Positions 1 to 64,000 of a stretch of 64,000 nt of DNA are shown here, piece after piece. Positions within the stretch are counted from its first letter, which is position 1; the number at the start of each line of letters is the position of its first letter. Origin of the DNA: a virus (taxonomy: Duplodnaviria; Caudoviricetes); IMG/VR virus record IMGVR_UViG_3300046786_000226, positions 1-64,000 of that record, one strand, 5' to 3'. A program made the translations under genes and the position numbers. The notes beneath the pieces are model-generated. The model was not told the origin of the DNA, made no database searches, and saw nothing but the letters and a program-made list of their open reading frames with translations.

Positions 1-301
1 GATGCTTCTTAGCAAACTCTTTAGTAGGCAGTTCTGCTGGGGGAGCCCAGCTCATAACATTCTCTTTAGCATTGTAATAAGGGATACCTTTAATGTCTGT
101 AGGTTCCCACAAGTTCAAACGCACGTCAATAAGTGCGCCGCCCATGTCTTCTGCCAATTGTGCGGCAAGGTCGGATTTACCTACGCCTGGAGGACCCCAA
201 AGAAATACGGGTCGCTTAGATTGCATAGCTCGGCGGATGTACCGCTTTGCCTCTGTAATTTTTACTGTACGGGCTTCATTTGCCTGTTCACGCTTTGCCA
301 T
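1..301 (-). CDS. MoxR-like AAA+ ATPase, N-terminal part (runs off window start)
   Basis: Hand translation from ATG 301: MAKREQANEARTVK...VFLWGPPGVGKSDLAAQLAEDMGGALIDVRLNLWEPTDIKGIP; Walker A GPPGVGKS; missing from ORF track. Confidence 0.85.
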   Translation of the reverse strand, partial: MAKREQANEARTVKITEAKRYIRRAMQSKRPVFLWGPPGVGKSDLAAQLAEDMGGALIDVRLNLWEPTDIKGIPYYNAKENVMSWAPPAELPTKEFAKKH

Positions 302-331
302 TACTAACTCCTTTTGTTAAACTGTATGTCT

Positions 332-360
332 ATTGTATCTGAAATCTTAATTTGTGTCAA
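332..360 (-). promoter_or_regulatory. sigma70-type early promoter
   Basis: TTGACA-N17-TACAAT upstream of the AAA gene. Confidence 0.8.
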
Positions 361-612
361 TTACTTGAGTTCACGGATGCCGCCTGTGTCCAAGCAAGTC
401 TTGAATGCCATACCTGCTTCCATTTCATCGTAAGGCACGCCACCTTTCTTCAGATAGCCCGGCCGGCCGCGAACAAGTGTAGCTTTAAGCGCGATGAATT
501 CGTCGCGTTTGAATACCTTGCCGCCTAATGCGCCACGGACGATAGCTTCCTCTCCTTTGAGCTTACTACCCTCGGGCATAATGAACTCGCGTGTCTCGTA
601 ACCTTTTGCCAT
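361..612 (-). CDS. hypothetical protein
   Basis: 83-aa ORF with SD-like AGGAG and its own promoter. Confidence 0.7.
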   Translation of the reverse strand: MAKGYETREFIMPEGSKLKGEEAIVRGALGGKVFKRDEFIALKATLVRGRPGYLKKGGVPYDEMEAGMAFKTCLDTGGIRELK

Positions 613-647
613 ATAGCTTACTCCTATAAATGTTTTGCTATGTATGT

Positions 648-676
648 ATTATAACTTGAAAGTCTATTTGTGTCAA
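648..676 (-). promoter_or_regulatory. sigma70-type early promoter
   Basis: TTGACA-N17-TATAAT. Confidence 0.85.
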
Positions 677-787
677 TTAGCGATTCTTCGACATAGTGTG
701 GATTAGACCTGTCTTTGTATAAGTAATGGTGCCTCCAGTTGAACTACGAACTCGGTCGCCTACTTTGGGTGTAACAGGTTTTGTCAT
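677..787 (-). CDS. small hypothetical protein (36 aa)
   Basis: MTKPVTPKVGDRVRSSTGGTITYTKTGLIHTMSKNR fills the gap exactly; below ORF-track cutoff. Confidence 0.55.
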   Translation of the reverse strand: MTKPVTPKVGDRVRSSTGGTITYTKTGLIHTMSKNR

Positions 788-788
788 A

Positions 789-1010
789 TTATTCTTTAAT
801 GGATTTAAATTCTTTGTCAACATAATGTTGAATTAACTCACGTTGGATCTGGGTGATCAAATCACCATGGTCGTCATTGACCACAAAACGAACTGGGCAA
901 CGAGACCAAGTTCTATTTTTGTTAAAGTCAGCAAACCACTTGCGGTGTTGCTTGTCGGTAGGATCAAACACCGTAAAAGGTCGTCCATGTAATTGAAGTC
1001 TGCTCATCAC
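789..1010 (-). CDS. hypothetical protein
   Basis: 73-aa ORF, AAGGAAG SD. Confidence 0.7.
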   Translation of the reverse strand: MMSRLQLHGRPFTVFDPTDKQHRKWFADFNKNRTWSRCPVRFVVNDDHGDLITQIQRELIQHYVDKEFKSIKE

Positions 1011-1030
1011 ACTTCCTTATAAATTAAAAG

Positions 1031-1051
1031 ACAGGGGCAGGACGCCCCTGT
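1031..1051 (-). terminator. intrinsic terminator
   Basis: ACAGGGGC-GTCCT-GCCCCTGT stem-loop followed by CTTTTAATTT on minus strand. Confidence 0.7.
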
Positions 1052-1064
1052 ATATGATATGCTA

Positions 1065-1322
1065 TTACTCTGCGACTGCGGCAACAACATCTTCTGCAGA
1101 AGTGTCTGTATCTGCAGGGATAGCAAACAAGGAGTTTGCCTTAGCGTAAGCAAGACCTGCTTCTTTGGTCATTGCCTCGGGCAGTTCGAACAACTCAACA
1201 TTAGTGTGTCCGTTCTTAACCAAGTTTTTAATACGAGTGGCGAGGTCGTTAGCAAAACGAACTTTAGTCTTGCCTGCAAGTGTTGAAACGCCGATAACTG
1301 TAAAAAGTTTAGAAGTAGCCAT
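1065..1322 (-). CDS. hypothetical protein
   Basis: 85-aa ORF, AAGGA SD. Confidence 0.7.
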   Translation of the reverse strand: MATSKLFTVIGVSTLAGKTKVRFANDLATRIKNLVKNGHTNVELFELPEAMTKEAGLAYAKANSLFAIPADTDTSAEDVVAAVAE

Positions 1323-1384
1323 TTTAAAAGTTTCCTTTTCTCTGTGTGTAAAAATGTGTACGATGAACCATTCACCGTATCACT

Positions 1385-1413
1385 ATTATATGCTCAATCA
1401 CCTTTTGTGTCAA
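1385..1413 (-). promoter_or_regulatory. sigma70-type early promoter
   Basis: TTGACA-N17-TATAAT. Confidence 0.85.
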
Positions 1414-1549
1414 TTACTTTTGCCAACTTTTTACGATTGTAAACTTTTTGGCTAGTAACGACCTGCGGGCGATAAGCACCGTTATGAAACAAGAAGTCAG
1501 CACGGCGCTTCTGTTTTGGAACTTTAGCAGTGATAATTTCTCGTTTCAT
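1394..1549 (-). CDS. small basic protein (51 aa), loosely ArfA-like
   Basis: MKREIITAKVPKQKRRADFLFHNGAYRPQVVTSQKVYNRKKLAKVIDTKGD; AGGA SD; own promoter. Confidence 0.6.
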   Translation of the reverse strand: MKREIITAKVPKQKRRADFLFHNGAYRPQVVTSQKVYNRKKLAKVIDTKGD

Positions 1550-1569
1550 AATTCTTCCTAACAATCCAT

Positions 1570-1598
1570 ATTATAATGGATTATTTATTTTGTGTCAA
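1570..1598 (-). promoter_or_regulatory. sigma70-type early promoter
   Basis: TTGACA-N17-TATAAT. Confidence 0.85.
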
Positions 1599-1832
1599 AT
1601 TTTTGATTTGATTGATAACTTGATTTGCTTCTTTGTAAGGATCTACTTTTTTGGATTCAAGAGCTTCGTCTAGAATAGCCAAAGTCAGTAGTTCCATCAA
1701 GCCGCGGCACATCAAGTATTCGTCATGATCCAAATTTTCGAACCAATCATTGTATTCTTCTTTGGTGTCGAAACTCCAGATGATATCTAGCATGTCGACT
1801 TGTTCTTGTGTTAAACCGTTGATGTTAATCAT
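1581..1832 (-). CDS. hypothetical protein
   Basis: 83-aa acidic ORF in the early gene array. Confidence 0.7.
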   Translation of the reverse strand: MININGLTQEQVDMLDIIWSFDTKEEYNDWFENLDHDEYLMCRGLMELLTLAILDEALESKKVDPYKEANQVINQIKNLTQNK

Positions 1833-1850
1833 ACATATAGACTTCTTAAA

Positions 1851-2099
1851 TTAAGAAATCACTGACCATGCTTTTATTTCGGTAACAATGAATTCCAGAT
1901 CTTCCAAGTTACCACAACCTGCCATTCTGGTGTTTGGTACAACACCGGTGGCATTATACTTTTTTACATTAGTTTTGAACTTTTCGATTCGTTTAGTCGG
2001 GTTATTAGTGTCTGAGAAATCCGACCATCCTGTTTTACGATTAAGTTTAATAAGGCGGAATTGTTTTTCGGTGCTAAAGTCTCTGTTAGTGTCTTTCAT
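1851..2099 (-). CDS. hypothetical protein
   Basis: 82-aa ORF, AGGAG SD. Confidence 0.7.
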   Translation of the reverse strand: MKDTNRDFSTEKQFRLIKLNRKTGWSDFSDTNNPTKRIEKFKTNVKKYNATGVVPNTRMAGCGNLEDLEFIVTEIKAWSVIS

Positions 2100-2128
2100 A
2101 AAAACTCCTGTTTTGTTAATGTATATGT

Positions 2129-2157
2129 ATTATAGCGAATTTGCCAATTTGTGTCAA
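2129..2157 (-). promoter_or_regulatory. sigma70-type early promoter
   Basis: TTGACA-N17-TATAAT. Confidence 0.85.
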
Positions 2158-2436
2158 TTAATTACACCAAAACGCTTCGCTGTCAACTCGGCAAGCCCAA
2201 GGCGTGTCGGCATCGATTTCTACTGCCTTACCAGTCATCATGTTCTTAACAGTAATCTTAGGACTACGATAAGTTTCGCGGCTAACAATGTTCAATTCGT
2301 TTTCACTCCAGCCTGCTTTGTTGCAGAGACGAGTGCGAGTAGCCTTAGCGGCACCAAAAGTCTTGTAAGCTTTGGTCTTATTAGGACCGTCTGTTACGAT
2401 AAGGCCTGTGCCTTTGGCAACGATTACGTAGGACAT
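2158..2436 (-). CDS. hypothetical protein
   Basis: Start moved to MSYVIVAKG (AGGAG SD, downstream of the promoter). Confidence 0.7.
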   Translation of the reverse strand: MSYVIVAKGTGLIVTDGPNKTKAYKTFGAAKATRTRLCNKAGWSENELNIVSRETYRSPKITVKNMMTGKAVEIDADTPWACRVDSEAFWCN

Positions 2437-2466
2437 CTTTTGCTCCTGTTTTGTTACTATATATGT

Positions 2467-2495
2467 ATTATAACGCCAAAACCAATTTGTGTCAA
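2467..2495 (-). promoter_or_regulatory. sigma70-type early promoter
   Basis: TTGACA-N17-TATAAT. Confidence 0.85.
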
Positions 2496-2726
2496 TTAAA
2501 AAGCTTTGAACAAGCCAATTACGCATACAGTGATAGCAACTACATTGACTAGCAACTGTGGTTTATTCGCAACACGATAGCTCCAAATCGCAAAGCAAAG
2601 TCCCCCTAACAGTCCGCAAATTGGATCCAAGCCCAATTCACGGAAGAAGTTCATTAGTACATACATCGCAAGGATGAAAAATGTACCTGCCCATTGAATG
2701 ATATCGTTTACTTTTTCTTTACTCAT
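2496..2726 (-). CDS. small 3-TM membrane protein
   Basis: 76 aa, three hydrophobic segments; resembles 35552-35791 and 52378-52608. Confidence 0.7.
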   Translation of the reverse strand: MSKEKVNDIIQWAGTFFILAMYVLMNFFRELGLDPICGLLGGLCFAIWSYRVANKPQLLVNVVAITVCVIGLFKAF

Positions 2727-2731
2727 GCTAT

Positions 2732-2760
2732 ATTATACAACCAAAACCAATTTGTGTCAA
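2732..2760 (-). promoter_or_regulatory. sigma70-type early promoter
   Basis: TTGACA-N17-TATAAT. Confidence 0.85.
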
Positions 2761-2771
2761 TAAATATGAAC

Positions 2772-3728
2772 ATGGCATTTGTTGAAATAAAAAGCGCACA
2801 ACCGGTACGCCAAGTAGAAATAAGATTGGGAAATTACTGTAATTATGATTGTAGTTTTTGTGATGACAATTTTAAATCTGGAACTAAGCGAGCATTGGAC
2901 ATAGAAGCTTACAAACAAACAATAGATAATTTAATGGAAGGCAACGACATTCCTACTTTGTTTATTGTACAAGGCGGTGAGCCAACATTGTATCCAAAAA
3001 TAGTAGAATTTTTATCATATATTAAACAGCGTGGTGGCTACACTCAAATGTTTAGCAATGGCAGTCGCACTATGCGTTGGTGGGAAGAATTTTTGCCTTT
3101 AAAATTATTAGATAGATTGGTCATTAGTCATCATGCTGAACAACACGCAGATCCAAATCATACGGCTGCAATACTTAATATGGCTAAAAGTTCATTGAAT
3201 GAAGTATCATGTAGCGTGACTATTGCAAAAAATGTTTTTACTAAGTCATACGAACATTTTCAAATAATACGAGCATCAACTACAGACAACATAGCAGTTA
3301 TAATGTCTCCTGTTATACTACCTGATGCCTATGATTTTCACAACGGAACTTACAGTGATGAAGAATTGGATATCATAAAAAATAATAATAAAAAATTTAC
3401 CACAGCGCAAAGTGGATATGTAACAAACACATTCTTCGGTGCTCGAGCTATAAATGATCGTGGAATTTCTTATCCCAGATCTGGAAGTCAAATGCAACAA
3501 CTACAAGAAAATAAATTCAACGGATGGGAATGTGATGCTGGTATCTATAGATTGGTTATAGAAACTGACGACGCTCTACGTGCAATGTGTAGAGTCGGAG
3601 GAGTTGTTGGCAAGGTATCTAATGGTACAGCAAAGTTTTTAACTAGTCCTGTAACGTGTAATGTCGACGATTGTTACTGCGGCGCAGATGCTATTATTCC
3701 GAAAAGAAAAACGGCTCGAACTTTTTAA
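2772..3728 (+). CDS. radical SAM protein
   Basis: CNYDCSFC (CxxxCxxC), QGGEPTL, SNGSR; C-terminal Cys-rich region; start 2772 or 2766. Confidence 0.85.
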   Translation: MAFVEIKSAQPVRQVEIRLGNYCNYDCSFCDDNFKSGTKRALDIEAYKQTIDNLMEGNDIPTLFIVQGGEPTLYPKIVEFLSYIKQRGGYTQMFSNGSRTMRWWEEFLPLKLLDRLVISHHAEQHADPNHTAAILNMAKSSLNEVSCSVTIAKNVFTKSYEHFQIIRASTTDNIAVIMSPVILPDAYDFHNGTYSDEELDIIKNNNKKFTTAQSGYVTNTFFGARAINDRGISYPRSGSQMQQLQENKFNGWECDAGIYRLVIETDDALRAMCRVGGVVGKVSNGTAKFLTSPVTCNVDDCYCGADAIIPKRKTARTF

Positions 3729-4314
3729 CAGCATCTTCCCATGTCGGGATATCTTTGTTGTCGAATCTAATACTAACAGCTATCCTGGTATCAGCCTCAG
3801 TTTTATATTCAACTTGATGTGGAACATCTGTTCTAGCCAAGAAAGGAATTTTATATTTAGGTTTAAAAGTATCTAAACATTTGTATCCAGTATTGTCGCT
3901 AAAATGTTTTCCATTGTTGTATTTGATACCCCATACATCTACTTTTGGTGTAGTATCATCTGGTAATATTTTTTCATATCCAGATGTATCCCACCAACAA
4001 AAAGTCATATCACTGGGAGTCAATTCCCAATTAATACCAAAAGGTAATGATTGCCAAGTGTTATCGATCCATCCTATGTCATTGTGTATTGTAGATCTTG
4101 CGAATTTTTGATTTAGCATACCAAAGCATGCAATTATTCTAGGGCGTAAACCAATGCTATCAAATACAGCAAGTAAATCTTCATTGATATAATGATCAAC
4201 GTCGTCGGTACAATATGTCCATATTTTTTCTTTTTTGTAACCAATCAATTCATCGAAATTCTTTATTGGATCGTTGGGTAAATTTAATTCTTTATAATGC
4301 ATCATTGATCCCAT
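3694..4314 (-). CDS. putative Fe(II)/2OG-type (DSBH) oxygenase
   Basis: TIHNDIG (HxD), distal PHQV His, RIAVSIRF. Confidence 0.5.
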   Translation of the reverse strand: MGSMMHYKELNLPNDPIKNFDELIGYKKEKIWTYCTDDVDHYINEDLLAVFDSIGLRPRIIACFGMLNQKFARSTIHNDIGWIDNTWQSLPFGINWELTPSDMTFCWWDTSGYEKILPDDTTPKVDVWGIKYNNGKHFSDNTGYKCLDTFKPKYKIPFLARTDVPHQVEYKTEADTRIAVSIRFDNKDIPTWEDAVKKFEPFFFSE

Positions 4315-5030
4315 CTTATAACATAATCTTTATATTTTTCCACAGAGCGTAGTACTAGTTTTTCTATTTTAGACAATATATCTTTTGTATTATTATGATA
4401 GATAACAACCGGTATCCTAGACACGCCTAGTTTGCTGGTCCACGTAGCATGTGCGGCTCTTACGTTATTTAAAAAATAACATTGTTTTGGATCAATTACT
4501 TTACAATCAAATATTTCATCTTCTAAAAAATCATGAATGTTCGGTGCTTTGCCTTTTTCGTGATACCTTGGAGAAATTGAAGGCTGATTATCATAAGGCA
4601 ATTTTGTTTTCTTTAAAACCAATTTTCCTTCGGGATCATTAAAATCTAAATACATTCTTAGACCATAGTCGTCATTGTCTTGATGCCAAAATCCCCATCC
4701 TTCATGATCTTCTTTAACTGGCAATAACAATATACTTGTTATATCAGAAAGATCTAATCCAAATGCTTCGACAAAATATTTCGACAACTCAGGAAACTTT
4801 TTATCAAAGTCTCCACCCCACCCGTCTTTGTTATTATATACTGATGTTAGTTTCCATGGAAAATTAGAAACTTTATCTTCTCCCACTTTGCCTGTGTTCT
4901 TTAGATGTGTCCTTCGTTGAGCTATTTCTTCCCAGTATACATTAATCCAGGATCTAAATTCTTTTAAATCAACTTCTGGCTGTGGTGGGCAATCTAAAGG
5001 AGTGTATAATATATTGATCAATGATTCCAT
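4302..5030 (-). CDS. putative Fe(II)/2OG-type (DSBH) oxygenase
   Basis: FWHQDND (HxD), AAHAT distal His, RIPVVI. Confidence 0.5.
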   Translation of the reverse strand: MESLINILYTPLDCPPQPEVDLKEFRSWINVYWEEIAQRRTHLKNTGKVGEDKVSNFPWKLTSVYNNKDGWGGDFDKKFPELSKYFVEAFGLDLSDITSILLLPVKEDHEGWGFWHQDNDDYGLRMYLDFNDPEGKLVLKKTKLPYDNQPSISPRYHEKGKAPNIHDFLEDEIFDCKVIDPKQCYFLNNVRAAHATWTSKLGVSRIPVVIYHNNTKDILSKIEKLVLRSVEKYKDYVIRWDQ

Positions 5031-5070
5031 AATATTATTTAATCATGAAATCAATATATAATGCCAAAAC

Positions 5071-5093
5071 AAAAGCCGTGTTAAACGGCTTTT
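5071..5093. terminator. intrinsic terminator, bidirectional shape
   Basis: AAAAGCCGT-GTTAA-ACGGCTTTT. Confidence 0.7.
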
Positions 5094-5274
5094 GAATAAT
5101 GCTCATGATATTTTTTCATTGCCAGCATTCTAGCAACAAGTAACCTAGTCTTTACGTAATCTGAAAGTTCTTCATCGTCGTCATCAATAATTGGTTTGAA
5201 CTTAGGAACATCTGGTCTACGATAAGCGACATAAATGTCTTCGTCATCTATAGTACATGCTGGATCACTTCCAT
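5081..5274 (-). pseudogene. frameshifted or non-ATG-start small protein
   Basis: Protein-like frame TIDDEDIYVAYRRP...HYSKAV has no in-frame upstream ATG; MEVIQHV (ATG 5274) joins it after a -1 shift. Confidence 0.4.
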
Positions 5275-5303
5275 TTAGTACTATAGACGATAACCTTAAA
5301 GGA

Positions 5304-5594
5304 TTACTTCTTAGGAGCTTCGGCTTTTTTATCCTCAGCTTTTGCTGGGGCTGTTGTAGCTGGTGCGCTAGCGGCTGGAGCGGCACTTTTAGTGTCAGCA
5401 GGCTTGGCATCCTTTTTAGCGGCTTCTTTTTCAGCTTTTGTCTTTGGCTTTTCAACCTTAGGCATTTCCTTAGGTGTAGCAGGAACTGCGGCTGTAGCTT
5501 CTGGCTTCTTAACTGCTTCTGTCTTAGCAGGTTCTGCGGCGAAAGCAGATGTTGCGGCAACTGCAACGATTAGGGTAGCGATAAGATTTTTCAT
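5304..5594 (-). CDS. secreted Lys/Ala/Pro-rich low-complexity protein
   Basis: Sec-type signal MKNLIATLIVAVAATSAFA followed by K/A/P/E-rich chain. Confidence 0.8.
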   Translation of the reverse strand: MKNLIATLIVAVAATSAFAAEPAKTEAVKKPEATAAVPATPKEMPKVEKPKTKAEKEAAKKDAKPADTKSAAPAASAPATTAPAKAEDKKAEAPKK

Positions 5595-5619
5595 TTTAAG
5601 TTTCCTTTTGGTTAATGAA

Positions 5620-5645
5620 ATGTAGTAACATTTTTGTTGCTACAT
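5620..5645. promoter_or_regulatory. inverted repeat, possible operator or 5' hairpin
   Basis: ATGTAGTAAC-ATTTTT-GTTGCTACAT, one mismatch, just upstream of ATG 5594. Confidence 0.4.
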
Positions 5646-5662
5646 ATATATAACGCGACAGC

Positions 5663-6388
5663 TCACTTATTCGTTGACATCTTTTTTGATTCTTCTTGCC
5701 AAATTGTGTCTTCGGCTTGTAGTAATCTTGCCATTTCTTTGCTGGTTATATGAATAAGCAAAGCTCTACGTGGAACGTCAGTGTTATTGGGCATTGTACT
5801 ATGGAGTGTGCGAGGGTGGTAAATTAAAGCGTCACCTGGCCCCATTTTTGGTTGGTCAACACTGGCCAAAAATTCTTCGTTGTATAATCCTGCATAGCTA
5901 TCTTTAACAACCCATCGAGTATTGTGGCTATTTGGTAATAAACCAGTGCCGCCATTTTCTTTGGTAAATTCACATAACGGCAATATACATTGTACACCTA
6001 ATAATTCATCTTCATCCCACCATTTTGGAAAACGATATGGACTGTCTATATGCGGTTTGATGTGTGTATTACCTGGCTCGTTGGTAATAATGTCTGCTAT
6101 GTATGAACTGGGTTGATCAAACATAGAACCGATTACATTAATGAGTTGTCGAGTAATTTGTTGAACTTCTGGCCATGCGCTTAATTCTTGACTCCACCAT
6201 ACAGCCAAGTCCTTACATTCTGCTATTTTGTCAGCAGGGTAATACTTATGGTCCATGGCATGACCGCGATGAGGTACTAGCAACATAGTTTTTTTATTAA
6301 TATCATTGATGATATTAGGATCTATTACATCTTTAAAAACTTTGTATCCGTTGCTACAAAACAATTCAGTAAGTTCTTGTCGGTTCAT
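5663..6388 (-). CDS. phytanoyl-CoA dioxygenase (PhyH)-family protein
   Basis: PHIDSPY (HxD), LPLCEFTKENGGTGLLPNSH, GDALIYHPRTLHS, RRALL. Confidence 0.85.
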   Translation of the reverse strand: MNRQELTELFCSNGYKVFKDVIDPNIINDINKKTMLLVPHRGHAMDHKYYPADKIAECKDLAVWWSQELSAWPEVQQITRQLINVIGSMFDQPSSYIADIITNEPGNTHIKPHIDSPYRFPKWWDEDELLGVQCILPLCEFTKENGGTGLLPNSHNTRWVVKDSYAGLYNEEFLASVDQPKMGPGDALIYHPRTLHSTMPNNTDVPRRALLIHITSKEMARLLQAEDTIWQEESKKMSTNK

Positions 6389-6451
6389 GCTAATATTTAA
6401 CATTATCTATCAAATACAAAATAACAATTATTAGTCACTAAATATTTGGAT

Positions 6452-7363
6452 ATGCATCAAAAGTTTTTTAATTCTAAATATCCTATTATCTGTGCTGGCA
6501 TGAACAGAGTGTCGGATATTAAATTAGCATTGGCAGTTAGGCAAGCAGATTGCTATCCAAGCTTAGTTTCAGTTAATCACTTAGTTATGGATCCTTCTAC
6601 TTCAATGCCGGTAATAGATGATTCATCCAAGTTAAAAGAAGTTATGGAAAAATATTATAATGAAACTGGTGCATCAGATTACATACTCTGTGTTAGTAGC
6701 ATCATTTTACGTAATTGGCCCAGCGCATTAGCTTTAATTTACAAACATAAACCTGCGTACTTAGAACTGCTTGATGTAGACGGGTTCGATGATCCTGAAT
6801 TTTATAATTTAATTAAAGACTTACAAGACAATGGTATAAAGATTTTAATTAAAATGTTATCTGCGGTTGTAATCAATAAAGAAAAAATGTGTAGAGCAGT
6901 TGATGGAATAATTATAAAAGGACCCACAGCCGCTGGCCGTGCTTACGCAGGAACTGATTTAATCACTGATGTTAAGATACTAAGAGAATTTAGAAATGAT
7001 TGGATTATTATTGCCCAGGGCGGAATTCATGATTCTACTGGCATTAAAGAACTATTGGCAGCAGGCGCAAATATGGTATCGCTGGGAACTATATTTGCTC
7101 TATCAACTGAATCAGCAATTTCCAATGAAGCTAAACAAAAAATGATAGAAGCATCGTATTCTGATACTGTTCAGATTGGCCGTAATCAAATTGGATTAGT
7201 TTTTAGTAAAACCGATAACGATGTTGAAAATAATACCATTGGCTTAGCCAAAGGTGTTCGTACTGGTAAAGAAGGCCATGTATTTGTTGGCGGAGCCATC
7301 GATTATATTACAGAAATTAAACCCGTAAGTCAAATAGTAGCAGAGTTAACTGCCGGTCTCTAA
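6452..7363 (+). CDS. nitronate monooxygenase/FabK-like flavoenzyme
   Basis: KYPIICAGMN, GPTAAGR, IAQGGI, GANMVSLGTIFALSTES. Confidence 0.8.
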   Translation: MHQKFFNSKYPIICAGMNRVSDIKLALAVRQADCYPSLVSVNHLVMDPSTSMPVIDDSSKLKEVMEKYYNETGASDYILCVSSIILRNWPSALALIYKHKPAYLELLDVDGFDDPEFYNLIKDLQDNGIKILIKMLSAVVINKEKMCRAVDGIIIKGPTAAGRAYAGTDLITDVKILREFRNDWIIIAQGGIHDSTGIKELLAAGANMVSLGTIFALSTESAISNEAKQKMIEASYSDTVQIGRNQIGLVFSKTDNDVENNTIGLAKGVRTGKEGHVFVGGAIDYITEIKPVSQIVAELTAGL

Positions 7364-8299
7364 ATTAGGATTTGAACTCGGCTTATCAGCATAATAGCGT
7401 TTAGTCTCTGCGTTATCCTGTAATAGAAATTTTAAAAATTTCCAATAATTAATATAAACGACATCCTGCCAATAAGGTTGTTTTTGTAACGGATGTTTCA
7501 TCATCCATTCTATTTTTTCGATGCCCATAGACTTAGGGAAATAAATTAATTCGTCACGCCAATATCTTCCCATCATGATTGGCTTTACATAATAATTCCA
7601 ATTGAAGATAATAAAAGGCTTATTTCCATTTTCACTGACTAAGTCGTTGCCTGCTATATAATCTAATGAACTAACATATCCTTTGACTATAGGATCTTTT
7701 AAGACACTGGCTAGTAATGCTTCGCTGTTTTCGTTTCTGTCTAAATTTAATACTCGACCTTCACGCTTAACTTCTCGTAATACTCTTAGTCTGGTATTTT
7801 CATAATTCCAAAAAGCTTCTTGAAAATATTTGTCGGGGCCGCGTGAGTGTGTAATAATATCGGGCCCTTCTATTCCAGCTAAAAAATCTAAGTCACTGGG
7901 AAGCATACTTAAAAACTTTTTATGTATAAAGTTATTTGGTAAAATATGTCGACGGTCGACTTGATCTAAAACTTCATCTTTGATTTCGTCGGGATTTATT
8001 TCTATTACTATACTTTTAAATCCATATTTGTTTTCAAGTATTTTAACACGTTCGTATTCATGATCATTGTAGCCAACTAAGTGCATAAAGGCGCATTTGT
8101 ATGGCAATTCTTGTGTATGTAGACTATGTAAAATAATTTGACTATCTAAGCCGGAACTTAAACTTAATAACAGTTTATCTCCGCTTTGATTGGACATGTT
8201 CTTAACAGCCAGTTCCAATTCTTCTCGGAACGTGCCAATGGGCCTGCCAGGAGACGTATAGTCAACATAAAACTTTCCGTCTTCAAATCCAGATTTCAT
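7346..8299 (-). CDS. PP-loop (adenine nucleotide alpha hydrolase) protein
   Basis: LLLSLSSGLDSQII. Confidence 0.65.
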   Translation of the reverse strand: MKSGFEDGKFYVDYTSPGRPIGTFREELELAVKNMSNQSGDKLLLSLSSGLDSQIILHSLHTQELPYKCAFMHLVGYNDHEYERVKILENKYGFKSIVIEINPDEIKDEVLDQVDRRHILPNNFIHKKFLSMLPSDLDFLAGIEGPDIITHSRGPDKYFQEAFWNYENTRLRVLREVKREGRVLNLDRNENSEALLASVLKDPIVKGYVSSLDYIAGNDLVSENGNKPFIIFNWNYYVKPIMMGRYWRDELIYFPKSMGIEKIEWMMKHPLQKQPYWQDVVYINYWKFLKFLLQDNAETKRYYADKPSSNPNLETGS

Positions 8300-8344
8300 T
8301 TTTACTCACTAAATAAATTATAAAATATTTACCGGGCACATTCA

Positions 8345-9511
8345 ATGATAAACAAAAATTTAGGCTTTTATGTATGTAATGGGCAGGAATTCTCATCTAA
8401 GATAAGAGCATTACTTTATAGCAATGAAGTAAACAAGCCAGTGGAATGGATATTCAATGATAGAATCTTTCAATCATATGATTGGAGCATTGAACCAGAA
8501 GAAACATTGGATGAATTATATGACCGCAGAGCCAGGCAACTAAGAAATGAATATGACTATGTTATTCTAAGCTATAGCGGCGGCGCTGATAGTCATAACA
8601 TTTTAATGAGCTTTGTTAGGCAAGGCCTGCACATAGACGAAATACTGGTCAATCATTTTGAAAAAGCTGCTGGTAAGTTTGTTGATTTAAACCCGGCAAA
8701 TAAAGATGCAAAAAATGCCGGAGCAGAACATTACTTACAGACATTACCAAGACTAAAAGAAATCGCACCTAAGATTCCTAAAACAAAAATTACACTAGCA
8801 GACATGAGTGACCACTTGTTTGGTTTAATGGAAAATACAGGAGACGCAAGTTGGATTCTATCCAAGAGAGAAGGTCTTAATCCTGCTGGCGCAACTCGTT
8901 TTAATTACTTACATCTCAGTGAAGTACGTAAACGATTCGACAAAGAAAAAAGCGTTTGTATGATCATTGGAGTAGAAAAACCTAAAGTGATGATCAGTAG
9001 AAGAGGTCATTTAATAATGAACTTTATTGACAGATCTGCTAATCAACAAACGGTATCCGAACATTTAAAAGATTATGATAATAGTGTAGCTGAGTTCTTT
9101 TATTGGAGCCCGCATTGTGTACGTATGCTAATTAAACAAGGCCATGTAATTAAAAGATTTTTAACTGCGAACCCTCAGATGCAGCAACATTGGTATATAG
9201 AAAATAATAACTTTGAAGTTTCTCGTTTAGTACATGAACCAATACTAAGAAATTTAATATACACTACATGGAACGAATCTTATTGGCAAGCAGATAAATC
9301 AACATCTGATTGGTACAGCGAGTTTGATCTTTGGTTTAAAAACGGATACTCGGACTCTAAAGCAGTCAACGTATGGCAAGAAGGTGTGGACTACGTTAGT
9401 AATAAACTATCAAACTATGTCTTAGAAGGTGGTGATGGTTTATTAAGATTTAAAAAACATTATGATCTTGGCCCAATGACTGGCTTGTTGCCTGAGTACG
9501 CTCCGAAATAA
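8345..9511 (+). CDS. PP-loop protein
   Basis: VILSYSGGADSHNIL; paralog of 10082-11263. Confidence 0.7.
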   Translation: MINKNLGFYVCNGQEFSSKIRALLYSNEVNKPVEWIFNDRIFQSYDWSIEPEETLDELYDRRARQLRNEYDYVILSYSGGADSHNILMSFVRQGLHIDEILVNHFEKAAGKFVDLNPANKDAKNAGAEHYLQTLPRLKEIAPKIPKTKITLADMSDHLFGLMENTGDASWILSKREGLNPAGATRFNYLHLSEVRKRFDKEKSVCMIIGVEKPKVMISRRGHLIMNFIDRSANQQTVSEHLKDYDNSVAEFFYWSPHCVRMLIKQGHVIKRFLTANPQMQQHWYIENNNFEVSRLVHEPILRNLIYTTWNESYWQADKSTSDWYSEFDLWFKNGYSDSKAVNVWQEGVDYVSNKLSNYVLEGGDGLLRFKKHYDLGPMTGLLPEYAPK

Positions 9512-10080
9512 TTTTTAAGCTCATCATAAGTAGGATTGTTGCTTAATACTACTTGTAAGAAATCAAAACTTTTGTCCCGCTTGTTACTAACAGCCGCCCA
9601 ATGGCATTGATGTTTTACTAATACCGGAATGCCTTTTCCTATAGGACAAGATCCTTCTACTATTTTGTTGCCATGCTCTTTACGCAATGCTGGCAACGAC
9701 TTTATATTGTCTTGTGTAATATAATTTGGATCATACCACACATAGTTTGCTGTGCTTTCTGAATCCAATGGTATGATAATACTGGCATTATAAATCTTGT
9801 CAACGTTGATATAATCACTGTTTTGTATTATTTTTGTAGAGCCAGTATTGATAGTAGATAGAACAACTTTACTGAGTTCATATCCTGCAGATATTAATTC
9901 TCCTATTAATGCCAACGAATACAGTTCATCAAACTGATAAAACTTTGGACTCAAATTGCCTGTGCTATTCCCCCAAGCTAAGTTTGCGTTAGGATGTGTC
10001 TTAATGTATTCTAAGTCGTAGGCTAATATAGATGCTAGGCTAGCAGAAACATCATTATTTGTTATTGGATAATATTCCAT
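9460..10080 (-). CDS. hypothetical protein, possibly a degenerate DSBH fold
   Basis: 206-aa ORF; beta-rich C-terminus; no clear HxD. Confidence 0.55.
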   Translation of the reverse strand: MEYYPITNNDVSASLASILAYDLEYIKTHPNANLAWGNSTGNLSPKFYQFDELYSLALIGELISAGYELSKVVLSTINTGSTKIIQNSDYINVDKIYNASIIIPLDSESTANYVWYDPNYITQDNIKSLPALRKEHGNKIVEGSCPIGKGIPVLVKHQCHWAAVSNKRDKSFDFLQVVLSNNPTYDELKNYFGAYSGNKPVIGPRS

Positions 10081-10081
10081 G

Positions 10082-11263
10082 TTACTCTAGAAAATGTAAT
10101 TTACTTCTAGACCTAACAAGTCCATGCATAATACCTTTCATGCTAGTCCATTCAGGTCCAACTACTTCTTTAAGTTTTTCCAAGCCATTGGTATAAATTC
10201 TGCGATGCTCACTGTACTCATCTTTTAGGAACCATTCATCACGTGGGCTCCACATTAATAAGAAATCATGTTTACCACTACTATAAGTGTTTGTATCCCA
10301 ATCAGGATATACTATTCTATGAACGCCGTTGTTAGTTAGATAATGCATTTGTCCATTGATTACAGTATTACCTAATACGTTATGTTTTGTAGTAAGCCAT
10401 CCAGCATCTATGTCTTGTTGTGGTACATTTTTAAGATAGCGCATTAGCATATGGCCTTGTTTACATAGCAAGTCACAGGCATCTGGACTCCAAAAGAAAA
10501 ATTCATCATTTTCCCATGGCCTGTTTAATGTCTGCGTTACTGGATTAACTGAATTATCTACGATGTCTACAAACTGTATTGCATATTTTCCATTTGCTAA
10601 ATTAACACGTGGTTTGTCCATGCCCCAAATAAAACAAACTCGTTTACCTTGGGCAAATAAATCAAGATAGTCTTTTTCTTTTTCTCTTATATAACGACGT
10701 GCTAGTTGATTGGGACTAAACACAGCGTTGGCTTTATACATGAAGTCAAACTTGTTATCATCTATGTTATATAAATCAGTTTGGTAATCCATATGATCTA
10801 CCAATCTAAATTTTGTGTTAGGACTTTTCTCTAACATCTTCTCTGCCACAGGAATAGCAACACGTTTAACTTCGCTGTTCAAATAGCTGTCCCAATTACC
10901 ATCGCCTGAGTGATTGTGAAATGTAGCCAATTCGTCAACAAATAAACCTTCGTCAACAAAGGCCTTTAACATGGTGTAACTGTCTGCTCCTCCACTCCAC
11001 CAAAGAACAATGTAATCATATCGTTCTCTAATTTGTCTAGCACGACGTTGGTATAACTCTTTGATACTTTCGGTGGGTTCTATTTTCCAATTATAGTTTG
11101 AAAATTCAATGTCATTAAAGTTCCAATGAACGTTATTTGGTTTGTTTATTCTTCTTGCCGCTTCAATTGCTTCTACTTTGCTGTAGGACTTAAAGTTGTC
11201 AACTTGGTAAAATCCAAACTTGTCTTTAGACAAATATGGTTCTGCGATAAGACTAGGATTCAT
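10082..11263 (-). CDS. PP-loop protein
   Basis: IVLWWSGGADSYTML. Confidence 0.7.
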   Translation of the reverse strand: MNPSLIAEPYLSKDKFGFYQVDNFKSYSKVEAIEAARRINKPNNVHWNFNDIEFSNYNWKIEPTESIKELYQRRARQIRERYDYIVLWWSGGADSYTMLKAFVDEGLFVDELATFHNHSGDGNWDSYLNSEVKRVAIPVAEKMLEKSPNTKFRLVDHMDYQTDLYNIDDNKFDFMYKANAVFSPNQLARRYIREKEKDYLDLFAQGKRVCFIWGMDKPRVNLANGKYAIQFVDIVDNSVNPVTQTLNRPWENDEFFFWSPDACDLLCKQGHMLMRYLKNVPQQDIDAGWLTTKHNVLGNTVINGQMHYLTNNGVHRIVYPDWDTNTYSSGKHDFLLMWSPRDEWFLKDEYSEHRRIYTNGLEKLKEVVGPEWTSMKGIMHGLVRSRSKLHFLE

Positions 11264-11315
11264 AAATATTATTGGAAGCTATTCGCTTCTATTTATAAAA
11301 AGAATCCTAATACAA

Positions 11316-12227
11316 ATGAAAAAAATAATCGCATTGATAAGTGCAGTAATATTTGCGTCTGCGTCGTTAGCAAGTACAATAGAATTAACAGTACATCACG
11401 CACCCGGAGGACCTAGCGATAGTATAACTAGGTTTATTGCTAAAGACATGCCAGATAACTATGTTGTTCAAAACAGGCCAGGAGCACAAGGCAGAATAGC
11501 AATGAAGCAAGTGCTCAAAGGCGAAAGCGTTATTGCCGCTACTATGTCACAGATATACGTGACTAACCCAATGAATTTTAAAGACTTGGAATATAATCCA
11601 GAAAGAGATTTAGAAATATTGGCAACTGTTGCAGTTATGCCAAATTTACTTGCATGCCGTAAAGGTCTGGGATTTAAAACTATTGATGATTTTTTAAAAT
11701 ACGAAGGCAAGCCGTTAAGTTTTGCAGTTAACGGCTATGGTAGCAATGAACACATCGCCACAGAGTCTTTGTTAACAAAAATAAAGATGAAACACATAAT
11801 TGTTCCATATGCCTCAGGCGGTAACAAAGGCGTCATTGATGTATTAGCCGGGAACGTTGACTGTTCATTTGCTAATTTCGCAACGTTAAAAGTATTTGTC
11901 AATGATAATAGAATTGATATCTTATTGAGTAGTCATGACATTGGACTTAAGGCAATTCCAACATGGGAAAAACAATTTAAAGAATCATACCCATACCAAA
12001 GTTATATTAGTCTAGTTGTTGCAAAGTCAATGAACGCCGCAACAAAGAAAAAAATTATCAGTGATCTAAATAAAGTTTTTACAAATAAAACTTTTAAAGA
12101 ATCTGTATACAACTTGGGATTGATTCCAGTTGCATCATCTGAGATATGGTCAACTAATGCAGTATTGAAAAGCAACAGATTGCTTGAATATTTTATACTT
12201 AACAATAAATTAAATATCAGCCAATGA
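11316..12227 (+). CDS. tctC: tripartite tricarboxylate transporter substrate-binding protein (TctC/Bug)
   Basis: Signal peptide, HHAPGGPSDSITR, VQNRPGAQGRIA, VPYASGG, DVLAGNVD. Confidence 0.85.
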   Translation: MKKIIALISAVIFASASLASTIELTVHHAPGGPSDSITRFIAKDMPDNYVVQNRPGAQGRIAMKQVLKGESVIAATMSQIYVTNPMNFKDLEYNPERDLEILATVAVMPNLLACRKGLGFKTIDDFLKYEGKPLSFAVNGYGSNEHIATESLLTKIKMKHIIVPYASGGNKGVIDVLAGNVDCSFANFATLKVFVNDNRIDILLSSHDIGLKAIPTWEKQFKESYPYQSYISLVVAKSMNAATKKKIISDLNKVFTNKTFKESVYNLGLIPVASSEIWSTNAVLKSNRLLEYFILNNKLNISQ

Positions 12228-13147
12228 AAAAATTTTTATTTGTAATACTAGTGCTATTGAGTAATAGCATTTTTGCAAAAGAAAAAATAGCTATCTTTTT
12301 TCCTTATGCACCGAGCGCCAGCAGTACACCAGCAATGCTTCGAGTAGTAGATGAAGCAAACAAACTCCAAAGTGATTATAATTTTGTCTTAGAGTTTAAA
12401 CCAGGCGGCAATCAAACACTAGCATTAAAAGCAATGGACCAGGATCCAAAAAATAGTCTAGCATTGATAGCACCTGCCTATGTTGAAAACTATCGTAGTA
12501 AAGTAATAGATCAAAATAACTATGTTCCAGTATGGGCTATGGGCGATGCTTGCTGGGCAGTATTCACTAATGTAGGTGACACGGCTCGGGGAATTAAAAG
12601 CCTGTCCGGAATAAAAGAATTAGTAATAGGCGGTGTTGGCTTTGGAAATGCCGCGCATCTAACTGGCATTATGTTAGGAGAGAAATTTAAATTCGATACA
12701 CGCTATATTGTTTTTAAATCAAACACAGATGCTTTAGTAAACATGGTAGGAAATAATGGAGTCAGTATGGCCATTGACAAGATCGAAGGTTATTCATCTT
12801 TTAAGCCTAAAAATAATGATTTACAAGTTCTTGCGGTAAGTTGTCCAAATCGGATGTCCGCAATGCCCGAAGTTAAAACACTTAAAGAACAAGGAATCAA
12901 TGCCCCTACGGTTTTTAACATCGTTGTTGCCAATAAATCTATGGATGATTATAAGCGTACAAAACTTCGCGCTATACTTACTTTAGCCGCAGAACGTATG
13001 GGTGCAGATGCTTTTATGAAACTAAGCGGGATGATCCCCCCGCAATTTAACAAGGTTTCCCATGATGAATTTTATTCAAGAAGTACAGCAATATTTGATA
13101 GCTTATTAACTCGCTACGAAAACATCATCGAAAATGCTAAGAAATAA
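12224..13147 (+). CDS. tctC: TctC/Bug-family substrate-binding protein
   Basis: Signal peptide, FPYAPSAS, EFKPGGNQ, PEVKTLKEQGI. Confidence 0.8.
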   Translation: MKKFLFVILVLLSNSIFAKEKIAIFFPYAPSASSTPAMLRVVDEANKLQSDYNFVLEFKPGGNQTLALKAMDQDPKNSLALIAPAYVENYRSKVIDQNNYVPVWAMGDACWAVFTNVGDTARGIKSLSGIKELVIGGVGFGNAAHLTGIMLGEKFKFDTRYIVFKSNTDALVNMVGNNGVSMAIDKIEGYSSFKPKNNDLQVLAVSCPNRMSAMPEVKTLKEQGINAPTVFNIVVANKSMDDYKRTKLRAILTLAAERMGADAFMKLSGMIPPQFNKVSHDEFYSRSTAIFDSLLTRYENIIENAKK

Positions 13148-13188
13148 ATTTAAAGATAAATAAAGTAAACGAATTCTAGGAGATAATC

Positions 13189-13551
13189 GTGTATAAACAA
13201 ACATTCACTACAGTTAGACCAAATACAGACGTACCATTCTTTATTAATACGCCATTGGGTCAAGAGTACGAAAAACTTGCAGTCGAAGCTAGGGATGCTC
13301 TTCCTACAAGCGACCCAACGCTTGGTGTAGATCAAGAAAATGCACTAATTGGATTTAATAGAGTGGAAAGTCCAGATGGATTAACATTGACAACTACTTT
13401 TCTTTATGTGTCAAGCACCGGCAAAGATCAGTTTAAAACTGATTTAGATGCCCGCGCTCTTGCAAAAAATATGGAACTAATGCAAACAGTTCGTAACGCA
13501 TATAATGATGCTAATAATCACAGTTCAACCGTAGAATTTGAAATTATTTAA
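13189..13551 (+). CDS. hypothetical protein
   Basis: GTG start with AGGAG SD, 120 aa. Confidence 0.75.
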   Translation: MYKQTFTTVRPNTDVPFFINTPLGQEYEKLAVEARDALPTSDPTLGVDQENALIGFNRVESPDGLTLTTTFLYVSSTGKDQFKTDLDARALAKNMELMQTVRNAYNDANNHSSTVEFEII

Positions 13552-13552
13552 T

Positions 13553-13894
13553 TTACTCTTTATTCGCCCAAAGATTTATATCTCCTGCGTATAGCGTAAA
13601 TTCAAAGGCGTCTAGTTCACTAAACAGTATAAGCTTTTTCTTACTTAGATAGTAGGGCCATTCCATCCTACTATCTAACATTAGTAGAGTTTTATTTAGA
13701 ATCTTATAATCCTGCGGAATCTTAACAGTATAAGTTTCCCATAAAAAACTGGCTAGGTCGAAACCTAAGCCAGTAAATCTTGTACCCTTGCTATTTTTAA
13801 AAATTTGAAAAAAGTCTAATGGTTTATCAACGGATTTTTGTATCTCGTTTAAAACCAGTTTACTTATCTGCTCTTTTGATAAGGTCATATTCAT
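13553..13894 (-). CDS. hypothetical phage protein
   Basis: 113-aa ORF in operon. Confidence 0.7.
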   Translation of the reverse strand: MNMTLSKEQISKLVLNEIQKSVDKPLDFFQIFKNSKGTRFTGLGFDLASFLWETYTVKIPQDYKILNKTLLMLDSRMEWPYYLSKKKLILFSELDAFEFTLYAGDINLWANKE

Positions 13895-14177
13895 TGACCT
13901 GTGTACCTTGTATAAGTTCTACTACAGTAAAATCATTACATTTAAAAAGTTTATTCATCTTTTCCATTAAATTAAATGCATGTCCTGAATTACTGAAACT
14001 TACTTTTTTGTATTTTGGTCCTGGATAATCTTGTAAACTGTTTAAGTGTGTTCTAAGATTAAAAGGTTTACCTTGATAAAAAACAGCATAGATGGCTTCG
14101 GCTTCTAGAATCTCTTCGCTTTTGTAACTGCTGGGGTCTGTATATGTTAAAAGTATAGTAGGTTTCGGTCTAGCCAT
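13860..14177 (-). CDS. hypothetical phage protein
   Basis: 105 aa, AGGAG SD, upstream TAAATA. Confidence 0.75.
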   Translation of the reverse strand: MARPKPTILLTYTDPSSYKSEEILEAEAIYAVFYQGKPFNLRTHLNSLQDYPGPKYKKVSFSNSGHAFNLMEKMNKLFKCNDFTVVELIQGTQVNEYDLIKRADK

Positions 14178-14226
14178 TTGTGTTTCTCCTACTTTTATTT
14201 ATCAGAAAAACACATTAAATGCTAAC

Positions 14227-14691
14227 TTAATCTTCCAAAACTGCTTCCTTTTGTTGTCCCAAAACTACTTTAAGATCCATTTTAGTCTTATAAGGACCTA
14301 CAAATATGTTAGTTTTAATAGTGCTAAAACGAGGACACAAGCTAGCTACCCAGCCATTTTTAAACTTTAAACCATACCAACCAGCTACATGAGTACTTTT
14401 ACTAGCGGCCTTCTTAGTAAATGTAGGAAATCCTTCGATTTCTTTGACGTTAAAAACTTCTTCTTGGTCAGTGGGAAAGCCCATTACTTCAATGTTGCCG
14501 CCCTGTGTTAAATCACGAACAACAAATTCAATACCTAAGTTTTTAAGATCATTAGCATCATGTGCTACGAAATCTTTACGTTTAAGATTGATAGTATAAT
14601 TGTCATCCTTAAAGTTCATCATGCCAACACGCTTGGCATTTTCCTCTAGAATCCAAAACTTATCTTTAATAATACTTTTAGCCAAAATCAT
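14227..14691 (-). CDS. hypothetical phage protein
   Basis: 154 aa, start overlaps RNase H stop. Confidence 0.7.
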   Translation of the reverse strand: MILAKSIIKDKFWILEENAKRVGMMNFKDDNYTINLKRKDFVAHDANDLKNLGIEFVVRDLTQGGNIEVMGFPTDQEEVFNVKEIEGFPTFTKKAASKSTHVAGWYGLKFKNGWVASLCPRFSTIKTNIFVGPYKTKMDLKVVLGQQKEAVLED

Positions 14692-15677
14692 TTATATGTT
14701 GCTCCGAGATACTCGCCATGTTCCGCCATTCTGTCTGCGATATTGACAAGGTTCCATTTACCGCAAAATTTAACAAAATGCATTCCTACTTGTTTAACAG
14801 GAGCCTTTCCTGCTACAGTGGCAATTGTTTCATCTAACGCTAGTTTAATATCTTCTGGCTGTTCTGTCAAGTCAATTAGTTGTTTATTGAACAAGTACTT
14901 GTCACGAACTCTGTGCTCGACACCTTCGTGGTCAACCCAACGCTGAAGCATGAGATTGTTCCAATTATAGCCCTTGGTATCTCTGTCAGCGAAAGCTTCG
15001 CGAAGACCAACTTTATTCTTTGTACCTTTTTCACGTACACCTGGATAAGCAGAGAAGACATTGTCGGATGTATCGCCTCGCATACATTTCTCGAACAACA
15101 ACCATTGTGGATCAGGAGGGGCAAGATCTTCTTTAGTTTTCTTATCCTTAACTCGCTTGCCCTTTTCATCAAAAATACCGTCAACTGTAATTAATTGTTT
15201 AGTAATGCCATTGAACTGTTTAACATTCGGTGCCAGCAATTGATAAAAGTCGCTGTCACTGCTTACAATAATATGAGTATCGTCTGGATGTACTTGTGTC
15301 CAACGAGCAATGAAGTCATCAGCTTCGCAACGTTCATGTCTAAGTACGGTACAGTTACTTTTAGCTTCAAAGAACTCTTTGAGTTCATCAAAGGCTTTCC
15401 AAAACATTTGGTCTTCTTCTTGTTCTTTTGGACTCAATGCAGCACGAGCATCACTGCGGTTACGTTTATAGCCTTCGTAGACATCTTTGCGCCAGCTTCG
15501 ACCTTCTAAACAAATAACGACGTGACTGCCTTTAAAATCACGCCATACTTTGTTAATACTGTTAAACATAATATGGTAAGCCATACCAGCTTTTGTTTCA
15601 GCATCTTCTCCACGCACAACATGTCGTGCTCTGAAGAACATATTAGCGGCATCTACGAGTAAGTAAGTTTTATTCAT
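14688..15677 (-). CDS. rnh: T4-type RNase H / 5'-3' flap exonuclease
   Basis: YLLVDAANMFFRA, CEADDFIA, VSSDSDFYQL, MRGDTSDNV. Confidence 0.9.
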   Translation of the reverse strand: MNKTYLLVDAANMFFRARHVVRGEDAETKAGMAYHIMFNSINKVWRDFKGSHVVICLEGRSWRKDVYEGYKRNRSDARAALSPKEQEEDQMFWKAFDELKEFFEAKSNCTVLRHERCEADDFIARWTQVHPDDTHIIVSSDSDFYQLLAPNVKQFNGITKQLITVDGIFDEKGKRVKDKKTKEDLAPPDPQWLLFEKCMRGDTSDNVFSAYPGVREKGTKNKVGLREAFADRDTKGYNWNNLMLQRWVDHEGVEHRVRDKYLFNKQLIDLTEQPEDIKLALDETIATVAGKAPVKQVGMHFVKFCGKWNLVNIADRMAEHGEYLGATYK

Positions 15678-15879
15678 TAAAATAAGATTCAATAATTTTC
15701 TGATCAAGTTGTTCTTTGAAAGCTAGATTAAACTCTTGCATAAGACTCATAAACTCTGCGTATTCTCTAGCTGTCATTAAGAACTCGTTCCAATTATCTT
15801 CTTCTTGTTTTTTGAGTCCAACAACAATATGGTCGTCGCCAACCCAATTAACCTTAAAAGTTAAATTTTTAGAAGACAT
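15670..15879 (-). CDS. hypothetical protein
   Basis: 69-aa ORF in operon. Confidence 0.65.
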   Translation of the reverse strand: MSSKNLTFKVNWVGDDHIVVGLKKQEEDNWNEFLMTAREYAEFMSLMQEFNLAFKEQLDQKIIESYFNE

Positions 15880-15894
15880 GCTATTGTACCTTAA

Positions 15895-16224
15895 TTAAGA
15901 CTTCTTGTCAACTTTTTTACGCTTTTTTGGTAAAATGTCAGCATCTGCTACAAATTTGGATTCTTCGTCCATTTGTTGCCCAATATTTTTACACAAATCG
16001 GTAAACCATTTGTCGACGATTTCTTCTTCATTATTACCTTGATAATTGTGTTCTTTAAGGAATGTAATAAAAGCAGGGTTCCATTCCAACTCCATAAAGC
16101 CTTGTCGAGGATTGTTTTCGTCAAAGTCCGTGTTGACTACACGAACTTGAGGTTCCTTACTTTCTTTCCAATTCTTGCCTGGTTCTTCTTTTTTGGCAAA
16201 TAGATTTTTTAGTTTGTTTAGCAT
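15895..16224 (-). CDS. hypothetical phage protein
   Basis: Start MLNKLKNLF overlapping metK stop (TAATG). Confidence 0.7.
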   Translation of the reverse strand: MLNKLKNLFAKKEEPGKNWKESKEPQVRVVNTDFDENNPRQGFMELEWNPAFITFLKEHNYQGNNEEEIVDKWFTDLCKNIGQQMDEESKFVADADILPKKRKKVDKKS

Positions 16225-17324
16225 TAGAATAAATCCACTTCTTCCCATGGCAAATATGATTTACCAAAATGTCCGTAATTTGTTGTCAAGCTATAAATGG
16301 GACGGAACAAGTTGAAACGATCAATGATGCCTTTTGGTGTCAAGTCGACATTATCTTGTACCCACTTGGTTAAATCTCTACTCTGTTTAGTATCGGCAGT
16401 TTCGATATAAAAACTCATTGGTTGTTCTAGACCAATAGCATAACTAATTTGACAAGTAGCCCATGGCGCTTGCCCACTTGCTACGATGTTCTTAGCAATG
16501 TAACGCATCATGTACGCGGCAGACCTATCAACTTTCGTAGGATCTTTACCACTAAACGCACCACCACCATGGGGACTATAACCACCATAAGTATCAACAA
16601 TGATTTTTCTTCCGGTGAGTCCAGTGTCACCATCAGGACCGCCAATGACAAAACGACCAGTAGGATTGATAAAAAATTTAGTGTTGTCATCTAAGTATTT
16701 CCCGGGCAATATATTTCTAATAAAGCCGCCTACTATTTTACGAACAGATTCGATGTCTGTATCTTCGCTATGTTGTGTACTACAAACCACTTTAGCAACA
16801 CGTTTAGGAGTACCGTCATCGTTGTATTCAAATGTAACTTGACTCTTGGCATCTGGGCCTAAGAATTTCAGCAAACCATTCTTACGTGCTTCAGTTAGTC
16901 CTTCAACAATACGATGACTCCAATAAATTGCGCTAGGCATATATGTAGAAGTTTCATTACAAGCATAACCAAACATTAGGCCTTGGTCGCCGGCACCAAA
17001 GTTATCTGTGCCTAGTGCAATGTCGGCACTTTGTCCATGTAGCAAGTTAGTAATTTCAACTGTGCGCCAATCAAATCCGCTTTGTTCATAGCCGACATCT
17101 TTAATGACTTTACGAATAGCAACTTCGACTTCTTCGTTATGTAAAATGCCTTTGTATTCTCCAGCTACTACAACACGATTGGTAGTAACTAATGTTTCAC
17201 AGGCACAACGAAGTGCTGGATTTTGTTGCGACATAACTAAGTCTAAAACAGCATCACTGATAGCATCAGCAATTTTATCTGGGTGTCCTTCTGACACGCT
17301 TTCGCTAGTAAACAAATAACTCAT
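16224..17324 (-). CDS. metK: S-adenosylmethionine synthetase
   Basis: FTSESVSEGHPDKIAD, GAGDQGLMFG, GLTGRKIIVDTYGG, GGAFSGKDPTKVDRS. Confidence 0.97.
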   Translation of the reverse strand: MSYLFTSESVSEGHPDKIADAISDAVLDLVMSQQNPALRCACETLVTTNRVVVAGEYKGILHNEEVEVAIRKVIKDVGYEQSGFDWRTVEITNLLHGQSADIALGTDNFGAGDQGLMFGYACNETSTYMPSAIYWSHRIVEGLTEARKNGLLKFLGPDAKSQVTFEYNDDGTPKRVAKVVCSTQHSEDTDIESVRKIVGGFIRNILPGKYLDDNTKFFINPTGRFVIGGPDGDTGLTGRKIIVDTYGGYSPHGGGAFSGKDPTKVDRSAAYMMRYIAKNIVASGQAPWATCQISYAIGLEQPMSFYIETADTKQSRDLTKWVQDNVDLTPKGIIDRFNLFRPIYSLTTNYGHFGKSYLPWEEVDLF

Positions 17325-17674
17325 TCTTTTCCTTGTAATTCTTCTATTACAGTTGTAATAGTATTAGCGACATTCAATGCCGCTTGTTTGCCTAAGATCA
17401 GTGAATGTTGATCTTCTCTATAACCATGTATTAAAATATCCCAAGCGGCTTTAATACGACTAAAGCCTGGTTTCCACAATGGCGTGGTAGTATTTACATA
17501 AAAAGTCATTTCAATGTCTTGCGTATCTTTATCACCATTTAGTTCAATCCACATATGAACTTGGTGATCTCCGTCATGACAATCGCAGGCAATGGTATAC
17601 GCTTTGCTTTTACCGTAATCTGCGTCAAACATTATACCTGCCGCAGGTGTTTGTGCTTTCATTACTTGCCCCAT
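17321..17674 (-). CDS. hypothetical protein
   Basis: 117 aa, CDC..DH motif. Confidence 0.7.
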   Translation of the reverse strand: MGQVMKAQTPAAGIMFDADYGKSKAYTIACDCHDGDHQVHMWIELNGDKDTQDIEMTFYVNTTTPLWKPGFSRIKAAWDILIHGYREDQHSLILGKQAALNVANTITTVIEELQGKE

Positions 17675-18522
17675 CCATTACTCCAGATGTCAACGTGTAG
17701 TCTAGGACTATAACGATAACCTTTTTCTAAGGCAATGTCAGCAATGTGTTTACTGTTAGCAAAGTAAGCCGCATCTGTACCGCCTACAGGCATAACAAAT
17801 ACTGGGCCTTTGAAGCCTGCTTCACGATACTCTGCAGTAGCGGCATCTACTTCTTTAAAGTCTTCTAGAGTATCAACTACAAACTTCAAATAAGTAAAAC
17901 CACGTGTTTGATATTCTACAACTACTTCGGGACAGATAGCATCCTTCCACAGTTCGCCACTGGCACTTAGCTTAGGACTAACGCTAAATGTAATTTGATC
18001 TTTGCGTAGATGATAGTCGTTCATTAAGAATCTTTTAAAATCCTCATGCAAGTGTTGAGTGCCGTTTGTCTCGAAAGTTAAGTTTTCGAGATCGCGCATC
18101 TTGTTTTCACTTAGCAAATCTGGATACAGTTGTTGCCAACCCAGCAAAGGTTCACCGCCAGTAATAACAAGATGAACGTCGTTGCCATTGTCTTGTTTCC
18201 AAGCATGATTGGGGGTTAACTCGAGCATCTTATCAATAGCTTCGTCGATACTGTAATACGGACTTAGGTGTTTAAATGCAGGATGCCATGACGCATAACT
18301 GTCACAGCCTGTTTGTGCCAATGGCAAATCCATAAAAGTTGGATATAGATTAACAACTTGAGCAATGTCATCTGGCTCTGTAGTTTTCAAGCCTCGCTCT
18401 AGGCCAAAGCCCGGGCATTTGAAGTTACAACCAAATGTTCTAAAAAATACTGAAGGTACGCCAATAAAGCGACCTTCGCCTTGTGCGCTATAAAAGATTT
18501 CACTTACTTTAATTTTATCCAT
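17662..18522 (-). CDS. queE: 7-carboxy-7-deazaguanine synthase (radical SAM)
   Basis: SEIFYSAQGEG, FFRTFGCNFKC...CDS, VITGGEPL, FETNGT, SVSPKL, SPRLH. Confidence 0.9.
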   Translation of the reverse strand: MDKIKVSEIFYSAQGEGRFIGVPSVFFRTFGCNFKCPGFGLERGLKTTEPDDIAQVVNLYPTFMDLPLAQTGCDSYASWHPAFKHLSPYYSIDEAIDKMLELTPNHAWKQDNGNDVHLVITGGEPLLGWQQLYPDLLSENKMRDLENLTFETNGTQHLHEDFKRFLMNDYHLRKDQITFSVSPKLSASGELWKDAICPEVVVEYQTRGFTYLKFVVDTLEDFKEVDAATAEYREAGFKGPVFVMPVGGTDAAYFANSKHIADIALEKGYRYSPRLHVDIWSNGWGK

Positions 18523-18751
18523 GTCTTATTCCTGCGTTAGATACTGTTACTTTGTTGCCATATTTTAACTTAATAAGGCACTCAGTGTCAATGTCAATGT
18601 TACCTTCTATAGCATACCAATCTTCTTCATCTGGAGATGTATATTTGTCATACAATGATCTAATTTTAAGTTCAGGGTAGTTATCAGACAACCAATATTC
18701 TAGTTGCTTGAATTCCCAAAAGTTTAAAAATAATTTCATCTGTGATAGCAT
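18515..18751 (-). CDS. hypothetical protein
   Basis: 78-aa ORF in operon. Confidence 0.6.
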   Translation of the reverse strand: MLSQMKLFLNFWEFKQLEYWLSDNYPELKIRSLYDKYTSPDEEDWYAIEGNIDIDTECLIKLKYGNKVTVSNAGIRHG

Positions 18752-18752
18752 G

Positions 18753-19067
18753 TTACTTTGTTTTGCTTTTCTTTGATGCCGTAATCATTGCGGCTTCTTT
18801 CTTTTTCTTTTGAGTAAGAACTTTTGCTTTTACATTTGGTTTCATATCAGCGGGAATATTACTTTCTGCTTTTAGTATAGCATTTCTTACATCCGCCATC
18901 AAAGCTTCATCGTCCCATTCCAATTTAATTGGATAATTATTAGCATCATACGTAATAGTAAGATGACTACCTTTAACTACCGTAGTTTCTGGTAATATAA
19001 TTTTAGCACTACCAATAGTACCTGGCATTTCTAGTGTAATGCTATCTTTTTTCTTTTTTGTTGCCAT
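18753..19067 (-). CDS. hypothetical protein
   Basis: 104 aa, Lys-rich ends. Confidence 0.7.
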   Translation of the reverse strand: MATKKKKDSITLEMPGTIGSAKIILPETTVVKGSHLTITYDANNYPIKLEWDDEALMADVRNAILKAESNIPADMKPNVKAKVLTQKKKKEAAMITASKKSKTK

Positions 19068-19068
19068 A

Positions 19069-19584
19069 TCAGCCTCCTTGTTCGCTGTCTTTGGGGAATG
19101 TTGTACTAAACGGCCATGATGTATTAGGATCGGGGCGTGATTTTAGTTTAACGTTTTCTTCAATTACTTCGCCAGTAAGCTCGTCGCACAAGCTTACTTG
19201 AAATGGTCCATATACAAGAACAACACAGTCTTCTTCTAGCCAATTGTGCTCACCATCATAAAGCCAGCCCGCACCACCTTCATAGTATGCGTCTTTAATA
19301 GTTTGTTGTTCTTCTTCAGATAAGTCGTCACTGAATTCAAATTCAATACTAACGCTGTCATCAAACTCACAGCCCCAACCTACATCTGCTTTAGTGTATG
19401 CTATTCGATCATCTTCCCATGGAAGATTACAATCCATGTCTTCTTCAATGAAGCCTTGCCCCCAGCGATATGTTTCGTCGATGTTAAACCAACTGACAGA
19501 GCCATCATCGTTGTTGCGAAACATTTCTACGTGGTAAACAATGCTTTTCTTTTCCAATGGTTTAATTAAATATACGTTAGACAT
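19069..19584 (-). CDS. hypothetical acidic phage protein
   Basis: Start MSNVYLIK with AGGAG SD. Confidence 0.75.
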   Translation of the reverse strand: MSNVYLIKPLEKKSIVYHVEMFRNNDDGSVSWFNIDETYRWGQGFIEEDMDCNLPWEDDRIAYTKADVGWGCEFDDSVSIEFEFSDDLSEEEQQTIKDAYYEGGAGWLYDGEHNWLEEDCVVLVYGPFQVSLCDELTGEVIEENVKLKSRPDPNTSWPFSTTFPKDSEQGG

Positions 19585-19586
19585 TA

Positions 19587-20015
19587 TCATTCTCCTTTGA
19601 GTTTGTTCATCATCCAAGTATGTGCCGCATCTTGTATATACGGATATTTAGATGCTAATTCCTGATCTTTGCTCATATCCATGATTAACTGTTTCATAAC
19701 TTTAATAACAGATACCCAATCTTCTGCGGTAATAGTTCCTGCTTTAGTTGTTATATCACCATTGTGGTGAAATGTAATAGTGGGTTCAGGAGTGCCAATT
19801 TGAATAGCACTTGGCTGTGTGTTAATACCCTGACTCATCCAACTAGTACCATTCATACCATTGGCAGTTAGAACCTGCCCATTGGCTCCTTGGGCACCAG
19901 CTGCCATAATTGCTTTACCATAAGGAGTTAATCCGGGAACATTTGGTACAGCACCGTAACCTGGCAATGAAGCGGGGTTAGCATTTTGTGCAGTATTTGG
20001 ATTAGAGGTAGCCAT
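19587..20015 (-). CDS. hypothetical protein
   Basis: 142 aa, low-complexity N-terminus. Confidence 0.7.
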   Translation of the reverse strand: MATSNPNTAQNANPASLPGYGAVPNVPGLTPYGKAIMAAGAQGANGQVLTANGMNGTSWMSQGINTQPSAIQIGTPEPTITFHHNGDITTKAGTITAEDWVSVIKVMKQLIMDMSKDQELASKYPYIQDAAHTWMMNKLKGE

Positions 20016-20211
20016 TATGCTCTTCTACTTTCCAAAGATTGATACTTTGGTTTATTGTGTTGTCTCTTGTAGAATAGTTAGGATCGTTTTTTGCTACATA
20101 GGCAATTCTAACTTCTACATTTAGATTTTGTAGCTCTAACATAATATCATTTACTTTAGCTACAAGATCTTTAAGAGCATCGACTTTAGATACTATTACA
20201 GGGTCTTTCAT
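20002..20211 (-). CDS. hypothetical protein
   Basis: 69 aa. Confidence 0.65.
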   Translation of the reverse strand: MKDPVIVSKVDALKDLVAKVNDIMLELQNLNVEVRIAYVAKNDPNYSTRDNTINQSINLWKVEEHNGYL

Positions 20212-20957
20212 TTTGATGCCCAGTCTTGTTGTAGTTTGATATTATCAAAAAACTCTTTCTTTGCACCTGGATCAGTTTTAAATGATCCTTTTAATACTGT
20301 AGTCTGTGTTAAACTAGAGTGTGCCATAATACCACGATTCTCACAGCATCCATGTACTGCTTGAATATAAACACCTAAGCTCTTGGCTCCTGTAGCTTTT
20401 TCGATTTCCCTAGCAATGTCATTAGCAAGTTCCTCCTGGAGAGTACCTCTTCGGGCGCACCACTGGGCGATTCTTGTGTACTTTGAAAGTCCGATGAGTT
20501 TCTCAGCGGCAATAATACCAATATAAGCAACGCCACTAACGGGTTGGTGATGATGGCTACACATACTGCGAAGCTCACTGCGAACAACAAGCATGCCTTC
20601 ATAACGATCTTGCGTGTCGTTTGGAAATGCCGTTGCGTCTGGTCCTGGTTCATATCTACCTGCCATAATTTCATTAAAGTACATTTTGGCAAGTCGTCTT
20701 GCAGTACCTTTACTATTAGGGTCTGTTTCCCTGTCAATAAGCAAACGATCCAATACTAATTCAAAAGCTTCTGTGGCTTCGTCAATTAGTTGTTCTTTGT
20801 TATGGTCGTTAACATATTCGCTGATGTTATCACCTGCCCAGAAACGTTTATTGTCACGTCTCATTTTTGCGCGAAGATAGTTACCTAAGTATTTTTCTTC
20901 TTGATATCCGCCATCACCTGCCATTGCGTCCAGGCCTGTTTCTTTTTTGTCTGTCAT
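20208..20957 (-). CDS. folE: GTP cyclohydrolase I
   Basis: TARRLAKMY, RSMCSHHHQP, GLSKYTRIA, QEELANDIA, HGCCENRG. Confidence 0.95.
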   Translation of the reverse strand: MTDKKETGLDAMAGDGGYQEEKYLGNYLRAKMRRDNKRFWAGDNISEYVNDHNKEQLIDEATEAFELVLDRLLIDRETDPNSKGTARRLAKMYFNEIMAGRYEPGPDATAFPNDTQDRYEGMLVVRSELRSMCSHHHQPVSGVAYIGIIAAEKLIGLSKYTRIAQWCARRGTLQEELANDIAREIEKATGAKSLGVYIQAVHGCCENRGIMAHSSLTQTTVLKGSFKTDPGAKKEFFDNIKLQQDWASK

Positions 20958-21001
20958 TTTATTTTCCTATGTTAAGGCAGAGGTAGTTGCCATATTGTAT
21001 T

Positions 21002-21030
21002 AGTATACAGTAGTATTTAGGTTAAGTCAA
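21002..21030 (-). promoter_or_regulatory. sigma70-type promoter for folE with embedded TAAATA
   Basis: TTGACT-N17-TATACT. Confidence 0.6.
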
Positions 21031-21816
21031 GCGAATTTTATTATTCTTTGCGACTGCGGTTGCCAAAACACTTAGGTCTTGTTCGCACCATTCTGCAAAT
21101 TTCAACATAGCATTGGTGTCTTTTGGAAAGCACATACCACCAAAACCATAATCGCCATCTGGACCTGGAACTTGCATATGACTATTACCAAGTCGTTTAT
21201 CTTGACTAACTGCTTGTTTAATGTTATCCCAATTACATTGGTTATCTTCTGCTAGTTTGGCCATTTCGTTCATAAAAATAACTTTGGTAGCTAGAAAACT
21301 GTTTATAGTATATTTGGCAAAACTAGCTTCGCCAATACTACAATGTGTCACGGAATTTAGATTTGGTTGGCTCATGCGAATGATTCGTTCTGCTTCATTT
21401 CTATATGCCATAGTTGAACCACCAATGATAGCAAAACTTCCATTAACATAATCATTGACAGCATTTGCCGCAGTTAAGAATTCTGGAGCATGTACTAAGT
21501 TGGTATATGAGCATTGCAATCCTATATATACACTGGGTATAGCAGTTACTTTACTAATGATAACACCTTTAAAGCGTACCATTTCTAATTGCTTTAGAAC
21601 ATCAACTAATATACTAGTATCACAGCTTCCATCATTACGTTGCGGACTTGGTACACAGACAAATACCGCGTCGTAGTTTATTATGTCATTATATGTTGCC
21701 ATCCAACCTTTAGCTGGGTCTATGGCCAATAGTTCTACATCAGAGTTATTGATAAAAGAACTATGTATAGCACCGCCGACAAAACCCATTCCTATGATTG
21801 CTACTTTTGTTTTCAT
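21022..21816 (-). CDS. ugd: UDP-glucose/GDP-mannose dehydrogenase-family protein lacking the C-terminal domain
   Basis: IIGMGFVG, VCVPSP, PEFLT, KYTINSFLATKVIFMNE, GFGGMCFPKD; only 264 aa. Confidence 0.85.
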   Translation of the reverse strand: MKTKVAIIGMGFVGGAIHSSFINNSDVELLAIDPAKGWMATYNDIINYDAVFVCVPSPQRNDGSCDTSILVDVLKQLEMVRFKGVIISKVTAIPSVYIGLQCSYTNLVHAPEFLTAANAVNDYVNGSFAIIGGSTMAYRNEAERIIRMSQPNLNSVTHCSIGEASFAKYTINSFLATKVIFMNEMAKLAEDNQCNWDNIKQAVSQDKRLGNSHMQVPGPDGDYGFGGMCFPKDTNAMLKFAEWCEQDLSVLATAVAKNNKIRLT

Positions 21817-22283
21817 TTTATTTCCTTGATCATTTCTGCGTGAGCCACACGTTTGCGTAGATTGCTAGAACTAAAGCTATGATCACGTTGGTTGAATACT
21901 AACTCAATGCCTCGGTCATAACAAATATCTCTGCCTGTAAAATCCTTGTGTTCATATTCAACGCCAAGAATACGAACATCAATGGGTAATGTAAGTAGAA
22001 TATCTTCAAGATCTTTTTCAGTTTGGTATACTACAGTTTCATCGACATAGCGAGTAGCTGCCAATTGTATTTGTCGTTCAACAATACTTTGTACTGGCGG
22101 GTTCTTACTTTCTGGTCTATCAATAGTAGGATCTGTTTGCAGGCCAGCAATTAAGTAATCACAATGATTCTTTGCTTCTGCTAGCATAGCAATATGCCCG
22201 GCATGTAGTAAGTCGAATGTACTAAAGGTAATCCCTATCTTTAGTCCTTTGGCTTTTAAATCTTTAACTTTGTTGAATATCAT
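21813..22283 (-). CDS. cytidylyltransferase (TagD-like)
   Basis: STFDLLHAGH, IAGLQTDP, RDHSFSSS. Confidence 0.85.
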   Translation of the reverse strand: MIFNKVKDLKAKGLKIGITFSTFDLLHAGHIAMLAEAKNHCDYLIAGLQTDPTIDRPESKNPPVQSIVERQIQLAATRYVDETVVYQTEKDLEDILLTLPIDVRILGVEYEHKDFTGRDICYDRGIELVFNQRDHSFSSSNLRKRVAHAEMIKEIK

Positions 22284-22614
22284 TTGTTTCTGGTCCTGCT
22301 GTAACTAATGCTTTAATCATTTCTAAGTGATTATACGCTTCATCTAGTGCTGGGTATTTACTACGCAAGTTCTTAAGTTCTTCTTCCTCTTGCATCTTTT
22401 TCATTACCCAATTCCCGATAACATTTATATCATAGGTACCGCTGTTTTGAATTTGAACAGTATTATCTATTCGTTGCCAAGTACTGCCTGTGCTAACTTC
22501 AAAGCATTTAGTGGCGCCATTCCATTGAACTGCACCTGTAATACTTGGTTGATTATAACTAGTATCTATTTGATACCATCCAGGAGTAGATCCATAACTT
22601 TGTATTTTAATCAT
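22264..22614 (-). CDS. hypothetical phage protein
   Basis: 116 aa. Confidence 0.7.
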   Translation of the reverse strand: MIKIQSYGSTPGWYQIDTSYNQPSITGAVQWNGATKCFEVSTGSTWQRIDNTVQIQNSGTYDINVIGNWVMKKMQEEEELKNLRSKYPALDEAYNHLEMIKALVTAGPETNDIQQS

Positions 22615-23516
22615 AGTTGTATTTCCGTTTCTAAATTTTCAAAAGGCCTGTCAAAGAATTGTCGATAGATTAAACCATCGTTCTTTTGTTTTAAGAATTC
22701 TTCAAATTCTAAGACCATATGATCTGTGTATTCAAATCCAGTTTGTTTTTTGCGATCAATAAGATCCGGATATGCTTCTCTGTATCCTTCTATCTTTGTA
22801 GAATTTACTCCAAGCTTACCTTTAAACTTATCACTGACTAATTGTTGACACCATTTTGTTTTTGTATATGACATTACCAAACCAGGTGTCCATTTAAACC
22901 ATTCACCAACTGCGGGCTTGTTAATTGTTTTAATAAACTTACTCCATGCTACGTCATGTTCCCAGCATCTTACAGCCCACGATCCTTTTGTTGTATAGTC
23001 GTCATTTATTCTATGTATAGAAAGGTCACTGGCACCTAATATTGGTAATCCATCTGTTTGTTCTAAAAAACTACAATAAGGTAATGCCCTGGGTCTATCA
23101 ATTTGTGCTAGCTCTGCTAACCTTTCGGCATCTGCAGAAAAGAACTTTTCTAAATTAAAATCAATGATTTTATAGTCAACACCTAACATTGAACATATAG
23201 TTACAGCATAGCTTACATCATATATGTTATAATCCTTTTCATATCTATAGATATAGATATTTGGTTTGGCACCTGCAGCCAAAAAAGATCTAAGCATAAT
23301 GTCGCTGTCTAGACCGCCGCTAAATAATATGCTGGGTTTATCAGTGTAATGATCCATTACACTCTTTGCGGCATTTATAAGTTCTTCTTTAAATGATAAA
23401 GGTTTGTTATCATACCCGCAAGAAAAACTGGTAGTAAATTTTTTACCAATACTTTGACTGCCGAATAAGTCAGCATCATAAAACCACTTATACCAATTGT
23501 TTTCACTGGTCCACAT
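22611..23516 (-). CDS. PP-loop / asparagine synthase-like protein
   Basis: SFKEELINAAK, ILFSGGLDSDIM. Confidence 0.7.
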   Translation of the reverse strand: MWTSENNWYKWFYDADLFGSQSIGKKFTTSFSCGYDNKPLSFKEELINAAKSVMDHYTDKPSILFSGGLDSDIMLRSFLAAGAKPNIYIYRYEKDYNIYDVSYAVTICSMLGVDYKIIDFNLEKFFSADAERLAELAQIDRPRALPYCSFLEQTDGLPILGASDLSIHRINDDYTTKGSWAVRCWEHDVAWSKFIKTINKPAVGEWFKWTPGLVMSYTKTKWCQQLVSDKFKGKLGVNSTKIEGYREAYPDLIDRKKQTGFEYTDHMVLEFEEFLKQKNDGLIYRQFFDRPFENLETEIQL

Positions 23517-23940
23517 GTTTATATGTTTTGAATACGATATCCCATATAGGAAAAAATAACCCGTAATTTTTAGTTGGGTGTCTATGATGTATTAGATGCC
23601 ATTTTCCTGTACTAGCTAATGGAATATTAACATTTTTGTTATGTTCAAATCTTTCTTGAAAGAAAGCCGCCCATACATAATAGAATACACTGATCCACCA
23701 TTGCCCTGTAATTAAACTAAACAACAAAGTAGGAATGACTTCGGTTACATATAAATCCAATGTACTGATCCACGTATCATTGAACAAAAATAAATTATTC
23801 CAATGCCATCCAGGCGAACCATGTCTAACTATATAGCTATGATGATCCCAATGCCATTCTTTAACATATGGAGTTTTATGCGCTATACGATGTACCCAGT
23901 ATAATACAAAGGTCCATAACAAGAAATATATAATAATCAT
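23503..23940 (-). CDS. fatty acid hydroxylase / sterol desaturase-family membrane enzyme
   Basis: His boxes YWVHRIAH, HWDHH, HLIHHRH, NYGLFFPIWDIVF. Confidence 0.85.
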   Translation of the reverse strand: MIIIYFLLWTFVLYWVHRIAHKTPYVKEWHWDHHSYIVRHGSPGWHWNNLFLFNDTWISTLDLYVTEVIPTLLFSLITGQWWISVFYYVWAAFFQERFEHNKNVNIPLASTGKWHLIHHRHPTKNYGLFFPIWDIVFKTYKHVDQ

Positions 23941-24995
23941 TTTAGATTATTTAATAAATCTTTCGCACTAAAGAAATTCATAGTTAAACTGGCCGCTTGT
24001 TCTTTAAGTTGGCGTAAGCGAGTATGATAATAATCCATGTGCGTCATAATGGCTCGGCACAAGTCTGGACGATAAACATTGTAAGCGTCCCATGATTCTG
24101 TCCATTCGCTTTTGTATTTAAATACATCAAAATACATTTCACTATAGCTTAATCTATCTGGCACCATGGGTATAGCATCTACAACTGCACCTTCATAACA
24201 GCCAATGCCCAGTGTTTCTTGTAGGCTACAACTAAATACCATCTTAGCTTGACCTAACAATGTGTGATACTGTTTCTTAGTTAACTGTTCATCTTGACAA
24301 ACAACAAACTTATATTGTGGCAAGTGAGTTGCCAAGTCGCGGAAGATTTCAACTTGTTTTTCAGGAGCAATACGATGCGGGAACAAAATAAGATCTTGTT
24401 TGTTTAAATTCTTAAATGGCTTTAGAGTCTCGTCCATATACTCCATGGGCCAGCCAGTGCGTATAACTTTGTTGTCTTCTAATTCCACTGTCTCGTCATG
24501 GAATAAGTTATCAGAGAACATGTTAATATGAAAGTCTGTAGCAAAGTAGTTATGATCGAAGGCATGGAAGTAACTTTTCTCTGCGTGTCTAACCCAAGGA
24601 GCATCTCCTACTAAACGTCCGAGAAAGTCTTGTGGGTCATAGCTACCGGCGTGCCATAAGCCGTGTGTAACTACAGGAATACCTAGTAGTTCACTCATGT
24701 ACTTTAAGTTTATGATACCAGGGTGCCAAGCATCAGTAAAGATAAAGTGATCGCCGGGAGAAACGGCTCCGTCACAAAATAAACGGCCCATCTGTTCAAC
24801 TTGAGCTGACTTATATATGTTAGTACCGCCAAAATTAAGAAAAGCACCAGGAGTAGTGGCATTAGGAATATCTTCAGGGCCAGAAATAATTTGAACATTG
24901 TGTCCTGCCTTTCTAAGTAATTGTGGAACATGATCTTTCCACTGTCCAGTGTAGCGTGTGCTCACTGATTCTAAATCAATTAAATAAATTTTCAT
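23937..24995 (-). CDS. GT-B glycosyltransferase
   Basis: FPHRIAPEKQ, YHTLLGQAKMVFSCSLQETLGIGCYEG, PDRLSYSEM. Confidence 0.8.
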   Translation of the reverse strand: MKIYLIDLESVSTRYTGQWKDHVPQLLRKAGHNVQIISGPEDIPNATTPGAFLNFGGTNIYKSAQVEQMGRLFCDGAVSPGDHFIFTDAWHPGIINLKYMSELLGIPVVTHGLWHAGSYDPQDFLGRLVGDAPWVRHAEKSYFHAFDHNYFATDFHINMFSDNLFHDETVELEDNKVIRTGWPMEYMDETLKPFKNLNKQDLILFPHRIAPEKQVEIFRDLATHLPQYKFVVCQDEQLTKKQYHTLLGQAKMVFSCSLQETLGIGCYEGAVVDAIPMVPDRLSYSEMYFDVFKYKSEWTESWDAYNVYRPDLCRAIMTHMDYYHTRLRQLKEQAASLTMNFFSAKDLLNNLK

Positions 24996-25001
24996 AGTTA
25001 T

Positions 25002-25030
25002 ATTGTAAGACCTTATAAGATGATTGTCAA
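25002..25030 (-). promoter_or_regulatory. sigma70-type promoter
   Basis: TTGACA-N17-TACAAT upstream of the glycosyltransferase. Confidence 0.75.
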
Positions 25031-25046
25031 TAAATACTTTACCATT

Positions 25047-25979
25047 ATGAACGAATCCAAAAACATCGAACGCATATTAGAGCTAGCAAAAACACAGGAC
25101 TGGTTACAGTTTCCCGGAGGCTCCGGAGGCGAGTTTTTTGCTTTGCTTATTAGTAAATATTCTCCTATTTATGAAAGCTTAACAAATATTACAACTGTTA
25201 ATAGTGATAATAGAACATTAATTGAACTGCCTAAATTTTTTAAGATGATGGCTAGTGTGCCTGCATTAGATGGAGACATAACAAACCTTTGTTCAGGAAT
25301 AATTCGAGATTCCAAAATATTAAGATTAGATTTGGATAAAGAATTGGCTATCGCAGAAGAGTTTATCAAAGATAAAAAGTACTTATTGAGAATACATTAT
25401 TCGTTCAATGACTATTTTAATAAACAAAATACATTTGCAATCATACCAGATAGTTTATTATGGCTAGAATATACTTCGTTGATGTGCGTAATAAAGGCAG
25501 GCGGCTATAAAATAAACCATGAACTTGCGTCAATGTATTTCGATGAATATACAATCAAACGCGGCACTGATAGAAAAAGATATGACGATGCGTTAGACTG
25601 GATGTTACAAAATAATCACAGCGAAATTTATTTCGGTCATATACAATGTATCGAGTATATGGAAGAAATAGGCGGTTATAAAGACGTATTTGCTATGTCT
25701 TTAAAAGATATATACGATTTCTTTGCCAACAAGATTAACAACAATATAGATGTACCGTGGTGTCAAGTTTACCATCCAGAGTTTATAACTCAAACACAGA
25801 CTTTACTAACAGACCGTATGAACATTATTAATTATACTAAGATATTCGAAAAAGATTATTTGGAAAGCATGTTTAACATAACAGATCCTGCTTTTCACGA
25901 TGAGTTAATTGCTTGGCATGAAAAAAACATTGCGTTAATTAAATCGCATGGATTTAATACAGATCAGTTTATCTTATGA
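25047..25979 (+). CDS. GGSGGEF-family protein 1 (sulfotransferase/P-loop-like)
   Basis: FPGGSGGEFFALLISKYS; C-terminal YLESMF..WHEKN shared with two paralogs. Confidence 0.65.
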   Translation: MNESKNIERILELAKTQDWLQFPGGSGGEFFALLISKYSPIYESLTNITTVNSDNRTLIELPKFFKMMASVPALDGDITNLCSGIIRDSKILRLDLDKELAIAEEFIKDKKYLLRIHYSFNDYFNKQNTFAIIPDSLLWLEYTSLMCVIKAGGYKINHELASMYFDEYTIKRGTDRKRYDDALDWMLQNNHSEIYFGHIQCIEYMEEIGGYKDVFAMSLKDIYDFFANKINNNIDVPWCQVYHPEFITQTQTLLTDRMNIINYTKIFEKDYLESMFNITDPAFHDELIAWHEKNIALIKSHGFNTDQFIL

Positions 25980-26941
25980 TTACAGAACAAGCAGTTAGAC
26001 AATGTATCACTGATATATTTGATCAATATACTTTACATTACCTTGCTTATCAAGGAGGATCAGGCGGCGAGTTTTTAATATCTAAAATCAGACAATACTC
26101 TGAAATTTATAATACTAAGAATACATCATCGACGGTAGAATCGACAAACAGAACAATATTACAGATGAATCATTTTTTATCTGTAATTTATTTTTCAAGG
26201 CTTCATAACGGAAACCTAAGAGATATAAAAGATTTAATATTCACCGAATTAAGCAGGATTGCCAACGGAGATTTAAACTTAGTGTTATCGATGATAGACT
26301 CGACAAACTCGATATTAATTCCCAACAAGGCAAACTTATGTAAATTACATTTAACTTCTAATTCTTATTTTAACAAAGAAAACACATGGTCTATGTACAT
26401 AGACAATAAAGACAGCTTTGATTACGTAAACAAATTAAGATACTTAAAAGTGTTTAAAAATAAATGGACCATTGATAAGATAATAGATAATTATAAAATT
26501 AATTTTTGGAAGCTCAGCGACAAATTAGATATACTAGATAAATTTGCCACTTGGGCAAATAATAAAGGCATTAATGAAATAGAAGAAATATACATCGCTT
26601 GTATGTTTATCGATCATGTATTTTCTGATTTTGAAAATTTTGAAAAGCTATTGTCTGTACCTGCTGACGAATTATACTTACAATATTCATCGGACTTAGA
26701 TGACAGTTATGAAAATCGAAAAGATTTTATGGAAGAAACAACAGCAAATACAAATAGAATCTATTACAGTAAATTACTTGACAAAGGCTATCTAGAAGAT
26801 ATGTTTAAAATATCTAACAGTGACTTCCGTAAGGATTTACTAGAATGGCATGATAAAAATATGAATAATGTTATGTTATTAGACAAAAAGACTTATTCGT
26901 CGACTTCTTCGTCGCCAACATACTCTTTCCAATCAGTATAA
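25976..26941 (+). CDS. GGSGGEF-family protein 2
   Basis: YQGGSGGEFLISKIRQYS; YLEDMF..WHDKN. Confidence 0.65.
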   Translation: MITEQAVRQCITDIFDQYTLHYLAYQGGSGGEFLISKIRQYSEIYNTKNTSSTVESTNRTILQMNHFLSVIYFSRLHNGNLRDIKDLIFTELSRIANGDLNLVLSMIDSTNSILIPNKANLCKLHLTSNSYFNKENTWSMYIDNKDSFDYVNKLRYLKVFKNKWTIDKIIDNYKINFWKLSDKLDILDKFATWANNKGINEIEEIYIACMFIDHVFSDFENFEKLLSVPADELYLQYSSDLDDSYENRKDFMEETTANTNRIYYSKLLDKGYLEDMFKISNSDFRKDLLEWHDKNMNNVMLLDKKTYSSTSSSPTYSFQSV

Positions 26942-27432
26942 ACTTTTCTATCCATCAAGTCGTGTAGACTATGGCACCATACTCCAGGATTGCTATGCCC
27001 CCAAGTTGTGTCATCAATCTTTAGTGTAGCATTGTAATTGTAAAGTTTGAGGTGTGGAAGTTTTACACTGATCATTGGAATGAATGTATTATACTCACAC
27101 CAACCTTCTTCGTTGAATGTATCAGCATATTCTACACCAAAGTCAAGTGTAACCCAATAACCAGCATCTAATAACTCTACAATCATTTTATCCCAAGCTT
27201 TCCAATCATCATAGTCTTTGGGAGTAAAACTTTGACTAGTCCCTAGATAGATATGTCTGATATGTTTGCTAGTATCATTATAAGAATTTTGTTCGTTGAT
27301 GATACTTACAATTTTATCAACGGGTTGAACACCTACTACAAATAGAGTGCGTTCACCATACATAGTAGTACGTTCTACTTCTATGCCGATAAAATAAGTT
27401 GCTGCCTTTCGGCCTACTGTGTCAATTGCCAT
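26893..27432 (-). CDS. hypothetical protein in the deazaguanine/GT locus
   Basis: Start MAIDTVGRK; FIGIEVE, IYLGTSQSF, SNPGVWCHSLHDL. Confidence 0.75.
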   Translation of the reverse strand: MAIDTVGRKAATYFIGIEVERTTMYGERTLFVVGVQPVDKIVSIINEQNSYNDTSKHIRHIYLGTSQSFTPKDYDDWKAWDKMIVELLDAGYWVTLDFGVEYADTFNEEGWCEYNTFIPMISVKLPHLKLYNYNATLKIDDTTWGHSNPGVWCHSLHDLMDRKVYTDWKEYVGDEEVDE

Positions 27433-28327
27433 TATTATTCCAATATATATAACCTCTGCTATAACCTGCAGGGCGGTTAAGGCCGTCAGCAAATGCTTGT
27501 TGCCATTCTGAATCTCTATTATAACCTTTAGTCCAGAAACTGTCAACATTAATGTCGCCACTTTTAATCCACATAGCGGCGTCTTCCATACAATGATAAA
27601 ATCTATCTGTTCGTGGACTTGGGAATATCATAGTACAGGCTTTCCAAAGTAAATTGGAGAAGTCTGTACTAACTTGTTTTTGACTTCCAAATACTACTAG
27701 TGCTTCATTATTTAGAATAGGTTTCTCAAAAACATCTGTCTTACTGCTCAAGTCAATGACTACATCAAATGTACCTTCATAGTCTTGATCTAAGACATCA
27801 CCCCAAAGTTCTTTGTTGCTATTACCTACTACTGTAATATCAAACTCTAAGTGATTAAGCAAGATAGTATTATAAGCAACCCAAGCAAGAAAACCACTGC
27901 CAAGTATTAATAGTCTCTTACCTTCACTAGCCCTTTCAGCCATTTCTCTAATAGGTTGTTGTACTACATTAATTCCACAAGCCACTGGTTCTAAAATATA
28001 TCTAGGATGTGCTTCGGGTACAACGACATATTCATTGACTCTAACATTGTATACATCTGCGTAAGCAGGTTCGCCACGAGTAGCTACAATATCTCCTACT
28101 TGTGTTGTGCCAATGTTTTTACCAACTTTAATTACTCGACCTAAACCTTCGTGTCCTTGCATATTAATAGGCAAAGGACCAAAGTCTCCATTCATCATAT
28201 CGATATCACTGCGACAAACTCCTGTCATGATATTTTGCACAGTAATCTCGTGGTCACCACAATCTGGATTATCCCAAGTAGTTTCTATAAAATTACCCGT
28301 ACCAGTTGTTTGTAGTATTCTTGTCAT
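27422..28327 (-). CDS. zinc-binding MDR dehydrogenase-like protein
   Basis: GVCRSD, QGHEGLGRV, VGDIV, LEPVACG, LILGSGFLA. Confidence 0.85.
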   Translation of the reverse strand: MTRILQTTGTGNFIETTWDNPDCGDHEITVQNIMTGVCRSDIDMMNGDFGPLPINMQGHEGLGRVIKVGKNIGTTQVGDIVATRGEPAYADVYNVRVNEYVVVPEAHPRYILEPVACGINVVQQPIREMAERASEGKRLLILGSGFLAWVAYNTILLNHLEFDITVVGNSNKELWGDVLDQDYEGTFDVVIDLSSKTDVFEKPILNNEALVVFGSQKQVSTDFSNLLWKACTMIFPSPRTDRFYHCMEDAAMWIKSGDINVDSFWTKGYNRDSEWQQAFADGLNRPAGYSRGYIYWNNNGN

Positions 28328-29199
28328 AAATTTTCTATTTGTTTGTGTATCCATATATCCTGTGCAAGTTGTTCTTGCCAGAACTCATTATTATTTAGGT
28401 TAAGAACTGCGTTTTCTATCATTGCTTTATAAGCATCTTCTGGGCATAGACCCAATGGAAACTTGTTGTCATCAAAGCTAATGTAAACATCGTCTGCTTT
28501 ATCGTCTTTCCAATTAGCACTTAGTATCCACTTGGTACCACTATTACTGAATTCGAATTCACAAAAGTCGTCGACATTGTAAGTGCCATTATGATCAACC
28601 CTGCCGTAATCAGTATCAATAATATTCTTGAGTTCATGTCGTTGTATTGCGTTACTGTATAGTTTAGTGCCTTTTGTGTAGTCTGTCAATGCTACATAGT
28701 AACTCAACATGTGTGGAATCAAATCACGACTAACTCCGCCGAATGCCAAATCTTTAGTAGTAAACCAACTGCCAGGATTTGGAATACGATTCTTATTATT
28801 CCAAATAACTTTAACTGTAGTGCTTTTGTCAGCTAGCTCTTTAAATTGTTTAATTGAATCTCTGTATTGATTATTTTTAACCATCATAAAACGAGTCTCA
28901 GGATAATCAACACAGAGCCACCGCCATGCTTCACTGTTAACGACTCCGGGCTTTTCAACAAAAACTATCTTAGTGTGGTTAGCAACTTTTCTTGCTAGTT
29001 CAATGTGTGTAAAGTTTGGTGTACAAATATTTACAGTATCAAATTTACTGTGAACACGGATAGCATCTTCGACACTTGAAAAATCGGCGCCTTTAGATGT
29101 ATCCATGTCAACAGTGATAACCTCATAACCAAGTTCAGTTAGCACAGGCTTATAAACAGCCTGTCCAAAACCTAAGCCAATTATAAGTGCTTTAGCCAT
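28324..29199 (-). CDS. Gfo/Idh/MocA oxidoreductase
   Basis: IIGLGFGQ, ICTPNFTH, VFVEKP, GGVSRDLIPHML. Confidence 0.85.
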   Translation of the reverse strand: MAKALIIGLGFGQAVYKPVLTELGYEVITVDMDTSKGADFSSVEDAIRVHSKFDTVNICTPNFTHIELARKVANHTKIVFVEKPGVVNSEAWRWLCVDYPETRFMMVKNNQYRDSIKQFKELADKSTTVKVIWNNKNRIPNPGSWFTTKDLAFGGVSRDLIPHMLSYYVALTDYTKGTKLYSNAIQRHELKNIIDTDYGRVDHNGTYNVDDFCEFEFSNSGTKWILSANWKDDKADDVYISFDDNKFPLGLCPEDAYKAMIENAVLNLNNNEFWQEQLAQDIWIHKQIENL

Positions 29200-30739
29200 T
29201 TAATGCCTCTGAGAGAATTTCATCAGCTTGATCTTCATCCCAAGCTTCTGCAGCTTCTGCGTCATTGTCATTGCCCTTGTCGATGTCTTCGAACAACATA
29301 CCATGACTGACAGCAGTGGTCTTAAGAGTTTTCTTGCCATTAAGTTCTGCTAACAATGCCTGAGCATTATCTAATTCACTGTATGGAGTTTCACTAGTAA
29401 ACACACGATTGATAAGTTCGACGCCATATATTACTGAACGAGGAACCCAATTGCTTAACTCTGCACTAACACCTTTGGCTTTGCTAAACTTACTAGGATC
29501 TGGTTTATGTAAAACACAGGCAGCATCTAACAATGCGTTGGCACGTTGTACTGATTCGATGTGTTGAAAAACATTATGTCCCATCATCATAAAGTAGCTA
29601 AAGCTATCCCAGCTTGTGCGACTTTCTTTACCGAGCTTGTTTAAATCGCCTGGTTTATAATAACAGATATCACCCATAGTCATTCTGTCGCCAATTGGAC
29701 TAGACCATGGCCACGGAGTTGTATTACCAGCCATACGTCTGTCATCGATAGCTTTGTCCATAATATAACTGAAACGCTTGTTCTGATGAACGTGTTGTGT
29801 GTATACCTGTCCATAAGCAGTAGCTAAGAACGGACTAGCACAGTCAAATGTAATCTTCATGTTAGGATTAACGTGTTCACGAATGTTACGTTGTACGGCA
29901 GTTAACAAACAAGCAAGTTCAAGTTTACTAGTACCCAAGAAGTGAATTACGTCACGACCTGGCTCGAGCAACTTTTCATCGCGTAGTTTGATTAGACGTC
30001 GCAACATCAAGTCCACGTCCTTCATGTTGTTACCACCCATCGCCCAGCCTTCAAATGGATAATGCTTAACAGCTTCATACCAAATCTCAGCATCAACATT
30101 ATTGCCACCTTGTAGAACGTTTAAGAACTTAGTTCGACCTTTGCGATGCTTTAAAAAGAAATCATTGTTAAACAATGTACCTTGTAAGCAGTCGTTAAAA
30201 GTTTTAAGTCCTGTACGTTCTTGGTTAATAGGTGCGGCACTCCAAGTTGGAATATCAAGCACCATACTGTAATCAGCAGTATGTTCTAACCAGTTAAGGA
30301 TGGCCATACGGGTCTTGTCAGCAGTACCAACATATCCTGCATCGCCTTGCTTCTCCCAGAAGCGTTGCCAGTCAAAGTTAATAACACCTTTACCAATTTG
30401 GAATCCACCCGAGTCGCCAAGAATAAAATTATTTTTCTTATCACGTTTTTGAATCATTGATTCTTCAACGTCACTCTTGGCAATATCAAGTTGTGCGTGT
30501 CCAGCAGAGTAAAGTGCGTCTGGGTAGTAGAAGTATGCTTCTTCTTTGTTAAGAAAGTTAAATCCTTCTATGCCATTCTCAAACTCTACTGGGATACGTC
30601 CAGGAGGAACATCCACCCCTGGATTGTTCCGTTCCTTACTGATAAAGGTTTGGTAAAAGCCGCTGATACTCGGAAGGAACACAGCATAATCTTTGTTCCT
30701 TGCTTGTAAATCAACTCTTGCTTTTTTACTTAGTGACAT
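29192..30739 (-). CDS. dpdA: DNA 7-deazaguanine transglycosylase (DpdA, TGT fold)
   Basis: ILGDSGGFQI, SMVLDIP, NVLQG, GWAMGG, IHFLGTS, TFDCASP; same region as queE/folE. Confidence 0.8.
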   Translation of the reverse strand: MSLSKKARVDLQARNKDYAVFLPSISGFYQTFISKERNNPGVDVPPGRIPVEFENGIEGFNFLNKEEAYFYYPDALYSAGHAQLDIAKSDVEESMIQKRDKKNNFILGDSGGFQIGKGVINFDWQRFWEKQGDAGYVGTADKTRMAILNWLEHTADYSMVLDIPTWSAAPINQERTGLKTFNDCLQGTLFNNDFFLKHRKGRTKFLNVLQGGNNVDAEIWYEAVKHYPFEGWAMGGNNMKDVDLMLRRLIKLRDEKLLEPGRDVIHFLGTSKLELACLLTAVQRNIREHVNPNMKITFDCASPFLATAYGQVYTQHVHQNKRFSYIMDKAIDDRRMAGNTTPWPWSSPIGDRMTMGDICYYKPGDLNKLGKESRTSWDSFSYFMMMGHNVFQHIESVQRANALLDAACVLHKPDPSKFSKAKGVSAELSNWVPRSVIYGVELINRVFTSETPYSELDNAQALLAELNGKKTLKTTAVSHGMLFEDIDKGNDNDAEAAEAWDEDQADEILSEALNG

Positions 30740-31082
30740 AACCGCTACCGTTATATTTCATAGTAGTGGCCAAGTCAGGCCAAGCACTCTTATAAAGACC
30801 CACGTGGATCTTTAGTTTCTTGGGAGTACGATCATTAGTAATTTGAATACTAACGTCGTATGTATAGCTATGCTCTTTAAGCATAACTTCGGTGATTTCA
30901 TAACTGTGAATCCACCGATCAGCTCGCATGTCGCTGAGATATGCTTGGAACATATCTGCAGGCAAGTGACCCAAGCCTTCTTGTAAAATGCCGTCATATA
31001 GTTCGGCAATTTTTAACAAGTCGTATTTAATATCATTGATATTAATCATTGCACGACTTACATTGCTATGATATTGATTCAT
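30726..31082 (-). CDS. hypothetical protein
   Basis: Start MNQYHSNV with AAGGTG SD. Confidence 0.7.
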   Translation of the reverse strand: MNQYHSNVSRAMININDIKYDLLKIAELYDGILQEGLGHLPADMFQAYLSDMRADRWIHSYEITEVMLKEHSYTYDVSIQITNDRTPKKLKIHVGLYKSAWPDLATTMKYNGSGYVTK

Positions 31083-31092
31083 AGTTCGCACC

Positions 31093-31467
31093 TTACTTCT
31101 GTTCAAATTGAATGTAGCATCCATTTTCACCATCCTCACTTACTTCTATGGTTACTGCTCTGCCGGGATGGCGAGCATTTATTTGTGTATACAAATCTTC
31201 TGCGATCATCTCGCAACTTTTAAAATCTAATGCTAGTATAGCACCTTTATAAAGATTTTCCAACCAGCGTTTAAATTGAATAAATTCAATGTCACGATCA
31301 TCGTGAAACACTTCAATGGCTACTTTAAAATGGAACATGTGTCTGTGAGGATAGCCGAGAAAGCTAACATCATATTCATCTCCTGTAGCCAAGTTCGGAT
31401 CAGTTAGAGCCGCTGGATATTTGTGAATGCCTTCTTTTTGGAAGGTAACCCAAATCATTTTCTTCAT
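31093..31467 (-). CDS. dpdL: QueD-like T-fold protein, DpdL-type (putative CDG decarboxylase)
   Basis: FLGYPHRHMFHF = LxxxHRHxF, SCEMIAEDL, VSEDGENG; lacks the QueD C...HGH motif. Confidence 0.65.
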   Translation of the reverse strand: MKKMIWVTFQKEGIHKYPAALTDPNLATGDEYDVSFLGYPHRHMFHFKVAIEVFHDDRDIEFIQFKRWLENLYKGAILALDFKSCEMIAEDLYTQINARHPGRAVTIEVSEDGENGCYIQFEQK

Positions 31468-31468
31468 T

Positions 31469-31735
31469 TTAATTCCATTTTTCAATAGTTGGATAACCGA
31501 CATTAGCTGAAGCTTTTTTGGTTTCTTCTGCTGGCTTTGCTTTTGGTGATTCAATGACTGCCGCTAACTGCTCGGTTTCTTCATCTTCACTGGTTGTAGC
31601 ATTTGCCGATTCTGTGGTATTACCATCACCTAGAACTTTTTGATGGAAATTCCATAGTTTCCAGTCAATGGCTTCAAGGAAGCTTTCGATTCTTTTAAGA
31701 CTCTTTAGCATTGCATCTGCTTGTTTGTCATTCAT
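31469..31735 (-). CDS. DWKLW-motif hypothetical protein
   Basis: LEAIDWKLW plus acidic low-complexity tail. Confidence 0.7.
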   Translation of the reverse strand: MNDKQADAMLKSLKRIESFLEAIDWKLWNFHQKVLGDGNTTESANATTSEDEETEQLAAVIESPKAKPAEETKKASANVGYPTIEKWN

Positions 31736-32052
31736 TATTCATTCTCCTTGATATTATCCATGTCGCTGAGACCTTGGTGTAGTCTAAATGTATAACCATT
31801 TTCTTCACCAATGATACGAACCATGTTCATAATCATCCATAACTTCCAATCTACTCTGTGTAGATATTCTGTTTGCTTTTTAAGTTCTTCAAGAACTTCT
31901 GTACGTGTATACAAAGCACTGGGATCTGCTGCCGGTTCTTTCGCACTAGCAGTTTTTGCTTTTGCTTTAGCAGGCGCCACTTCTTCTTCAATGTCAATGT
32001 CATTGACAGGAGCAGGCTTGCGCTTCACTGGGGTTAATTTCTTTGTTGCCAT
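31735..32052 (-). CDS. DWKLW-motif hypothetical protein
   Basis: LHRVDWKLW plus K/A/P-rich N-terminus. Confidence 0.7.
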   Translation of the reverse strand: MATKKLTPVKRKPAPVNDIDIEEEVAPAKAKAKTASAKEPAADPSALYTRTEVLEELKKQTEYLHRVDWKLWMIMNMVRIIGEENGYTFRLHQGLSDMDNIKENE

Positions 32053-32789
32053 TATCGTGTATGTCCTGGTAAAATGTAATTATACACACCGATACCGCTA
32101 TCGATAGTAATCATACATGCAACTTGGCTAAAATGTACTGTACATTCGCCGTTCATGCCTAGTTTAAGAATTGACAAGAATTTGTCAATAGGCCAAGCAT
32201 AGCCTTCTTTAATATTACCACTAACGCCTTGGGCAAGTGTCATACGTCCAAAGTGACTGCCAGCAGTATCGCTACCGAAAACAAGAACAAGGTCGTTGTT
32301 CTCAGTTTTAACAGTAAACGTTGGTTCTAACGAAGAGTAAACACTGGCTTTTTGTGCCATTTCGCTTACTTTGCTTTTCTTAGGTTCAAAGCTAACGTCC
32401 CATTTAACACCCTTGAACTTGCTTTGTTGCAGTTGTGTGTCAATGATCTCTTTGCTCATCAAACGATACTTGTCGTTGTTACCATCTGTGTCTTTAAACA
32501 GCAAATAGTCTGGCAATGTTTCGCCATTCTTGTCTACTGTAAGAACTTCTACTGTAGCACCTTCCTTGTTGTAAAGGCCTGTGATACCATTTAGGAAACC
32601 TAAGTTACCTAATCCAACTTCACCAATTAATCCTGCTTCTGGTGATTTTAGTTTTGCGTCTAGTACAACGGTTTTCTTTTCATCACAAGTCCAAATTTCA
32701 GTTTCTGAATCTGTACCTGTAATTTTAGCCAAGTCAAAAAAGCCAAGGCTTGCCGTATGTCTGACAATGTCAAAAATTGTGTCTTTCAA
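32052..32789 (-). CDS. putative DNA polymerase sliding clamp
   Basis: 245 aa, TTG start with AGGAG SD, next to the polymerase, clamp-like alternating beta/alpha pattern ending YNYILP. Confidence 0.55.
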   Translation of the reverse strand: MKDTIFDIVRHTASLGFFDLAKITGTDSETEIWTCDEKKTVVLDAKLKSPEAGLIGEVGLGNLGFLNGITGLYNKEGATVEVLTVDKNGETLPDYLLFKDTDGNNDKYRLMSKEIIDTQLQQSKFKGVKWDVSFEPKKSKVSEMAQKASVYSSLEPTFTVKTENNDLVLVFGSDTAGSHFGRMTLAQGVSGNIKEGYAWPIDKFLSILKLGMNGECTVHFSQVACMITIDSGIGVYNYILPGHTR

Positions 32790-32809
32790 ATTATTCTCCT
32801 GTATAGTAA

Positions 32810-32839
32810 ATTATACTATATTTAGGTTTAGATAGTCAA
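32810..32839 (-). promoter_or_regulatory. sigma70-type promoter with embedded TAAATA
   Basis: TTGACT-N18-TATAAT. Confidence 0.55.
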
Positions 32840-32871
32840 ATTGTATATTACCAAAATATACTTTGCTAAGT

Positions 32872-32899
32872 GACGGACATGTACCAAACATGTCCTGTC
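32872..32899. other. intergenic hairpin between polymerase and clamp
   Basis: GGACATGT-ACCAA-ACATGTCC stem; T-tract lies on the plus strand. Confidence 0.6.
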
Positions 32900-32909
32900 T
32901 TTTATTTAG

Positions 32910-35555
32910 TTACCCGAACAACATATCGAAGCTAGTTTTTTGATCACTAGCACTGATATCCCAGTCAAGAACTCCAATTAGGTTGTCCACTTTATTGTCA
33001 ATAATAGTAGCTTCCATGGCCGCATTATCAAAAGATAATTCTTTAAACCATTCTGGTAGTCTAAGTTCATCTGTTGGATAAGCGATACTTGTAATACCCA
33101 TTGGATTGGATTTTAGTTTACAAACAATAACTTTCATACCATCAGTAATATCCATACTGCGTTGGTCACTGTGTGCTTTCTTAAATCTGTTCCAATTGAT
33201 AGCCGCCATAGCATGTCCAACTCCGCACTTGCCAGTCTTTTCAAAATTCTCAGTATGTTTGGTTAAGTTATTAACACGCTTAGGAGTACCTTTCTCCCAT
33301 CCTGGTCGCTCTTTGAACTTTGTTCTAAACTCATTGATAGCATCAATAACGTCTTGCTTGTCCTGTCCATTAAGAACCATTAGTAGAATCTGCTCAAGAA
33401 ACTTTTGCATGAACTCGGGAGTGTCTGATCTCTTAAGGTCAAGACCCATGGCCTTAATCTCGCCAAGCTCTCCGTTTATATCTTTGCGTTTACCTTCCTT
33501 ATCATAGATAAGAACAGCATAACGCTTTTTAGTAATGAACAAGCCTTTTGATGCAACAACCTCTCGACCGGCTTTAATAATCTCACCATAGTTAGTGGGA
33601 CAATTAAATGCGTGATTCATAAAGCCAGGGAATGTGGCATTAACTTCATCGGCTACAGTATCGTATAACTCGATAATTTTATCACGAGTCCATTCGAGTT
33701 CATTTCTAGCAATTTGTTCTTTATAAATTGGATAAGCACTAAAATAACAAGAGTCAGTATCACCATAGATAATAGTCTTACCTAAGTGATCATATTCTCC
33801 TGTGAACATTTCATTTACTTGACCTGCCATATGCTTGGCAACTTGCCTGCCACATAGTGTTGTACTTTGTCCTAATCGAATATCGAAGAACCTAGAACCT
33901 GCGTTAAGTAAAGCACCATACAGTGAGTTCAAATTAATCTTTTTGACTAACTGTCGCTTGTCCCAATATTCAAACATATCAGTGCCATATGCTTCTTTGG
34001 CTTTCTTTTGTAAGTCTTTGCGCTCGCTGTACCAACGGGCTAGCAAGCCAGGAATAACGCCTTGCTTTTCAAAAGTAAACAATGTACCGTTAGCAGTCAA
34101 CATCCAAGGATTGCCACTTAGATAAATTAACTCATGTGCTTCTGCCGCTGACATTTCTGTGCTTCTGCCATCTTCCCAATCTATAATAATGGTATAGGCT
34201 TTATTCCTTGCCATAACTTGTTCGTATTCATGAATAGCAAATTTACCATCCCAATAATCAGCAAAGCCTTCGCCCTTAGCTAACCAATCTTTAAGTTCTT
34301 GCTTAGTTTGTTGCTGTCTAATCTGTCCAACAATAGTCTCTGGACTCATGTTAAGCGCACGAATTAGAGAGGGATACAGACTGTTCAAGTCCATTGATCC
34401 AATCCAATCGTGAATGCCTTTTTTGGGATACGCAACATAAGCACCTGCTGCCTGTGTTTCAATCCCATCACCACGCTTACGATCCAAGACCATTAAGCCA
34501 CGACTGTGAGCTTCGTTGATAATCGCTTGGTCAGTCATAGCCACTGCGCCCATTGTTGTGCGTAGTGTAACTGTGTTTGCGTGTGCCAATACGTTAACTA
34601 AGTCAATGTATTGTAGTTTGGCATCCATCTTGTAAAGCAACATAGTATCTTGTCTGTTATAAGCAATAAACTTTTCAAAGTCATTGTTATACAGTTGATC
34701 CAATGTGCCTTCGTAATGAACTTTAGTTTCACCAATCTCAATCTCACCGACATAGTCAAGACGATATGTATGAAGTTCATGATAGGTATACTTGCGATAT
34801 AGATCAAGATAGTCTAAGTGTACACGACCAACAAAGTCATATGTTTCGCTGATCTTGCCATACTTTTCGTATTCACGCTTTTTAGGTTTTTGACCCCACA
34901 AGCAGAATCGTTTAGTATGCTCTGCGCTCATTATTTTAATAATGCGATTAACAGTATAAGGTACGTCATAGCCTTCGCTGTTCCAGCCACTGATAATGTC
35001 AGCATCGTCGATGAGAGTTAGAAATGTTTCTAACATATCTACTTCGTCTGTACAAAGAATAGTGTCTTCAAAACGGGCAACGATTGCTTCTGCTTGATCC
35101 TGAGACATCTTTTCTGGTTTAATAACCATTGTAATTAGTTTGTCTAACCAGCCGCAATGTACAGAGATAGCAGTAATAGGATTGAAAGGATCGCTGGGAT
35201 CAGCAAAGCCTTTTTCTTTATTGTACGCAACTTCGATATCGAAGAATGCCTTATTAAGTTTTGGAGCATCAGCATTGAGATAATTTGATTCTAAACAACG
35301 ATTAAGAGGTTTGACATCACTTTCATAAAGTTGTTTGTGTCCGTAAATACGCTTTTCTTTTTCAAAAGCCTTATTACTAGACACAGCAACTTTGCTTAGT
35401 CTCTTACCATCAATGCCTGTGTATTGACCTTTATTGTCTTGGTAGTAAAACAAATAATGTGCTGGAAAGCTTTTAAACTTCCTAACGCCATCGACTCGTT
35501 CTACAACATTGATAAGGTCTTTATCTTTTACATAAACTGCGTCAACATAACTCAT
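32910..35555 (-). CDS. family B DNA polymerase (T4 gp43-like)
   Basis: Exo FFDIEV, SGWNSEGYD, YNRQD; pol MDLNSLYPS, KINLNSLYG, YGDTDS, KKRYA. Confidence 0.97.
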   Translation of the reverse strand: MSYVDAVYVKDKDLINVVERVDGVRKFKSFPAHYLFYYQDNKGQYTGIDGKRLSKVAVSSNKAFEKEKRIYGHKQLYESDVKPLNRCLESNYLNADAPKLNKAFFDIEVAYNKEKGFADPSDPFNPITAISVHCGWLDKLITMVIKPEKMSQDQAEAIVARFEDTILCTDEVDMLETFLTLIDDADIISGWNSEGYDVPYTVNRIIKIMSAEHTKRFCLWGQKPKKREYEKYGKISETYDFVGRVHLDYLDLYRKYTYHELHTYRLDYVGEIEIGETKVHYEGTLDQLYNNDFEKFIAYNRQDTMLLYKMDAKLQYIDLVNVLAHANTVTLRTTMGAVAMTDQAIINEAHSRGLMVLDRKRGDGIETQAAGAYVAYPKKGIHDWIGSMDLNSLYPSLIRALNMSPETIVGQIRQQQTKQELKDWLAKGEGFADYWDGKFAIHEYEQVMARNKAYTIIIDWEDGRSTEMSAAEAHELIYLSGNPWMLTANGTLFTFEKQGVIPGLLARWYSERKDLQKKAKEAYGTDMFEYWDKRQLVKKINLNSLYGALLNAGSRFFDIRLGQSTTLCGRQVAKHMAGQVNEMFTGEYDHLGKTIIYGDTDSCYFSAYPIYKEQIARNELEWTRDKIIELYDTVADEVNATFPGFMNHAFNCPTNYGEIIKAGREVVASKGLFITKKRYAVLIYDKEGKRKDINGELGEIKAMGLDLKRSDTPEFMQKFLEQILLMVLNGQDKQDVIDAINEFRTKFKERPGWEKGTPKRVNNLTKHTENFEKTGKCGVGHAMAAINWNRFKKAHSDQRSMDITDGMKVIVCKLKSNPMGITSIAYPTDELRLPEWFKELSFDNAAMEATIIDNKVDNLIGVLDWDISASDQKTSFDMLFG

Positions 35556-35791
35556 AGTATATTATATATTCCTGCAACATAGATTAATGTAACTATAAGT
35601 TGAACAATAATCAAACTCCATTTGCGCCAAAGGATACCAAGAACAAACCAGCCTAGATTGCCTAGACAACTGAACCAAATGTTTAGAGGATAAACATTAT
35701 AACTGGTCAGGGCAACACCGACAATAAGAATAGCTGTACATAACCATTCAAAATAGAATTGCCAAGTTTGTTCTTTTAGGAATTTAATCAA
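35552..35791 (-). CDS. small 3-TM membrane protein
   Basis: EWLCTAILIVGVALTSYNVYPLNIWFSCLGNLGWF. Confidence 0.7.
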   Translation of the reverse strand: MIKFLKEQTWQFYFEWLCTAILIVGVALTSYNVYPLNIWFSCLGNLGWFVLGILWRKWSLIIVQLIVTLIYVAGIYNIL

Positions 35792-36045
35792 CGATGACCT
35801 GCTACTTCAAGAACTTCTTCCACTTCAGTGAAAGCATTTTGTTCTTTTTCAAATTCGTTTTTGTAAGCAATACGCAGAGCTTTTTTAAGTACACCAGGTT
35901 TCATGTCTAGTTCTTCTGCGATAGCTTTGATAGTCTCGCTGAGACCTTCATTGAGCGCATTGACTTCGCTCATAACCTGAATGCCTTCAGCAAACAGTTT
36001 TTTAATTTTTGCCTTTTCATCGGCACTGAACATACGCGGGTCCAT
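35788..36045 (-). CDS. T4 DsbA/GapR-like dsDNA-binding protein
   Basis: Coiled coil then EELDMKPGVLKKALRIAYK; 85 aa. Confidence 0.6.
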   Translation of the reverse strand: MDPRMFSADEKAKIKKLFAEGIQVMSEVNALNEGLSETIKAIAEELDMKPGVLKKALRIAYKNEFEKEQNAFTEVEEVLEVAGHR

Positions 36046-36066
36046 AGTAACTCCTTTAAAGTAACT

Positions 36067-36094
36067 ATTATAGCACCTTGTTGTTTAAAGTCAA
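36067..36094 (-). promoter_or_regulatory. sigma70-type promoter
   Basis: TTGACT-N16-TATAAT. Confidence 0.5.
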
Positions 36095-36097
36095 TGA

Positions 36098-36352
36098 TTA
36101 TTTGGTAAACAAAGCAATTTCTTTTTGGCGTAACTCTTCAAGTTCTGGACGAACTCTGCCATTTTCAATTACCCATTTTGCTAGTTCAGCGGGTACAGAA
36201 TCAAAATCATTTTTGTTAATGACTTTGAGTAAGTTGCTGTTTTTGAATATTGTTGTGCCGCGATCGTCAATGAATGATACTAATGCGGCGGTTTGAGATT
36301 CTGTTAATGTTACTTTAACTAAATCTTTTACTATCTTTTCAGTTTTTTGCAT
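36098..36352 (-). CDS. GH24 lysozyme C-terminal lobe only (probably non-catalytic)
   Basis: LVKVTLTESQTAALVSF, NLLKVIN, ELAKWV, RQKEIALF; no N-terminal catalytic lobe. Confidence 0.65.
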   Translation of the reverse strand: MQKTEKIVKDLVKVTLTESQTAALVSFIDDRGTTIFKNSNLLKVINKNDFDSVPAELAKWVIENGRVRPELEELRQKEIALFTK

Positions 36353-36792
36353 TATCTATTTTTTAATGTAGCTGTCAACATCCATGCGTGTTTTGCAAAC
36401 GCATCCTGTCTTTCAGCCATCAAATTACTTAGTCCGTGATTACTGTTTTGTTCAGCCAAATCGTAGCAAACTTTAATACTAGTTTGTACTACGCTAATAT
36501 CTGCTAATAATTTTTCGATCATTGAACGAGAATTTGGAATCTCAACTTGATCTTCTATTTGACTTAGTTCTAAGTAACGTCTAAAACTGCCAGGTGTATA
36601 AAAGCCAATTGTGCGAACTCGTTCGGCAATAGTATCTACACTGCCATAAACTTCTTCATAGATATCTCCAAACAATCCATGATATTGCTTGAAGTCTGGT
36701 CCTTCTACGTTCCAGTGAAAGTTCTGTGCTTTTAAGCTAAATGCGTAATGATTTGCTAATACTATTTTAAGTGCTTGCGAGAGTTCGTCCAT
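36352..36792 (-). CDS. dps: Dps / ferritin-like DNA starvation protein
   Basis: KAQNFHWNVEGPDFKQYHGLF, DTIAERVR, KHAWML. Confidence 0.92.
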   Translation of the reverse strand: MDELSQALKIVLANHYAFSLKAQNFHWNVEGPDFKQYHGLFGDIYEEVYGSVDTIAERVRTIGFYTPGSFRRYLELSQIEDQVEIPNSRSMIEKLLADISVVQTSIKVCYDLAEQNSNHGLSNLMAERQDAFAKHAWMLTATLKNR

Positions 36793-36807
36793 GACAATAT
36801 ATTCCTT

Positions 36808-37227
36808 TTAATTATTTATCTTTTGCTCAATGGGAGAACTAATACGAAGTATGGTGTTAGTAGTAGAGTAATCACCTACTCTATCATAATAAATTACTTG
36901 TTTACAGTATTGCTCTGCTGTGCTAGGACGATCTTTTTTCCAGTCACTGCCTTTAACATATACGTCAGGGCTGTATAATTTCATTATATCTATAAGCTGT
37001 TCTTTGCTGTCAAAGAATTGTACTTCATCGACTGCTTTAAGATTTAATAAATGAAACTTGCGATCTTCTTGATTGTTAATAGGGCGTGTTTCGCCTTTTA
37101 ATTCTTTAACTCTACGATCTGTGTCTATCGCTATTAGTAAATAATCACCACGACTCTTTGCGTAGTTTAACATTTCGATATGCCCGCGATGCAGGATATC
37201 AAACGTACCATTAACCATTACTCGCAT
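36808..37227 (-). CDS. RfaE domain II-like nucleotidyltransferase
   Basis: NGTFDILHRGH, RVKELKGETRPINNQEDR, YVKGSDW, YSTT. Confidence 0.88.
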   Translation of the reverse strand: MRVMVNGTFDILHRGHIEMLNYAKSRGDYLLIAIDTDRRVKELKGETRPINNQEDRKFHLLNLKAVDEVQFFDSKEQLIDIMKLYSPDVYVKGSDWKKDRPSTAEQYCKQVIYYDRVGDYSTTNTILRISSPIEQKINN

Positions 37228-37579
37228 TTTGACTATCTCCGGGTGCTACTCTATAATTGTCTTCTACGCTGTCAGGAGTACTAACTTCAATAATAGTACC
37301 GGCTTCTAAACAAATTAATTGATGAGGTTGCATGGGCCTATTGCGCCATGTTGTACCTGGTTTAAGTATAGCATCGTGTTGACTGGCATCTTTAGTTTCA
37401 ATGAATACTACTTTAAATAGTCCATCTAACACATACCATGTCTCGTCTTTTTCGGCATGAAAATGCATACTGAATTTAGCACCTTGGTTAAACTTTAATA
37501 GCTTACCGCAGTATTTGTCATTGGTGGCCCAAATGTTTTCCGAGCCCCAGCCCTTGGCTACAAAACCTTCTAATCTCAT
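37211..37579 (-). CDS. cupin (sugar isomerase-like)
   Basis: KGWGSE, SMHFHAEKDETWYVLDG, PHQL, EVSTPDSVEDNYR. Confidence 0.8.
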   Translation of the reverse strand: MRLEGFVAKGWGSENIWATNDKYCGKLLKFNQGAKFSMHFHAEKDETWYVLDGLFKVVFIETKDASQHDAILKPGTTWRNRPMQPHQLICLEAGTIIEVSTPDSVEDNYRVAPGDSQNASNG

Positions 37580-37587
37580 AGTTTTAT

Positions 37588-37845
37588 TTATTGACTCTCA
37601 CCAACAGCACGACCTTTGAAAGGATGCTGTTTAGGTGCTTTGCCTAACACTGGACTAGTCTTTTTTGGCATTTCAGTTGCAGGAACTTGTTTAGCTTTCT
37701 TTTGACCAGCATCTAAGTCCTCGCCAATCTCCTTACAGCTACCTTTTTCGTTTCGTTTCTTGCCTGGTACTTTTCTAAAACCTGGCCAGCACTTGTCGTA
37801 GATTTTGCTATTACCGTGTGCTTCGAGGAGTTCTTGTATTTTCAT
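37588..37845 (-). CDS. putative virion internal protein, basic Cys module
   Basis: N-terminus MKIQELLEA; KCWPGFRKVPGKK..SCK. Confidence 0.65.
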   Translation of the reverse strand: MKIQELLEAHGNSKIYDKCWPGFRKVPGKKRNEKGSCKEIGEDLDAGQKKAKQVPATEMPKKTSPVLGKAPKQHPFKGRAVGESQ

Positions 37846-37846
37846 A

Positions 37847-38269
37847 TTAACAATTCCATTTGCGTAATGCCAATGCCTTGCGTGTTGGCTCGCCGTTGTC
37901 CTTTTTCATAGGGCCTTTCATGCCACCCATTCTAGCACAGAATGATTTACGACGTTTGGCAGCTTTACTGCCTTTTTTAAGTTTACTAGGTTTAGTTGTC
38001 ACAGCAGTTTGTAATTTACTACCAGGATGTTCCCTGCGATAGCTGGCAACACCTTTGGCATTTAAACCGCCATTTTTATTCTTACCTGACTTCTTTTGCC
38101 AAGCGGCAGATTCTTTTAGTAAGTCATCATCGTCTAGATCTTCAAAGTCTTCCCAAATTACATCAGCATCGACGCCATGCTGTTCGGCAAGTTGTTCTAC
38201 CCATTCTTCAATGATATCAAATTGAGAATCTAAGTCTTGGATTGATTCAGTAAGTTCGTATAATCTCAT
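37847..38269 (-). CDS. putative virion internal protein, basic C-terminal domain
   Basis: MRLYELTES; LKESAAWQKKSGK..RRKSFCARM..LRKWNC. Confidence 0.7.
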   Translation of the reverse strand: MRLYELTESIQDLDSQFDIIEEWVEQLAEQHGVDADVIWEDFEDLDDDDLLKESAAWQKKSGKNKNGGLNAKGVASYRREHPGSKLQTAVTTKPSKLKKGSKAAKRRKSFCARMGGMKGPMKKDNGEPTRKALALRKWNC

Positions 38270-39177
38270 TTGTCTTCTGCGCTCTTAGATAACATTACTT
38301 TACCTTGTAATGTAGGATTGTTTTTAACCATAGCAAGTGCATAGTTATTGGCGCCACGTTTCCAATCAAAGGACTTTGCTACACCTTTTTGTTTGTATAT
38401 TCTACCATCTATGCGAATATACCATGGACCACGATCTTTGTCAATTTGTTGTTGACGTAAGTTACGTTCAAAGTTAGGATCATCTTCATGTCCTAATTCG
38501 TGTTGCATTTCTCGACGTTTAAAGTCACGCTTGCCTTGATCCATTTGATCTTGTTGATAGCTATCGTAGTTAGTAGCACTCATGGTGTCTGGATTACGAC
38601 TGCCGTATCTACCAGCTTCCGACACACCTTCATTTACTTTGACGCCATATTTTTGTAATAGTTGAGCAGTTTTTTGTGCCCACTGCTTGTTATTTTCAGC
38701 AGATGCACCAGACATGCCTCTAACAATGGTTATGTTTAAGTCTGCGTGTTCTTTAGCATATCGAGGATTCTGTTCAATCATTGCAAAATGTTGCTGTTGT
38801 ACTTTGTTAATAAACGTTGTGTCATTTGCGCCGGCTTGAGCATTAGTGGCAGCACCAACCCCAGCGGCACCTAATGCCGCTGCCGCTCCAAATTTTAAAA
38901 ATCCTCTGCGACTCATATCGGCTTCGTCTACGTCACTACCCATGCCATCTAGTGTTTGTTCAACTTGTCTAACCCAACCACTGACATCACTGCTACCAAT
39001 TTCTTCTGTGTCGCCAACAAAGTCAGAAACATCATCAATTGCGGCCATGACTTTTTGTGGGCCATATTTTTGTAACAAGTCTGAACGTTGCATCATAATA
39101 CGACGAGTGATAGCACCAGCTACTGGACTATCGCTTTCAGTTAAACTGTGTTCTTGTGCAAATTCAAATAATCTCAT
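38266..39177 (-). CDS. putative multi-domain virion cargo protein with internal Tat-like signal
   Basis: MRLFEF; internal MSRRGFLKFGAAAALGAAGVGAATNAQA. Confidence 0.75.
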   Translation of the reverse strand: MRLFEFAQEHSLTESDSPVAGAITRRIMMQRSDLLQKYGPQKVMAAIDDVSDFVGDTEEIGSSDVSGWVRQVEQTLDGMGSDVDEADMSRRGFLKFGAAAALGAAGVGAATNAQAGANDTTFINKVQQQHFAMIEQNPRYAKEHADLNITIVRGMSGASAENNKQWAQKTAQLLQKYGVKVNEGVSEAGRYGSRNPDTMSATNYDSYQQDQMDQGKRDFKRREMQHELGHEDDPNFERNLRQQQIDKDRGPWYIRIDGRIYKQKGVAKSFDWKRGANNYALAMVKNNPTLQGKVMLSKSAEDK

Positions 39178-40424
39178 AGTACAGACCTAATCTCTTCTCT
39201 AGATTTATAACCTTCAGCTACATAACGTAGTTGTTCGATAAACTCACGAACTGGACGTGGACGACCTTTTGGCATCATAGCACTTTCTGCACGTCTAGAT
39301 GGACGACCTCTTGCGCTCTTATATGCTTGTAATTGTACCGCTGATACTTTTTTGCCTGCTTTTTGTGACAATGTACCAGCACCAGAATTCCATGAACCTA
39401 CTACAGCAAATTTATCGCCACTTGGAATAACTGCTACTGCGTTTTCTGCGCTACCTACAATTTTGCGCTCTGGGTGTAATCTCTTAGACTTGTGATACCA
39501 TAGTCTATAATCTGTAATCTTTTCGCCAGCATCAGTTGTTTGAATACTAGCACTAGGACGGCCTGCGGCTCTAGGAACAGCAGTGGCTTTAGCCGCTACT
39601 TTAGCTGCCTTGGCCGCTGCCTTGGCAGCAGGCTTTTTGTTGCCCCACTCATCGTAATCATCTTCGTCGCCGTCATCGCCTTGATATTCGCTGCCGTATT
39701 TGCCTTTGTGTACCATGCCACCACTTGTTTTGGTTACTGTAGTACCCATGCCTGTTTTGCGTGACTTATCATTGAAACCATACCAGTCGTCATCATCTTC
39801 ATCGTCATAACGCTCACTGATTTTTTTCTTGCTTTCAGTAATAGATTCTGTAATATAATCATGCACGTCCTGATCAAAACGCATATGAATCCATTCATAA
39901 GGATCACCATCACGGCCTTTAGCTGTGCCATATGGCATTTCGCCATGTAGGAAATAGTAATCGTATAATGCGTGATATAACTCATCACTTAGTTCAGCAC
40001 CTGCGGCAAAGTCTTTAACTTCCTTAGGGAAACGTTTTACAATGTGTGCCAATGTATCATTTTGTTCTGGAGCCGCTTCTGCCACTGGTACAGCTTCTTG
40101 AACGCCTGGCTGTCCAATACGTGTAGCCGCTGCTTGCGCCATTTCTGGACCACGATCTTTGTACAACATATTACGCATACTAGACATGATTTGATCAAAT
40201 GCTCTTGGGTCAGATAACATTTGCATGAATTGTTCTTGACGACCATTTTGTAATGCTTTTTTATACAAGCCATATACAAATCTAGCTTCTGGGTGTTCTA
40301 ATGTAACTGGTTCTCCGCCAAGTGTAATAATAGCTTCGGAGCCCGTAGTTGCCGCATTGGCAATAGATTTTAAATTGTTTGCTCCAGCAATTACTGGGCT
40401 TTCAAATAGTTCAAATAAATTCAT
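39174..40424 (-). CDS. putative multi-domain virion cargo protein
   Basis: MNLFELFES; VQEA, VAEA, ITESITES, ISER linkers. Confidence 0.75.
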   Translation of the reverse strand: MNLFELFESPVIAGANNLKSIANAATTGSEAIITLGGEPVTLEHPEARFVYGLYKKALQNGRQEQFMQMLSDPRAFDQIMSSMRNMLYKDRGPEMAQAAATRIGQPGVQEAVPVAEAAPEQNDTLAHIVKRFPKEVKDFAAGAELSDELYHALYDYYFLHGEMPYGTAKGRDGDPYEWIHMRFDQDVHDYITESITESKKKISERYDDEDDDDWYGFNDKSRKTGMGTTVTKTSGGMVHKGKYGSEYQGDDGDEDDYDEWGNKKPAAKAAAKAAKVAAKATAVPRAAGRPSASIQTTDAGEKITDYRLWYHKSKRLHPERKIVGSAENAVAVIPSGDKFAVVGSWNSGAGTLSQKAGKKVSAVQLQAYKSARGRPSRRAESAMMPKGRPRPVREFIEQLRYVAEGYKSREEIRSVL

Positions 40425-40427
40425 GAT

Positions 40428-41060
40428 TTAACCTTTATAATTGCTGAAGTCGAAAACTTTTCTTAGTCTGTCGTAGGCTTCAGTGCTTATTTCTTCTTTT
40501 ACTTCTTCTTTATCGTTTGTACCGTGGTCTGTTGTTTTTGTAAATTCTTTACCACCTACTGTAAACTTATCACCTTTTTTAACTTGACGCATAGCATCAA
40601 CAAAAGCATTGCGTTCTGCAATAGAAGCTGTACTTTCTTGTGGAACATCTTTCTTAGGATTGCCGGATTTGATAATATTAGCAATATTTTGAATTGTTTG
40701 GTCATCGCCATTTTTCAAAATACTTAAAAACGCATCAGCAAGAGTTAGTGTATCTTGTCTTGTTGGATTGCCAACTAGGCTACGTTGAATAGCAGTTCTT
40801 AAAACTCTAGGATCAACACCAATCTCACCGCCAAGCTTGTTTATATTGTAGTGTGTGCCTTGACCTGGTGTTTCATTGCCGCCTGCCTGTTCGATGCCGC
40901 TTGGTGCTACGGCAGCTTCGCGTATTTTTTTCATTTCTTCTTGTAAACGAGCAATCATTGAATTGCGTTCAGAAAGTTGTTGTTCGTTTAACTCACTGGC
41001 ATTTACGTTACTTAAACGAGTTGCTAGTTCATACATTTTGCGGGCTTTTGCTTTATCCAT
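40428..41060 (-). CDS. putative head internal/core protein
   Basis: Start MDKAK overlaps upstream stop; IREA, VKEE linkers; NAFVDAMRQVKKGDKFTVGGKEF module. Confidence 0.7.
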   Translation of the reverse strand: MDKAKARKMYELATRLSNVNASELNEQQLSERNSMIARLQEEMKKIREAAVAPSGIEQAGGNETPGQGTHYNINKLGGEIGVDPRVLRTAIQRSLVGNPTRQDTLTLADAFLSILKNGDDQTIQNIANIIKSGNPKKDVPQESTASIAERNAFVDAMRQVKKGDKFTVGGKEFTKTTDHGTNDKEEVKEEISTEAYDRLRKVFDFSNYKG

Positions 41061-41277
41061 TATTAATCCTTTTTTCGATCCATTTAGCTTCCAATGCACT
41101 TGCCAATTCTTCGGCTATATTTGCATATGGTATTCTGCGTAATATTTCAGCACCTGATTCCTTACGCATACTTCTTGTTTTTCTCTTGCGGTGCATTCGC
41201 ATAAATGGCATAGAAACAGTAGAAATACTACCTGAGCCCATACCATCTGTGTCTTCTGTTAGTTCTTGGATCTTCAT
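41053..41277 (-). CDS. small putative virion internal protein
   Basis: MKIQELTED; TAAATA 5 nt before ATG. Confidence 0.65.
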   Translation of the reverse strand: MKIQELTEDTDGMGSGSISTVSMPFMRMHRKRKTRSMRKESGAEILRRIPYANIAEELASALEAKWIEKRINNG

Positions 41278-41320
41278 AAGTTTATTTATCGAATTTGTTT
41301 CGATTTATTTTAAATTTAAG

Positions 41321-42427
41321 TTACAGTAATTCCCAGCCGATAAACTGTGGATTCTTTAAGCTTTGTACACGTACTGTAGGATTTGATTCAAACATGCCAT
41401 TGGCATAGCGTACATAGATATCTAGTTCAGCATTATCTTCGCTGTCAGGACGACCAATAACAGCAATAAATCGTTGACTAGTGCCGTCAGGTTGGGCATA
41501 CTTTAAACCTTTTAACTTAAGATCCGCTACTTCATCTTGTGCTGGAACATAGTAAAATCCTTTGGCACTTAGGTAATAGTAAGGCTTGTCGCCAAAGCGT
41601 AGAATACTGCTTAACTTGCCAGCTTTGTTTAATGTTTGTTCGATGGTAACTTCAAATACTTTGGCAATTTTAGAATACATTGGCGTAGCATAAGCTTTTT
41701 TAGTGGCCCAGTTAGCTTGGAACCAATCGCCGAATACACGCTGCCATTGTGAGTTTTTAGTGATAGCACCCATTATATCTTGGCCAGTCATTGAAATATT
41801 CTTGTCGCCTTTTAAATTGATAATATACTTTTTAGTTTTACTATCGTAGGTAATGCCATAACGATCGATAGGAATCAAAGGTACATCTGGAGTACTTTGT
41901 GCGGCGTTAAGTACATCAGTGAATACCTTTTCTTTCATGTCTTGATATTCTGTGCCAGCATGCATGGCAAACACGTCAACACCGCGATCTGTTAGAATAC
42001 CCAGAGCTGCTGGAGTTAAGTTAGCCAATGTAATACCGCCTTCTGCTTTGACACTAATACCGGCTGTGGCACCGCTTTCAAATTCAATGTCAGTAACACC
42101 TGCGGCAATGTTTTGTCCACCTGCCCATCCTAGTTTAGTGGGAGCAGGCCCTTGTTTGGCTACAACCTTTTCACGTACCATAGAACCTTTTCCAGCCCAA
42201 GCATCGAAAGTAGCTTGATCAAAGTTAGGTACTAACAAGCTTTTAATGTCCTTGTATGTTTGTTCGGGATTTATTAAGATTCCTGCAGGAATAGATTTTT
42301 CAGGATTCCTAGGGTCAAATTTACCGTGACCTACTAGGCCATAAAGCAAGCCCACTTCGCTATTGTAGCGAATACCACCGCTTTTGCCGCCTTCGGTTAT
42401 GGCTTGTTTAAGTTCTAATAATTTCAT
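41321..42427 (-). CDS. putative PD-(D/E)xK-like nuclease with cargo-type N-terminus
   Basis: MKLLELK..ITEG; SEVG..VTDIEF..GISVKAEG. Confidence 0.5.
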   Translation of the reverse strand: MKLLELKQAITEGGKSGGIRYNSEVGLLYGLVGHGKFDPRNPEKSIPAGILINPEQTYKDIKSLLVPNFDQATFDAWAGKGSMVREKVVAKQGPAPTKLGWAGGQNIAAGVTDIEFESGATAGISVKAEGGITLANLTPAALGILTDRGVDVFAMHAGTEYQDMKEKVFTDVLNAAQSTPDVPLIPIDRYGITYDSKTKKYIINLKGDKNISMTGQDIMGAITKNSQWQRVFGDWFQANWATKKAYATPMYSKIAKVFEVTIEQTLNKAGKLSSILRFGDKPYYYLSAKGFYYVPAQDEVADLKLKGLKYAQPDGTSQRFIAVIGRPDSEDNAELDIYVRYANGMFESNPTVRVQSLKNPQFIGWELL

Positions 42428-42446
42428 AATATTATATTTATTTCAA

Positions 42447-43067
42447 TTAAATCTTGTCTAACAAATCTCTGTTAGATCTTAAGTATGCTTTGGCATTGTT
42501 TAAATCATCGAAGGCTTTGATTGTAACACCGTTGCCATCAATGACATGATAACGAACTTCAGTTGAATCGTCGACACGTTTACGAGTCAAACGTTTAATG
42601 TATGCTCTACCATCGTCGATGCTTTCTTTTACGCCTGAACCTGTGTCTACATTATATGATCCACTAGATCTTGAAATCTGATGTTTAGCTTCCCATACTT
42701 CGTTCAATAGCAAATCAACTAATTTACTACCCAAATCTTCTTCTGCCCACTCTATCATACTTTCTCTAAATTCTGTATCGTAGCTTAAGACAGCATCTGC
42801 GAGATCAAACCAATTTGGAGAACCGTTACTGTTTAGTTTATTATAGGCTTCTCTAACGTCTGAAAGATCTTGTCCCCAACTTATTTCTTCTGGATTTTCT
42901 TCATCGTAGTCATTATCCTGAGCAGTTCCTAATGATATTATTATTTCAGATAAAAACTTCTTTACTGCTGATACTGTGTTAGTAGGAGCAGGCCTGAAAA
43001 ATTTCGCATAAGTTTGTTTCATCAAATCGCTGTGATAATTTTCGCTTATTATTTCGTTGAATCTCAT
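42447..43067 (-). CDS. putative virion cargo protein
   Basis: MRFNEIISE; LNEVWEA, VKES linkers. Confidence 0.7.
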   Translation of the reverse strand: MRFNEIISENYHSDLMKQTYAKFFRPAPTNTVSAVKKFLSEIIISLGTAQDNDYDEENPEEISWGQDLSDVREAYNKLNSNGSPNWFDLADAVLSYDTEFRESMIEWAEEDLGSKLVDLLLNEVWEAKHQISRSSGSYNVDTGSGVKESIDDGRAYIKRLTRKRVDDSTEVRYHVIDGNGVTIKAFDDLNNAKAYLRSNRDLLDKI

Positions 43068-43068
43068 T

Positions 43069-43518
43069 TTATTTTCCTATCCTGCTTAGTTCATATATTA
43101 CTTTGTTGCCTGTATCAGCACGAAAGGCTCTAAAGCCCCAAGCTCTAGCATAACGCTGAACTAAGCTGTCATATAGTCTGGCTCTACTCTGTGCGTTCTG
43201 TCCTTGTTCAACTTCTTTGCTAGCTGAAAAGATTACTTTATTAGGCTTGTATTTCTTAATAAACTTTTGAATAGCACTTAATACTGTAGCAAATACTCGT
43301 TGAGCATCACCTTCACCTGTTACTTCTTGGCTGTTGTTTCTAAAGAATTCAACGTTCCATGCTTCTTCTTTATCTTGGTTATAACCTTTATTGAACATAA
43401 TGCTTAGATAGTTACCATCATCTAATTTAGCGTATGCGTCAATATCACCATAGTCTCCTTGTTCCCAACGAAGTTGGTAGGGTTGATCAAATGCTTCTTT
43501 TAATTCCAGTAATCGCAT
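43069..43518 (-). CDS. putative virion cargo protein, function unknown
   Basis: MRLLELKEA; single globular domain. Confidence 0.7.
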   Translation of the reverse strand: MRLLELKEAFDQPYQLRWEQGDYGDIDAYAKLDDGNYLSIMFNKGYNQDKEEAWNVEFFRNNSQEVTGEGDAQRVFATVLSAIQKFIKKYKPNKVIFSASKEVEQGQNAQSRARLYDSLVQRYARAWGFRAFRADTGNKVIYELSRIGK

Positions 43519-43519
43519 A

Positions 43520-45874
43520 TTATTCTTGACTCATTACAGGAACCATTACAGGCACCATTCTAAGGCCTTCTGTATGCTCGTGTCCATTATTTCTTATCCA
43601 CGGAACGGCTGCTCTATAAGCATCTTCTGCATTATTACCAACGCCACTGAGGCGATATAATTCTCTGCCAGTTCCGTCTACTAATTTCCATATACCTGTA
43701 AATCTGCCACCTTCGTGCCGACCAAATGTTGGCAGTGGCTCGTTTTCTCCCACTGGCTCGACTTGATAGTTACCGTCAAAGTTATTTTCTCTTGCCCATA
43801 AGGCAGCAAACTCATTGGCAAATGCTCGTGTATTGTTAGCGGCAAAGAATACATATAATGGTCTACCAAGCCCGTCTATTATTTTCCATCGGTGAGTTGG
43901 ACTTGTTTGAGCACGGCCTTGTTGAGCGTCATTGCGTTGGCGCTGTAAATCTAATGTACTTCCTGGAATAGGTGCTGACAATACCGAGCGAACATCATAA
44001 TCAGTTGGGTCTCCGGGTAAACCTAAGTCGGCTAAATGTCCGGCAATTTTGTTGGCAGCATCATCTGGACTATTTGCTCTAAATACAATAGGGCGACCTG
44101 AATTTCCTATCACTGTTCTGCCGTCGGCTTTGCGATACAATTCATATTCTGACGATTGTCCTACACTGCCGGCTGGTTGTGGTTCACCTACTGTTGCTTT
44201 AACAGGACTTTCATCATATGGCTTAATTGGCTTTGCTGTCATGTTTGTAGCGTTTGCCCAATCTGGGTATTCTGATTTGCCTTTTTGTATAGCTTCTTCT
44301 TTGCTAGTAGCAACGACTTGAACACTAGCACCGAATCCTGGACGACCCACACTCCACCAATATTTTTGTCCACTTGTTGGATCTTTTTGTACTTTACGTT
44401 CTAACTGCGCTTGACGAACAAAACTCTTTAACGCACTCTGTGGTAATTCGCCGGCAGCATATCTAGCAAAATAAGCTAATGTGTCAGTGCCTGTGCTTTC
44501 ATTGCCTGTTAATAATTTATAAAGTTTCTTTGCGTATTCTTGTTTGTATTTTGTTTCGTCTACTGCGGCATCCATAGCAACAACAAAACGATATAGTGTA
44601 TTTTCAATCTTGTCAAAGTTATCGTTTAACCAATCGCCACCTGGACTACGGAATTCGATGTAGCCTGTTTTAGTATTAATACTTGTATACTTTGATGTAC
44701 TACCACTGTGAATTATTTTAGATGCACTGGTGTTTAAGTGTTCGCGCATTTTGTCTAACAATGCTTTTGTATCATCTGGTCGTTGTACGATATGATTTTT
44801 AACCATCTTAAGGGCACTCTTACAGTAAGTATTGCCTTGACGACCAAACTCCTGTAATACGTATTCGTCGCCCATTAGAATAGCAAGCTTGACAAAGTCT
44901 AAATTAGCAATGTTGCCATCCCAATTAGGAACACTGACGTTAATGTGTAAACCTGTACTGTCATTTGTATAGCAACCAGTTTTGTCTGCCCACGCTTTAA
45001 CTTTCTTTAAGTCTTCGATTAATTCATTAACAGGCATAGGAGGGCTAACAAATTCCAATCCACCGTCTGCATCGTCATCTGGCTCTAAACTACCATCGGG
45101 TTCTACAACATAGTGTCCTGGCTCTCGACGTGCGCCATGATAGTTATTGCTGGAGTTGATTGGCTTACCAATAGCACGACTGAAACTATCTGCGGCATCA
45201 TCTATACTAACTTCTCCAGTTTCTCTTTCTGGAGTAAAGTAATGTGGCCAAACAATGTGGTAATTACTTTCCACATCCTGCATAGTATTAATATCAGCAC
45301 TTTCAAGCCATTCGCTTTCTAAATCAGCACTACCATAAAAATTATCACGGAAATCTTCTTCAGCTTCTTCATACCAAGGATTGATTTGATCTTCTGAGAC
45401 TTTGGCGGCAGCGTTTCTATAATCTTCTTTTGTAGGATCCGGATAGTTGCCGTTTTCATCTTCTTCTACACCTAATATACCAAATACATCACTAGGAGCG
45501 GCATTATAGCGTAGCCAATCATATATGACTTCATCTTTATCTGTTTCCCAACGATCCGCTAAATGTTGGTCCAACCATTCATGATAATCTTCAGTCATTT
45601 TATCGCGAAGTTGTTCACAGTCTCTACGACTGTTAAAATCACCATCATAGAAGAAATCAAAGGCATCTTGAATACTGTTTACGCTTTCATCCGCATCGTA
45701 GTCTGTTTCTCGATAGTCATCATCATAATCATCATCGCCTTGGCTTGCACCTGGAACAATCATTTCAAATTCCATACCAGCTTGTGCGTTAATGTTAGCA
45801 ACAAGACTGCGTAGGCCAGCAGGGCTCATATTAATTTCATTGATGATTTGTTCGAATATTTCTTTGTATTTCAT
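43520..45874 (-). CDS. putative amidoligase (COOH-NH2 ligase type 2) with tandem C-terminal modules
   Basis: GMEFEM, EPDGSL, GLEFVSPP, TNDSTGLHINVS, KYTSIN, IEFRSPGG; N-terminus MKYKEIFE. Confidence 0.8.
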   Translation of the reverse strand: MKYKEIFEQIINEINMSPAGLRSLVANINAQAGMEFEMIVPGASQGDDDYDDDYRETDYDADESVNSIQDAFDFFYDGDFNSRRDCEQLRDKMTEDYHEWLDQHLADRWETDKDEVIYDWLRYNAAPSDVFGILGVEEDENGNYPDPTKEDYRNAAAKVSEDQINPWYEEAEEDFRDNFYGSADLESEWLESADINTMQDVESNYHIVWPHYFTPERETGEVSIDDAADSFSRAIGKPINSSNNYHGARREPGHYVVEPDGSLEPDDDADGGLEFVSPPMPVNELIEDLKKVKAWADKTGCYTNDSTGLHINVSVPNWDGNIANLDFVKLAILMGDEYVLQEFGRQGNTYCKSALKMVKNHIVQRPDDTKALLDKMREHLNTSASKIIHSGSTSKYTSINTKTGYIEFRSPGGDWLNDNFDKIENTLYRFVVAMDAAVDETKYKQEYAKKLYKLLTGNESTGTDTLAYFARYAAGELPQSALKSFVRQAQLERKVQKDPTSGQKYWWSVGRPGFGASVQVVATSKEEAIQKGKSEYPDWANATNMTAKPIKPYDESPVKATVGEPQPAGSVGQSSEYELYRKADGRTVIGNSGRPIVFRANSPDDAANKIAGHLADLGLPGDPTDYDVRSVLSAPIPGSTLDLQRQRNDAQQGRAQTSPTHRWKIIDGLGRPLYVFFAANNTRAFANEFAALWARENNFDGNYQVEPVGENEPLPTFGRHEGGRFTGIWKLVDGTGRELYRLSGVGNNAEDAYRAAVPWIRNNGHEHTEGLRMVPVMVPVMSQE

Positions 45875-45876
45875 AG

Positions 45877-46134
45877 TTAGCCTACAACTTTCGCAGTAAT
45901 TTTATATTTATTGTAATAATGATTGATATCAAAAATAGCAGATTTGTAATCATCGACAAGCCAATGATATACATAAAACTTTAACAAGCTTTTAGAATCC
46001 TCGCTGAACTTTGTAGCCGTTACTCTTGCTAATGCCAATGACGGATAGCGACTTTTTAATTTAGAAATAATATACTCGTCGTATGTGTCTACTTCGACAT
46101 CAAGTGTAGTATATGTTTGATCAACACGCTTCAT
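45877..46134 (-). CDS. hypothetical protein
   Basis: 85 aa; lacks the cargo motif. Confidence 0.6.
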   Translation of the reverse strand: MKRVDQTYTTLDVEVDTYDEYIISKLKSRYPSLALARVTATKFSEDSKSLLKFYVYHWLVDDYKSAIFDINHYYNKYKITAKVVG

Positions 46135-47372
46135 TTTTTATGTTTAAAATAATTAATACGACGCTCTTGCTTCTCTACCCAATCCTTGCTGGGTTTGCCA
46201 TCGCCTTTAAAATATACCAAAGGACGACCTTCTCGTTTACTTACTATGGCCCAACGCTTGTGTATCTTACGAAGGTATTCCAATAAGTTGGCAGCTTCTT
46301 CTTCTAGATTGTATTCTTCGCTGTCTGTAATTTGTTTTAAGTTGTGCTTTTTCAACCATTGCTGATATTCATATGGTGTTCTGAATTCTTTTCTTTTATT
46401 AGCAACTGCTTTAGGATCATAATAAAGACGTTGTTTAGTAATCTCTAATGGGTCATGTGCTTTTTCATCACCAGCAAAGAAGTCACGCATAGTAGATAAA
46501 CTTGTAGCTTCTTCTAAGTCAGCAACCGCAAAGCCAATATAACTATCGCCATTCTCGTCGCCTGATTGTACAACAAAGGCACCGCCTTCTTCTGATTCTA
46601 ATTCGCCAATTTCCCAACCCATACGTGCTAGTACTTGCTCTACTTGTTGCTGTGTGCCCAAGTCTCCATTGTACCACATACGAGCATATTTGTGTAATGT
46701 TTCTTCTTCTCCGCCATCGCCTGCGTCTGGAGCAAATTCATTTAAGCTTTCGGATACTGCTAGTCGTTTGTCAAATATTTGTTTAATCTTTTTTAACTGT
46801 CTACTCTGCGGATATAAGTCTTGTAGAATACTTAATTTAGTTTGATCATCTGCACCGCTGTATAGTTCTCTAACTTGACTGCCGCTGTAAACAGGATTAC
46901 CGGCAATACTAAAGTCGTGCTTTTTAGTCACAAAAATATAGGCATGCTTGCTAAAAGGTTCTGCACCTTGTATACCTTGCCATGGTTGATAGTAACTCAC
47001 ATCCGTTGTTTTCATTGGATCACGTTCACTGCGAACAATTACCAATACGTCGCGTTCTGGATTGAATTTTTGTAATACTTCTAAAGGATTTAACGGAGTG
47101 CTGGTTACTTTGCGACCATTGTCATTGACATAGCTCATTGTACCTACTTGTATAAATGGATCGACTACGCCTGCTTGCTGTGCTAAAAATTGTTTTTCTT
47201 TAAATTCAAATGGACGCTCTGTGGTTACGTTACTGGCAGCAACAAAGAAATGTGCGCCAGGAAAAGCTGTCTTAGCTTCTCTATAACTGCTGGCATGTCC
47301 TTCATGAAAGGGTTGAAAGCCGCCTCCATAGACAACTATAATGTTTGGTTGTTTAACTTCTAATAATCTCAT
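46131..47372 (-). CDS. HxGH nucleotidyltransferase fused to extra domains
   Basis: YGGGFQPFHEGH, YSGSQVRE; MRLLEVK; VSESLNEF and LEEA linkers. Confidence 0.75.
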   Translation of the reverse strand: MRLLEVKQPNIIVVYGGGFQPFHEGHASSYREAKTAFPGAHFFVAASNVTTERPFEFKEKQFLAQQAGVVDPFIQVGTMSYVNDNGRKVTSTPLNPLEVLQKFNPERDVLVIVRSERDPMKTTDVSYYQPWQGIQGAEPFSKHAYIFVTKKHDFSIAGNPVYSGSQVRELYSGADDQTKLSILQDLYPQSRQLKKIKQIFDKRLAVSESLNEFAPDAGDGGEEETLHKYARMWYNGDLGTQQQVEQVLARMGWEIGELESEEGGAFVVQSGDENGDSYIGFAVADLEEATSLSTMRDFFAGDEKAHDPLEITKQRLYYDPKAVANKRKEFRTPYEYQQWLKKHNLKQITDSEEYNLEEEAANLLEYLRKIHKRWAIVSKREGRPLVYFKGDGKPSKDWVEKQERRINYFKHKK

Positions 47373-48649
47373 TAGCGTCTTGCTTTCAAAAAGTTCTCAC
47401 GACTGAATTCTAATCTGTCTACGATTTTAACTGCTTCAGTGCCGCCTGTGCCTAAATGGTCAACAATAACAACACCCTCTTCTGGCTTAACATCAAAGCT
47501 GCCATCTGGTCTAGCAATAAATGTATTGATTTGACGTATTCTAGCATAGTGTAATTGTAACACATCTTTAACACGTTGTATACCCAGGAATAAGAAGTAA
47601 ACATTGGTAATGCTTTCTTCGTGCTGTCTAATAAATTTCAATGCTTCTTCCTGTGCTTGTCGTTTACGGTCTTGACCAGTTTGTGTTTTTAGTTTAGCAA
47701 TATCAGCAGTTAAACGTTCTTCTAACCGTCCAACAAACTTGCTAACATACACTGCAGGTTGATCCATTAAACCGCTACGCACCATTTTGTTTACGTCAAT
47801 TTTAATTAAGTCTCTAATGCCATGGCCAGCAATACTGGCTTCTAACCATTGGAATGTTTCTTGGCCAATACCCTGCAAGAAACTTGTTAGTTCAGTGATA
47901 GCATGTTCTAATTTATATGTTTCTTCTCTAGTCAATGTTACGCTACCGCTGACATCTTTTAATGCGGCATCTCTATAATAGACAAACGGACTAGATCCTA
48001 GTTCGCTGGTATCAGCACCAAAGCGGGCCTGCATGTCACTGATGCTGGTGCCTTCATAGGTTGTATGGAACACAACACCTACTTTAACTTTGCTCATTTT
48101 CTGTGCCAATGGTGTATCAGCAGGAACAGCATAAGTTAATAAGTTAGGCTTAAATGTCCAATAGTTTTCGCCGTCGATTTGTTGAAAGCCACTGTCGCCA
48201 TCTCCTGCTGTCCATAACAAATCACCTTGAAGAATTTTATCTCCAAAGTTTAAATCTTTTAAGTAATTAAATGCTACCTTTAGTTTAGTTCTAAGTCCAC
48301 TGTAGTCTACTTTCGAACCGTCTTTGGCAGTTTTATCTGGCTTAATTCTATCAATGTCAGCGGCAGTATAGATTCTATTATCTTTAGTGCCAGCAAAAAT
48401 ACCTTTGTCGCCCATGATAAATTGTCCTGTTTCTGGATCAGTGCCTACAAATATAGCTGGGCTACCATCCCATTTCTTAGTGGCAAAATAACGGCCGTCT
48501 GTGTTACCATGTAATAGTCCAGCGGCTCCTTGTAAGTAGCTTATAGCTTCAACAGCACCTTGATAACCCCTGTTCCAGATTTCATCATCCAAGTGTTCTA
48601 AGTGTGTGTTCTTGCCTTCTACGGTTTCGACGAGTTGTTGTATCTTCAT
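47372..48649 (-). CDS. T4-like conserved protein with ligase-type KxDG motif (DUF6267-like)
   Basis: EGKNTHLEHLDD, KKWDGSPAIF, ILQGDLL, EEGVV, VKIVDRLEFSREN. Confidence 0.65.
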   Translation of the reverse strand: MKIQQLVETVEGKNTHLEHLDDEIWNRGYQGAVEAISYLQGAAGLLHGNTDGRYFATKKWDGSPAIFVGTDPETGQFIMGDKGIFAGTKDNRIYTAADIDRIKPDKTAKDGSKVDYSGLRTKLKVAFNYLKDLNFGDKILQGDLLWTAGDGDSGFQQIDGENYWTFKPNLLTYAVPADTPLAQKMSKVKVGVVFHTTYEGTSISDMQARFGADTSELGSSPFVYYRDAALKDVSGSVTLTREETYKLEHAITELTSFLQGIGQETFQWLEASIAGHGIRDLIKIDVNKMVRSGLMDQPAVYVSKFVGRLEERLTADIAKLKTQTGQDRKRQAQEEALKFIRQHEESITNVYFLFLGIQRVKDVLQLHYARIRQINTFIARPDGSFDVKPEEGVVIVDHLGTGGTEAVKIVDRLEFSRENFLKARR

Positions 48650-48657
48650 ATAGTTAG

Positions 48658-48663
48658 TATTTA
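48658..48663 (-). promoter_or_regulatory. T4-like late promoter (TAAATA) heading the cargo cluster; also at 42435-42440 and 41283-41288
   Basis: TAAATA 8, 7 and 5 nt before the respective ATGs. Confidence 0.55.
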
Positions 48664-48703
48664 TTAGAAATAAACATTTAATTGAAACAAATTGTAGTCA
48701 TGA

Positions 48704-48726
48704 AAAAGCCCACTCAGTGGGCTTTT
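48704..48726. terminator. intrinsic terminator, bidirectional shape
   Basis: AAAAGCCCAC-TCA-GTGGGCTTTT. Confidence 0.8.
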
Positions 48727-48738
48727 AATTGTGGTTAA

Positions 48739-49764
48739 TTAGTTTAAGTTAACCCATGCATTGCCAGTATAGCCTTTGAATACACCATTGTCTAAAACAA
48801 TCATGCCGGCTTCTGGTGGATTAGGTAAATTGCCGTTGCATTCAGCAACTTTCATGAAACCATTTACTCTTGCGCCACCGCCATCTACACGTAGCTTTTC
48901 TGTACCATTGCTAGATACACAAACTACGCCATCGGCTGGATGGAAAAGACCAGTATCAACACTACCGTCATTGCCAAATACTACGCTTGGATTGCTGGCT
49001 GTACCATCGCCTAATGTAATTTTATCAACATCAGGATTGCCGCCTAAGTCAGCATAGCTACCGCTAGAAGCTACCGCGGCCAAGTTTGGTTTGCCTGTTA
49101 AACTACCATATTGGCCGTCAAACAATGTTGGCTTGCTAGTCAAACTATCATAATCGCCATCAAACAATGTTGGCTTGTGTGTCAAGTCGTCATAGTCACC
49201 ACTGAACAATGTCGGCTTACTAGTTAAGTCGTCATAGTCACCACTGAACAATGTTGGCTTGTGCGATAAGCTGTCGTAGTCGCCATCAAACAATGTTGGT
49301 TTATTAGACAAATTATTGTAATCGCCATTGAATAAAGTTGGCTTATTAGTCAATGAATTGTAGTTACCGTCGAACAATGTTGGCTTATTCAATAAGTCAG
49401 CATATTCACCGCTGGTAGCAACAACTGATAAATCTGCTGTATTTGCTTTTAAGCCCAATTGTGTAGTAACTGTTGCGCTGAAGTTAGCATCGTTGCCCAA
49501 TGCTTGTGCTAGTTCGTTTAATGTGTCTAACGCACTACCAGCACCAGCTTTTAATGCAGTGATAGCATTATTAACATAAGTTTCGCTGGCCAAGCCTGCG
49601 ACGCTAGGAATAACATAATCTAGATCAGTCCATGGACTAGTTCCATTACCAATTTTAATATTGCCAGTAGTCAAGTCTAAACCAATTTCGCCTTGGCTAA
49701 GTGTTGGATCTGCTGTAGTCCAATTTACTGTAGTATCTCTTCTAAGTTGAATTTTGTTTGCCAT
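48739..49764 (-). CDS. tail fibre/whisker-like protein with Mtd_N-like N-terminus
   Basis: KIQLRRDT..W...DPTLSQGEIG, KIGNGTSPWTDL, ALDTLNELAQALGND, C-terminal FKGYTGNAWVNL. Confidence 0.75.
   Translation of the reverse strand: MANKIQLRRDTTVNWTTADPTLSQGEIGLDLTTGNIKIGNGTSPWTDLDYVIPSVAGLASETYVNNAITALKAGAGSALDTLNELAQALGNDANFSATVTTQLGLKANTADLSVVATSGEYADLLNKPTLFDGNYNSLTNKPTLFNGDYNNLSNKPTLFDGDYDSLSHKPTLFSGDYDDLTSKPTLFSGDYDDLTHKPTLFDGDYDSLTSKPTLFDGQYGSLTGKPNLAAVASSGSYADLGGNPDVDKITLGDGTASNPSVVFGNDGSVDTGLFHPADGVVCVSSNGTEKLRVDGGGARVNGFMKVAECNGNLPNPPEAGMIVLDNGVFKGYTGNAWVNLN
49033..49410 (-). repeat. 42-bp / 14-aa coding tandem repeat, 7 full plus 2 degenerate units
   Basis: GDYDxLTxKPTLFx units. Confidence 0.9.
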
Positions 49765-49765
49765 T

Positions 49766-49987
49766 TTAAGCTGCGCCTCCGTCTAATTCGATATCATCAA
49801 TTCCGTATACAGTCGTCGATGCTCCGCCGTCGACTTCGATAACCCCTGCAGAGTATCCTCTTGGACCCCTAGGACCTGGGTTACCTTTTTGGCCTGCAGG
49901 CCCTTGTGGACCATGTAATCCAGGTAAACCTCTAGGACCTTGTGGCCCAGTTAAACCACGTGGCCCGTTAATATATTGCACTGTCAT
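49766..49987 (-). CDS. short collagen-like protein
   Basis: About 13 Gly-X-Y triplets rich in GPR/GPQ, then DGG motifs. Confidence 0.85.
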
Positions 49988-50026
49988 ATTCTGATTCTCC
50001 TGATATGCGTTGTATATTGTATTTAG

Positions 50027-50563
50027 TTATTTTTGGGTATTAAACCATTCTACAAAGGCTGTTTGTCCTGCTAATAACGCATCTTCCCAAGTGGCGCCAG
50101 CTTCTCCGTCGGCATTGTCACTGACCCATTTGCGGCTGATCCATGGTATTTTAACATGTTCACAGACTTTGGCAATACTCCATAATTCCATGTCAACTAA
50201 ATCACAATGATCTAATGTCCAAGAATCTGGGTTAGTTACAAAGTTATTTCCCGATCCTACTATAACGCCTACTTCTTGACTATGATAGTATAATACATTC
50301 TCACCTAGCATATAACCACGTTCACGCAATGGACTACAATCTGCGTCACGTTGGCAAACACTGGCCACGCTGTTTAATCCCGTAATGCCTTTTAGACTGC
50401 CTGCACTTCCATAGTTAATAACTAAATCGGGACGATGTTTAAGTATAGCCAATGTGGCATGCATTGCGGCATTTGATAGTCCTACTCCTGTATAAACTAC
50501 AGGAGCGTCTACTAAATTTTTATCTAATTCTTCGGGTAATGCTACTAATATTAATGTTTTCAT
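50027..50563 (-). CDS. MTA/SAH nucleosidase / PNP-UDP phosphorylase-family protein
   Basis: LILVALPEE, TGVGLSNAA, INYGSAG, GSGNNFV, VDMELWSIA, KWVSDNAD. Confidence 0.85.
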   Translation of the reverse strand: MKTLILVALPEELDKNLVDAPVVYTGVGLSNAAMHATLAILKHRPDLVINYGSAGSLKGITGLNSVASVCQRDADCSPLRERGYMLGENVLYYHSQEVGVIVGSGNNFVTNPDSWTLDHCDLVDMELWSIAKVCEHVKIPWISRKWVSDNADGEAGATWEDALLAGQTAFVEWFNTQK

Positions 50564-50581
50564 AATGTCAAAATAAAAGCT

Positions 50582-50687
50582 CACTTTGAACAAAGTCTGG
50601 CGTAACTTTTGTCCCAGGCAGCAGCCGCCTGTTTGACGCCCGGACTTTCGTCCTAACCGTTAGCGACAACGGCCCTAAGGTGGGTTC
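50582..50687 (-). ncRNA. candidate structured RNA (unassigned)
   Basis: GC-rich intergenic island with several stems including GGAC-GAAA-GTCC. Confidence 0.5.
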
Positions 50688-51410
50688 TTACAATTTAACT
50701 ATCTTATCTCTACTAGCTTCTGCTAGTACTTGTTCAGTTCTTTCAGTGACATTGCCAGTAATTTGTAACATAGGTCTATCGTGCCAGCCCATATTACAAG
50801 TACTGTGAGGAATATTTTTCCATTCCCAAGTAATACAATCTCCCGCTGACCATTGTGTCCAAGCGGCATTGCCTAATTGAAATACCTGTCCTACTTCCCA
50901 GTCTGCTAACATAATAGCAAAGCGTCGAATGGTTTCCGGCTTCTTATCAAACTCTGTAACAATGAAACTATTTTCACGTTCTTCACGACCAGCAAAGTTA
51001 TCAATGTGTAAATGCAACATTTGTCCTGTACGCTGATTGTGAAATTTAAGTGCGGAATTCTCTACACCTAAATATTCATTAATTTTTTGAAACAATTCAA
51101 TGTCTTCTCCTTTACTTCTATCAAAGATAGGAGACTTAGGATCAGCGCCTGCATTAATTAAATCTTGTTCTTCGGCACTGGCACTATACAATTCACCTTG
51201 AACTTTATAGTTATTTCTAGTGCTCCATGAACTTTCTACACCACGTGGTAAACATTGACGAATAGCATCCGTAAAGTCTGCGTCAAAACGACAGACATAG
51301 GTAAAACTATCCAGTCCTGGCTCTGGTGGCTTTTTTGTATCAAAGTGCCACTTACTTTGTTGTTTAGTGTAGTTCCAACGACTACCTTGCCAGTCTTGAT
51401 ATTCTGCCAT
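50688..51410 (-). CDS. Fe(II)/2OG-type (Asp/Asn beta-hydroxylase-like) oxygenase
   Basis: LHLHIDN (HxD), IPHSTCN, RPMLQITG. Confidence 0.65.
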   Translation of the reverse strand: MAEYQDWQGSRWNYTKQQSKWHFDTKKPPEPGLDSFTYVCRFDADFTDAIRQCLPRGVESSWSTRNNYKVQGELYSASAEEQDLINAGADPKSPIFDRSKGEDIELFQKINEYLGVENSALKFHNQRTGQMLHLHIDNFAGREERENSFIVTEFDKKPETIRRFAIMLADWEVGQVFQLGNAAWTQWSAGDCITWEWKNIPHSTCNMGWHDRPMLQITGNVTERTEQVLAEASRDKIVKL

Positions 51411-52369
51411 TATTCTGCTTTCATAGTTTTAACAATTGGTATCCATTGTTCTCTTAACTTATTTACCGCCGCTCTAGTACCTTTGGGCCCAAGCTCGTTG
51501 GCGTCAGTAAACATTAAATTCTCTTCAAAATAACGCTTGGCTTCTGCGCTTTTAATGGCATTAGTAAAGTTAGTTTCATACCAATCAGTGACCTCCTTGG
51601 GAGTACCGGGAGGTAGTGCAACAACCCATCCAGCATATACGTTCATGCCAGGAACATAGTCTTTCATCAAAGGTGTTTTAGGTAATCCTGTGAGTTGTTG
51701 TTCTCCGATAAGAGCAATTAGTTTTACCTTGCCGCCTTCTACTAAAGGTTTAGCAATGGCAATAGGCATAATACCAAACTCTGTATCTCCCGCGGCAACA
51801 CCCATGGCTGCCTGTGCTGGGCCTTTATAAAATACAACCTGTGAATTAGCTGTAGGTGCTTTTGTCTTTTCCATCATGTAAGTGAATGCTACTTTGTGTG
51901 CGCCGCCACCAATGGCAAAATTGATATTACGATTTGGTTTCTTAATAGATTCCAGTAGTTCAGGTACTGTGTTTACTTTGCTACTTGGATGTGCGATAAT
52001 ACACAACGGACTTTTGGCAATAACTGTAATCAAACTCCATTGTAATGGATCGTATTTGACCATGTCCTTGAACCAAATTTCACCTGTAACAAACTGTCCT
52101 TGTAAACTAGGTACGGCTACAGTATAACCGTCGGGCGCTGATTCAGTAAAGAAGTTTGCGGCAATGTTACCGTCGGCTCCTGGCTTGTGTTCAAATATAA
52201 AATTTACATTGGGATTTTTGTCAATGACAATCTTAGACATTGCTCTGAACGCAATTTCGTTGCCTGCTCCTGGCGCCTGTCCTAGAATAACCTTAATAGG
52301 TTTTGTTGGCTCCCAAGCATGTGCTGAAAGTGTTAATAGCATTAGTGCTAAAAATTTAATAAACTTCAT
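51410..52369 (-). CDS. tctC: TctC/Bug-family substrate-binding protein
   Basis: Signal peptide, WEPTKPIKVI, APGAGNE, HKPGADGNIA, APDGYT, YKGPAQA, LPPGTPKEV. Confidence 0.9.
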   Translation of the reverse strand: MKFIKFLALMLLTLSAHAWEPTKPIKVILGQAPGAGNEIAFRAMSKIVIDKNPNVNFIFEHKPGADGNIAANFFTESAPDGYTVAVPSLQGQFVTGEIWFKDMVKYDPLQWSLITVIAKSPLCIIAHPSSKVNTVPELLESIKKPNRNINFAIGGGAHKVAFTYMMEKTKAPTANSQVVFYKGPAQAAMGVAAGDTEFGIMPIAIAKPLVEGGKVKLIALIGEQQLTGLPKTPLMKDYVPGMNVYAGWVVALPPGTPKEVTDWYETNFTNAIKSAEAKRYFEENLMFTDANELGPKGTRAAVNKLREQWIPIVKTMKAE

Positions 52370-52377
52370 GAATACTC

Positions 52378-52608
52378 CTATTTAAAATAAAGATAAGCCA
52401 GTCCCGGAATAATGATAGCATACTGCGGAAGAAAGTTTAATATAATTGCTTTCTCATTCCACTTGTATCCTACATATATCCAGCCAGCGGCACCTACCAT
52501 TTGAACAATACTGTTCCAAGGTGTGATGCCTAAAACATGTAATACCATAGCGCAAAGAATCGTCAATGCGCTGGCATACTTGATATAAAATACGTGATCT
52601 CGTTTCAT
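52378..52608 (-). CDS. small 3-TM membrane protein
   Basis: IKYASALTILCAMVLHVLGITPWNSIVQMVGAAGWIYVG. Confidence 0.7.
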   Translation of the reverse strand: MKRDHVFYIKYASALTILCAMVLHVLGITPWNSIVQMVGAAGWIYVGYKWNEKAIILNFLPQYAIIIPGLAYLYFK

Positions 52609-53186
52609 TTTAATATTGTAATAAAAATGTCAGGCCATGTTCTTTCAACTTGAACATCAGCGTTAAAGTGTTCTTTGATCCATGTACTGTTAAATGAATC
52701 CCATTGTAAGTTGTGTTGTTTGGCAAATTCTTTAATAGCATTATTTTGCCATGAAATTTCTCGCATCATTACTTCATCGTTTTTATAAGACTTATAACTG
52801 GGATACATGATGTTAAAGCCACCGGCTTCTTTCCACCAATCAAAACTTGCAGAATTATCTCTGTATACAAGTATAATCCAATCATTGGGGAATTGTTGTT
52901 TAATTTTATCTAAACTATAAGCCCAATCATGACTTTTAACTAGTTTAGTTCCAGGGCTTTTTGGATTCCAAGCTTGGTCTAAATAATCACCGTCTAATTT
53001 AGCGTCAAATTCCATTAGACGTCCAAAGTAAGCACCTTTGTGTCCACTGAATGCGCCATGAGAATATGTGCGCTCATGTGTTCTATCTGACGTATTAAAG
53101 CCAGGAACGGTTTCTATTGTTTGAGCGATTCCGCTCCAGCGACTTCCGGGTACGCCTGTAAAAAATATTCTTTGTGGTAGTGTCAT
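52605..53186 (-). CDS. sulfotransferase/P-loop-like protein
   Basis: FFTGVPGSRWSG, KLVKSH, IILVYRD. Confidence 0.55.
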   Translation of the reverse strand: MTLPQRIFFTGVPGSRWSGIAQTIETVPGFNTSDRTHERTYSHGAFSGHKGAYFGRLMEFDAKLDGDYLDQAWNPKSPGTKLVKSHDWAYSLDKIKQQFPNDWIILVYRDNSASFDWWKEAGGFNIMYPSYKSYKNDEVMMREISWQNNAIKEFAKQHNLQWDSFNSTWIKEHFNADVQVERTWPDIFITILK

Positions 53187-53198
53187 ATAAATATTTGT

Positions 53199-53735
53199 AT
53201 GAATGTAGATCAACAATATTTAAACAATTATTTCAGTAAAGTTTGGCATCGCAAAAACGGTGACTTAACGCAATTTGATAAAACAGGCCTAGCACTTATA
53301 TCTAAGGTACAACAGGGAGAAACAGTCATTGACATTGGCTGTGGAGCAAATCCTTTTAAAGGACATATTCCTAATTTACTGGGCATCGATCCTGCATTTG
53401 ATCAAGCAGATGTTAAATGTACTATAGATGAATTTACCACAGACGCTAAATTCGATGTGGCATTTTGCTTGGGCAGTATTAACTTTGGCGATGTAAATGA
53501 CATTGAACGTCAAATTGCTAAAATAACTACATTGCTTAAACCTCGAGCAAGAATTTACTGGCGCAGTAATCCTGGCTTACAGGATCATAACAATGAAGAA
53601 TGTAAACAAATCCCCTTCTATCCATGGAGCATAGAAGAACATGTTAGACTATCAGACAAATTTGGATTCAAATTAGTACAATGTGAATGGGACACTAAGA
53701 ATCGTATCTATGCCGAATGGGTCAGATTAGCTTAA
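53199..53735 (+). CDS. class I SAM-dependent methyltransferase
   Basis: VIDIGCGANP, GIDPA, FDVAFCLGSINF. Confidence 0.8.
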   Translation: MNVDQQYLNNYFSKVWHRKNGDLTQFDKTGLALISKVQQGETVIDIGCGANPFKGHIPNLLGIDPAFDQADVKCTIDEFTTDAKFDVAFCLGSINFGDVNDIERQIAKITTLLKPRARIYWRSNPGLQDHNNEECKQIPFYPWSIEEHVRLSDKFGFKLVQCEWDTKNRIYAEWVRLA

Positions 53736-54633
53736 ACTGAGTATAATCTATATTATATTCACTGAGCAATTCTAAATTCTTTTCGTGCCATTCTATTAAT
53801 TCGTCATTGAATGTCGTAGAATCAATTTCAAATATATCTTCTAAATATCCTTTTTCAAAATATTTAGAATAATTGACTATTTTTAGAAATGGTAAATTTG
53901 CTATTTGTCGATAGTCTGAGTAAGTTCCGGCCAATGAATATCTATGTTTATAATATAATTCGCCGACCGGCATATTTAACACAGTATCTGCAGAGTCTAC
54001 ATCTGTTATTTTTTTATTTATTAAGCACCTGGCATAGATTTCTGAAATAGAATCTAGATTATTAGAGTCCAAGTATTCCACTACTTGTTTAATAATTGTA
54101 TCTACTTCAGCCAAATCATTATAAGGTAATGTTTTATATCTGTTGTAATTAAAAGTCAATGAAGGTTCTAAATCTAGTCTGGATGTTCTATTTTTAATAC
54201 AGGCTAACAATCCACCGTAATCACTCCAACGTTCTTCATCTAAGAATATTAGAAAACTTCTTTTAATAAAATAATTTGAATTTATAAAATGACATCGATG
54301 TAAAGGTGTATAATTTATATAATTTTCTAAATATACTTCAACTTCATCTAACATATTAGAATCTACTAATTTCAGTAAATGTGATAATATAAGTGGCTGT
54401 TGCTGTGGAACTGTAAAAAGTCTTTCATAAAATGCAGGATAAAATATTCGAGTCTTATTACCAATTTCATCGTCTTTCTTTATGTAATTAATATTTTTAA
54501 ATTTATTCGAATATTGATAAATTTTAGAAATAAGAAATTCCCCGCCAGAACCTCCTCTAAACATGAGAAAGTTCTGCGGAGTATCTAAAATGTTTTGTAT
54601 TCTTAGATTAATCTGCTTTTCCACACTTAGCAC
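53722..54633 (-). CDS. GGSGGEF-family protein 3 (start uncertain)
   Basis: FRGGSGGEFLISKIYQYS; YLEDIF..WHEKN. Confidence 0.65.
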   Translation of the reverse strand: MLSVEKQINLRIQNILDTPQNFLMFRGGSGGEFLISKIYQYSNKFKNINYIKKDDEIGNKTRIFYPAFYERLFTVPQQQPLILSHLLKLVDSNMLDEVEVYLENYINYTPLHRCHFINSNYFIKRSFLIFLDEERWSDYGGLLACIKNRTSRLDLEPSLTFNYNRYKTLPYNDLAEVDTIIKQVVEYLDSNNLDSISEIYARCLINKKITDVDSADTVLNMPVGELYYKHRYSLAGTYSDYRQIANLPFLKIVNYSKYFEKGYLEDIFEIDSTTFNDELIEWHEKNLELLSEYNIDYTQFKLI

Positions 54634-55453
54634 GTTTAGCGTTAGTTAATGCGCCATAGTCAACTGGCCATTCTGCTCCAGGATTGATCTCTTTGGCATT
54701 AGCAGGAAACTTATATTGTACTCCTGCAGTTGCTTGGATTTGGCTAATAGGTAAGCGGAATTTAGTTAAATCATTACCTAAGTTAACATAAGGTTTTGTA
54801 TGCGGGAATGCCCATCCAGCAACTTCGCCTGTTGCGTTGTTAATTACAATTTTATAATAACCATGCGGAACAACAACTTTACCTGCGCCAATTGTTTCAT
54901 TACCAGCGCCATAGAATGCGCCAACGTATATGGTAAAAGGCTGGTTGCGTTGGACTGCCCAACCTCTGATGGACGTCTCTAATAATTTCCATATTCCCCG
55001 ATTTAAAGAGCCGTGCTGAGGATACATATTTGTCATTAAAAAACTTTCGTACTCAACAATTTCACTCCAGGATAAATCACCGTCCGGAGCGGCATGACCT
55101 TTGTCATAACCTGTACCAGCATAGTCAGCAGGAGTAGCACCACCTGATACTGATTTATCTGCTACGAAAGCATTTGTACGTGGCCAGCATCCTAGTGCGT
55201 TTGGCGGTGTTAGCGTATAAGCAACATAAACAGGAATCTTAGCAGGAGCATCATAAGCAACCAGATATGCTTCACGACATATGGGTTGTGCTGTGCGTTG
55301 TGTGGCCGCAAAGCCGTAAGGGCTGTGTGGTTGACAAGCTTGTACAGGTAGTGGAGCACGTTGTTCCCACGCAAATGCGTTATTATTCCATGTTAGGAAC
55401 ATAACGCCGGTGGCAAACATAGTTGCCCATAGTATTTGTTTTAGTGTTTTCAT
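54608..55453 (-). CDS. secreted DNA/RNA non-specific endonuclease (NucA/EndA family)
   Basis: Signal peptide, YDKGHAAP, ESFLMTNMYPQHGSLNRGIWKLLE. Confidence 0.92.
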   Translation of the reverse strand: MKTLKQILWATMFATGVMFLTWNNNAFAWEQRAPLPVQACQPHSPYGFAATQRTAQPICREAYLVAYDAPAKIPVYVAYTLTPPNALGCWPRTNAFVADKSVSGGATPADYAGTGYDKGHAAPDGDLSWSEIVEYESFLMTNMYPQHGSLNRGIWKLLETSIRGWAVQRNQPFTIYVGAFYGAGNETIGAGKVVVPHGYYKIVINNATGEVAGWAFPHTKPYVNLGNDLTKFRLPISQIQATAGVQYKFPANAKEINPGAEWPVDYGALTNAKRAKCGKAD

Positions 55454-55489
55454 AGTAGTCCTTAAATTAACTACTACTATTTAGTTTGA

Positions 55490-56005
55490 TTACTTAATTG
55501 GCCAATGCTTATTGAATTTCTCGAAATAGAACATCAATTCTTTTTCATTGTCATCGTAGTATTCACTTACATAGTCTGACTTTACTCTAGAGTTAACATT
55601 TTCGCACATAGCTACCAATGTAATATCTTCTCTTTTGTATTCGAATTCACGAATCAATGAGTCTAGTATCCATTCCCAATTACCGCCTCTAATGATACCA
55701 GCTTCGACACATATTACTTTTTTATATTGTTTAATTTCCATGTACAATGAACGAAATTTATCTTTGTAGGATTTGTAATCTTCGTCTGGGTAAGGAACTT
55801 CCACAGTTAACAAAGGCAGCATATCACCATGCCTGGACCATGAATGAGCTAAGTGCATACTAACCGTCGCAGAATAATCAGGCGACACCATTAATACAAC
55901 TGTAGTTTTTGGATCAAAATCCGACGAATCTACCAAAGTTTCCAATCTTTGTATCAATTCCCATTCTTTTTCCCTGGTAATAAAATGTAAAGGTCTGCGA
56001 TTCAT
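55490..56005 (-). CDS. type I phosphoribosyltransferase-like protein
   Basis: VICVEAGIIRGGNW resembles the PRPP-binding loop. Confidence 0.55.
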   Translation of the reverse strand: MNRRPLHFITREKEWELIQRLETLVDSSDFDPKTTVVLMVSPDYSATVSMHLAHSWSRHGDMLPLLTVEVPYPDEDYKSYKDKFRSLYMEIKQYKKVICVEAGIIRGGNWEWILDSLIREFEYKREDITLVAMCENVNSRVKSDYVSEYYDDNEKELMFYFEKFNKHWPIK

Positions 56006-56011
56006 AATGTC

Positions 56012-56737
56012 TTATTTAGTTTGTGCTATTCTATCCAGGATTATTTTAGCAAAATTCATATTGGATTTTTCTCCTGCATGGCCTAAATCCCTGGCATGGT
56101 CAATTATAGAAATTTCATCGCTGTGAGCATATATGAATTTAATATTGAGATGATTACATATCATTTCAATGGCTAACTTATGTTTCAAAGAATGCAATAC
56201 AACGTTTTCATGTAGAGATAACCAATGTTCGTAAAAACTTCTAAAAGAAGGCTCTCGATATTGATCCGGTTGTATAGTAGCCCAAAAATCATAGATCCTG
56301 CGCTTGGCACTATATAAAGCCATTCTACCCGGTGGCGGTTCTAGTAATACAACTATTTTAGGTTTTACTTGCGGTATATAATGATTAGCCAATCTGAATG
56401 CAGTGTCAGGTCCGCATCCCGGCATGCCTAAATTAAAATTCTTCAGATCCAATGTTTTTGCAACGTTATATGCCCATGTACTTTCATAGGGCAAGCCAAT
56501 GCCAGCAGTATGACTACATCCAAAAAACATTATATTGTCGTCATGACTAAACTCTTCTGAACGAAATCCATAGCCATTAAATTTGTATGTAAATTGTCTA
56601 CCTACCCAGTTATTTTGGCTCATTTGATCATAATTATTTTCAATATTATACAAGTAAAGTTCTTCGGTGTCATTGGGTAGCCATGATAGTTCTTTATCTA
56701 TATTATGAATGTTTTGATGATGTATTGTATTAAACAT
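56012..56737 (-). CDS. SGNH/GDSL-like protein
   Basis: FFGCSHTAG, NLGMPGCG, DLGHAG. Confidence 0.65.
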   Translation of the reverse strand: MFNTIHHQNIHNIDKELSWLPNDTEELYLYNIENNYDQMSQNNWVGRQFTYKFNGYGFRSEEFSHDDNIMFFGCSHTAGIGLPYESTWAYNVAKTLDLKNFNLGMPGCGPDTAFRLANHYIPQVKPKIVVLLEPPPGRMALYSAKRRIYDFWATIQPDQYREPSFRSFYEHWLSLHENVVLHSLKHKLAIEMICNHLNIKFIYAHSDEISIIDHARDLGHAGEKSNMNFAKIILDRIAQTK

Positions 56738-56759
56738 ATACTTTATTTATAGTCATAAA

Positions 56760-56781
56760 AAAAGCACCTTGCGGTGCTTTT
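56760..56781. terminator. intrinsic terminator after the phasin-like gene
   Basis: AAAAGCACC-TTGC-GGTGCTTTT. Confidence 0.8.
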
Positions 56782-56794
56782 AAAATAATTTAAA

Positions 56795-57067
56795 TTATTT
56801 TTTAGTTGTAGCTGTATAAGCTTTCATAATGCCTTCACCAAATTTAACATAGTCAAATTTCATAGCATTTTGAACTGCTTTAGTTGTTTCACTGGCCAAT
56901 GTTGTAGCTGTATCCATACCGACTTTAGCGGCTTTTTTAGTGTATTCGGCTTGTGCATCAATGAATGTGTTCATTGCTTCTGCCACTGTTTCGTTTTGAA
57001 CAAAGGTCTTAACGAAAGTTTTCTTTGCACCTTGAATGGTGTCGATTGATTGATCTACTGTAAACAT
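56795..57067 (-). CDS. phasin-like amphipathic helical protein
   Basis: 90 aa, A/T/K-rich, all-helical; AAGGAG SD; PhaR-like box upstream. Confidence 0.55.
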   Translation of the reverse strand: MFTVDQSIDTIQGAKKTFVKTFVQNETVAEAMNTFIDAQAEYTKKAAKVGMDTATTLASETTKAVQNAMKFDYVKFGEGIMKAYTATTKK

Positions 57068-57126
57068 AATTTTCTCCTTAATGTAAGCAAGTAATAAAAT
57101 AGCTCTATCTTAGACGCTATAAGTTT

Positions 57127-57158
57127 ATTATAACATTATTTATGTTGCGACGCAACAT
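57127..57158 (-). promoter_or_regulatory. promoter with a palindromic operator over the -35 element
   Basis: TTGCGT-N17-TATAAT (57155-57127); palindrome ATGTTGCG-A-CGCAACAT at 57142-57158. Confidence 0.65.
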
Positions 57159-57192
57159 TTTTCAGTGATTATTTTAGTGAATGGTCACTAAT

Positions 57193-57600
57193 TTAACTGT
57201 GTAATGTTACCAAAATATCTTTGATTGATTCTTTGGGCAATTCATTGACATCGCCTTTAATTGTTGTACAAATTTTGTTAAACCAAATTCGTGCTTCAGT
57301 AGCAGGATCTCTAGTATCATCGTAGTAAACATCAACAAAGAAATCGCTGTCTTTGATAGCATTAAATCTATTTGAGTATTTTTCAAATGCTGATATTTTT
57401 ACGCTGTCGCTGACAGGGACTTGATTATAAACCTTTAACAATGCAATAATGGCAGTGGCTTTATCTACAACTTTGCCATTCCAAGCAAATACATCATCAA
57501 ACACATGAGCAGGTTTGCCGCTGAGTGTGCTGATTAGTGCCGCTTGGCCCAGCTCAGTATCCAAGAGTTGTTGCGTCAAATTCATAGTTGATTTCCTCAT
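57193..57600 (-). CDS. hypothetical protein
   Basis: 135 aa. Confidence 0.65.
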   Translation of the reverse strand: MRKSTMNLTQQLLDTELGQAALISTLSGKPAHVFDDVFAWNGKVVDKATAIIALLKVYNQVPVSDSVKISAFEKYSNRFNAIKDSDFFVDVYYDDTRDPATEARIWFNKICTTIKGDVNELPKESIKDILVTLHS

Positions 57601-58171
57601 TGTTGATAATGTCTAAAAATTCACTGTTGGGCATAACATAACCATAGCCCACATATTTGGCATAACGTGCCAGGAATCCACGACGGTCCAATTTGTTTAC
57701 TTTAAGTACATTGTTTCTAGCATCTTCGATACCAGGACCTGACAAATTTAAATCTTTGTCCACAGCAATTTGACAGCAAGTAAAGTCAAAGTTAGCAAAC
57801 ACATCGTCTAATGTTTCATAGTATGCTCTGCGAATTAATTGTACTTTGTAATCACCTACTGTATACGTTCGAGCATTGTCACTGCTAAATGTTTCATAGA
57901 TATGATTACCAAATGTGTTGTCCAATCTAATCAAGCATTGTTCGTAGCTTTTGGCATTATTGAACCATATATCAATGTCAGCAAATGATTGACAAGTAGG
58001 GTCAATGGCAAGCTGTCTGCCCATGCCTCCGGCGATCCAGGGACCTTGTTCCTGTGTGCTGTCTAAGTAGATTGTATCTACAATGTTTTTTAATGTGGGT
58101 GCTGTGTAGTTACGTGCTTTATAGTCAGAGCTAGTAATACTGCCAAATAATTCAGTTAGGTTTGTGTACAT
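57554..58171 (-). CDS. CCA-adding / poly(A) polymerase head-like nucleotidyltransferase
   Basis: WIAGGMGR, ADIDIWF, FDFTCCQIA. Confidence 0.75.
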   Translation of the reverse strand: MYTNLTELFGSITSSDYKARNYTAPTLKNIVDTIYLDSTQEQGPWIAGGMGRQLAIDPTCQSFADIDIWFNNAKSYEQCLIRLDNTFGNHIYETFSSDNARTYTVGDYKVQLIRRAYYETLDDVFANFDFTCCQIAVDKDLNLSGPGIEDARNNVLKVNKLDRRGFLARYAKYVGYGYVMPNSEFLDIINNEEINYEFDATTLGY

Positions 58172-58177
58172 TTTTAA

Positions 58178-58894
58178 TCAACTTATAAAATTTAATATCT
58201 TTTCAGTAGTTGCGCGATGTGAAAGTATTCCTGGATGCGATAAATCTCTTGCCAAATCATTTTCTATAAAACAAAAATCAGATTCTATGTTAAAATTTAA
58301 AAATTTAATACCCTGTGTATTACACAAATGTTTAATTGCTAGTTGATTCTTTAATTGATTCAATCTGGCATTTTCTTCATGCATGATCCATTTTAAATAA
58401 AAAGAATTAGTCATCGCATAATTCTGAACTGTGTTGTTTACTCTGAAATGAATACTACTTCCTTCTGGCTCAGCTGTTGTTATTTCTAGTCTTGACTTAT
58501 CCGGAGACATTAATAGCACTATATCAGGTTTAATTCTCGAAAGCCATGTTTCTGCTAATCTAAATGCGGTGTCATTGGAAGATCCCGACAATGCTAAATT
58601 ACAACAATTATAGCCTAATGCCCTGGATACTTGCGTGGGAAATATATCTTCATTTCTTAGTGCCGTACCAAAAGTTATACTACATCCTAAAAATAAGATG
58701 TTTTTACTTTCTTTGAATTCCTCGCATCTAAAACCGTGACTGTTAAACTTGTATTTGATAGTTTTATCTATCCATCCAGCACTATGTAATTCTTCAAATC
58801 GATGTTCTAAGTTATGGCGGTAAAGATCCTGTGTATCTCCCAAATGCCATTCTGTTTCTGTACTGCGAAATTGTAAATTGTCAATTACTAACAT
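58178..58894 (-). CDS. SGNH/GDSL-like protein, paralog of 56012-56737
   Basis: YKFNSHGFR, FLGCSITFG, NLALSGSSN, DLSHPG. Confidence 0.65.
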   Translation of the reverse strand: MLVIDNLQFRSTETEWHLGDTQDLYRHNLEHRFEELHSAGWIDKTIKYKFNSHGFRCEEFKESKNILFLGCSITFGTALRNEDIFPTQVSRALGYNCCNLALSGSSNDTAFRLAETWLSRIKPDIVLLMSPDKSRLEITTAEPEGSSIHFRVNNTVQNYAMTNSFYLKWIMHEENARLNQLKNQLAIKHLCNTQGIKFLNFNIESDFCFIENDLARDLSHPGILSHRATTEKILNFIS

Positions 58895-59024
58895 TGCGAT
58901 TAATCAATTTGAAAAGTTTAACATAATAAGCAAACTGAATTGGATGATGTTCAAAGTTTGGCAACATATCGCCAAACTCTGCTTCCATTGCGGCATATAA
59001 TGCTAATGCTTGCTCGTCGGTCAT
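58881..59024 (-). CDS. small hypothetical protein (47 aa)
   Basis: MTDEQALALYAAMEAEFGDMLPNFEHHPIQFAYYVKLFKLINRNVSN fills the gap with overlaps at both ends. Confidence 0.65.
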   Translation of the reverse strand: MTDEQALALYAAMEAEFGDMLPNFEHHPIQFAYYVKLFKLINRNVSN

Positions 59025-60325
59025 TTAACTTTTAACTTAGCTTCGACATTGAATTTAGACATTGCTTCTGTGGCCAATTCAAAATCACTTTCTTTTACAT
59101 AAAGAATTGGATTTTTTAATCCGTCAATAACTTCAAACTTTATCTCACTGAGAGGAATTCCGCTACGTTCTGTAAATAATTTTTGAAAATCCCCGAGTTC
59201 GTATAGTACATGAGCCATTCTTATTTTAAGAATTAATTTCCCAGTTAATTTAAATCTAGTACCGTTGTCCAGTAATTCAATAGTATCTTCGGTGACTATA
59301 TTGTTTCTAAATGATCCTGGTAATTCATTAAAAACATTATCATCGACGGCAGAGAACATTAACTGGTCAGTGCCTTCTTTCTTTTTAAGTTTGACGAATT
59401 CATTGATCCATTTAAAGCTAGTGTCTGTTAGTGTGTGTCTAATAGCCAATGGTGGAGGACATCTGGCAGTGCCAAAACAATCTACAATGTTTTCAATTTC
59501 TGATCTACTGGTCACATACTCGACACATTCAGAGTTAAAATTATAACCTCCCGAAGTTAACATTCTAAGTTTCTTAGGTAACTCACAGCCAAAATTCATC
59601 ATTTGTTTATCAATGTGAATATGTGTTGCTTTATGATATTCAGAGGGCCAGTCAGCAGGGAATGGACATATCGAAATATTTTTAACTTTAAAAAATGCAG
59701 GATAGATTGACAATGTGCCCACTCCGATATGGCTAAAAGGTCTCATCATGACTACATAGTCATCTTCAATGAAGTAGTTTTTCATTGCAGCGGCGATGCT
59801 ACTGCCTTCTATTTTTTCTGTGGTATATAACAATGTAATGTCATTGGCTTCGATGATACCAACAATATTAACTTTCTTATTCTTAGAATAATCAAATACC
59901 AAATCATCACATTTGTAATATGAAAACGCAGAGATTTCCATGTTCTTAGTATCAGTTAATGTGATACAAGTAGGATCATTTGACAAAATACTGTCTAACT
60001 TTGCTACGCCATCTTCGTTGGGAACCCCAGTAAAGAATAAATGAGAATACAAATGTTTGTAATCATCGAAGTTAAATGTGCCATTGTGATAAACCATTGT
60101 GTATTCTTTGCCGCTTTTGTGCAATGCCAGCATAAATGCCACTGACAACAAAGATAAGTTACCAAATCCAACAGCAATTTTTTCATATTTAGAATACATG
60201 ATCAAGTCTAAATAATAAGCCACAGCACGGCCAATATCTTCCTTGGAATAATCTTTATATTCCGAATAAACTAATGATTTTGTTCGAACATTAATGTCGT
60301 CACGAATAGCAAATCTAAAATTCAT
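59021..60325 (-). CDS. divergent ANL (acyl-CoA synthetase-like) adenylation-fold protein
   Basis: RPFSHIG, LTSGGYN, DCFGTARC, EDTIEL..FKLTGK resemble ANL core motifs; degenerate. Confidence 0.5.
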   Translation of the reverse strand: MNFRFAIRDDINVRTKSLVYSEYKDYSKEDIGRAVAYYLDLIMYSKYEKIAVGFGNLSLLSVAFMLALHKSGKEYTMVYHNGTFNFDDYKHLYSHLFFTGVPNEDGVAKLDSILSNDPTCITLTDTKNMEISAFSYYKCDDLVFDYSKNKKVNIVGIIEANDITLLYTTEKIEGSSIAAAMKNYFIEDDYVVMMRPFSHIGVGTLSIYPAFFKVKNISICPFPADWPSEYHKATHIHIDKQMMNFGCELPKKLRMLTSGGYNFNSECVEYVTSRSEIENIVDCFGTARCPPPLAIRHTLTDTSFKWINEFVKLKKKEGTDQLMFSAVDDNVFNELPGSFRNNIVTEDTIELLDNGTRFKLTGKLILKIRMAHVLYELGDFQKLFTERSGIPLSEIKFEVIDGLKNPILYVKESDFELATEAMSKFNVEAKLKVK

Positions 60326-60326
60326 T

Positions 60327-61337
60327 TTACAATAATTCTTTTAACTTAAAGCTAGCAAGGTTCTTACCTTTGCTTTCGCACATAATGTCTGCCCAAGAAC
60401 TGTGCGTTATAGCCCACGTATTTACTGCATCATTCCAGTAGAAGTCACTGTGTGCTCTGAGCTTGCCTCGCTTATGGCCCGTTTCCATTAGCGTACTAAG
60501 AGTGGGACGCTGTGATCCGGAATGTCCGACAAGTACGTCTTCACGGCTGACGGAGTAGTGTATAACAGGACGAGTACCACGCCAGCTATCAACAATCTTT
60601 TTAATGCGTTCATCAGTGTTTTCAATATATTCTCCAGTTTTAATCCAATGGTGATGGATATCAAGTACTAGAGCACAAGTATCCACTAATTCTAAACTAC
60701 TTTCAATACCCCAAGAAATTTCATCATTCTCGATGGTAATCATGTTTCGTGCTTCGGGACTGAGACGTTTCATTACATCTTTAATGCCCTGTGGACCACG
60801 ACGTCCTGCGATATGTACATTAATCTTAAAGTCTTGGAATGTCTTACCATAGCCCATGTAACGAGCCATGTCAACGTGATATTCAAATTCTTCTATACTG
60901 CGATCAACAATGCTAGGAGTTTCGCTAGCAAGGACACAAAACTGGCCAGGATGAAAACTAAGGCGTACACCACGAGCCCTAGCAACATCGCCAATACTAG
61001 AAAAAACTCTACTACAATACTCCACAACATCTGGCCTACGCCAGAAGTAACTCCAGCTGGGTTCTGTATAAGCAGGTAGCAGATCACTGCTAATACGCAC
61101 CATCCTAAGACTTTCATCGAGTTCACCTACTCTTTCAATGAGTTTACGTGTAGCTTCTAAGTTTTGAACCATCAGGTCCCATAGCTTTTGTTCGGCTACA
61201 TCCTTAGTTTGGCGTTTAAGCCAAGTAATAGTGGTCGTGCCTGTGTTGTACTGCTTACAGTCGTCTTTGGGTTTGATACCATCAACCTGATGTGGATGGT
61301 CAATCCACTTACAAGCAAAACCAATTTTCTTTGTCAT
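60327..61337 (-). CDS. uvsE: UV damage endonuclease
   Basis: KIGFACK, RISSDLLP, SFHPGQF, INVHIAG, IENDE, LDIHHHW, HSD, DIMCESKGKN. Confidence 0.93.
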   Translation of the reverse strand: MTKKIGFACKWIDHPHQVDGIKPKDDCKQYNTGTTTITWLKRQTKDVAEQKLWDLMVQNLEATRKLIERVGELDESLRMVRISSDLLPAYTEPSWSYFWRRPDVVEYCSRVFSSIGDVARARGVRLSFHPGQFCVLASETPSIVDRSIEEFEYHVDMARYMGYGKTFQDFKINVHIAGRRGPQGIKDVMKRLSPEARNMITIENDEISWGIESSLELVDTCALVLDIHHHWIKTGEYIENTDERIKKIVDSWRGTRPVIHYSVSREDVLVGHSGSQRPTLSTLMETGHKRGKLRAHSDFYWNDAVNTWAITHSSWADIMCESKGKNLASFKLKELL

Positions 61338-61831
61338 ACGTTACCAAGTAAGTTAAACATAAAGATTTCTTCTTTTGGAATAATGTACACATTCCAACCT
61401 TCACGTCTATAATTTTTATATGCTGGCACACTTCCGCCCAATGCTCTAATTGTAATATCTTTTTTCTTAATAGCAGGTACCAGTGTCAGTGTCGTTTCAT
61501 TTAATTTTAACACCTTAAAGGGAAAAGGTCTATTATTTTGGACAGCCAAAACAAAGTCACCTTGGTTAATTTGTTTACCCATCATATCCCTGTGATGCTT
61601 GTTGGGTTCAACACTAACTACATCTTTGGTTACACGCTTTTTGGGTTTTGGTTTCGAAGGCGGCATGGGCAAACTAGCACCTCCACCAGTTAAGTATCCA
61701 AAAGTTTGTGCTTGAGCTCTTCCACCTGGGCCCTTGGGTCCCTTTTTTGGTTTCGAAACAGGTGTTCCGATATAAGCACTGAATGGGCTAGCGGCTGTTC
61801 GCTGTGCCTGTGTCATTGGTCTCATAGCCAT
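61334..61831 (-). CDS. hypothetical basic protein
   Basis: 165 aa, K/P-rich N-terminus, SH3/KOW-like C-terminus. Confidence 0.7.
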   Translation of the reverse strand: MAMRPMTQAQRTAASPFSAYIGTPVSKPKKGPKGPGGRAQAQTFGYLTGGGASLPMPPSKPKPKKRVTKDVVSVEPNKHHRDMMGKQINQGDFVLAVQNNRPFPFKVLKLNETTLTLVPAIKKKDITIRALGGSVPAYKNYRREGWNVYIIPKEEIFMFNLLGNV

Positions 61832-61859
61832 AATAATCCTAATAAGTTAATATACTAGA

Positions 61860-61888
61860 ATTATACACTATACATTAATATATGTCAA
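61860..61888 (-). promoter_or_regulatory. sigma70-type promoter
   Basis: TTGACA-N17-TATAAT. Confidence 0.8.
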
Positions 61889-62253
61889 TGCTTAGATTTG
61901 TAAATAATCCAACGCCCATAACAATATTCGGTTTTTTCACAGTAAACACGCCAATTTAATTTGGATATTAATTTCCCAGGATCTTCATAGGTAAAGTCTA
62001 CAGTAACCAATTTATCTGCGGGTAACTTGTTTCTAAACTTGGCTTCCAAAATCATGCTAACACTATGAGTATAACCTTCATGTAAGTTATCTCTGGTCAT
62101 TATATCATTTAAGATTTTTGGTAAACAGCTAATAATTAATCCGCCTTGTACCATTAAGTCGACACTATGTACAGGGCCGGAGTCTCCAGTGATTTTACCG
62201 AATTCAATGACTTGTTCTTTAGAAAATTGTAGTTGTGTTGACAGTACACGCAT
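61885..62253 (-). CDS. MaoC-like hot-dog dehydratase
   Basis: FGKITGDSGPVH, VQGGLII, AKFRNKL. Confidence 0.65.
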   Translation of the reverse strand: MRVLSTQLQFSKEQVIEFGKITGDSGPVHSVDLMVQGGLIISCLPKILNDIMTRDNLHEGYTHSVSMILEAKFRNKLPADKLVTVDFTYEDPGKLISKLNWRVYCEKTEYCYGRWIIYKSKH

Positions 62254-62259
62254 ACATAT

Positions 62260-62288
62260 ATTATATGCTATACAATTAAAAATGTCAA
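62260..62288 (-). promoter_or_regulatory. sigma70-type promoter
   Basis: TTGACA-N17-TATAAT. Confidence 0.8.
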
Positions 62289-62626
62289 ACTAATTTGTTG
62301 CTTAATTGTTCCATAACAGCACGATTTAGATATTGCTGTTCTTCTACTATGCTCATGCTACTTTCACATTCAAAATCATCATTGGGAAATAACTCTTCTA
62401 AACTGTAAAGTATATCGTCACCTTCATCGCCCGAAATATCTTTGGATAAACGCACATCATAACAATGTGCGTTTTCGTCTTCATGATAAACCATTACTAC
62501 GTCATTGTCGTCTGCGTGGGCAGGTGAAACGTCATTAACAGCAAAGAGGAAATCTCGCGCCTCTTCACTGCTAATTGTTCTAGGCATGCGTAGCCTAAAG
62601 TAATGTTCGAACTCGTCTGTTATCAT
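62285..62626 (-). CDS. hypothetical acidic protein
   Basis: 113 aa. Confidence 0.7.
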   Translation of the reverse strand: MITDEFEHYFRLRMPRTISSEEARDFLFAVNDVSPAHADDNDVVMVYHEDENAHCYDVRLSKDISGDEGDDILYSLEELFPNDDFECESSMSIVEEQQYLNRAVMEQLSNKLV

Positions 62627-62634
62627 ACAGTTAC

Positions 62635-63219
62635 TTAGTTGGCTTTACCTTCAACTTTTTCTTTTGTACGACCATATGCGGCAATACCAAGAACAGCACC
62701 CATAGCAATATGATATAAACCAGCACCTTGTAGTGTTAATGGTTGCCATTGACTAGTCACGTTGCCTTTTGTAAGGGCTTGTAATAAACTCCATAAAATT
62801 GGGAATAACACAAAGTCCATGGTACATGTTAACATGTAAACCCAACCCATAACTGGACGCCATTTTTTGTTAATCCAATCTGTGGCATCTTTGTCTAAGG
62901 CTACTGTGCTTTCTCCACCTTGATGCATTGCGCCTGCAGCTTGACCGCTAGTGTTATTAACTGGTGCACTGGCAAAATTACTTGGGGCGGATGGTGCACC
63001 AAATCCACCGGTGCTCTGGCCACCGAATCCGCTTGCTGATGGGCTACTAAAACCTCCAGAACTCGGACTACCAAATCCTGAACTTGCTGGAGCTGTTGCG
63101 GCAGCGGCACCGAAGCCTCCGCCGAATCCACCAGTGCTTCCTGGAGGTGGAGTTTTGCTTTGTGCAATCTGTGGTAAATTACCTGGATCAACGAAATCGT
63201 CTTCATCTAACTTTGGCAT
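62635..63219 (-). CDS. holin-like membrane protein with disordered GF-repeat N-terminus
   Basis: DWINKKWRPVMGW, TM helix, FHIAMG-like YHIAMGAVLGIAAYGRTKEK. Confidence 0.65.
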   Translation of the reverse strand: MPKLDEDDFVDPGNLPQIAQSKTPPPGSTGGFGGGFGAAAATAPASSGFGSPSSGGFSSPSASGFGGQSTGGFGAPSAPSNFASAPVNNTSGQAAGAMHQGGESTVALDKDATDWINKKWRPVMGWVYMLTCTMDFVLFPILWSLLQALTKGNVTSQWQPLTLQGAGLYHIAMGAVLGIAAYGRTKEKVEGKAN

Positions 63220-63231
63220 TTTAATTTTCCT

Positions 63232-64000
63232 TTATACGTATGTTAATTTAATAGTAACTATTCCAGTGTTACCTTGATAATTATTTAGGTTAGCAAATAT
63301 AGTTGTGTAATCTGTGGTTATATATTCAGGATCCACTGTGAATATTGCATTGCCTATTAATCGACTGTCTCTGTTTTCTAATAACATTTCTTCCTGATCT
63401 GTATAGATTTCTACTAGACTTATATCTGTGTTAAATGTAGCATTTTCGACTTCGATGCCGATGTTTATTATTTTTCTTCCTATGCTAATTGTTCCTAGCT
63501 CAATTACACTACTAGGTTTTGTTGCTAGGTTATATGAAGTTACAAGAGTTCTTGCATCTGTTGCTACGCTTCGCTCACCGCCAACTTTAGTCCATTGTTC
63601 ACCATCGTATGTGTATGTTGCCCATTCTCCATTACCAGCATCTATGACATAACATTGATCGCCTACTAGTGCATTCAATGCGTCCCTGCCTGTTAAGTCA
63701 GCTACTACAGTAGTAGCACTTGAACGCAGACCTTGTTCAATGTTTAGACCCAACGCATAACGGCCGTTTTGTCCGCTTAATACACCTGCTGTATCTAAAA
63801 ACTGTCCAGCAAAGTCCCTTATAGTTAATGGGCCACCATCTAAACGCATTAATCGTAGAGCAGATGTTGTAGTGTTAGCAGGTGTGCTTTCTGGTAAACT
63901 AGATACAGAGCTTGCGCCAGCAAAGTTATTACCGTTTAAGTCTGCGCTAACATTAACAATATCAATTGCGCCACCAGCATTATGTCTTAATTTAATATCA
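63232..64000 (-). CDS. structural protein, C-terminal part (runs off window end)
   Basis: Frame stays open to 64000 (DIKLRHNAGG...); beta-rich, DAGNGEWATYTYDGEQW. Confidence 0.75.
   Translation of the reverse strand, partial: DIKLRHNAGGAIDIVNVSADLNGNNFAGASSVSSLPESTPANTTTSALRLMRLDGGPLTIRDFAGQFLDTAGVLSGQNGRYALGLNIEQGLRSSATTVVADLTGRDALNALVGDQCYVIDAGNGEWATYTYDGEQWTKVGGERSVATDARTLVTSYNLATKPSSVIELGTISIGRKIINIGIEVENATFNTDISLVEIYTDQEEMLLENRDSRLIGNAIFTVDPEYITTDYTTIFANLNNYQGNTGIVTIKLTYV

Follow-up and report, generated by a model that had tools for sequence, protein, structure and literature searches.

Gene association and sequence motifs lead us to propose, with moderate confidence, that the gene cluster described here directs the formation of a glycosylated 7-deazaguanine in DNA. 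At its core would be a hypermodification module of three enzymes, namely a transglycosylase of the DpdA type, DpdL and a glycosyltransferase of the GT4 type (GT), and these three genes occur together in hundreds of phages and in some bacteria. The initial annotation had suggested sugar hypermodification of the deazaguanine base from GT and a retinue of sugar genes; the GT–deazaguanine core of that suggestion is upheld by co-occurrence, whereas the supporting sugar genes were over-read.

Layout of the gene cluster

The cluster lies in a 64,000-nucleotide stretch of DNA (the window), which belongs to an IMG/VR phage record of 74.8 kb that is about 21% complete and whose source is a giant uncultured phage. 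All the ORFs named in the initial annotation are present where it placed them, on the minus strand, although its gene list passed over the FA_hydroxylase gene, the PP-loop protein, a 116-aa ORF and two plus-strand paralogs (Table 1). Overlapping start and stop codons join the genes into two strings, one running DpdA–Gfo–MDR–unk26893 and the other GT–FA_hydroxylase–PP-loop–116-aa ORF–cytidylyltransferase–Ugd. The plus-strand paralogs, which are seen in just two of 81 related loci, split the cluster and are an insertion that stands outside the system.

Table 1. Features of the cluster and its surroundings, with the evidence for each assignment
Feature	Coordinates	Strand	Evidence
QueE-like radical-SAM enzyme (CDG synthase)	17662..18522	-	NCBIfam, Pfam Radical_SAM
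FolE, GTP cyclohydrolase I	20208..20957	-	PHROG E 9e-43; NCBIfam FolE E 4e-37
Short Ugd-like dehydrogenase without UDP-binding C-terminal domain	21022..21816	-	Pfam UDPG_MGDP_dh_N and central domain only
RfaE-II/TagD-like nucleotidyltransferase (cytidylyltransferase)	21813..22283	-	CTP_transf_like
PP-loop ATPase (SGGLDS), weak QueC-like N-terminus, accessory	22611..23516	-	QueC match, PP-loop region only
FA_hydroxylase-family membrane di-iron protein, accessory	23503..23940	-	Pfam FA_hydroxylase E 3e-14
GT4-type (GT-B) glycosyltransferase, core gene	23937..24995	-	Homologs and motifs
Two paralogous ORFs, GGSGGEF family	25020..26941	+	Without family matches
unk26893, conserved 170-180-aa protein, fold unassigned	26893..27432	-	2198 homologs
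MDR zinc-dehydrogenase-like oxidoreductase, paired with Gfo	27422..28354	-	Pfam ADH_N E 4e-10
Gfo/Idh/MocA oxidoreductase, paired with MDR	28324..29199	-	Pfam GFO_IDH_MocA E 5e-8
Predicted DpdA-like DNA-guanine transglycosylase, TGT fold	29192..30739	-	AF2 model, Foldseek, VIA
DpdL, QueD paralog, proposed CDG decarboxylase	31093..31467	-	Motif, tblastn
Sliding-clamp-like protein and family-B DNA polymerase, replication-module context	32052..35555	-	DNA_pol_B E 7e-37
Second RfaE-II-like nucleotidyltransferase	36808-37227	-	CTP_transf_like E 2e-16
Cupin	37211-37579	-	Cupin_2, MannoseP_isomer, WbuC-type cupin matches, all weak

The QueE-like gene adjoins a SAM synthetase gene (16224-17324); NCBIfam ranks five QueE models highest for it (E 1e-11 to 2e-7), none of them reaching the cut-off, and its Pfam Radical_SAM match is weak. 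FolE lies downstream of GT in 64 of the 81 loci, and the PAC2 and Phosso homologs of the 32052-32789 product are annotated as PCNA or sliding clamp. No QueC turns up in five relatives that are 35–70% complete, four of them 61–70%, which is in keeping with the proposal.

Association of GT with DpdA and DpdL

The neighbourhood of GT was surveyed in IMG/VR in three samples, each of 80 loci and each from a different deep GT clade, the second being ranked on the ACP17 GT and the third representing the BUCT-ZZ01 clade. In the window clade, DpdA, DpdL and unk26893 are all present in 59 of the 59 loci having more than 5 kb upstream of GT. The second sample has DpdA in 71 and DpdL in 76 of its 80 loci, and in nearly all the others GT lies near a contig end. 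In the BUCT-ZZ01 clade, DpdL accompanies GT in 72 of 73 loci and DpdA does so in all 74 loci with upstream DNA. Strict co-occurrence of GT with dpdA and dpdL, on which the initial annotation had made its proposal depend, is thus found in all three samples, the sole exception among informative loci being one locus of the BUCT-ZZ01 sample without a DpdL match. The same dependence, put forward for unk26893, is borne out in the 59 informative loci, and the protein is confined to the GT–DpdA–DpdL set.

GT is likewise found with deazaguanine genes across seven phage lineages and on bacterial islands. GT abuts DpdA in the PA5oct-like phages, ACP17, X1 and BCSR5, and sits within the deazaguanine cluster in Phosso and BUCT-ZZ01; the hosts spanned are Pseudomonas, Acidovorax, Xanthomonas, Burkholderia, Sinorhizobium and Synechococcus. 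Among cultured-phage records the distribution is nested: 18 of 18 records with a full-length GT have DpdL, and ten DpdL records, that of the dDG phage phiST among these, are without GT. In bacteria, Magnetospirillum and Sulfotelmatobacter among them, compact GT–DpdL–DpdA cassettes lie on chromosomal islands that carry no phage structural or replication genes. Adjacency of this kind is a sign of a functional link, not of the identity of the substrate.

A different target has to be considered, namely that GT and the neighbouring sugar genes act elsewhere, be it on some other DNA base, on tRNA, on proteins of the virion or on glycans of the host envelope. Phage GT4 enzymes frequently modify surface glycans, the window contains several generic sugar-type genes, and distant GT4 matches in PhiXhv-12-type phages adjoin GlmS and a deacetylase, not deazaguanine genes. 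However, the DpdA/DpdL association persists across diverse hosts and bacterial islands, and GT is located in the replication module. In addition, no dCMP/dUMP hydroxymethylase-type gene is evident, only a canonical ThyA (349 bits) in two of five relatives, and the window holds zero tRNA genes. We therefore regard action elsewhere as very improbable; virion or host surface glycans, which the initial annotation had offered as the alternative, fit the data poorly.

The core proteins

The DpdA-like protein has no sequence match in Pfam, PHROG or PDB. Its AF2 model (pLDDT 84.7) resembles TGT in both Foldseek (E 2e-8, probability 1.0) and VIA (Z 18.6, about 300 residues aligned), and residues D109 (GDSGGFQ), D162 and D299 (FDCAS) are invariant; as modelled, it is a TGT-fold DpdA-like protein. 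Since hhalign of its family against phiST DpdA3 gives a probability of only 7.7%, we do not assign it to the DpdA3 subfamily. DpdL, found in 75 of the 81 loci, is 36% identical to phiST DpdL (tblastn, E 2e-11), and its L-GYP-HRH-M-F pattern fits the published LxxxHRHxF motif (PMC10516641).

GT has more than 8000 homologs, and at a median identity of 76%, against 60% for PolB, it is the better conserved of the two, a point in favour of the proposal. The window GT has no PDB sequence match, and its AF2 model is poor (pLDDT 49.5), although GT-B enzymes are still top-ranked. The homologs from X1 and BCSR5 clear Pfam Glycos_transf_1 (45.5 and 42 bits), and the E-x4-RYT motif, the R/K pair and the second EX7E glutamate (E268) are invariant across the lineages tested, bacteria included, with the first glutamate (E260) nearly so. 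The earlier call of a GT-B glycosyltransferase consequently holds by way of homologs and motifs, which place it as GT4/GT-B, but not by any Pfam match of the window protein itself.

One might suppose that the GT-like protein is a silent, non-glycosylating partner of DpdA, for instance a loader or specificity factor comparable to DpdB for bacterial DpdA, in which case the DNA would contain plain dDG. Strict pairing with DpdA over very deep divergence would also suit an obligate partner, as would the failure of the window GT to reach any Pfam GT threshold. What makes this supposition quite unlikely is that the residues conserved from phages to bacteria, the R/K pair and the EX7E glutamates, are those with which GT4 enzymes bind and use NDP-sugars, and that phiST, which has DpdL and DpdA and no GT, attains 100% dDG (PMC10516641).

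Accessory genes

The unk26893 family falls into 664 clusters at 50% identity, and the start at 27432 is backed by the family alignment. It has no Pfam or PDB match, and the only cultured phages to carry it are the PA5oct-like phages and ACP17. Gfo and MDR had been read as sugar-building genes beside dpdA. Their identities and positions are confirmed, with Rossmann and EKP motifs in Gfo (31% identity to the PAC2 homolog) and GxCxxD, GHE and GSGFLA in MDR (39%), but no more than about one locus in three has the pair; both genes are accessory. In the PA5oct copies the EKP and zinc-ligand motifs are no longer present, which counts against a sugar on DNA.

The Ugd-like protein, called truncated in the initial annotation, is indeed short and without the UDP-binding domain, covering positions 73-295 of the 413 of the NDP-sugar dehydrogenase model. 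It is not a broken gene: the family is stable at 252-271 aa, conserves the Rossmann motif and the catalytic CFPKD cysteine, and is present at varying positions in 43 of the 81 loci. Campylobacter phage CP220 has a homolog beside QueE; the DNA of this phage reportedly contains dADG and no sugar (PMC10516641), and the occurrence of a short Ugd there counts against a sugar on DNA. The neighbouring cytidylyltransferase, described earlier as TagD-like, is a nucleotidyltransferase, but RfaE domain II (NCBIfam, E 2e-22) outscores TagD (E 3e-15), and the gene is rare (7 of 81 loci). The PP-loop protein, with a sub-cut-off match to QueC (E 2e-3), and the FA_hydroxylase protein are each encoded in 4 of the 81 loci. 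The second RfaE-II-like gene and the cupin exist as described, but nothing ties the pair to the cluster. Apart from GT, then, the sugar-type genes are accessory or ambiguous.

Proposed pathway

FolE, QueE and a QueD that is encoded elsewhere would supply the module by converting GTP to 7-carboxy-7-deazaguanine (CDG) through the established FolE/QueD/QueE pathway. DpdL would then convert CDG to 7-deazaguanine, as has been proposed in the literature, and DpdA, judging from its fold and context, would put the deazapurine in the place of guanine in the phage DNA. In the last step, which we infer, GT would move a sugar from an NDP-sugar to the deazapurine, most likely after insertion. Gfo–MDR–unk26893 and the UDP-domain-less Ugd-like and RfaE-II-like proteins would be optional; in some lineages they may modify the sugar or provide its donor. 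Since 7-deazaguanine has no hydroxyl group and GT4 enzymes are typically retaining O-glycosyltransferases, the acceptor chemistry of GT is unexplained, which counts against glycosylation. The sugar might be joined as a C-glycoside, through the electron-rich C7 or C8; should the inserted base be CDG, an ester linkage is a further candidate.

The order of the last two steps could also be reversed: GT would glycosylate a free deazapurine or intermediate and DpdA would insert the sugar-base, or the sugar would be a transient handle that is later removed, so that the final base might or might not carry it. This would suit the size of DpdA, 424-540 aa in GT-bearing phages against 259 aa for phiST DpdA3, and the prediction that DpdL works on the free base. 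It would also suit the report that ACP17 dpdA and dpdL alone in E. coli produce no dDG, from which the authors suggested that further enzymes are needed; this result equally favours the main reading. Known phage DNA glycosyltransferases, however, all act on DNA, and eukaryotic queuosine is likewise glycosylated after insertion, and so we consider glycosylation before insertion unlikely.

Comparison with known systems

Glycosylation of the inserted deazaguanine, the reading we prefer, has a parallel in the mannosyl- and galactosyl-queuosine of eukaryotic tRNA, where a TGT-family enzyme inserts a 7-deazaguanine derivative that is then glycosylated in the nucleic acid. That is an RNA system in which the sugar sits on the cyclopentenediol of queuosine, a group that the phage pathway, being without QueC, cannot make.

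The phiST DpdA3/DpdL system (dDG; Cui et al. 2023, PMC10516641) is similar in having FolE, QueE and QueD and no QueC, a DpdL with the same motif, a divergent TGT-fold DpdA and a cluster beside replication genes. It differs in having neither GT nor unk26893 and a much shorter DpdA; here, DpdA is 515 aa long and GT4 is an obligate neighbour. In the pyrimidine systems, namely T4 α/β-GT on 5hmC, the 5mYOX-linked GT-A/GT-B enzymes and glycosylated 5-hydroxycytosine (10.1101/2023.12.21.572611, PMC13326640), phage GTs, some of them GT-B, are also clustered with base-modification genes and are presumed to protect against nucleases. Those enzymes use a hydroxyl of the modified pyrimidine, whereas the acceptor proposed here is a purine analogue; guanine and deazaguanine go unmentioned in both papers, and we detected no sequence similarity to the pyrimidine phage DNA glycosyltransferases.

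The bacterial Dpd restriction-modification system (DpdA/B/C with DpdD-K; dPreQ0/dADG) likewise marks DNA with deazaguanine by means of DpdA from genomic islands, but the bacterial cassettes described here hold DpdL and GT instead. They adjoin an integrase, and two of them also adjoin a CoiA-like nuclease and a HEPN protein; among the neighbours scanned in one island, no match was named QueC, DpdB or DpdC.

Biological meaning

The modification would serve to shield the DNA from restriction, and on the bacterial islands the base may act as a mark of self. PA5oct DNA is resistant to five restriction enzymes, which points to a modified G, and a nuclease directed at G-modified phages attacks PA5oct as well. 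We found no paper describing a glycosylated 7-deazaguanine in DNA. If the proposal is correct, a sugar-bearing deazaguanine would be a kind of DNA base so far undescribed.

Organization of the cluster

The window belongs to an IMG/VR record of 74,821 bp with a CheckV completeness of 21%. Its genes lie mostly on the minus strand and include a family-B DNA polymerase (PolB). The gene layout proposed in the initial annotation, in which sugar-type genes follow dpdA, was confirmed with some omissions and corrections, and the features are collected in the table. Overlapping start and stop codons join the genes of the DpdA-like protein, Gfo, MDR and unk26893 (the conserved unknown), and likewise the run from the candidate GT4-type glycosyltransferase (GT) through FA_hydroxylase, the PP-loop protein, the 116-aa ORF and the nucleotidyltransferase to the short Ugd. 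Megablast of the cluster region against phages gave no match, and there are no tRNA genes in the window.

Features of the deazaguanine cluster and neighboring genes in the window
Feature	Position	Strand	Remark
PolB	32910-35555	-	first in transcription order
Clamp-like protein	32052-32789	-	
DpdL	31093-31467	-	124 aa
137-aa ORF	30726-31139	-	
DpdA-like protein	29192-30739	-	515 aa
Gfo/Idh/MocA	28324-29199	-	
MDR dehydrogenase	27422-28354	-	
unk26893	26893-27432	-	
Two paralogous ORFs	25020-26941	+	
GT	23937-24995	-	
FA_hydroxylase	23503-23940	-	
PP-loop protein	22611-23516	-	
116-aa ORF	22264-22614	-	
RfaE-II/TagD-like nucleotidyltransferase	21813-22283	-	
Short Ugd-like dehydrogenase	21022-21816	-	
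FolE	20208-20957	-	
QueE-like radical-SAM enzyme	17662-18522	-	further along
SAM synthetase (MetK)	16224-17324	-	further along

The stretch from 22000 to 28000 has a GC content of 0.33-0.36, compared with 0.38-0.40 in its flanks, and coincides with the variable accessory genes. The plus-strand paralogs (319 and 321 aa) share a GGSGGEF motif, match no family and lie antisense between unk26893 and GT; they are confined to 2 of 81 related loci, which suggests a recent insertion. MetK is full length, two genes away from the QueE-like gene, and may supply SAM during infection. The region 6446-13147 is unusual phage cargo, with a nitronate-monooxygenase/IMPDH-like protein, three more PP-loop or unknown proteins, of which that at 7346-8299 has a weak Asn_synthase match, and two TctC-like solute-binding proteins at 11220-13147.

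DpdL, DpdA and the deazaguanine pathway

The QueD paralog of the window carries LGYPHRHMF, that is, LxxxHRHxF in place of the CxxxHGH of QueD, and this motif is kept across 58 aligned sequences. LxxxHRHxF is the signature that separates DpdL from QueD (Cui et al., 2023; PMC10516641), and by this motif the protein is identifiable as DpdL; its action as a decarboxylase of 7-carboxy-7-deazaguanine is a proposed role. In tblastn, the window DpdL finds that of phage phiST. DpdA, FolE and QueE accompany DpdL, but QueC does not: nothing scored above the QueC Pfam cut-off in five relatives of 35-70% completeness (four at 61-70%). A canonical QueD is encoded elsewhere in three of these five. The set FolE, QueD, QueE, DpdL and DpdA without QueC is the pattern tied to DpdL, and phiST, which has that set and no GT, has DNA fully modified to 2'-deoxy-7-deazaguanosine (dDG) (PMC10516641). 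Because phiST reaches dDG without a GT, the enzyme would most plausibly use the product of DpdL and DpdA or come in after it. A pathway without QueC also means that there would be no preQ1 on which DpdM or DpdN could act. As for pyrimidines, no hydroxymethylase is evident in the five relatives, which have only a canonical ThyA, in two of the five.

The DpdA-like protein has no sequence match, either as a single sequence or as a profile, in Pfam (including PF01702, TGT), PHROG, NCBIfam or the PDB. Its AF2 model (pLDDT 84.7) has the TGT-type (beta/alpha)8 barrel fold: the top 50 Foldseek matches in the PDB are all TGTs (E 2e-8, probability 1.0), and VIA aligned about 300 residues with Z of 17.7-18.6 and an rmsd of about 4.5. 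All 24 aligned sequences share D109 (in GDSGGFQ), D162 and D299 (in TFDCAS), and the motifs align to DSGGLQ and YDS of the ACP17 DpdA, with an hhalign probability of 53%. D109 and D299 may correspond to Asp102 and Asp280 of TGT. The genomic context and the restriction resistance of PA5oct DNA suggest that this protein is a putative DpdA-like enzyme of guanine exchange in DNA.

Identity of the glycosyltransferase

The window GT has no Pfam match at E 0.01 or better, Glycos_transf_1 included, and no match in the PDB as a single sequence or as a profile. For Glycos_transf_1 (cut-off 26.4 bits), its homologs in Xanthomonas phage X1 and Burkholderia phage BCSR5 reach 45.5 and 42 bits, and those of ACP17 and Pseudomonas phage PAC2 stay below the threshold; the window GT is connected to the X1 GT by tblastn (E 2e-22) and by the family HMM (E 7e-37). 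In the GT alignments, the second Glu of an EX7E motif (E268) never varies and the first (E260) does so rarely or not at all; R and K of HRIAPEK are fixed in phages and bacteria alike, and an N-terminal E-x4-RYT is kept in seven phage lineages and the bacterial members. The EX7E motif and the Arg/Lys pair, which binds the NDP, are typical of GT4 enzymes. An alignment of nine lineages contained no conserved stretch usable for scanning.

The AF2 model of the GT is poor (pLDDT 49.5), having been built from a shallow alignment in which all sequences are at least 75% identical. Foldseek placed PimA, GlgM, BshA, MshA and UDP-GlcNAc 2-epimerase first (E 3e-4 to 1e-3, TM about 0.2), a ranking that, coming from such a model, is a weak hint of a GT-B fold; T4 AGT and BGT are absent from the matches listed for this same poor model. 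Compared over one set of 54 related loci, the GT shows stronger conservation than PolB (median identity of 76% vs 60%), and DpdA (46%) and unk26893 (48%) evolve much faster than the GT.

The cluster of Synechococcus phage BUCT-ZZ01 (locus L088:2087-6590) encodes, directly upstream of its DpdA, a second GT4-like protein of 447 aa with an ESFSFGMFE motif. It also holds a xanthine-guanine phosphoribosyltransferase (PRT), and a PRT occurs in 26 of 73 related IMG/VR loci (L199-L278); PA5oct-like phages likewise have a PRT-domain gene in the deazaguanine cluster.

Co-occurrence of GT, DpdA and DpdL

GTs from three deep clades seeded three samples of 80 IMG/VR loci; no search gave fewer than 555 related stretches, and those with the window clade and BUCT-ZZ01 gave at least 599-600. 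The X1 GT used as an IMG/VR query found no relatives. In the window clade, the order PolB, clamp, DpdA, [Gfo-MDR], unk26893, DpdL, GT and, further on, FolE is conserved, and every one of the 59 loci whose GT has over 5 kb of upstream sequence contains DpdA, DpdL and unk26893. The sample ranked on the ACP17 GT, with GTs 36-44% identical to it, has DpdA in 71 and DpdL in 76 of 80 loci; nearly all that lack one or the other have the GT close to a contig end, and one locus, L121, has no DpdA match despite 7.4 kb upstream. In the BUCT-ZZ01 clade, DpdL is found in 72 of the 73 loci with more than 4.5 kb upstream and DpdA in 74 of 80, the other six having the GT at most 860 bp from the contig start. 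The strict co-occurrence of GT with dpdA and dpdL, expected if a sugar is attached to deazaguanine as the initial annotation proposed, is borne out with few exceptions, among them L121 and one BUCT-ZZ01 locus without DpdL.

Among cultured phages, the GT abuts DpdA in the PA5oct-like Wroclawviruses, ACP17, X1 and BCSR5 and lies inside the deazaguanine cluster in Phosso and BUCT-ZZ01, each of the six also having a DpdL homolog. The distribution is nested: DpdL accompanies the full-length GT in all 18 records that contain it, and ten records, including phiST, have DpdL and no GT. Partial, more distant GT4 matches of the PhiXhv-12 type adjoin amino-sugar genes and belong to another subfamily. A functional role of the GT within the deazaguanine DNA-modification system is strongly supported, and we consider it very probable.

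Accessory genes

Gfo, MDR and unk26893 form a conserved trio, with the Gfo-MDR pair present in 20 of the 59 informative loci of the window clade. In PAC2, a PA5oct-like phage (L092:4224-6501), the trio stands in the same order 28 kb from DpdA-GT-DpdL, at 31%, 39% and 43% identity. Gfo matches its Pfam family at E 5e-8 and has the N-terminal Rossmann fold with EKP; GxGxGx and (V/I)EKPG are kept in 21 sequences. MDR has a GroES-like domain, matching ADH_N at E 4e-10, and its GxCxxD/GHE zinc ligands and GxGxxG cofactor site are kept in 23 sequences. The PA5oct-type copies have lost EKP in Gfo, and their GxCxxD/GHE zinc ligands in MDR are changed or lost; in the environmental clade, the catalytic motifs of both proteins are intact. 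Rarer are the nucleotidyltransferase (7 of 81 loci), the PP-loop protein (4 of 81) and FA_hydroxylase (4 of 81).

The Ugd had been described as truncated. It has the Pfam N-terminal and central domains and ends at model position 295 of 413, so that the C-terminal UDP-binding domain is indeed absent, but it is a member of a stable family of 252-271 aa, with GGxCFPKD and its catalytic cysteine kept in 36 sequences, and not a broken gene. Campylobacter phage CP220 (L093:7928-9762) encodes, two genes after QueE, a Ugd-like protein of 256 aa that is 27% identical to the window protein, and CP220 DNA carries dADG, a sugar-free deazaguanine nucleoside. The presence of a homolog beside QueE in such a phage ties the short Ugd to deazaguanine clusters and is not evidence for a sugar. 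Lacking a UDP-binding domain and occurring also in CP220, the short Ugd is rejected as evidence of UDP-glucuronate supply; the family may have a role in deazapurine chemistry instead of using UDP-sugars.

Among cultured phages, unk26893 is found only in PA5oct-like phages and ACP17. It has no match in the PDB by sequence or profile; in the ESM Atlas, the window protein found nothing, and a homolog gave faint glycoside-hydrolase-like leads (0.80-0.81) at chance level. A profile search of 1.84 billion representatives gave 664 clusters, and the longer, fused forms contain no informative domain. Neither the Phosso "glycosylase" nor the PAC2 "epimerase-domain" neighbor is related to it.

Bacterial islands

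When one genome per prokaryotic species was scanned, phage-like MAG contigs with the same deazaguanine cluster turned up, and so did compact GT-DpdL-DpdA cassettes on large chromosomal contigs, often followed by QueD and a 288-aa protein with a DND (DxD-like) motif. The hosts are several Magnetospirillum species, a Sulfotelmatobacter MAG, Shimia, Sulfitobacter, Pelagibacterium, Azospirillum and others. The arrangement GT-DpdL-DpdA-(114 aa)-QueD-(288 aa) of a Magnetospirillum aberrantis contig (L192:6324-13365) is an example; L186, L188, L190, L191, L193 and L195 are others. The cassettes adjoin a tyrosine recombinase and a two-component system, the latter a histidine kinase/response regulator pair, and in two Magnetospirillum genomes also a CoiA-like nuclease and a HEPN protein (HEPN_LA2681).

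The bacterial cassette loci all proved free of PolB and clamp homologs, and the one island scanned with Pfam and NCBIfam had no phage-like neighbor. The initial annotation had offered, as an alternative, that the sugar goes to virion or host surface glycans. Islands without PolB, clamp or phage-like neighbors argue against such a role and for a function at the level of DNA. They may represent Dpd-like islands of a new kind, for modification or restriction.

Nature and significance of the proposed base

To our knowledge, all DNA glycosylations so far known are on modified pyrimidines. A full-text literature search found no report of glycosylated deazaguanine, and two papers on phage DNA glycosylation describe it on pyrimidines only (10.1101/2023.12.21.572611; PMC13326640). 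As the best single reading, toward which we lean slightly, we infer a glycosylated deazaguanine as the product in DNA. Which atom of deazaguanine accepts the sugar is a real chemical puzzle. The fuller proposal, to which we give even chances, is a GT-DpdL-DpdA triad that produces 7-deazaguanine with a sugar attached in DNA. This base, possibly with a C-glycosidic link to the pyrrole carbon, would be the first of purine type to be glycosylated in any genome; PA5oct belongs to one of the sampled clades, and the integrase-associated islands of Magnetospirillum and other bacteria may have adopted it as a self-mark.

Expression of ACP17 dpdA and dpdL in E. coli gave no dDG, and the authors suggested that further enzymes are needed (PMC10516641); a glycosyl step could explain this failed reconstitution. 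PA5oct apparently carries a G modification and is hit by a nuclease that targets G-modified phages, and a glycosylated deazapurine could explain that modification, which governs the restriction-enzyme resistance and END nuclease sensitivity of a phage studied for therapy. The proposal is directly testable, for cultured phages exist with and without the GT. If it holds, glycosylated deazapurines would add a new chemical class to the natural DNA bases, with consequences for sequencing bias and host-range prediction, as the module is very common in phage metagenomes from aquatic habitats.

Follow-up and report, generated by a model that had tools for sequence, protein, structure and literature searches.

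The DNA analysed here (the window) comprises 64,000 nucleotides of a member of the Caudoviricetes (positions 1 to 64,000 of IMG/VR record IMGVR_UViG_3300046786_000226). It is part of a 74,821-bp contig that represents ~21% of the genome of a T4-superfamily jumbo phage and whose PolB is nearest to those of Rak2-like phages and Atu_ph07. At positions 37588-48649, 11 of 13 consecutive minus-strand genes start with the tag M-[KRN]-h-x-[EQ]-h (h, hydrophobic residue; searched as ^M[KRN][ILFVYM].[EQ][ILFV]). All 11 N-termini listed in the original prediction were recovered at this position, and its claim that such starts are absent elsewhere in the window held for the entire contig (11/13 ORFs in the block vs 0/87 other called ORFs; Fisher p = 5.5e-13). 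A six-frame scan of the contig yielded only three additional matches, none of them at the start of a called gene, and the residue frequencies at each position of 700 untagged N-termini give a chance rate of ~0.003 per gene. By pattern match, all 55 distinct tagged N-termini carry L, I, F, Y or V at positions 3 and 6 and E or Q at position 5. The bodies following the tag are unrelated, as had been proposed: all-against-all BLASTP gave no match at E<0.01, and Pfam assigned DUF6267, CTP_transf_like, Amidoligase_2, DUF6934 and DUF6321 to individual block proteins and no family to the rest. The nucleotide sequences of the 11 leaders differ as well. No published description of such a leader array was found in the literature.

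Just ahead of the block, a terminator scan detected a G+C-rich palindromic hairpin of 10 pairs followed by a T run (48704-48726, minus strand), which, judged from its sequence context, looks like the terminator of the upstream tail-fibre-like gene. It is followed by AATAAATA (48658-48664, minus strand), located 8 nt upstream of the first tagged gene and similar to the T4-type late promoter (reference TATAAATA, found at -10 of late genes and used with gp55/gp33-type factors); further minus-strand copies are present at 45905-45911, 42435-42441, 41283-41289 and 37585-37591. Four of the 11 tagged genes are preceded, at 5-30 nt, by NATAAATA (first motif positions 48664, 45911, 42441 and 41289 on the minus strand). 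The remaining seven lack it and are each coupled to the gene upstream; as they are tightly packed or overlapping, they look co-transcribed. TAAATA motifs, proposed as promoters at the head of the units, were thus present for only four units, and NATAAATA also precedes untagged genes, including the cupin gene at 37579 and many others. The collinear 235-kb relative G002 (PolB 85% identical) has 39 of its 60 ATAAATA sites within 60 nt upstream of gene starts, among them that of the portal gene.

The first tagged gene (47372-48649; this and all following genes on the minus strand) encodes a 425-aa DUF6267 protein (Pfam, E 5e-79) with the leader MKIQQLVETVEG, followed by KNTHLEH. K59-W-D61-G62, matching motif I (K-x-D-G, with the catalytic lysine) of the ATP-dependent RNA/DNA ligase (covalent nucleotidyltransferase) superfamily, is invariant in 45 sequences, and the best structural matches of the AF2 model (pLDDT 86; residues 1-11 disordered) are all ligases, with middling Z values (5cou, Z 7.9, rmsd 3.8, 185 aligned; 1s68/T4 Rnl2, Z 7.5; 1xdn, Z 7.0). 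The protein is predicted to adopt an RNA-ligase-like nucleotidyltransferase fold. The neighbouring gene (46131-47372; leader MRLLEVKQPN) codes for a 413-aa HxGH nucleotidyltransferase with the motif GGGFQPFHEGH, matches to CTP_transf_like and TIGR00125 and extra C-terminal modules. An untagged 85-aa ORF (45877-46134), kept directly upstream of the amidoligase gene in relatives (61-69% identical 85-aa ORFs at the same position in L018 and L022), separates it from the gene for a 784-aa amidoligase (43520-45874; leader MKYKEIFEQIINE; Amidoligase_2, PF12224, E 1.8e-12, 48.1 bits vs a cut-off of 22, residues 219-414), which is acidic in its N-terminal region and carries a C-terminal module of ~50 aa twice (residues 652-705 and 721-771).

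Next come a 149-aa DUF6934 protein (Pfam; 43069-43518; leader MRLLELKEA, then FDQPY) and a 206-aa protein (42447-43067; leader MRFNEIISE), whose C-terminal module starts with SIDDGRAYI after GVKE. The 368-aa protein encoded at 41321-42427 (leader MKLLELKQAITE, then GGKSGG) belongs to a widespread family of uncultured phages, with 184 homologues found. D113, S125 and K127 are invariant; the catalytic residues of the restriction-endonuclease-like PD-(D/E)xK fold follow the pattern D...(D/E/Q/N/S)-x-K. Its AF2 model (pLDDT 88.7; residues 1-15 disordered) gave weak matches to HinP1I (Z 4.5) and MspI (Z 4.0), the top match (Z 5.2) being an unrelated tail-lysozyme-like protein, and Foldseek returned no match at E<=0.001; it is possibly a nuclease of the PD-(D/E)xK type, these weak fold matches being what backs the nuclease-like label of the original prediction. 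A 74-aa tagged ORF (41053-41277; MKIQELTED) overlaps the start of an untagged 210-aa ORF (40428-41060; MDKAKARKMYEL), whose orthologues in relatives are untagged too; the overlapping pair is also present in L003, L016 and L018. It is followed by a 416-aa protein without family match (39174-40424; leader MNLFELFES; tagged orthologues 37-87% identical) and a 303-aa protein (38266-39177; leader MRLFEFAQE) with a shared C-terminal module at its end. The latter contains a ~100-aa internal insert with a Tat-like signal (TIGR01409, 16.8 bits vs a cut-off of 16.7), which is missing from the L003 orthologue and has the junctions VDE/A and VSE/A (the slash marking the actual or proposed cleavage point). 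The last two tagged genes encode a 140-aa protein (37847-38269; leader MRLYELTES), composed of an acidic N-terminal half and a basic DUF6321 domain (Pfam E 1.4e-22) that forms the end of much larger proteins in eight PHROG families, and an 85-aa basic protein (37588-37845; leader MKIQELLEA) with a C-W-P-G-F-R-K Cys module. Pfam detected no LPD or MuF domains above threshold in the block; a 58-aa C-terminal module reached 15.4 bits against LPD5 (cut-off 27, E 0.023).

The leaders are separable from the folded domains, lying outside the fold in the two AF2 models, and comparison of homologues places the boundary between them at a recurrent site. Leaders in the 368-aa family are 9-35 aa long and end with [LIV]-x-E/G ahead of the conserved GGKS..RYNSE (114 aligned representatives: L, I or V at P3 in 95, E at P1 in 92, G at P1' in 92), and one member without a leader, P0019, starts with MGGKS. 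The strict tag is present in 104/120 DUF6267 representatives, with leaders of 12-55 aa; in the last x-x-E before the domain, P3 is I, L or V in 73/111 and P1' mostly G, A or T. The tag is a family-wide feature of many uncultured phages, beyond a single block. The DUF6267 homologue of cyanophage P-HM2 lacks the leader and starts at the domain (MSKNTHLEHLED), and leaderless HxGH homologues (L024, MTTVVIMPGGFHPFHAGH; P-HM2, MKKVYVTFGRLNPP) begin at the first strand of the fold. In cyanophages both leaderless enzymes are encoded in replication modules and clearly work in the cytoplasm, so that packaging is no requirement for them.

Similar sites delimit the modules. The DUF6934 module of L019 follows a 48-aa leader ending with VTEA, then FDQPY. 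In L003, the C-terminal module of the 206-aa protein is a stand-alone 67-aa ORF (MRLNEFINE, then SIDDGRAYI), and the C-W-P-G-F-R-K module forms the C-terminus of a 499-aa L018 protein, after FVSE/G, and of a 334-aa L003 protein. Fused or stand-alone, modules begin after h-x-E in 5/5 junction sets examined, and internal [ILV]-x-E-[AGS] sites are only modestly enriched (15 observed vs 8.9 +/- 2.8 in shuffled sequences; ~3% of shuffles reach 15). The block is a recombination hot spot in which modules are shuffled extensively and fast. Sequence divergence is also more rapid in the block (43-57% identity, or no match) than in the flanks (75-92%).

The original prediction also proposed checking for a gp21-like protease and for scaffold proteins bearing the tag. 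Protease, portal and capsid genes are absent from the 74.8-kb contig, and it is the relatives that provide them. The strict tag is carried by 12/292 ORFs in G002, ten of them in the syntenic region. Another is a 70-aa ORF between Portal_T4 and Peptidase_S77, followed by a scaffold-slot gene and the Gp23 capsid gene; judged by gene order, it occupies the slot of T4 gene 67. The ORFs in this slot start with MRSNEFLVEYY in G004 and with MKLTELFNPLTE in Atu_ph07 (gp199). Peptidase_S77 lies within the portal/gene-67-slot/protease/scaffold-slot/Gp23 module in both G002 and G004, and no match to it was obtained in the more distant relative G003 (99% complete). The amidoligase has a homologue in gp196 of Atu_ph07 (31.5% identity, E 4e-27), which is listed in the virion mass-spectrometry table of this phage with 14 peptides, and the tagged gp199 is listed with one peptide (PMC6102473 supplement). 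PEG was used to purify these virions, and a topoisomerase subunit is among the 131 proteins listed, so some entries may be contaminants.

We consider it likely that the common N-terminal tag is part of a T4 CTS-type leader that addresses proteins to the capsid and is removed by the head protease at h-x-E, and the sequences suggest that the phage probably packs a varied set of enzymes into its particle. Support for such a tag, as put forward in the original prediction, comes from the gene-67-slot protein, the [LIV]-x-E boundaries, the disordered leaders, the module starts and the Atu_ph07 virion homologues; the location of the phage's own protease and head genes off the contig counts against it. 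The leader would consist of M-(K/R)-h-x-E-h and, after a variable stretch of 0-40 residues, a [LIV]-x-E site. Tagged proteins would be produced late in infection and use the leader to dock to the scaffolding core while the prohead assembles. A prohead protease of the gp21 type (Peptidase_S77) would then cleave them behind the Glu and would also cut the similar h-x-E junctions between modules. The mature modules would then remain in the head with the DNA and would probably be ejected into the next host. Such cargo would include the RNA-ligase-like enzyme, the HxGH nucleotidyltransferase, the amidoligase, a possible restriction-type nuclease and small basic Cys-containing proteins.

In T4, the prohead protease gp21 cleaves the CTS from the internal proteins IPI, IPII and IPIII and from Alt (Mullaney & Black 1996; PMC3012670, PMC9026906). 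Targeting is determined by residues 4 and 7 (Y, F), processing by residues 8 and 10 (I, E) (PMC9026906). IPII and IPIII start with MKTYQEFIAE/A, and the gp23 site is LTE/A. Leaders of the T4 type are ~10-19 aa long. Both systems use short N-terminal leaders with M-K on unrelated bodies, in which hydrophobic residues three apart flank x-E and a terminal h-x-E cut site precedes a small residue; the Y-Q-E-F core of T4 and IQEL, LLEL and LFEF of the block are all h-x-E-h. The Peptidase_S77 module of the relatives shows the gene order of T4 genes 20-67-68-21-22-23, and both gene sets are hypervariable and include small basic proteins. However, the block unites 11 genes, compared with three IPs plus Alt in T4, and its bodies, multidomain enzymes among them, are up to 784 aa long. 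Across homologues, leader length ranges between 9 and 55 aa, h-x-E also bounds modules within proteins, and, unlike in T4, the gene-67-slot protein bears the tag as well. The leader has one residue less before the E-h pair, so that the two are one residue out of register, and its shortness prevents proof of homology with the T4 CTS.

Alternatively, the shared N-terminus could be a helix by which the proteins dock elsewhere, for example on a common partner such as a chaperone or a cytoplasmic complex, or at the membrane, and act unpackaged in the producing cell. The leaderless DUF6267 and HxGH enzymes in cyanophage replication modules would make a cytoplasmic role ancestral, but we regard this explanation as unlikely, as it accounts neither for variable-length leaders that end with [LIV]-x-E exactly at the domain boundary nor for shuffled modules beginning after h-x-E, the tag on a head-core gene in the gene-67 slot and the Atu_ph07 homologues in virions. 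It is quite improbable that the N-termini are functionless remnants of tandem duplication or of recombination at a shared 5' segment. This origin would suit a hot spot with much module shuffling, and CTS-coding DNA is thought to act as a recombination site in T-even phages; yet families with identities of 41-93% and distant phage groups retain the pattern while the leader sequence varies, which argues for purifying selection on the pattern and not for recent common descent, and the 11 leaders differ at the DNA level. A constraint on mRNA or translation initiation in near-leaderless late transcripts (e.g. A-rich early codons), with no peptide signal involved, has very little to recommend it: many start codons are just 4-8 nt away from NATAAATA, which could give the first codons a role in initiation, but untagged genes (the cupin gene at 37579 and those at 56737 and 53199) share the NATAAATA-N5-ATG arrangement, seven tagged genes lack NATAAATA and are coupled to the upstream gene, residue classes (K/R, L/I/F, E/Q) are kept while codons vary, and the motif is confined to 11/100 ORFs. 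Finally, the Met-basic-hydrophobic start loosely resembles a described N-terminal ClpX recognition motif, but we give hardly any credence to a degradation or timing signal (e.g. for a ClpXP-type protease) limiting protein lifetime, which fits neither the h-x-E boundary rule, the head-module link nor the late-type promoters, and nothing in the data indicates degradation.

A cleavable capsid-addressing leader can also be compared with other loading systems. In phiKZ-like giant phages (phiKZ, 201phi2-1, SPN3US), inner-body ejection proteins are cut by gp175/gp245 at S/A/G-x-E (PMC5694885, PMC10052503). These are likewise giant phages with many head-internal proteins, whose N-terminal propeptides, inferred to target proteins into the prohead, are cut after Glu by a gp21-related protease; however, their propeptides are mostly at least 100 aa long and without one shared short motif, P3 is small (A/S/G) instead of L/I/V, and lineage and cargo (virion RNA polymerase) differ. 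Iyer and colleagues are said to have described, in 2017, polyvalent proteins of phages and conjugative elements as shuffled enzymatic and small modules, proposed to enter the recipient with the DNA. They resemble the block proteins as shuffled module mosaics, one small module of the block faintly matching LPD5 (below the cut-off), but here most modules are separate ORFs with their own leader and not parts of one giant protein. Encapsulins provide an analogy only: a short terminal peptide suffices to load unrelated enzymes into the HK97-fold shell of a bacterial nanocompartment, but it is C-terminal and uncleaved, and the compartment is not a virion and does not deliver to another cell.

More tentatively, and with the odds against it, leader and h-x-E junctions may form a general platform for loading, cutting and delivery, with which an entire clade of jumbo phages, all uncultured, fills the head in advance with a fast-evolving kit; this reading includes re-export through Tat. 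The kit (RNA-ligase-like enzyme, HxGH nucleotidyltransferase, amidoligase and restriction-like nuclease) would act at the very start of the next infection, ahead of any phage gene expression. Cleavage at VDE/A would place the Tat-like signal of the 303-aa protein two residues from the new N-terminus, and after injection this protein could be exported again, into the new host's periplasm.

If capsid addressing by these leaders holds true, the internal-protein system of T4 would be the minimal form of a much larger strategy, in which abundant aquatic jumbo phages address whole enzyme sets to the capsid via a tag of 9-12 residues and rapidly exchange cargo modules. This would account for hypervariable blocks within otherwise conserved jumbo-phage genomes and provide natural examples of the limits of capsid loading with large foreign enzymes. 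The combination of leader and [LIV]-x-E would be a sequence rule that predicts virion-borne, probably injected proteins from metagenomes alone, and DUF6267, DUF6321, DUF6934 and the 368-aa family, all of no known function, would become candidate enzymes for counter-defence or take-over in the first minute of infection.

The shared N-termini described in the original prediction were confirmed. The window, the first 64 kb of one single 74,821-bp contig, contains 13 tightly packed genes on the minus strand (37588-48649), 11 of which start as quoted there: MKIQQLVET, MRLLEVKQ, MKYKEIFEQ, MRLLELKEA, MRFNEIISE, MKLLELKQAITEG, MKIQELTED, MNLFELFES, MRLFEFAQE, MRLYELTES and MKIQELLEA. The genome-wide motif scan proposed with the prediction was run on the contig and found the tag confined to the block among called ORFs, with the strict pattern ^M[KRN][ILFVYM].[EQ][ILFV] present in 11 of the 13 block ORFs and 0 of 87 others (simple ORF call; Fisher p 5.5e-13). 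The chance rate, calculated from positional residue frequencies in 700 untagged N-termini, was ~0.003 per gene, and a six-frame scan yielded three extra matches, none at a gene start. The bodies were unrelated, as had been claimed: all-against-all BLASTP of the 13 block proteins detected nothing in common at E<0.01. Pfam families were assigned to five of them, namely DUF6267 (425 aa), CTP_transf_like/HxGH (413 aa), Amidoligase_2 (784 aa), DUF6934 (149 aa) and DUF6321 (140 aa), the others being without family, and a megablast search of 50,697 phage records with the block as query returned no match. An untagged 85-aa ORF (45877-46134) is kept immediately upstream of the amidoligase gene in several relatives; as a speculation, its product could be a partner or inhibitor remaining in the producing cell. 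The tagged 74-aa ORF (41053-41277) overlaps the start of an untagged 210-aa ORF (40428-41060), with an A6 run ~20 nt upstream of the overlap, and the same pair is present in relatives. Fusion of the two by programmed frameshifting was rejected as unlikely because their relative reading frame differs in L003, a locus of a close relative.

The family-B DNA polymerase (PolB) encoded at 32910-35555 has its closest matches (43-49% identity) in T4-superfamily jumbo phages, namely Rak2-like and Atu_ph07-like ones. The contig represents ~21% of a genome (CheckV), and relatives are present in IMG/VR. One of these, G002 (235,561 bp, ~66% complete), is collinear with the contig over 72-138 kb and has 64 of 100 ORFs in common with it, with PolB being 85% identical. 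Compared with this genome (96-109 kb), the block genes show 43-57% identity or have no counterpart, whereas the flanks show 75-92%; divergence so much faster than in the surroundings is what genes exposed to diversifying pressure typically show. The same leaders were found in the syntenic block beside the genes for a Dps-like ferritin and PolB in further relatives (L003/L004 and L016-L023), and its content across relatives is a mosaic of varied gene sizes, swapped domains and paralogues gained or lost. Immediately upstream of the block (48739-49987) lie tail-fibre-looking genes, one with KPTLF(D/S)GDY repeats after an Mtd_N domain and the other a collagen-like G-P-x ORF. At 16224-18522, SAM synthetase-like (MSYLFTSESVSEGHPD) and QueE-like (SAQGE) N-termini are encoded, which, judged by these motifs alone, suggests 7-deazaguanine DNA modification; genes of both kinds also accompany a lone homologue of the 368-aa block protein at loci L013 and L014.

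Members with and without the leader were both seen in three families: DUF6267, the HxGH enzyme and the 368-aa family. The DUF6267 protein of the window reads MKIQQLVETVEG-KNTHLEHL, and its homologue in cyanophage P-HM2 begins MSKNTHLEHLED; the strict tag was present in 104 of the 120 best cluster representatives, with leaders of 12-55 aa (such as MRFVEISKPLVTTIISESLFEAKE-GKNT and MRYSEISESFIRQIILEAE-NKNT). Similarly, the HxGH protein of the window reads MRLLEVKQPN-IIVVYGGGFQPFHEGH, with leaderless starts at locus L024 (MTTVVIMPGGFHPFHAGH) and in P-HM2 (MKKVYVTFGRLNPP), and T4-like leaders on the enzyme in the T4-like phages Melnitz (MKKFSEIIEA) and DLP_6 (MMKFTQFLAES). The DUF6267/HxGH gene pair is also found in cultured T4-like phages of heterotrophs, there with leaders closely resembling the capsid-targeting sequence (CTS) of T4, namely in Stenotrophomonas phage DLP_6 (L002; MMKFTQFLAES), Methylophilales phage Melnitz (L047; MKKFSEIIEA) and Pelagibacter phage HTVC008M (L001; MKKFSELTSE), and in P-HM2 without leaders. 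For the 368-aa family, 184 homologues were obtained, every one metagenomic, and tblastn against cultured phages gave no match. Of 114 aligned representatives, 95 have L, I or V three residues before the conserved GGKS..RYNSE, 92 have E directly ahead of it and 92 have G as its first residue. Leader length ranges from 9 to 35 aa; one protein of the family begins MGGKS. Confident AlphaFold2 models of two families (pLDDT 88.7 and 86.0) showed residues 1-15 and 1-11 as disordered and outside the fold. Cleavage after the h-x-E motif (h, hydrophobic), a putative head-protease site, is predicted to generate the mature N-termini GGKSGGIRYNSE (368 aa), FDQPYQLR (149 aa) and SIDDGRAYIK (module of the 206-aa protein).

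Comparison of junction sets showed that a module found as a fusion in one phage and on its own in a second starts after h-x-E in both cases (the slash marks the putative cut). The SIDDGRAYI module follows GVKE/ in the window and MRLNEFINE/ in L003, the FDQPY module MRLLELKEA/ in the window and HQAVTEA/ in L019, and the Cys module LLEA in the window and FVSE/ (with G as the next residue) in L018, while the AG(G)RYGS module appears as VSE/AGRYGS in the window, VVE/AGGRYGS in L003 and VKE/AGWGRRY in L016. A segment common to the 413-aa protein and an untagged L018 protein is preceded by AVSE/ and TIKE/. By contrast, internal [ILV]-x-E-[AGS] sites as a whole were in only modest excess (15 observed vs 8.9 +/- 2.8 in shuffles, ~3% of which reach 15), and this excess is given no weight here. 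A purpose-built HMM, moreover, detected a module of ~50 aa (W-x-h-h-D-G-x-G ... A..W.R.N), missed by BLASTP at E<0.01, at the C-terminal ends of three tagged proteins that are otherwise unrelated, and likewise in relatives of these: the amidoligase (43520-45874; aa 652-705 and 721-771), the 206-aa protein (42447-43067; aa 161-206) and the 303-aa protein (38266-39177; aa 246-294). Its match to the Pfam polyvalent-protein domain LPD5 was faint and under threshold. The 303-aa protein also carries an insert of ~100 aa (residues ~84-185) missing in L003. This insert begins VDE/ADMSRRGFLKFGAAAALGAAGVGAATNAQA and has a Tat-like part (~38833-38916) with a borderline TIGR01409 match (16.8 bits vs a cut-off of 16.7); a cut at VDE/A would place the Tat-like signal two residues from the new N-terminus.

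The prediction had called two of the bodies ligase-like and nuclease-like. For DUF6267, in which K-W-D-G is invariant, the former is supported at the fold level, where RNA ligases rank first among structural matches (that of Naegleria, Z 7.9; T4 Rnl2, Z 7.5; REL1, Z 7.0). The latter is still a lead: D113, S125 and K127 are invariant in the 368-aa protein, but the restriction-enzyme-like fold matches are weak (HinP1I, Z 4.5; MspI, Z 4.0). Foldseek searches of the PDB with both models gave none at E<=0.001, and a PDB sequence search with three block proteins gave no useful match.

Beyond the tail-fibre-like gene comes a strong hairpin with a T run (48704-48726), and then AATAAATA, 8 nt ahead of the first tagged gene. 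The element NATAAATA occurs at 48658-48664, 45905-45911, 42435-42441, 41283-41289, 37585-37591 and elsewhere. It precedes four of the 11 tagged genes, which bears out only in part the prediction that late-type promoters head the units. It also precedes an untagged cupin gene and is not tag-specific. In G002 (L031-L042), 39 of 60 copies fall within the 60 nt ahead of a gene start, including the start of the portal gene. In both sequences the element usually ends 4-8 nt from the ATG, with no Shine-Dalgarno sequence between. This fits a T4-type late promoter, although it is not proof; if the element is one, many late mRNAs would be (nearly) leaderless.

According to the T4 record, the internal proteins IPII and IPIII begin MKTYQEFIAE/A, and gp23 has LTE/A at residue 65. 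The T-even internal proteins are a diverse set with the CTS alone in common, the first 10 residues of IPIII suffice for packaging, and prohead proteases of both the T4 type and giant phages all cleave after Glu (reviews); within the CTS, targeting is set by residues 4 and 7 and processing by residues 8 and 10 (PMC9026906). The block leaders resemble it in that its core, Y-Q-E-F, is of the form h-x-E-h, as are IQEL, LLEL, LFEF, FNEI and YKEI, and in that both continue into an h-x-E site with a small residue behind it. The capsid protein of G002 has V/I-x-E sites (VME, VLE, IME/S) at the gp23 cut position. The strict tag was found in 12 of 292 ORFs of this genome, 10 of them within or adjoining the syntenic block; one tagged ORF, which we take to be glutaredoxin-like from its VVLFMKG motif, is probably a chance match. 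Another, of 70 aa (222618-222830; MKLFEVKHEDG), is located in the head module, whose order is Portal_T4, tagged 70-aa ORF, 270-aa ORF, Peptidase_S77 (L042:3773-4405), 368-aa ORF and Gp23 capsid gene. This order matches T4 20-67-68-21-22-23, which places the tagged ORF where T4 has the prohead-core gene 67; the ORF in this slot starts MRSNEFLVEYY in the relative G004 and MKLTELFNPLTE in Atu_ph07 (gp199). A gene for a gp21-type protease and a tagged ORF in a core-gene slot are thus present in a relative, but neither Peptidase_S77 nor head genes were found on the window's own contig, because it is a fragment.

Virion data exist for the cultured relative Atu_ph07, whose gp numbers were paired with records via gene length and predicted mass. 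The 784-aa amidoligase matches gp196, whose gene adjoins the portal gene, with 31.5% identity over residues 187-461 (E 4e-27). Published virion mass spectrometry detected 14 peptides of gp196 (30% coverage) and a single one of gp199, the tagged 77-aa protein (PMC6102473 supplement); some contamination is possible because the virions were PEG-purified. DUF6267 is absent from Atu_ph07 and XacN1, so their proteomes are uninformative on it.

No published account of such leader arrays was found in the literature on capsid targeting in jumbo phages, DUF6267, prohead-protease propeptides and Rak2. The data are less fully explained if the N-terminus is a docking helix that serves some other purpose than if it is a CTS-type leader. 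The same applies to a constraint on mRNA or translation initiation, a relic of duplication and a degradation signal, each of which is unlikely. A degenerate DNA pattern for the tag revealed no battery in T4 (5 matches vs 4 in the control) or Atu_ph07 (15 vs 6), and the battery is therefore specific to the lineage of the window phage. In this phage, the leader is quite likely a T4-CTS-type address with a prohead-protease site, by which a jumbo phage would load its head with a shuffled set of enzymes and small basic proteins; binding to the core would be followed by cleavage, residence in the virion and ejection.
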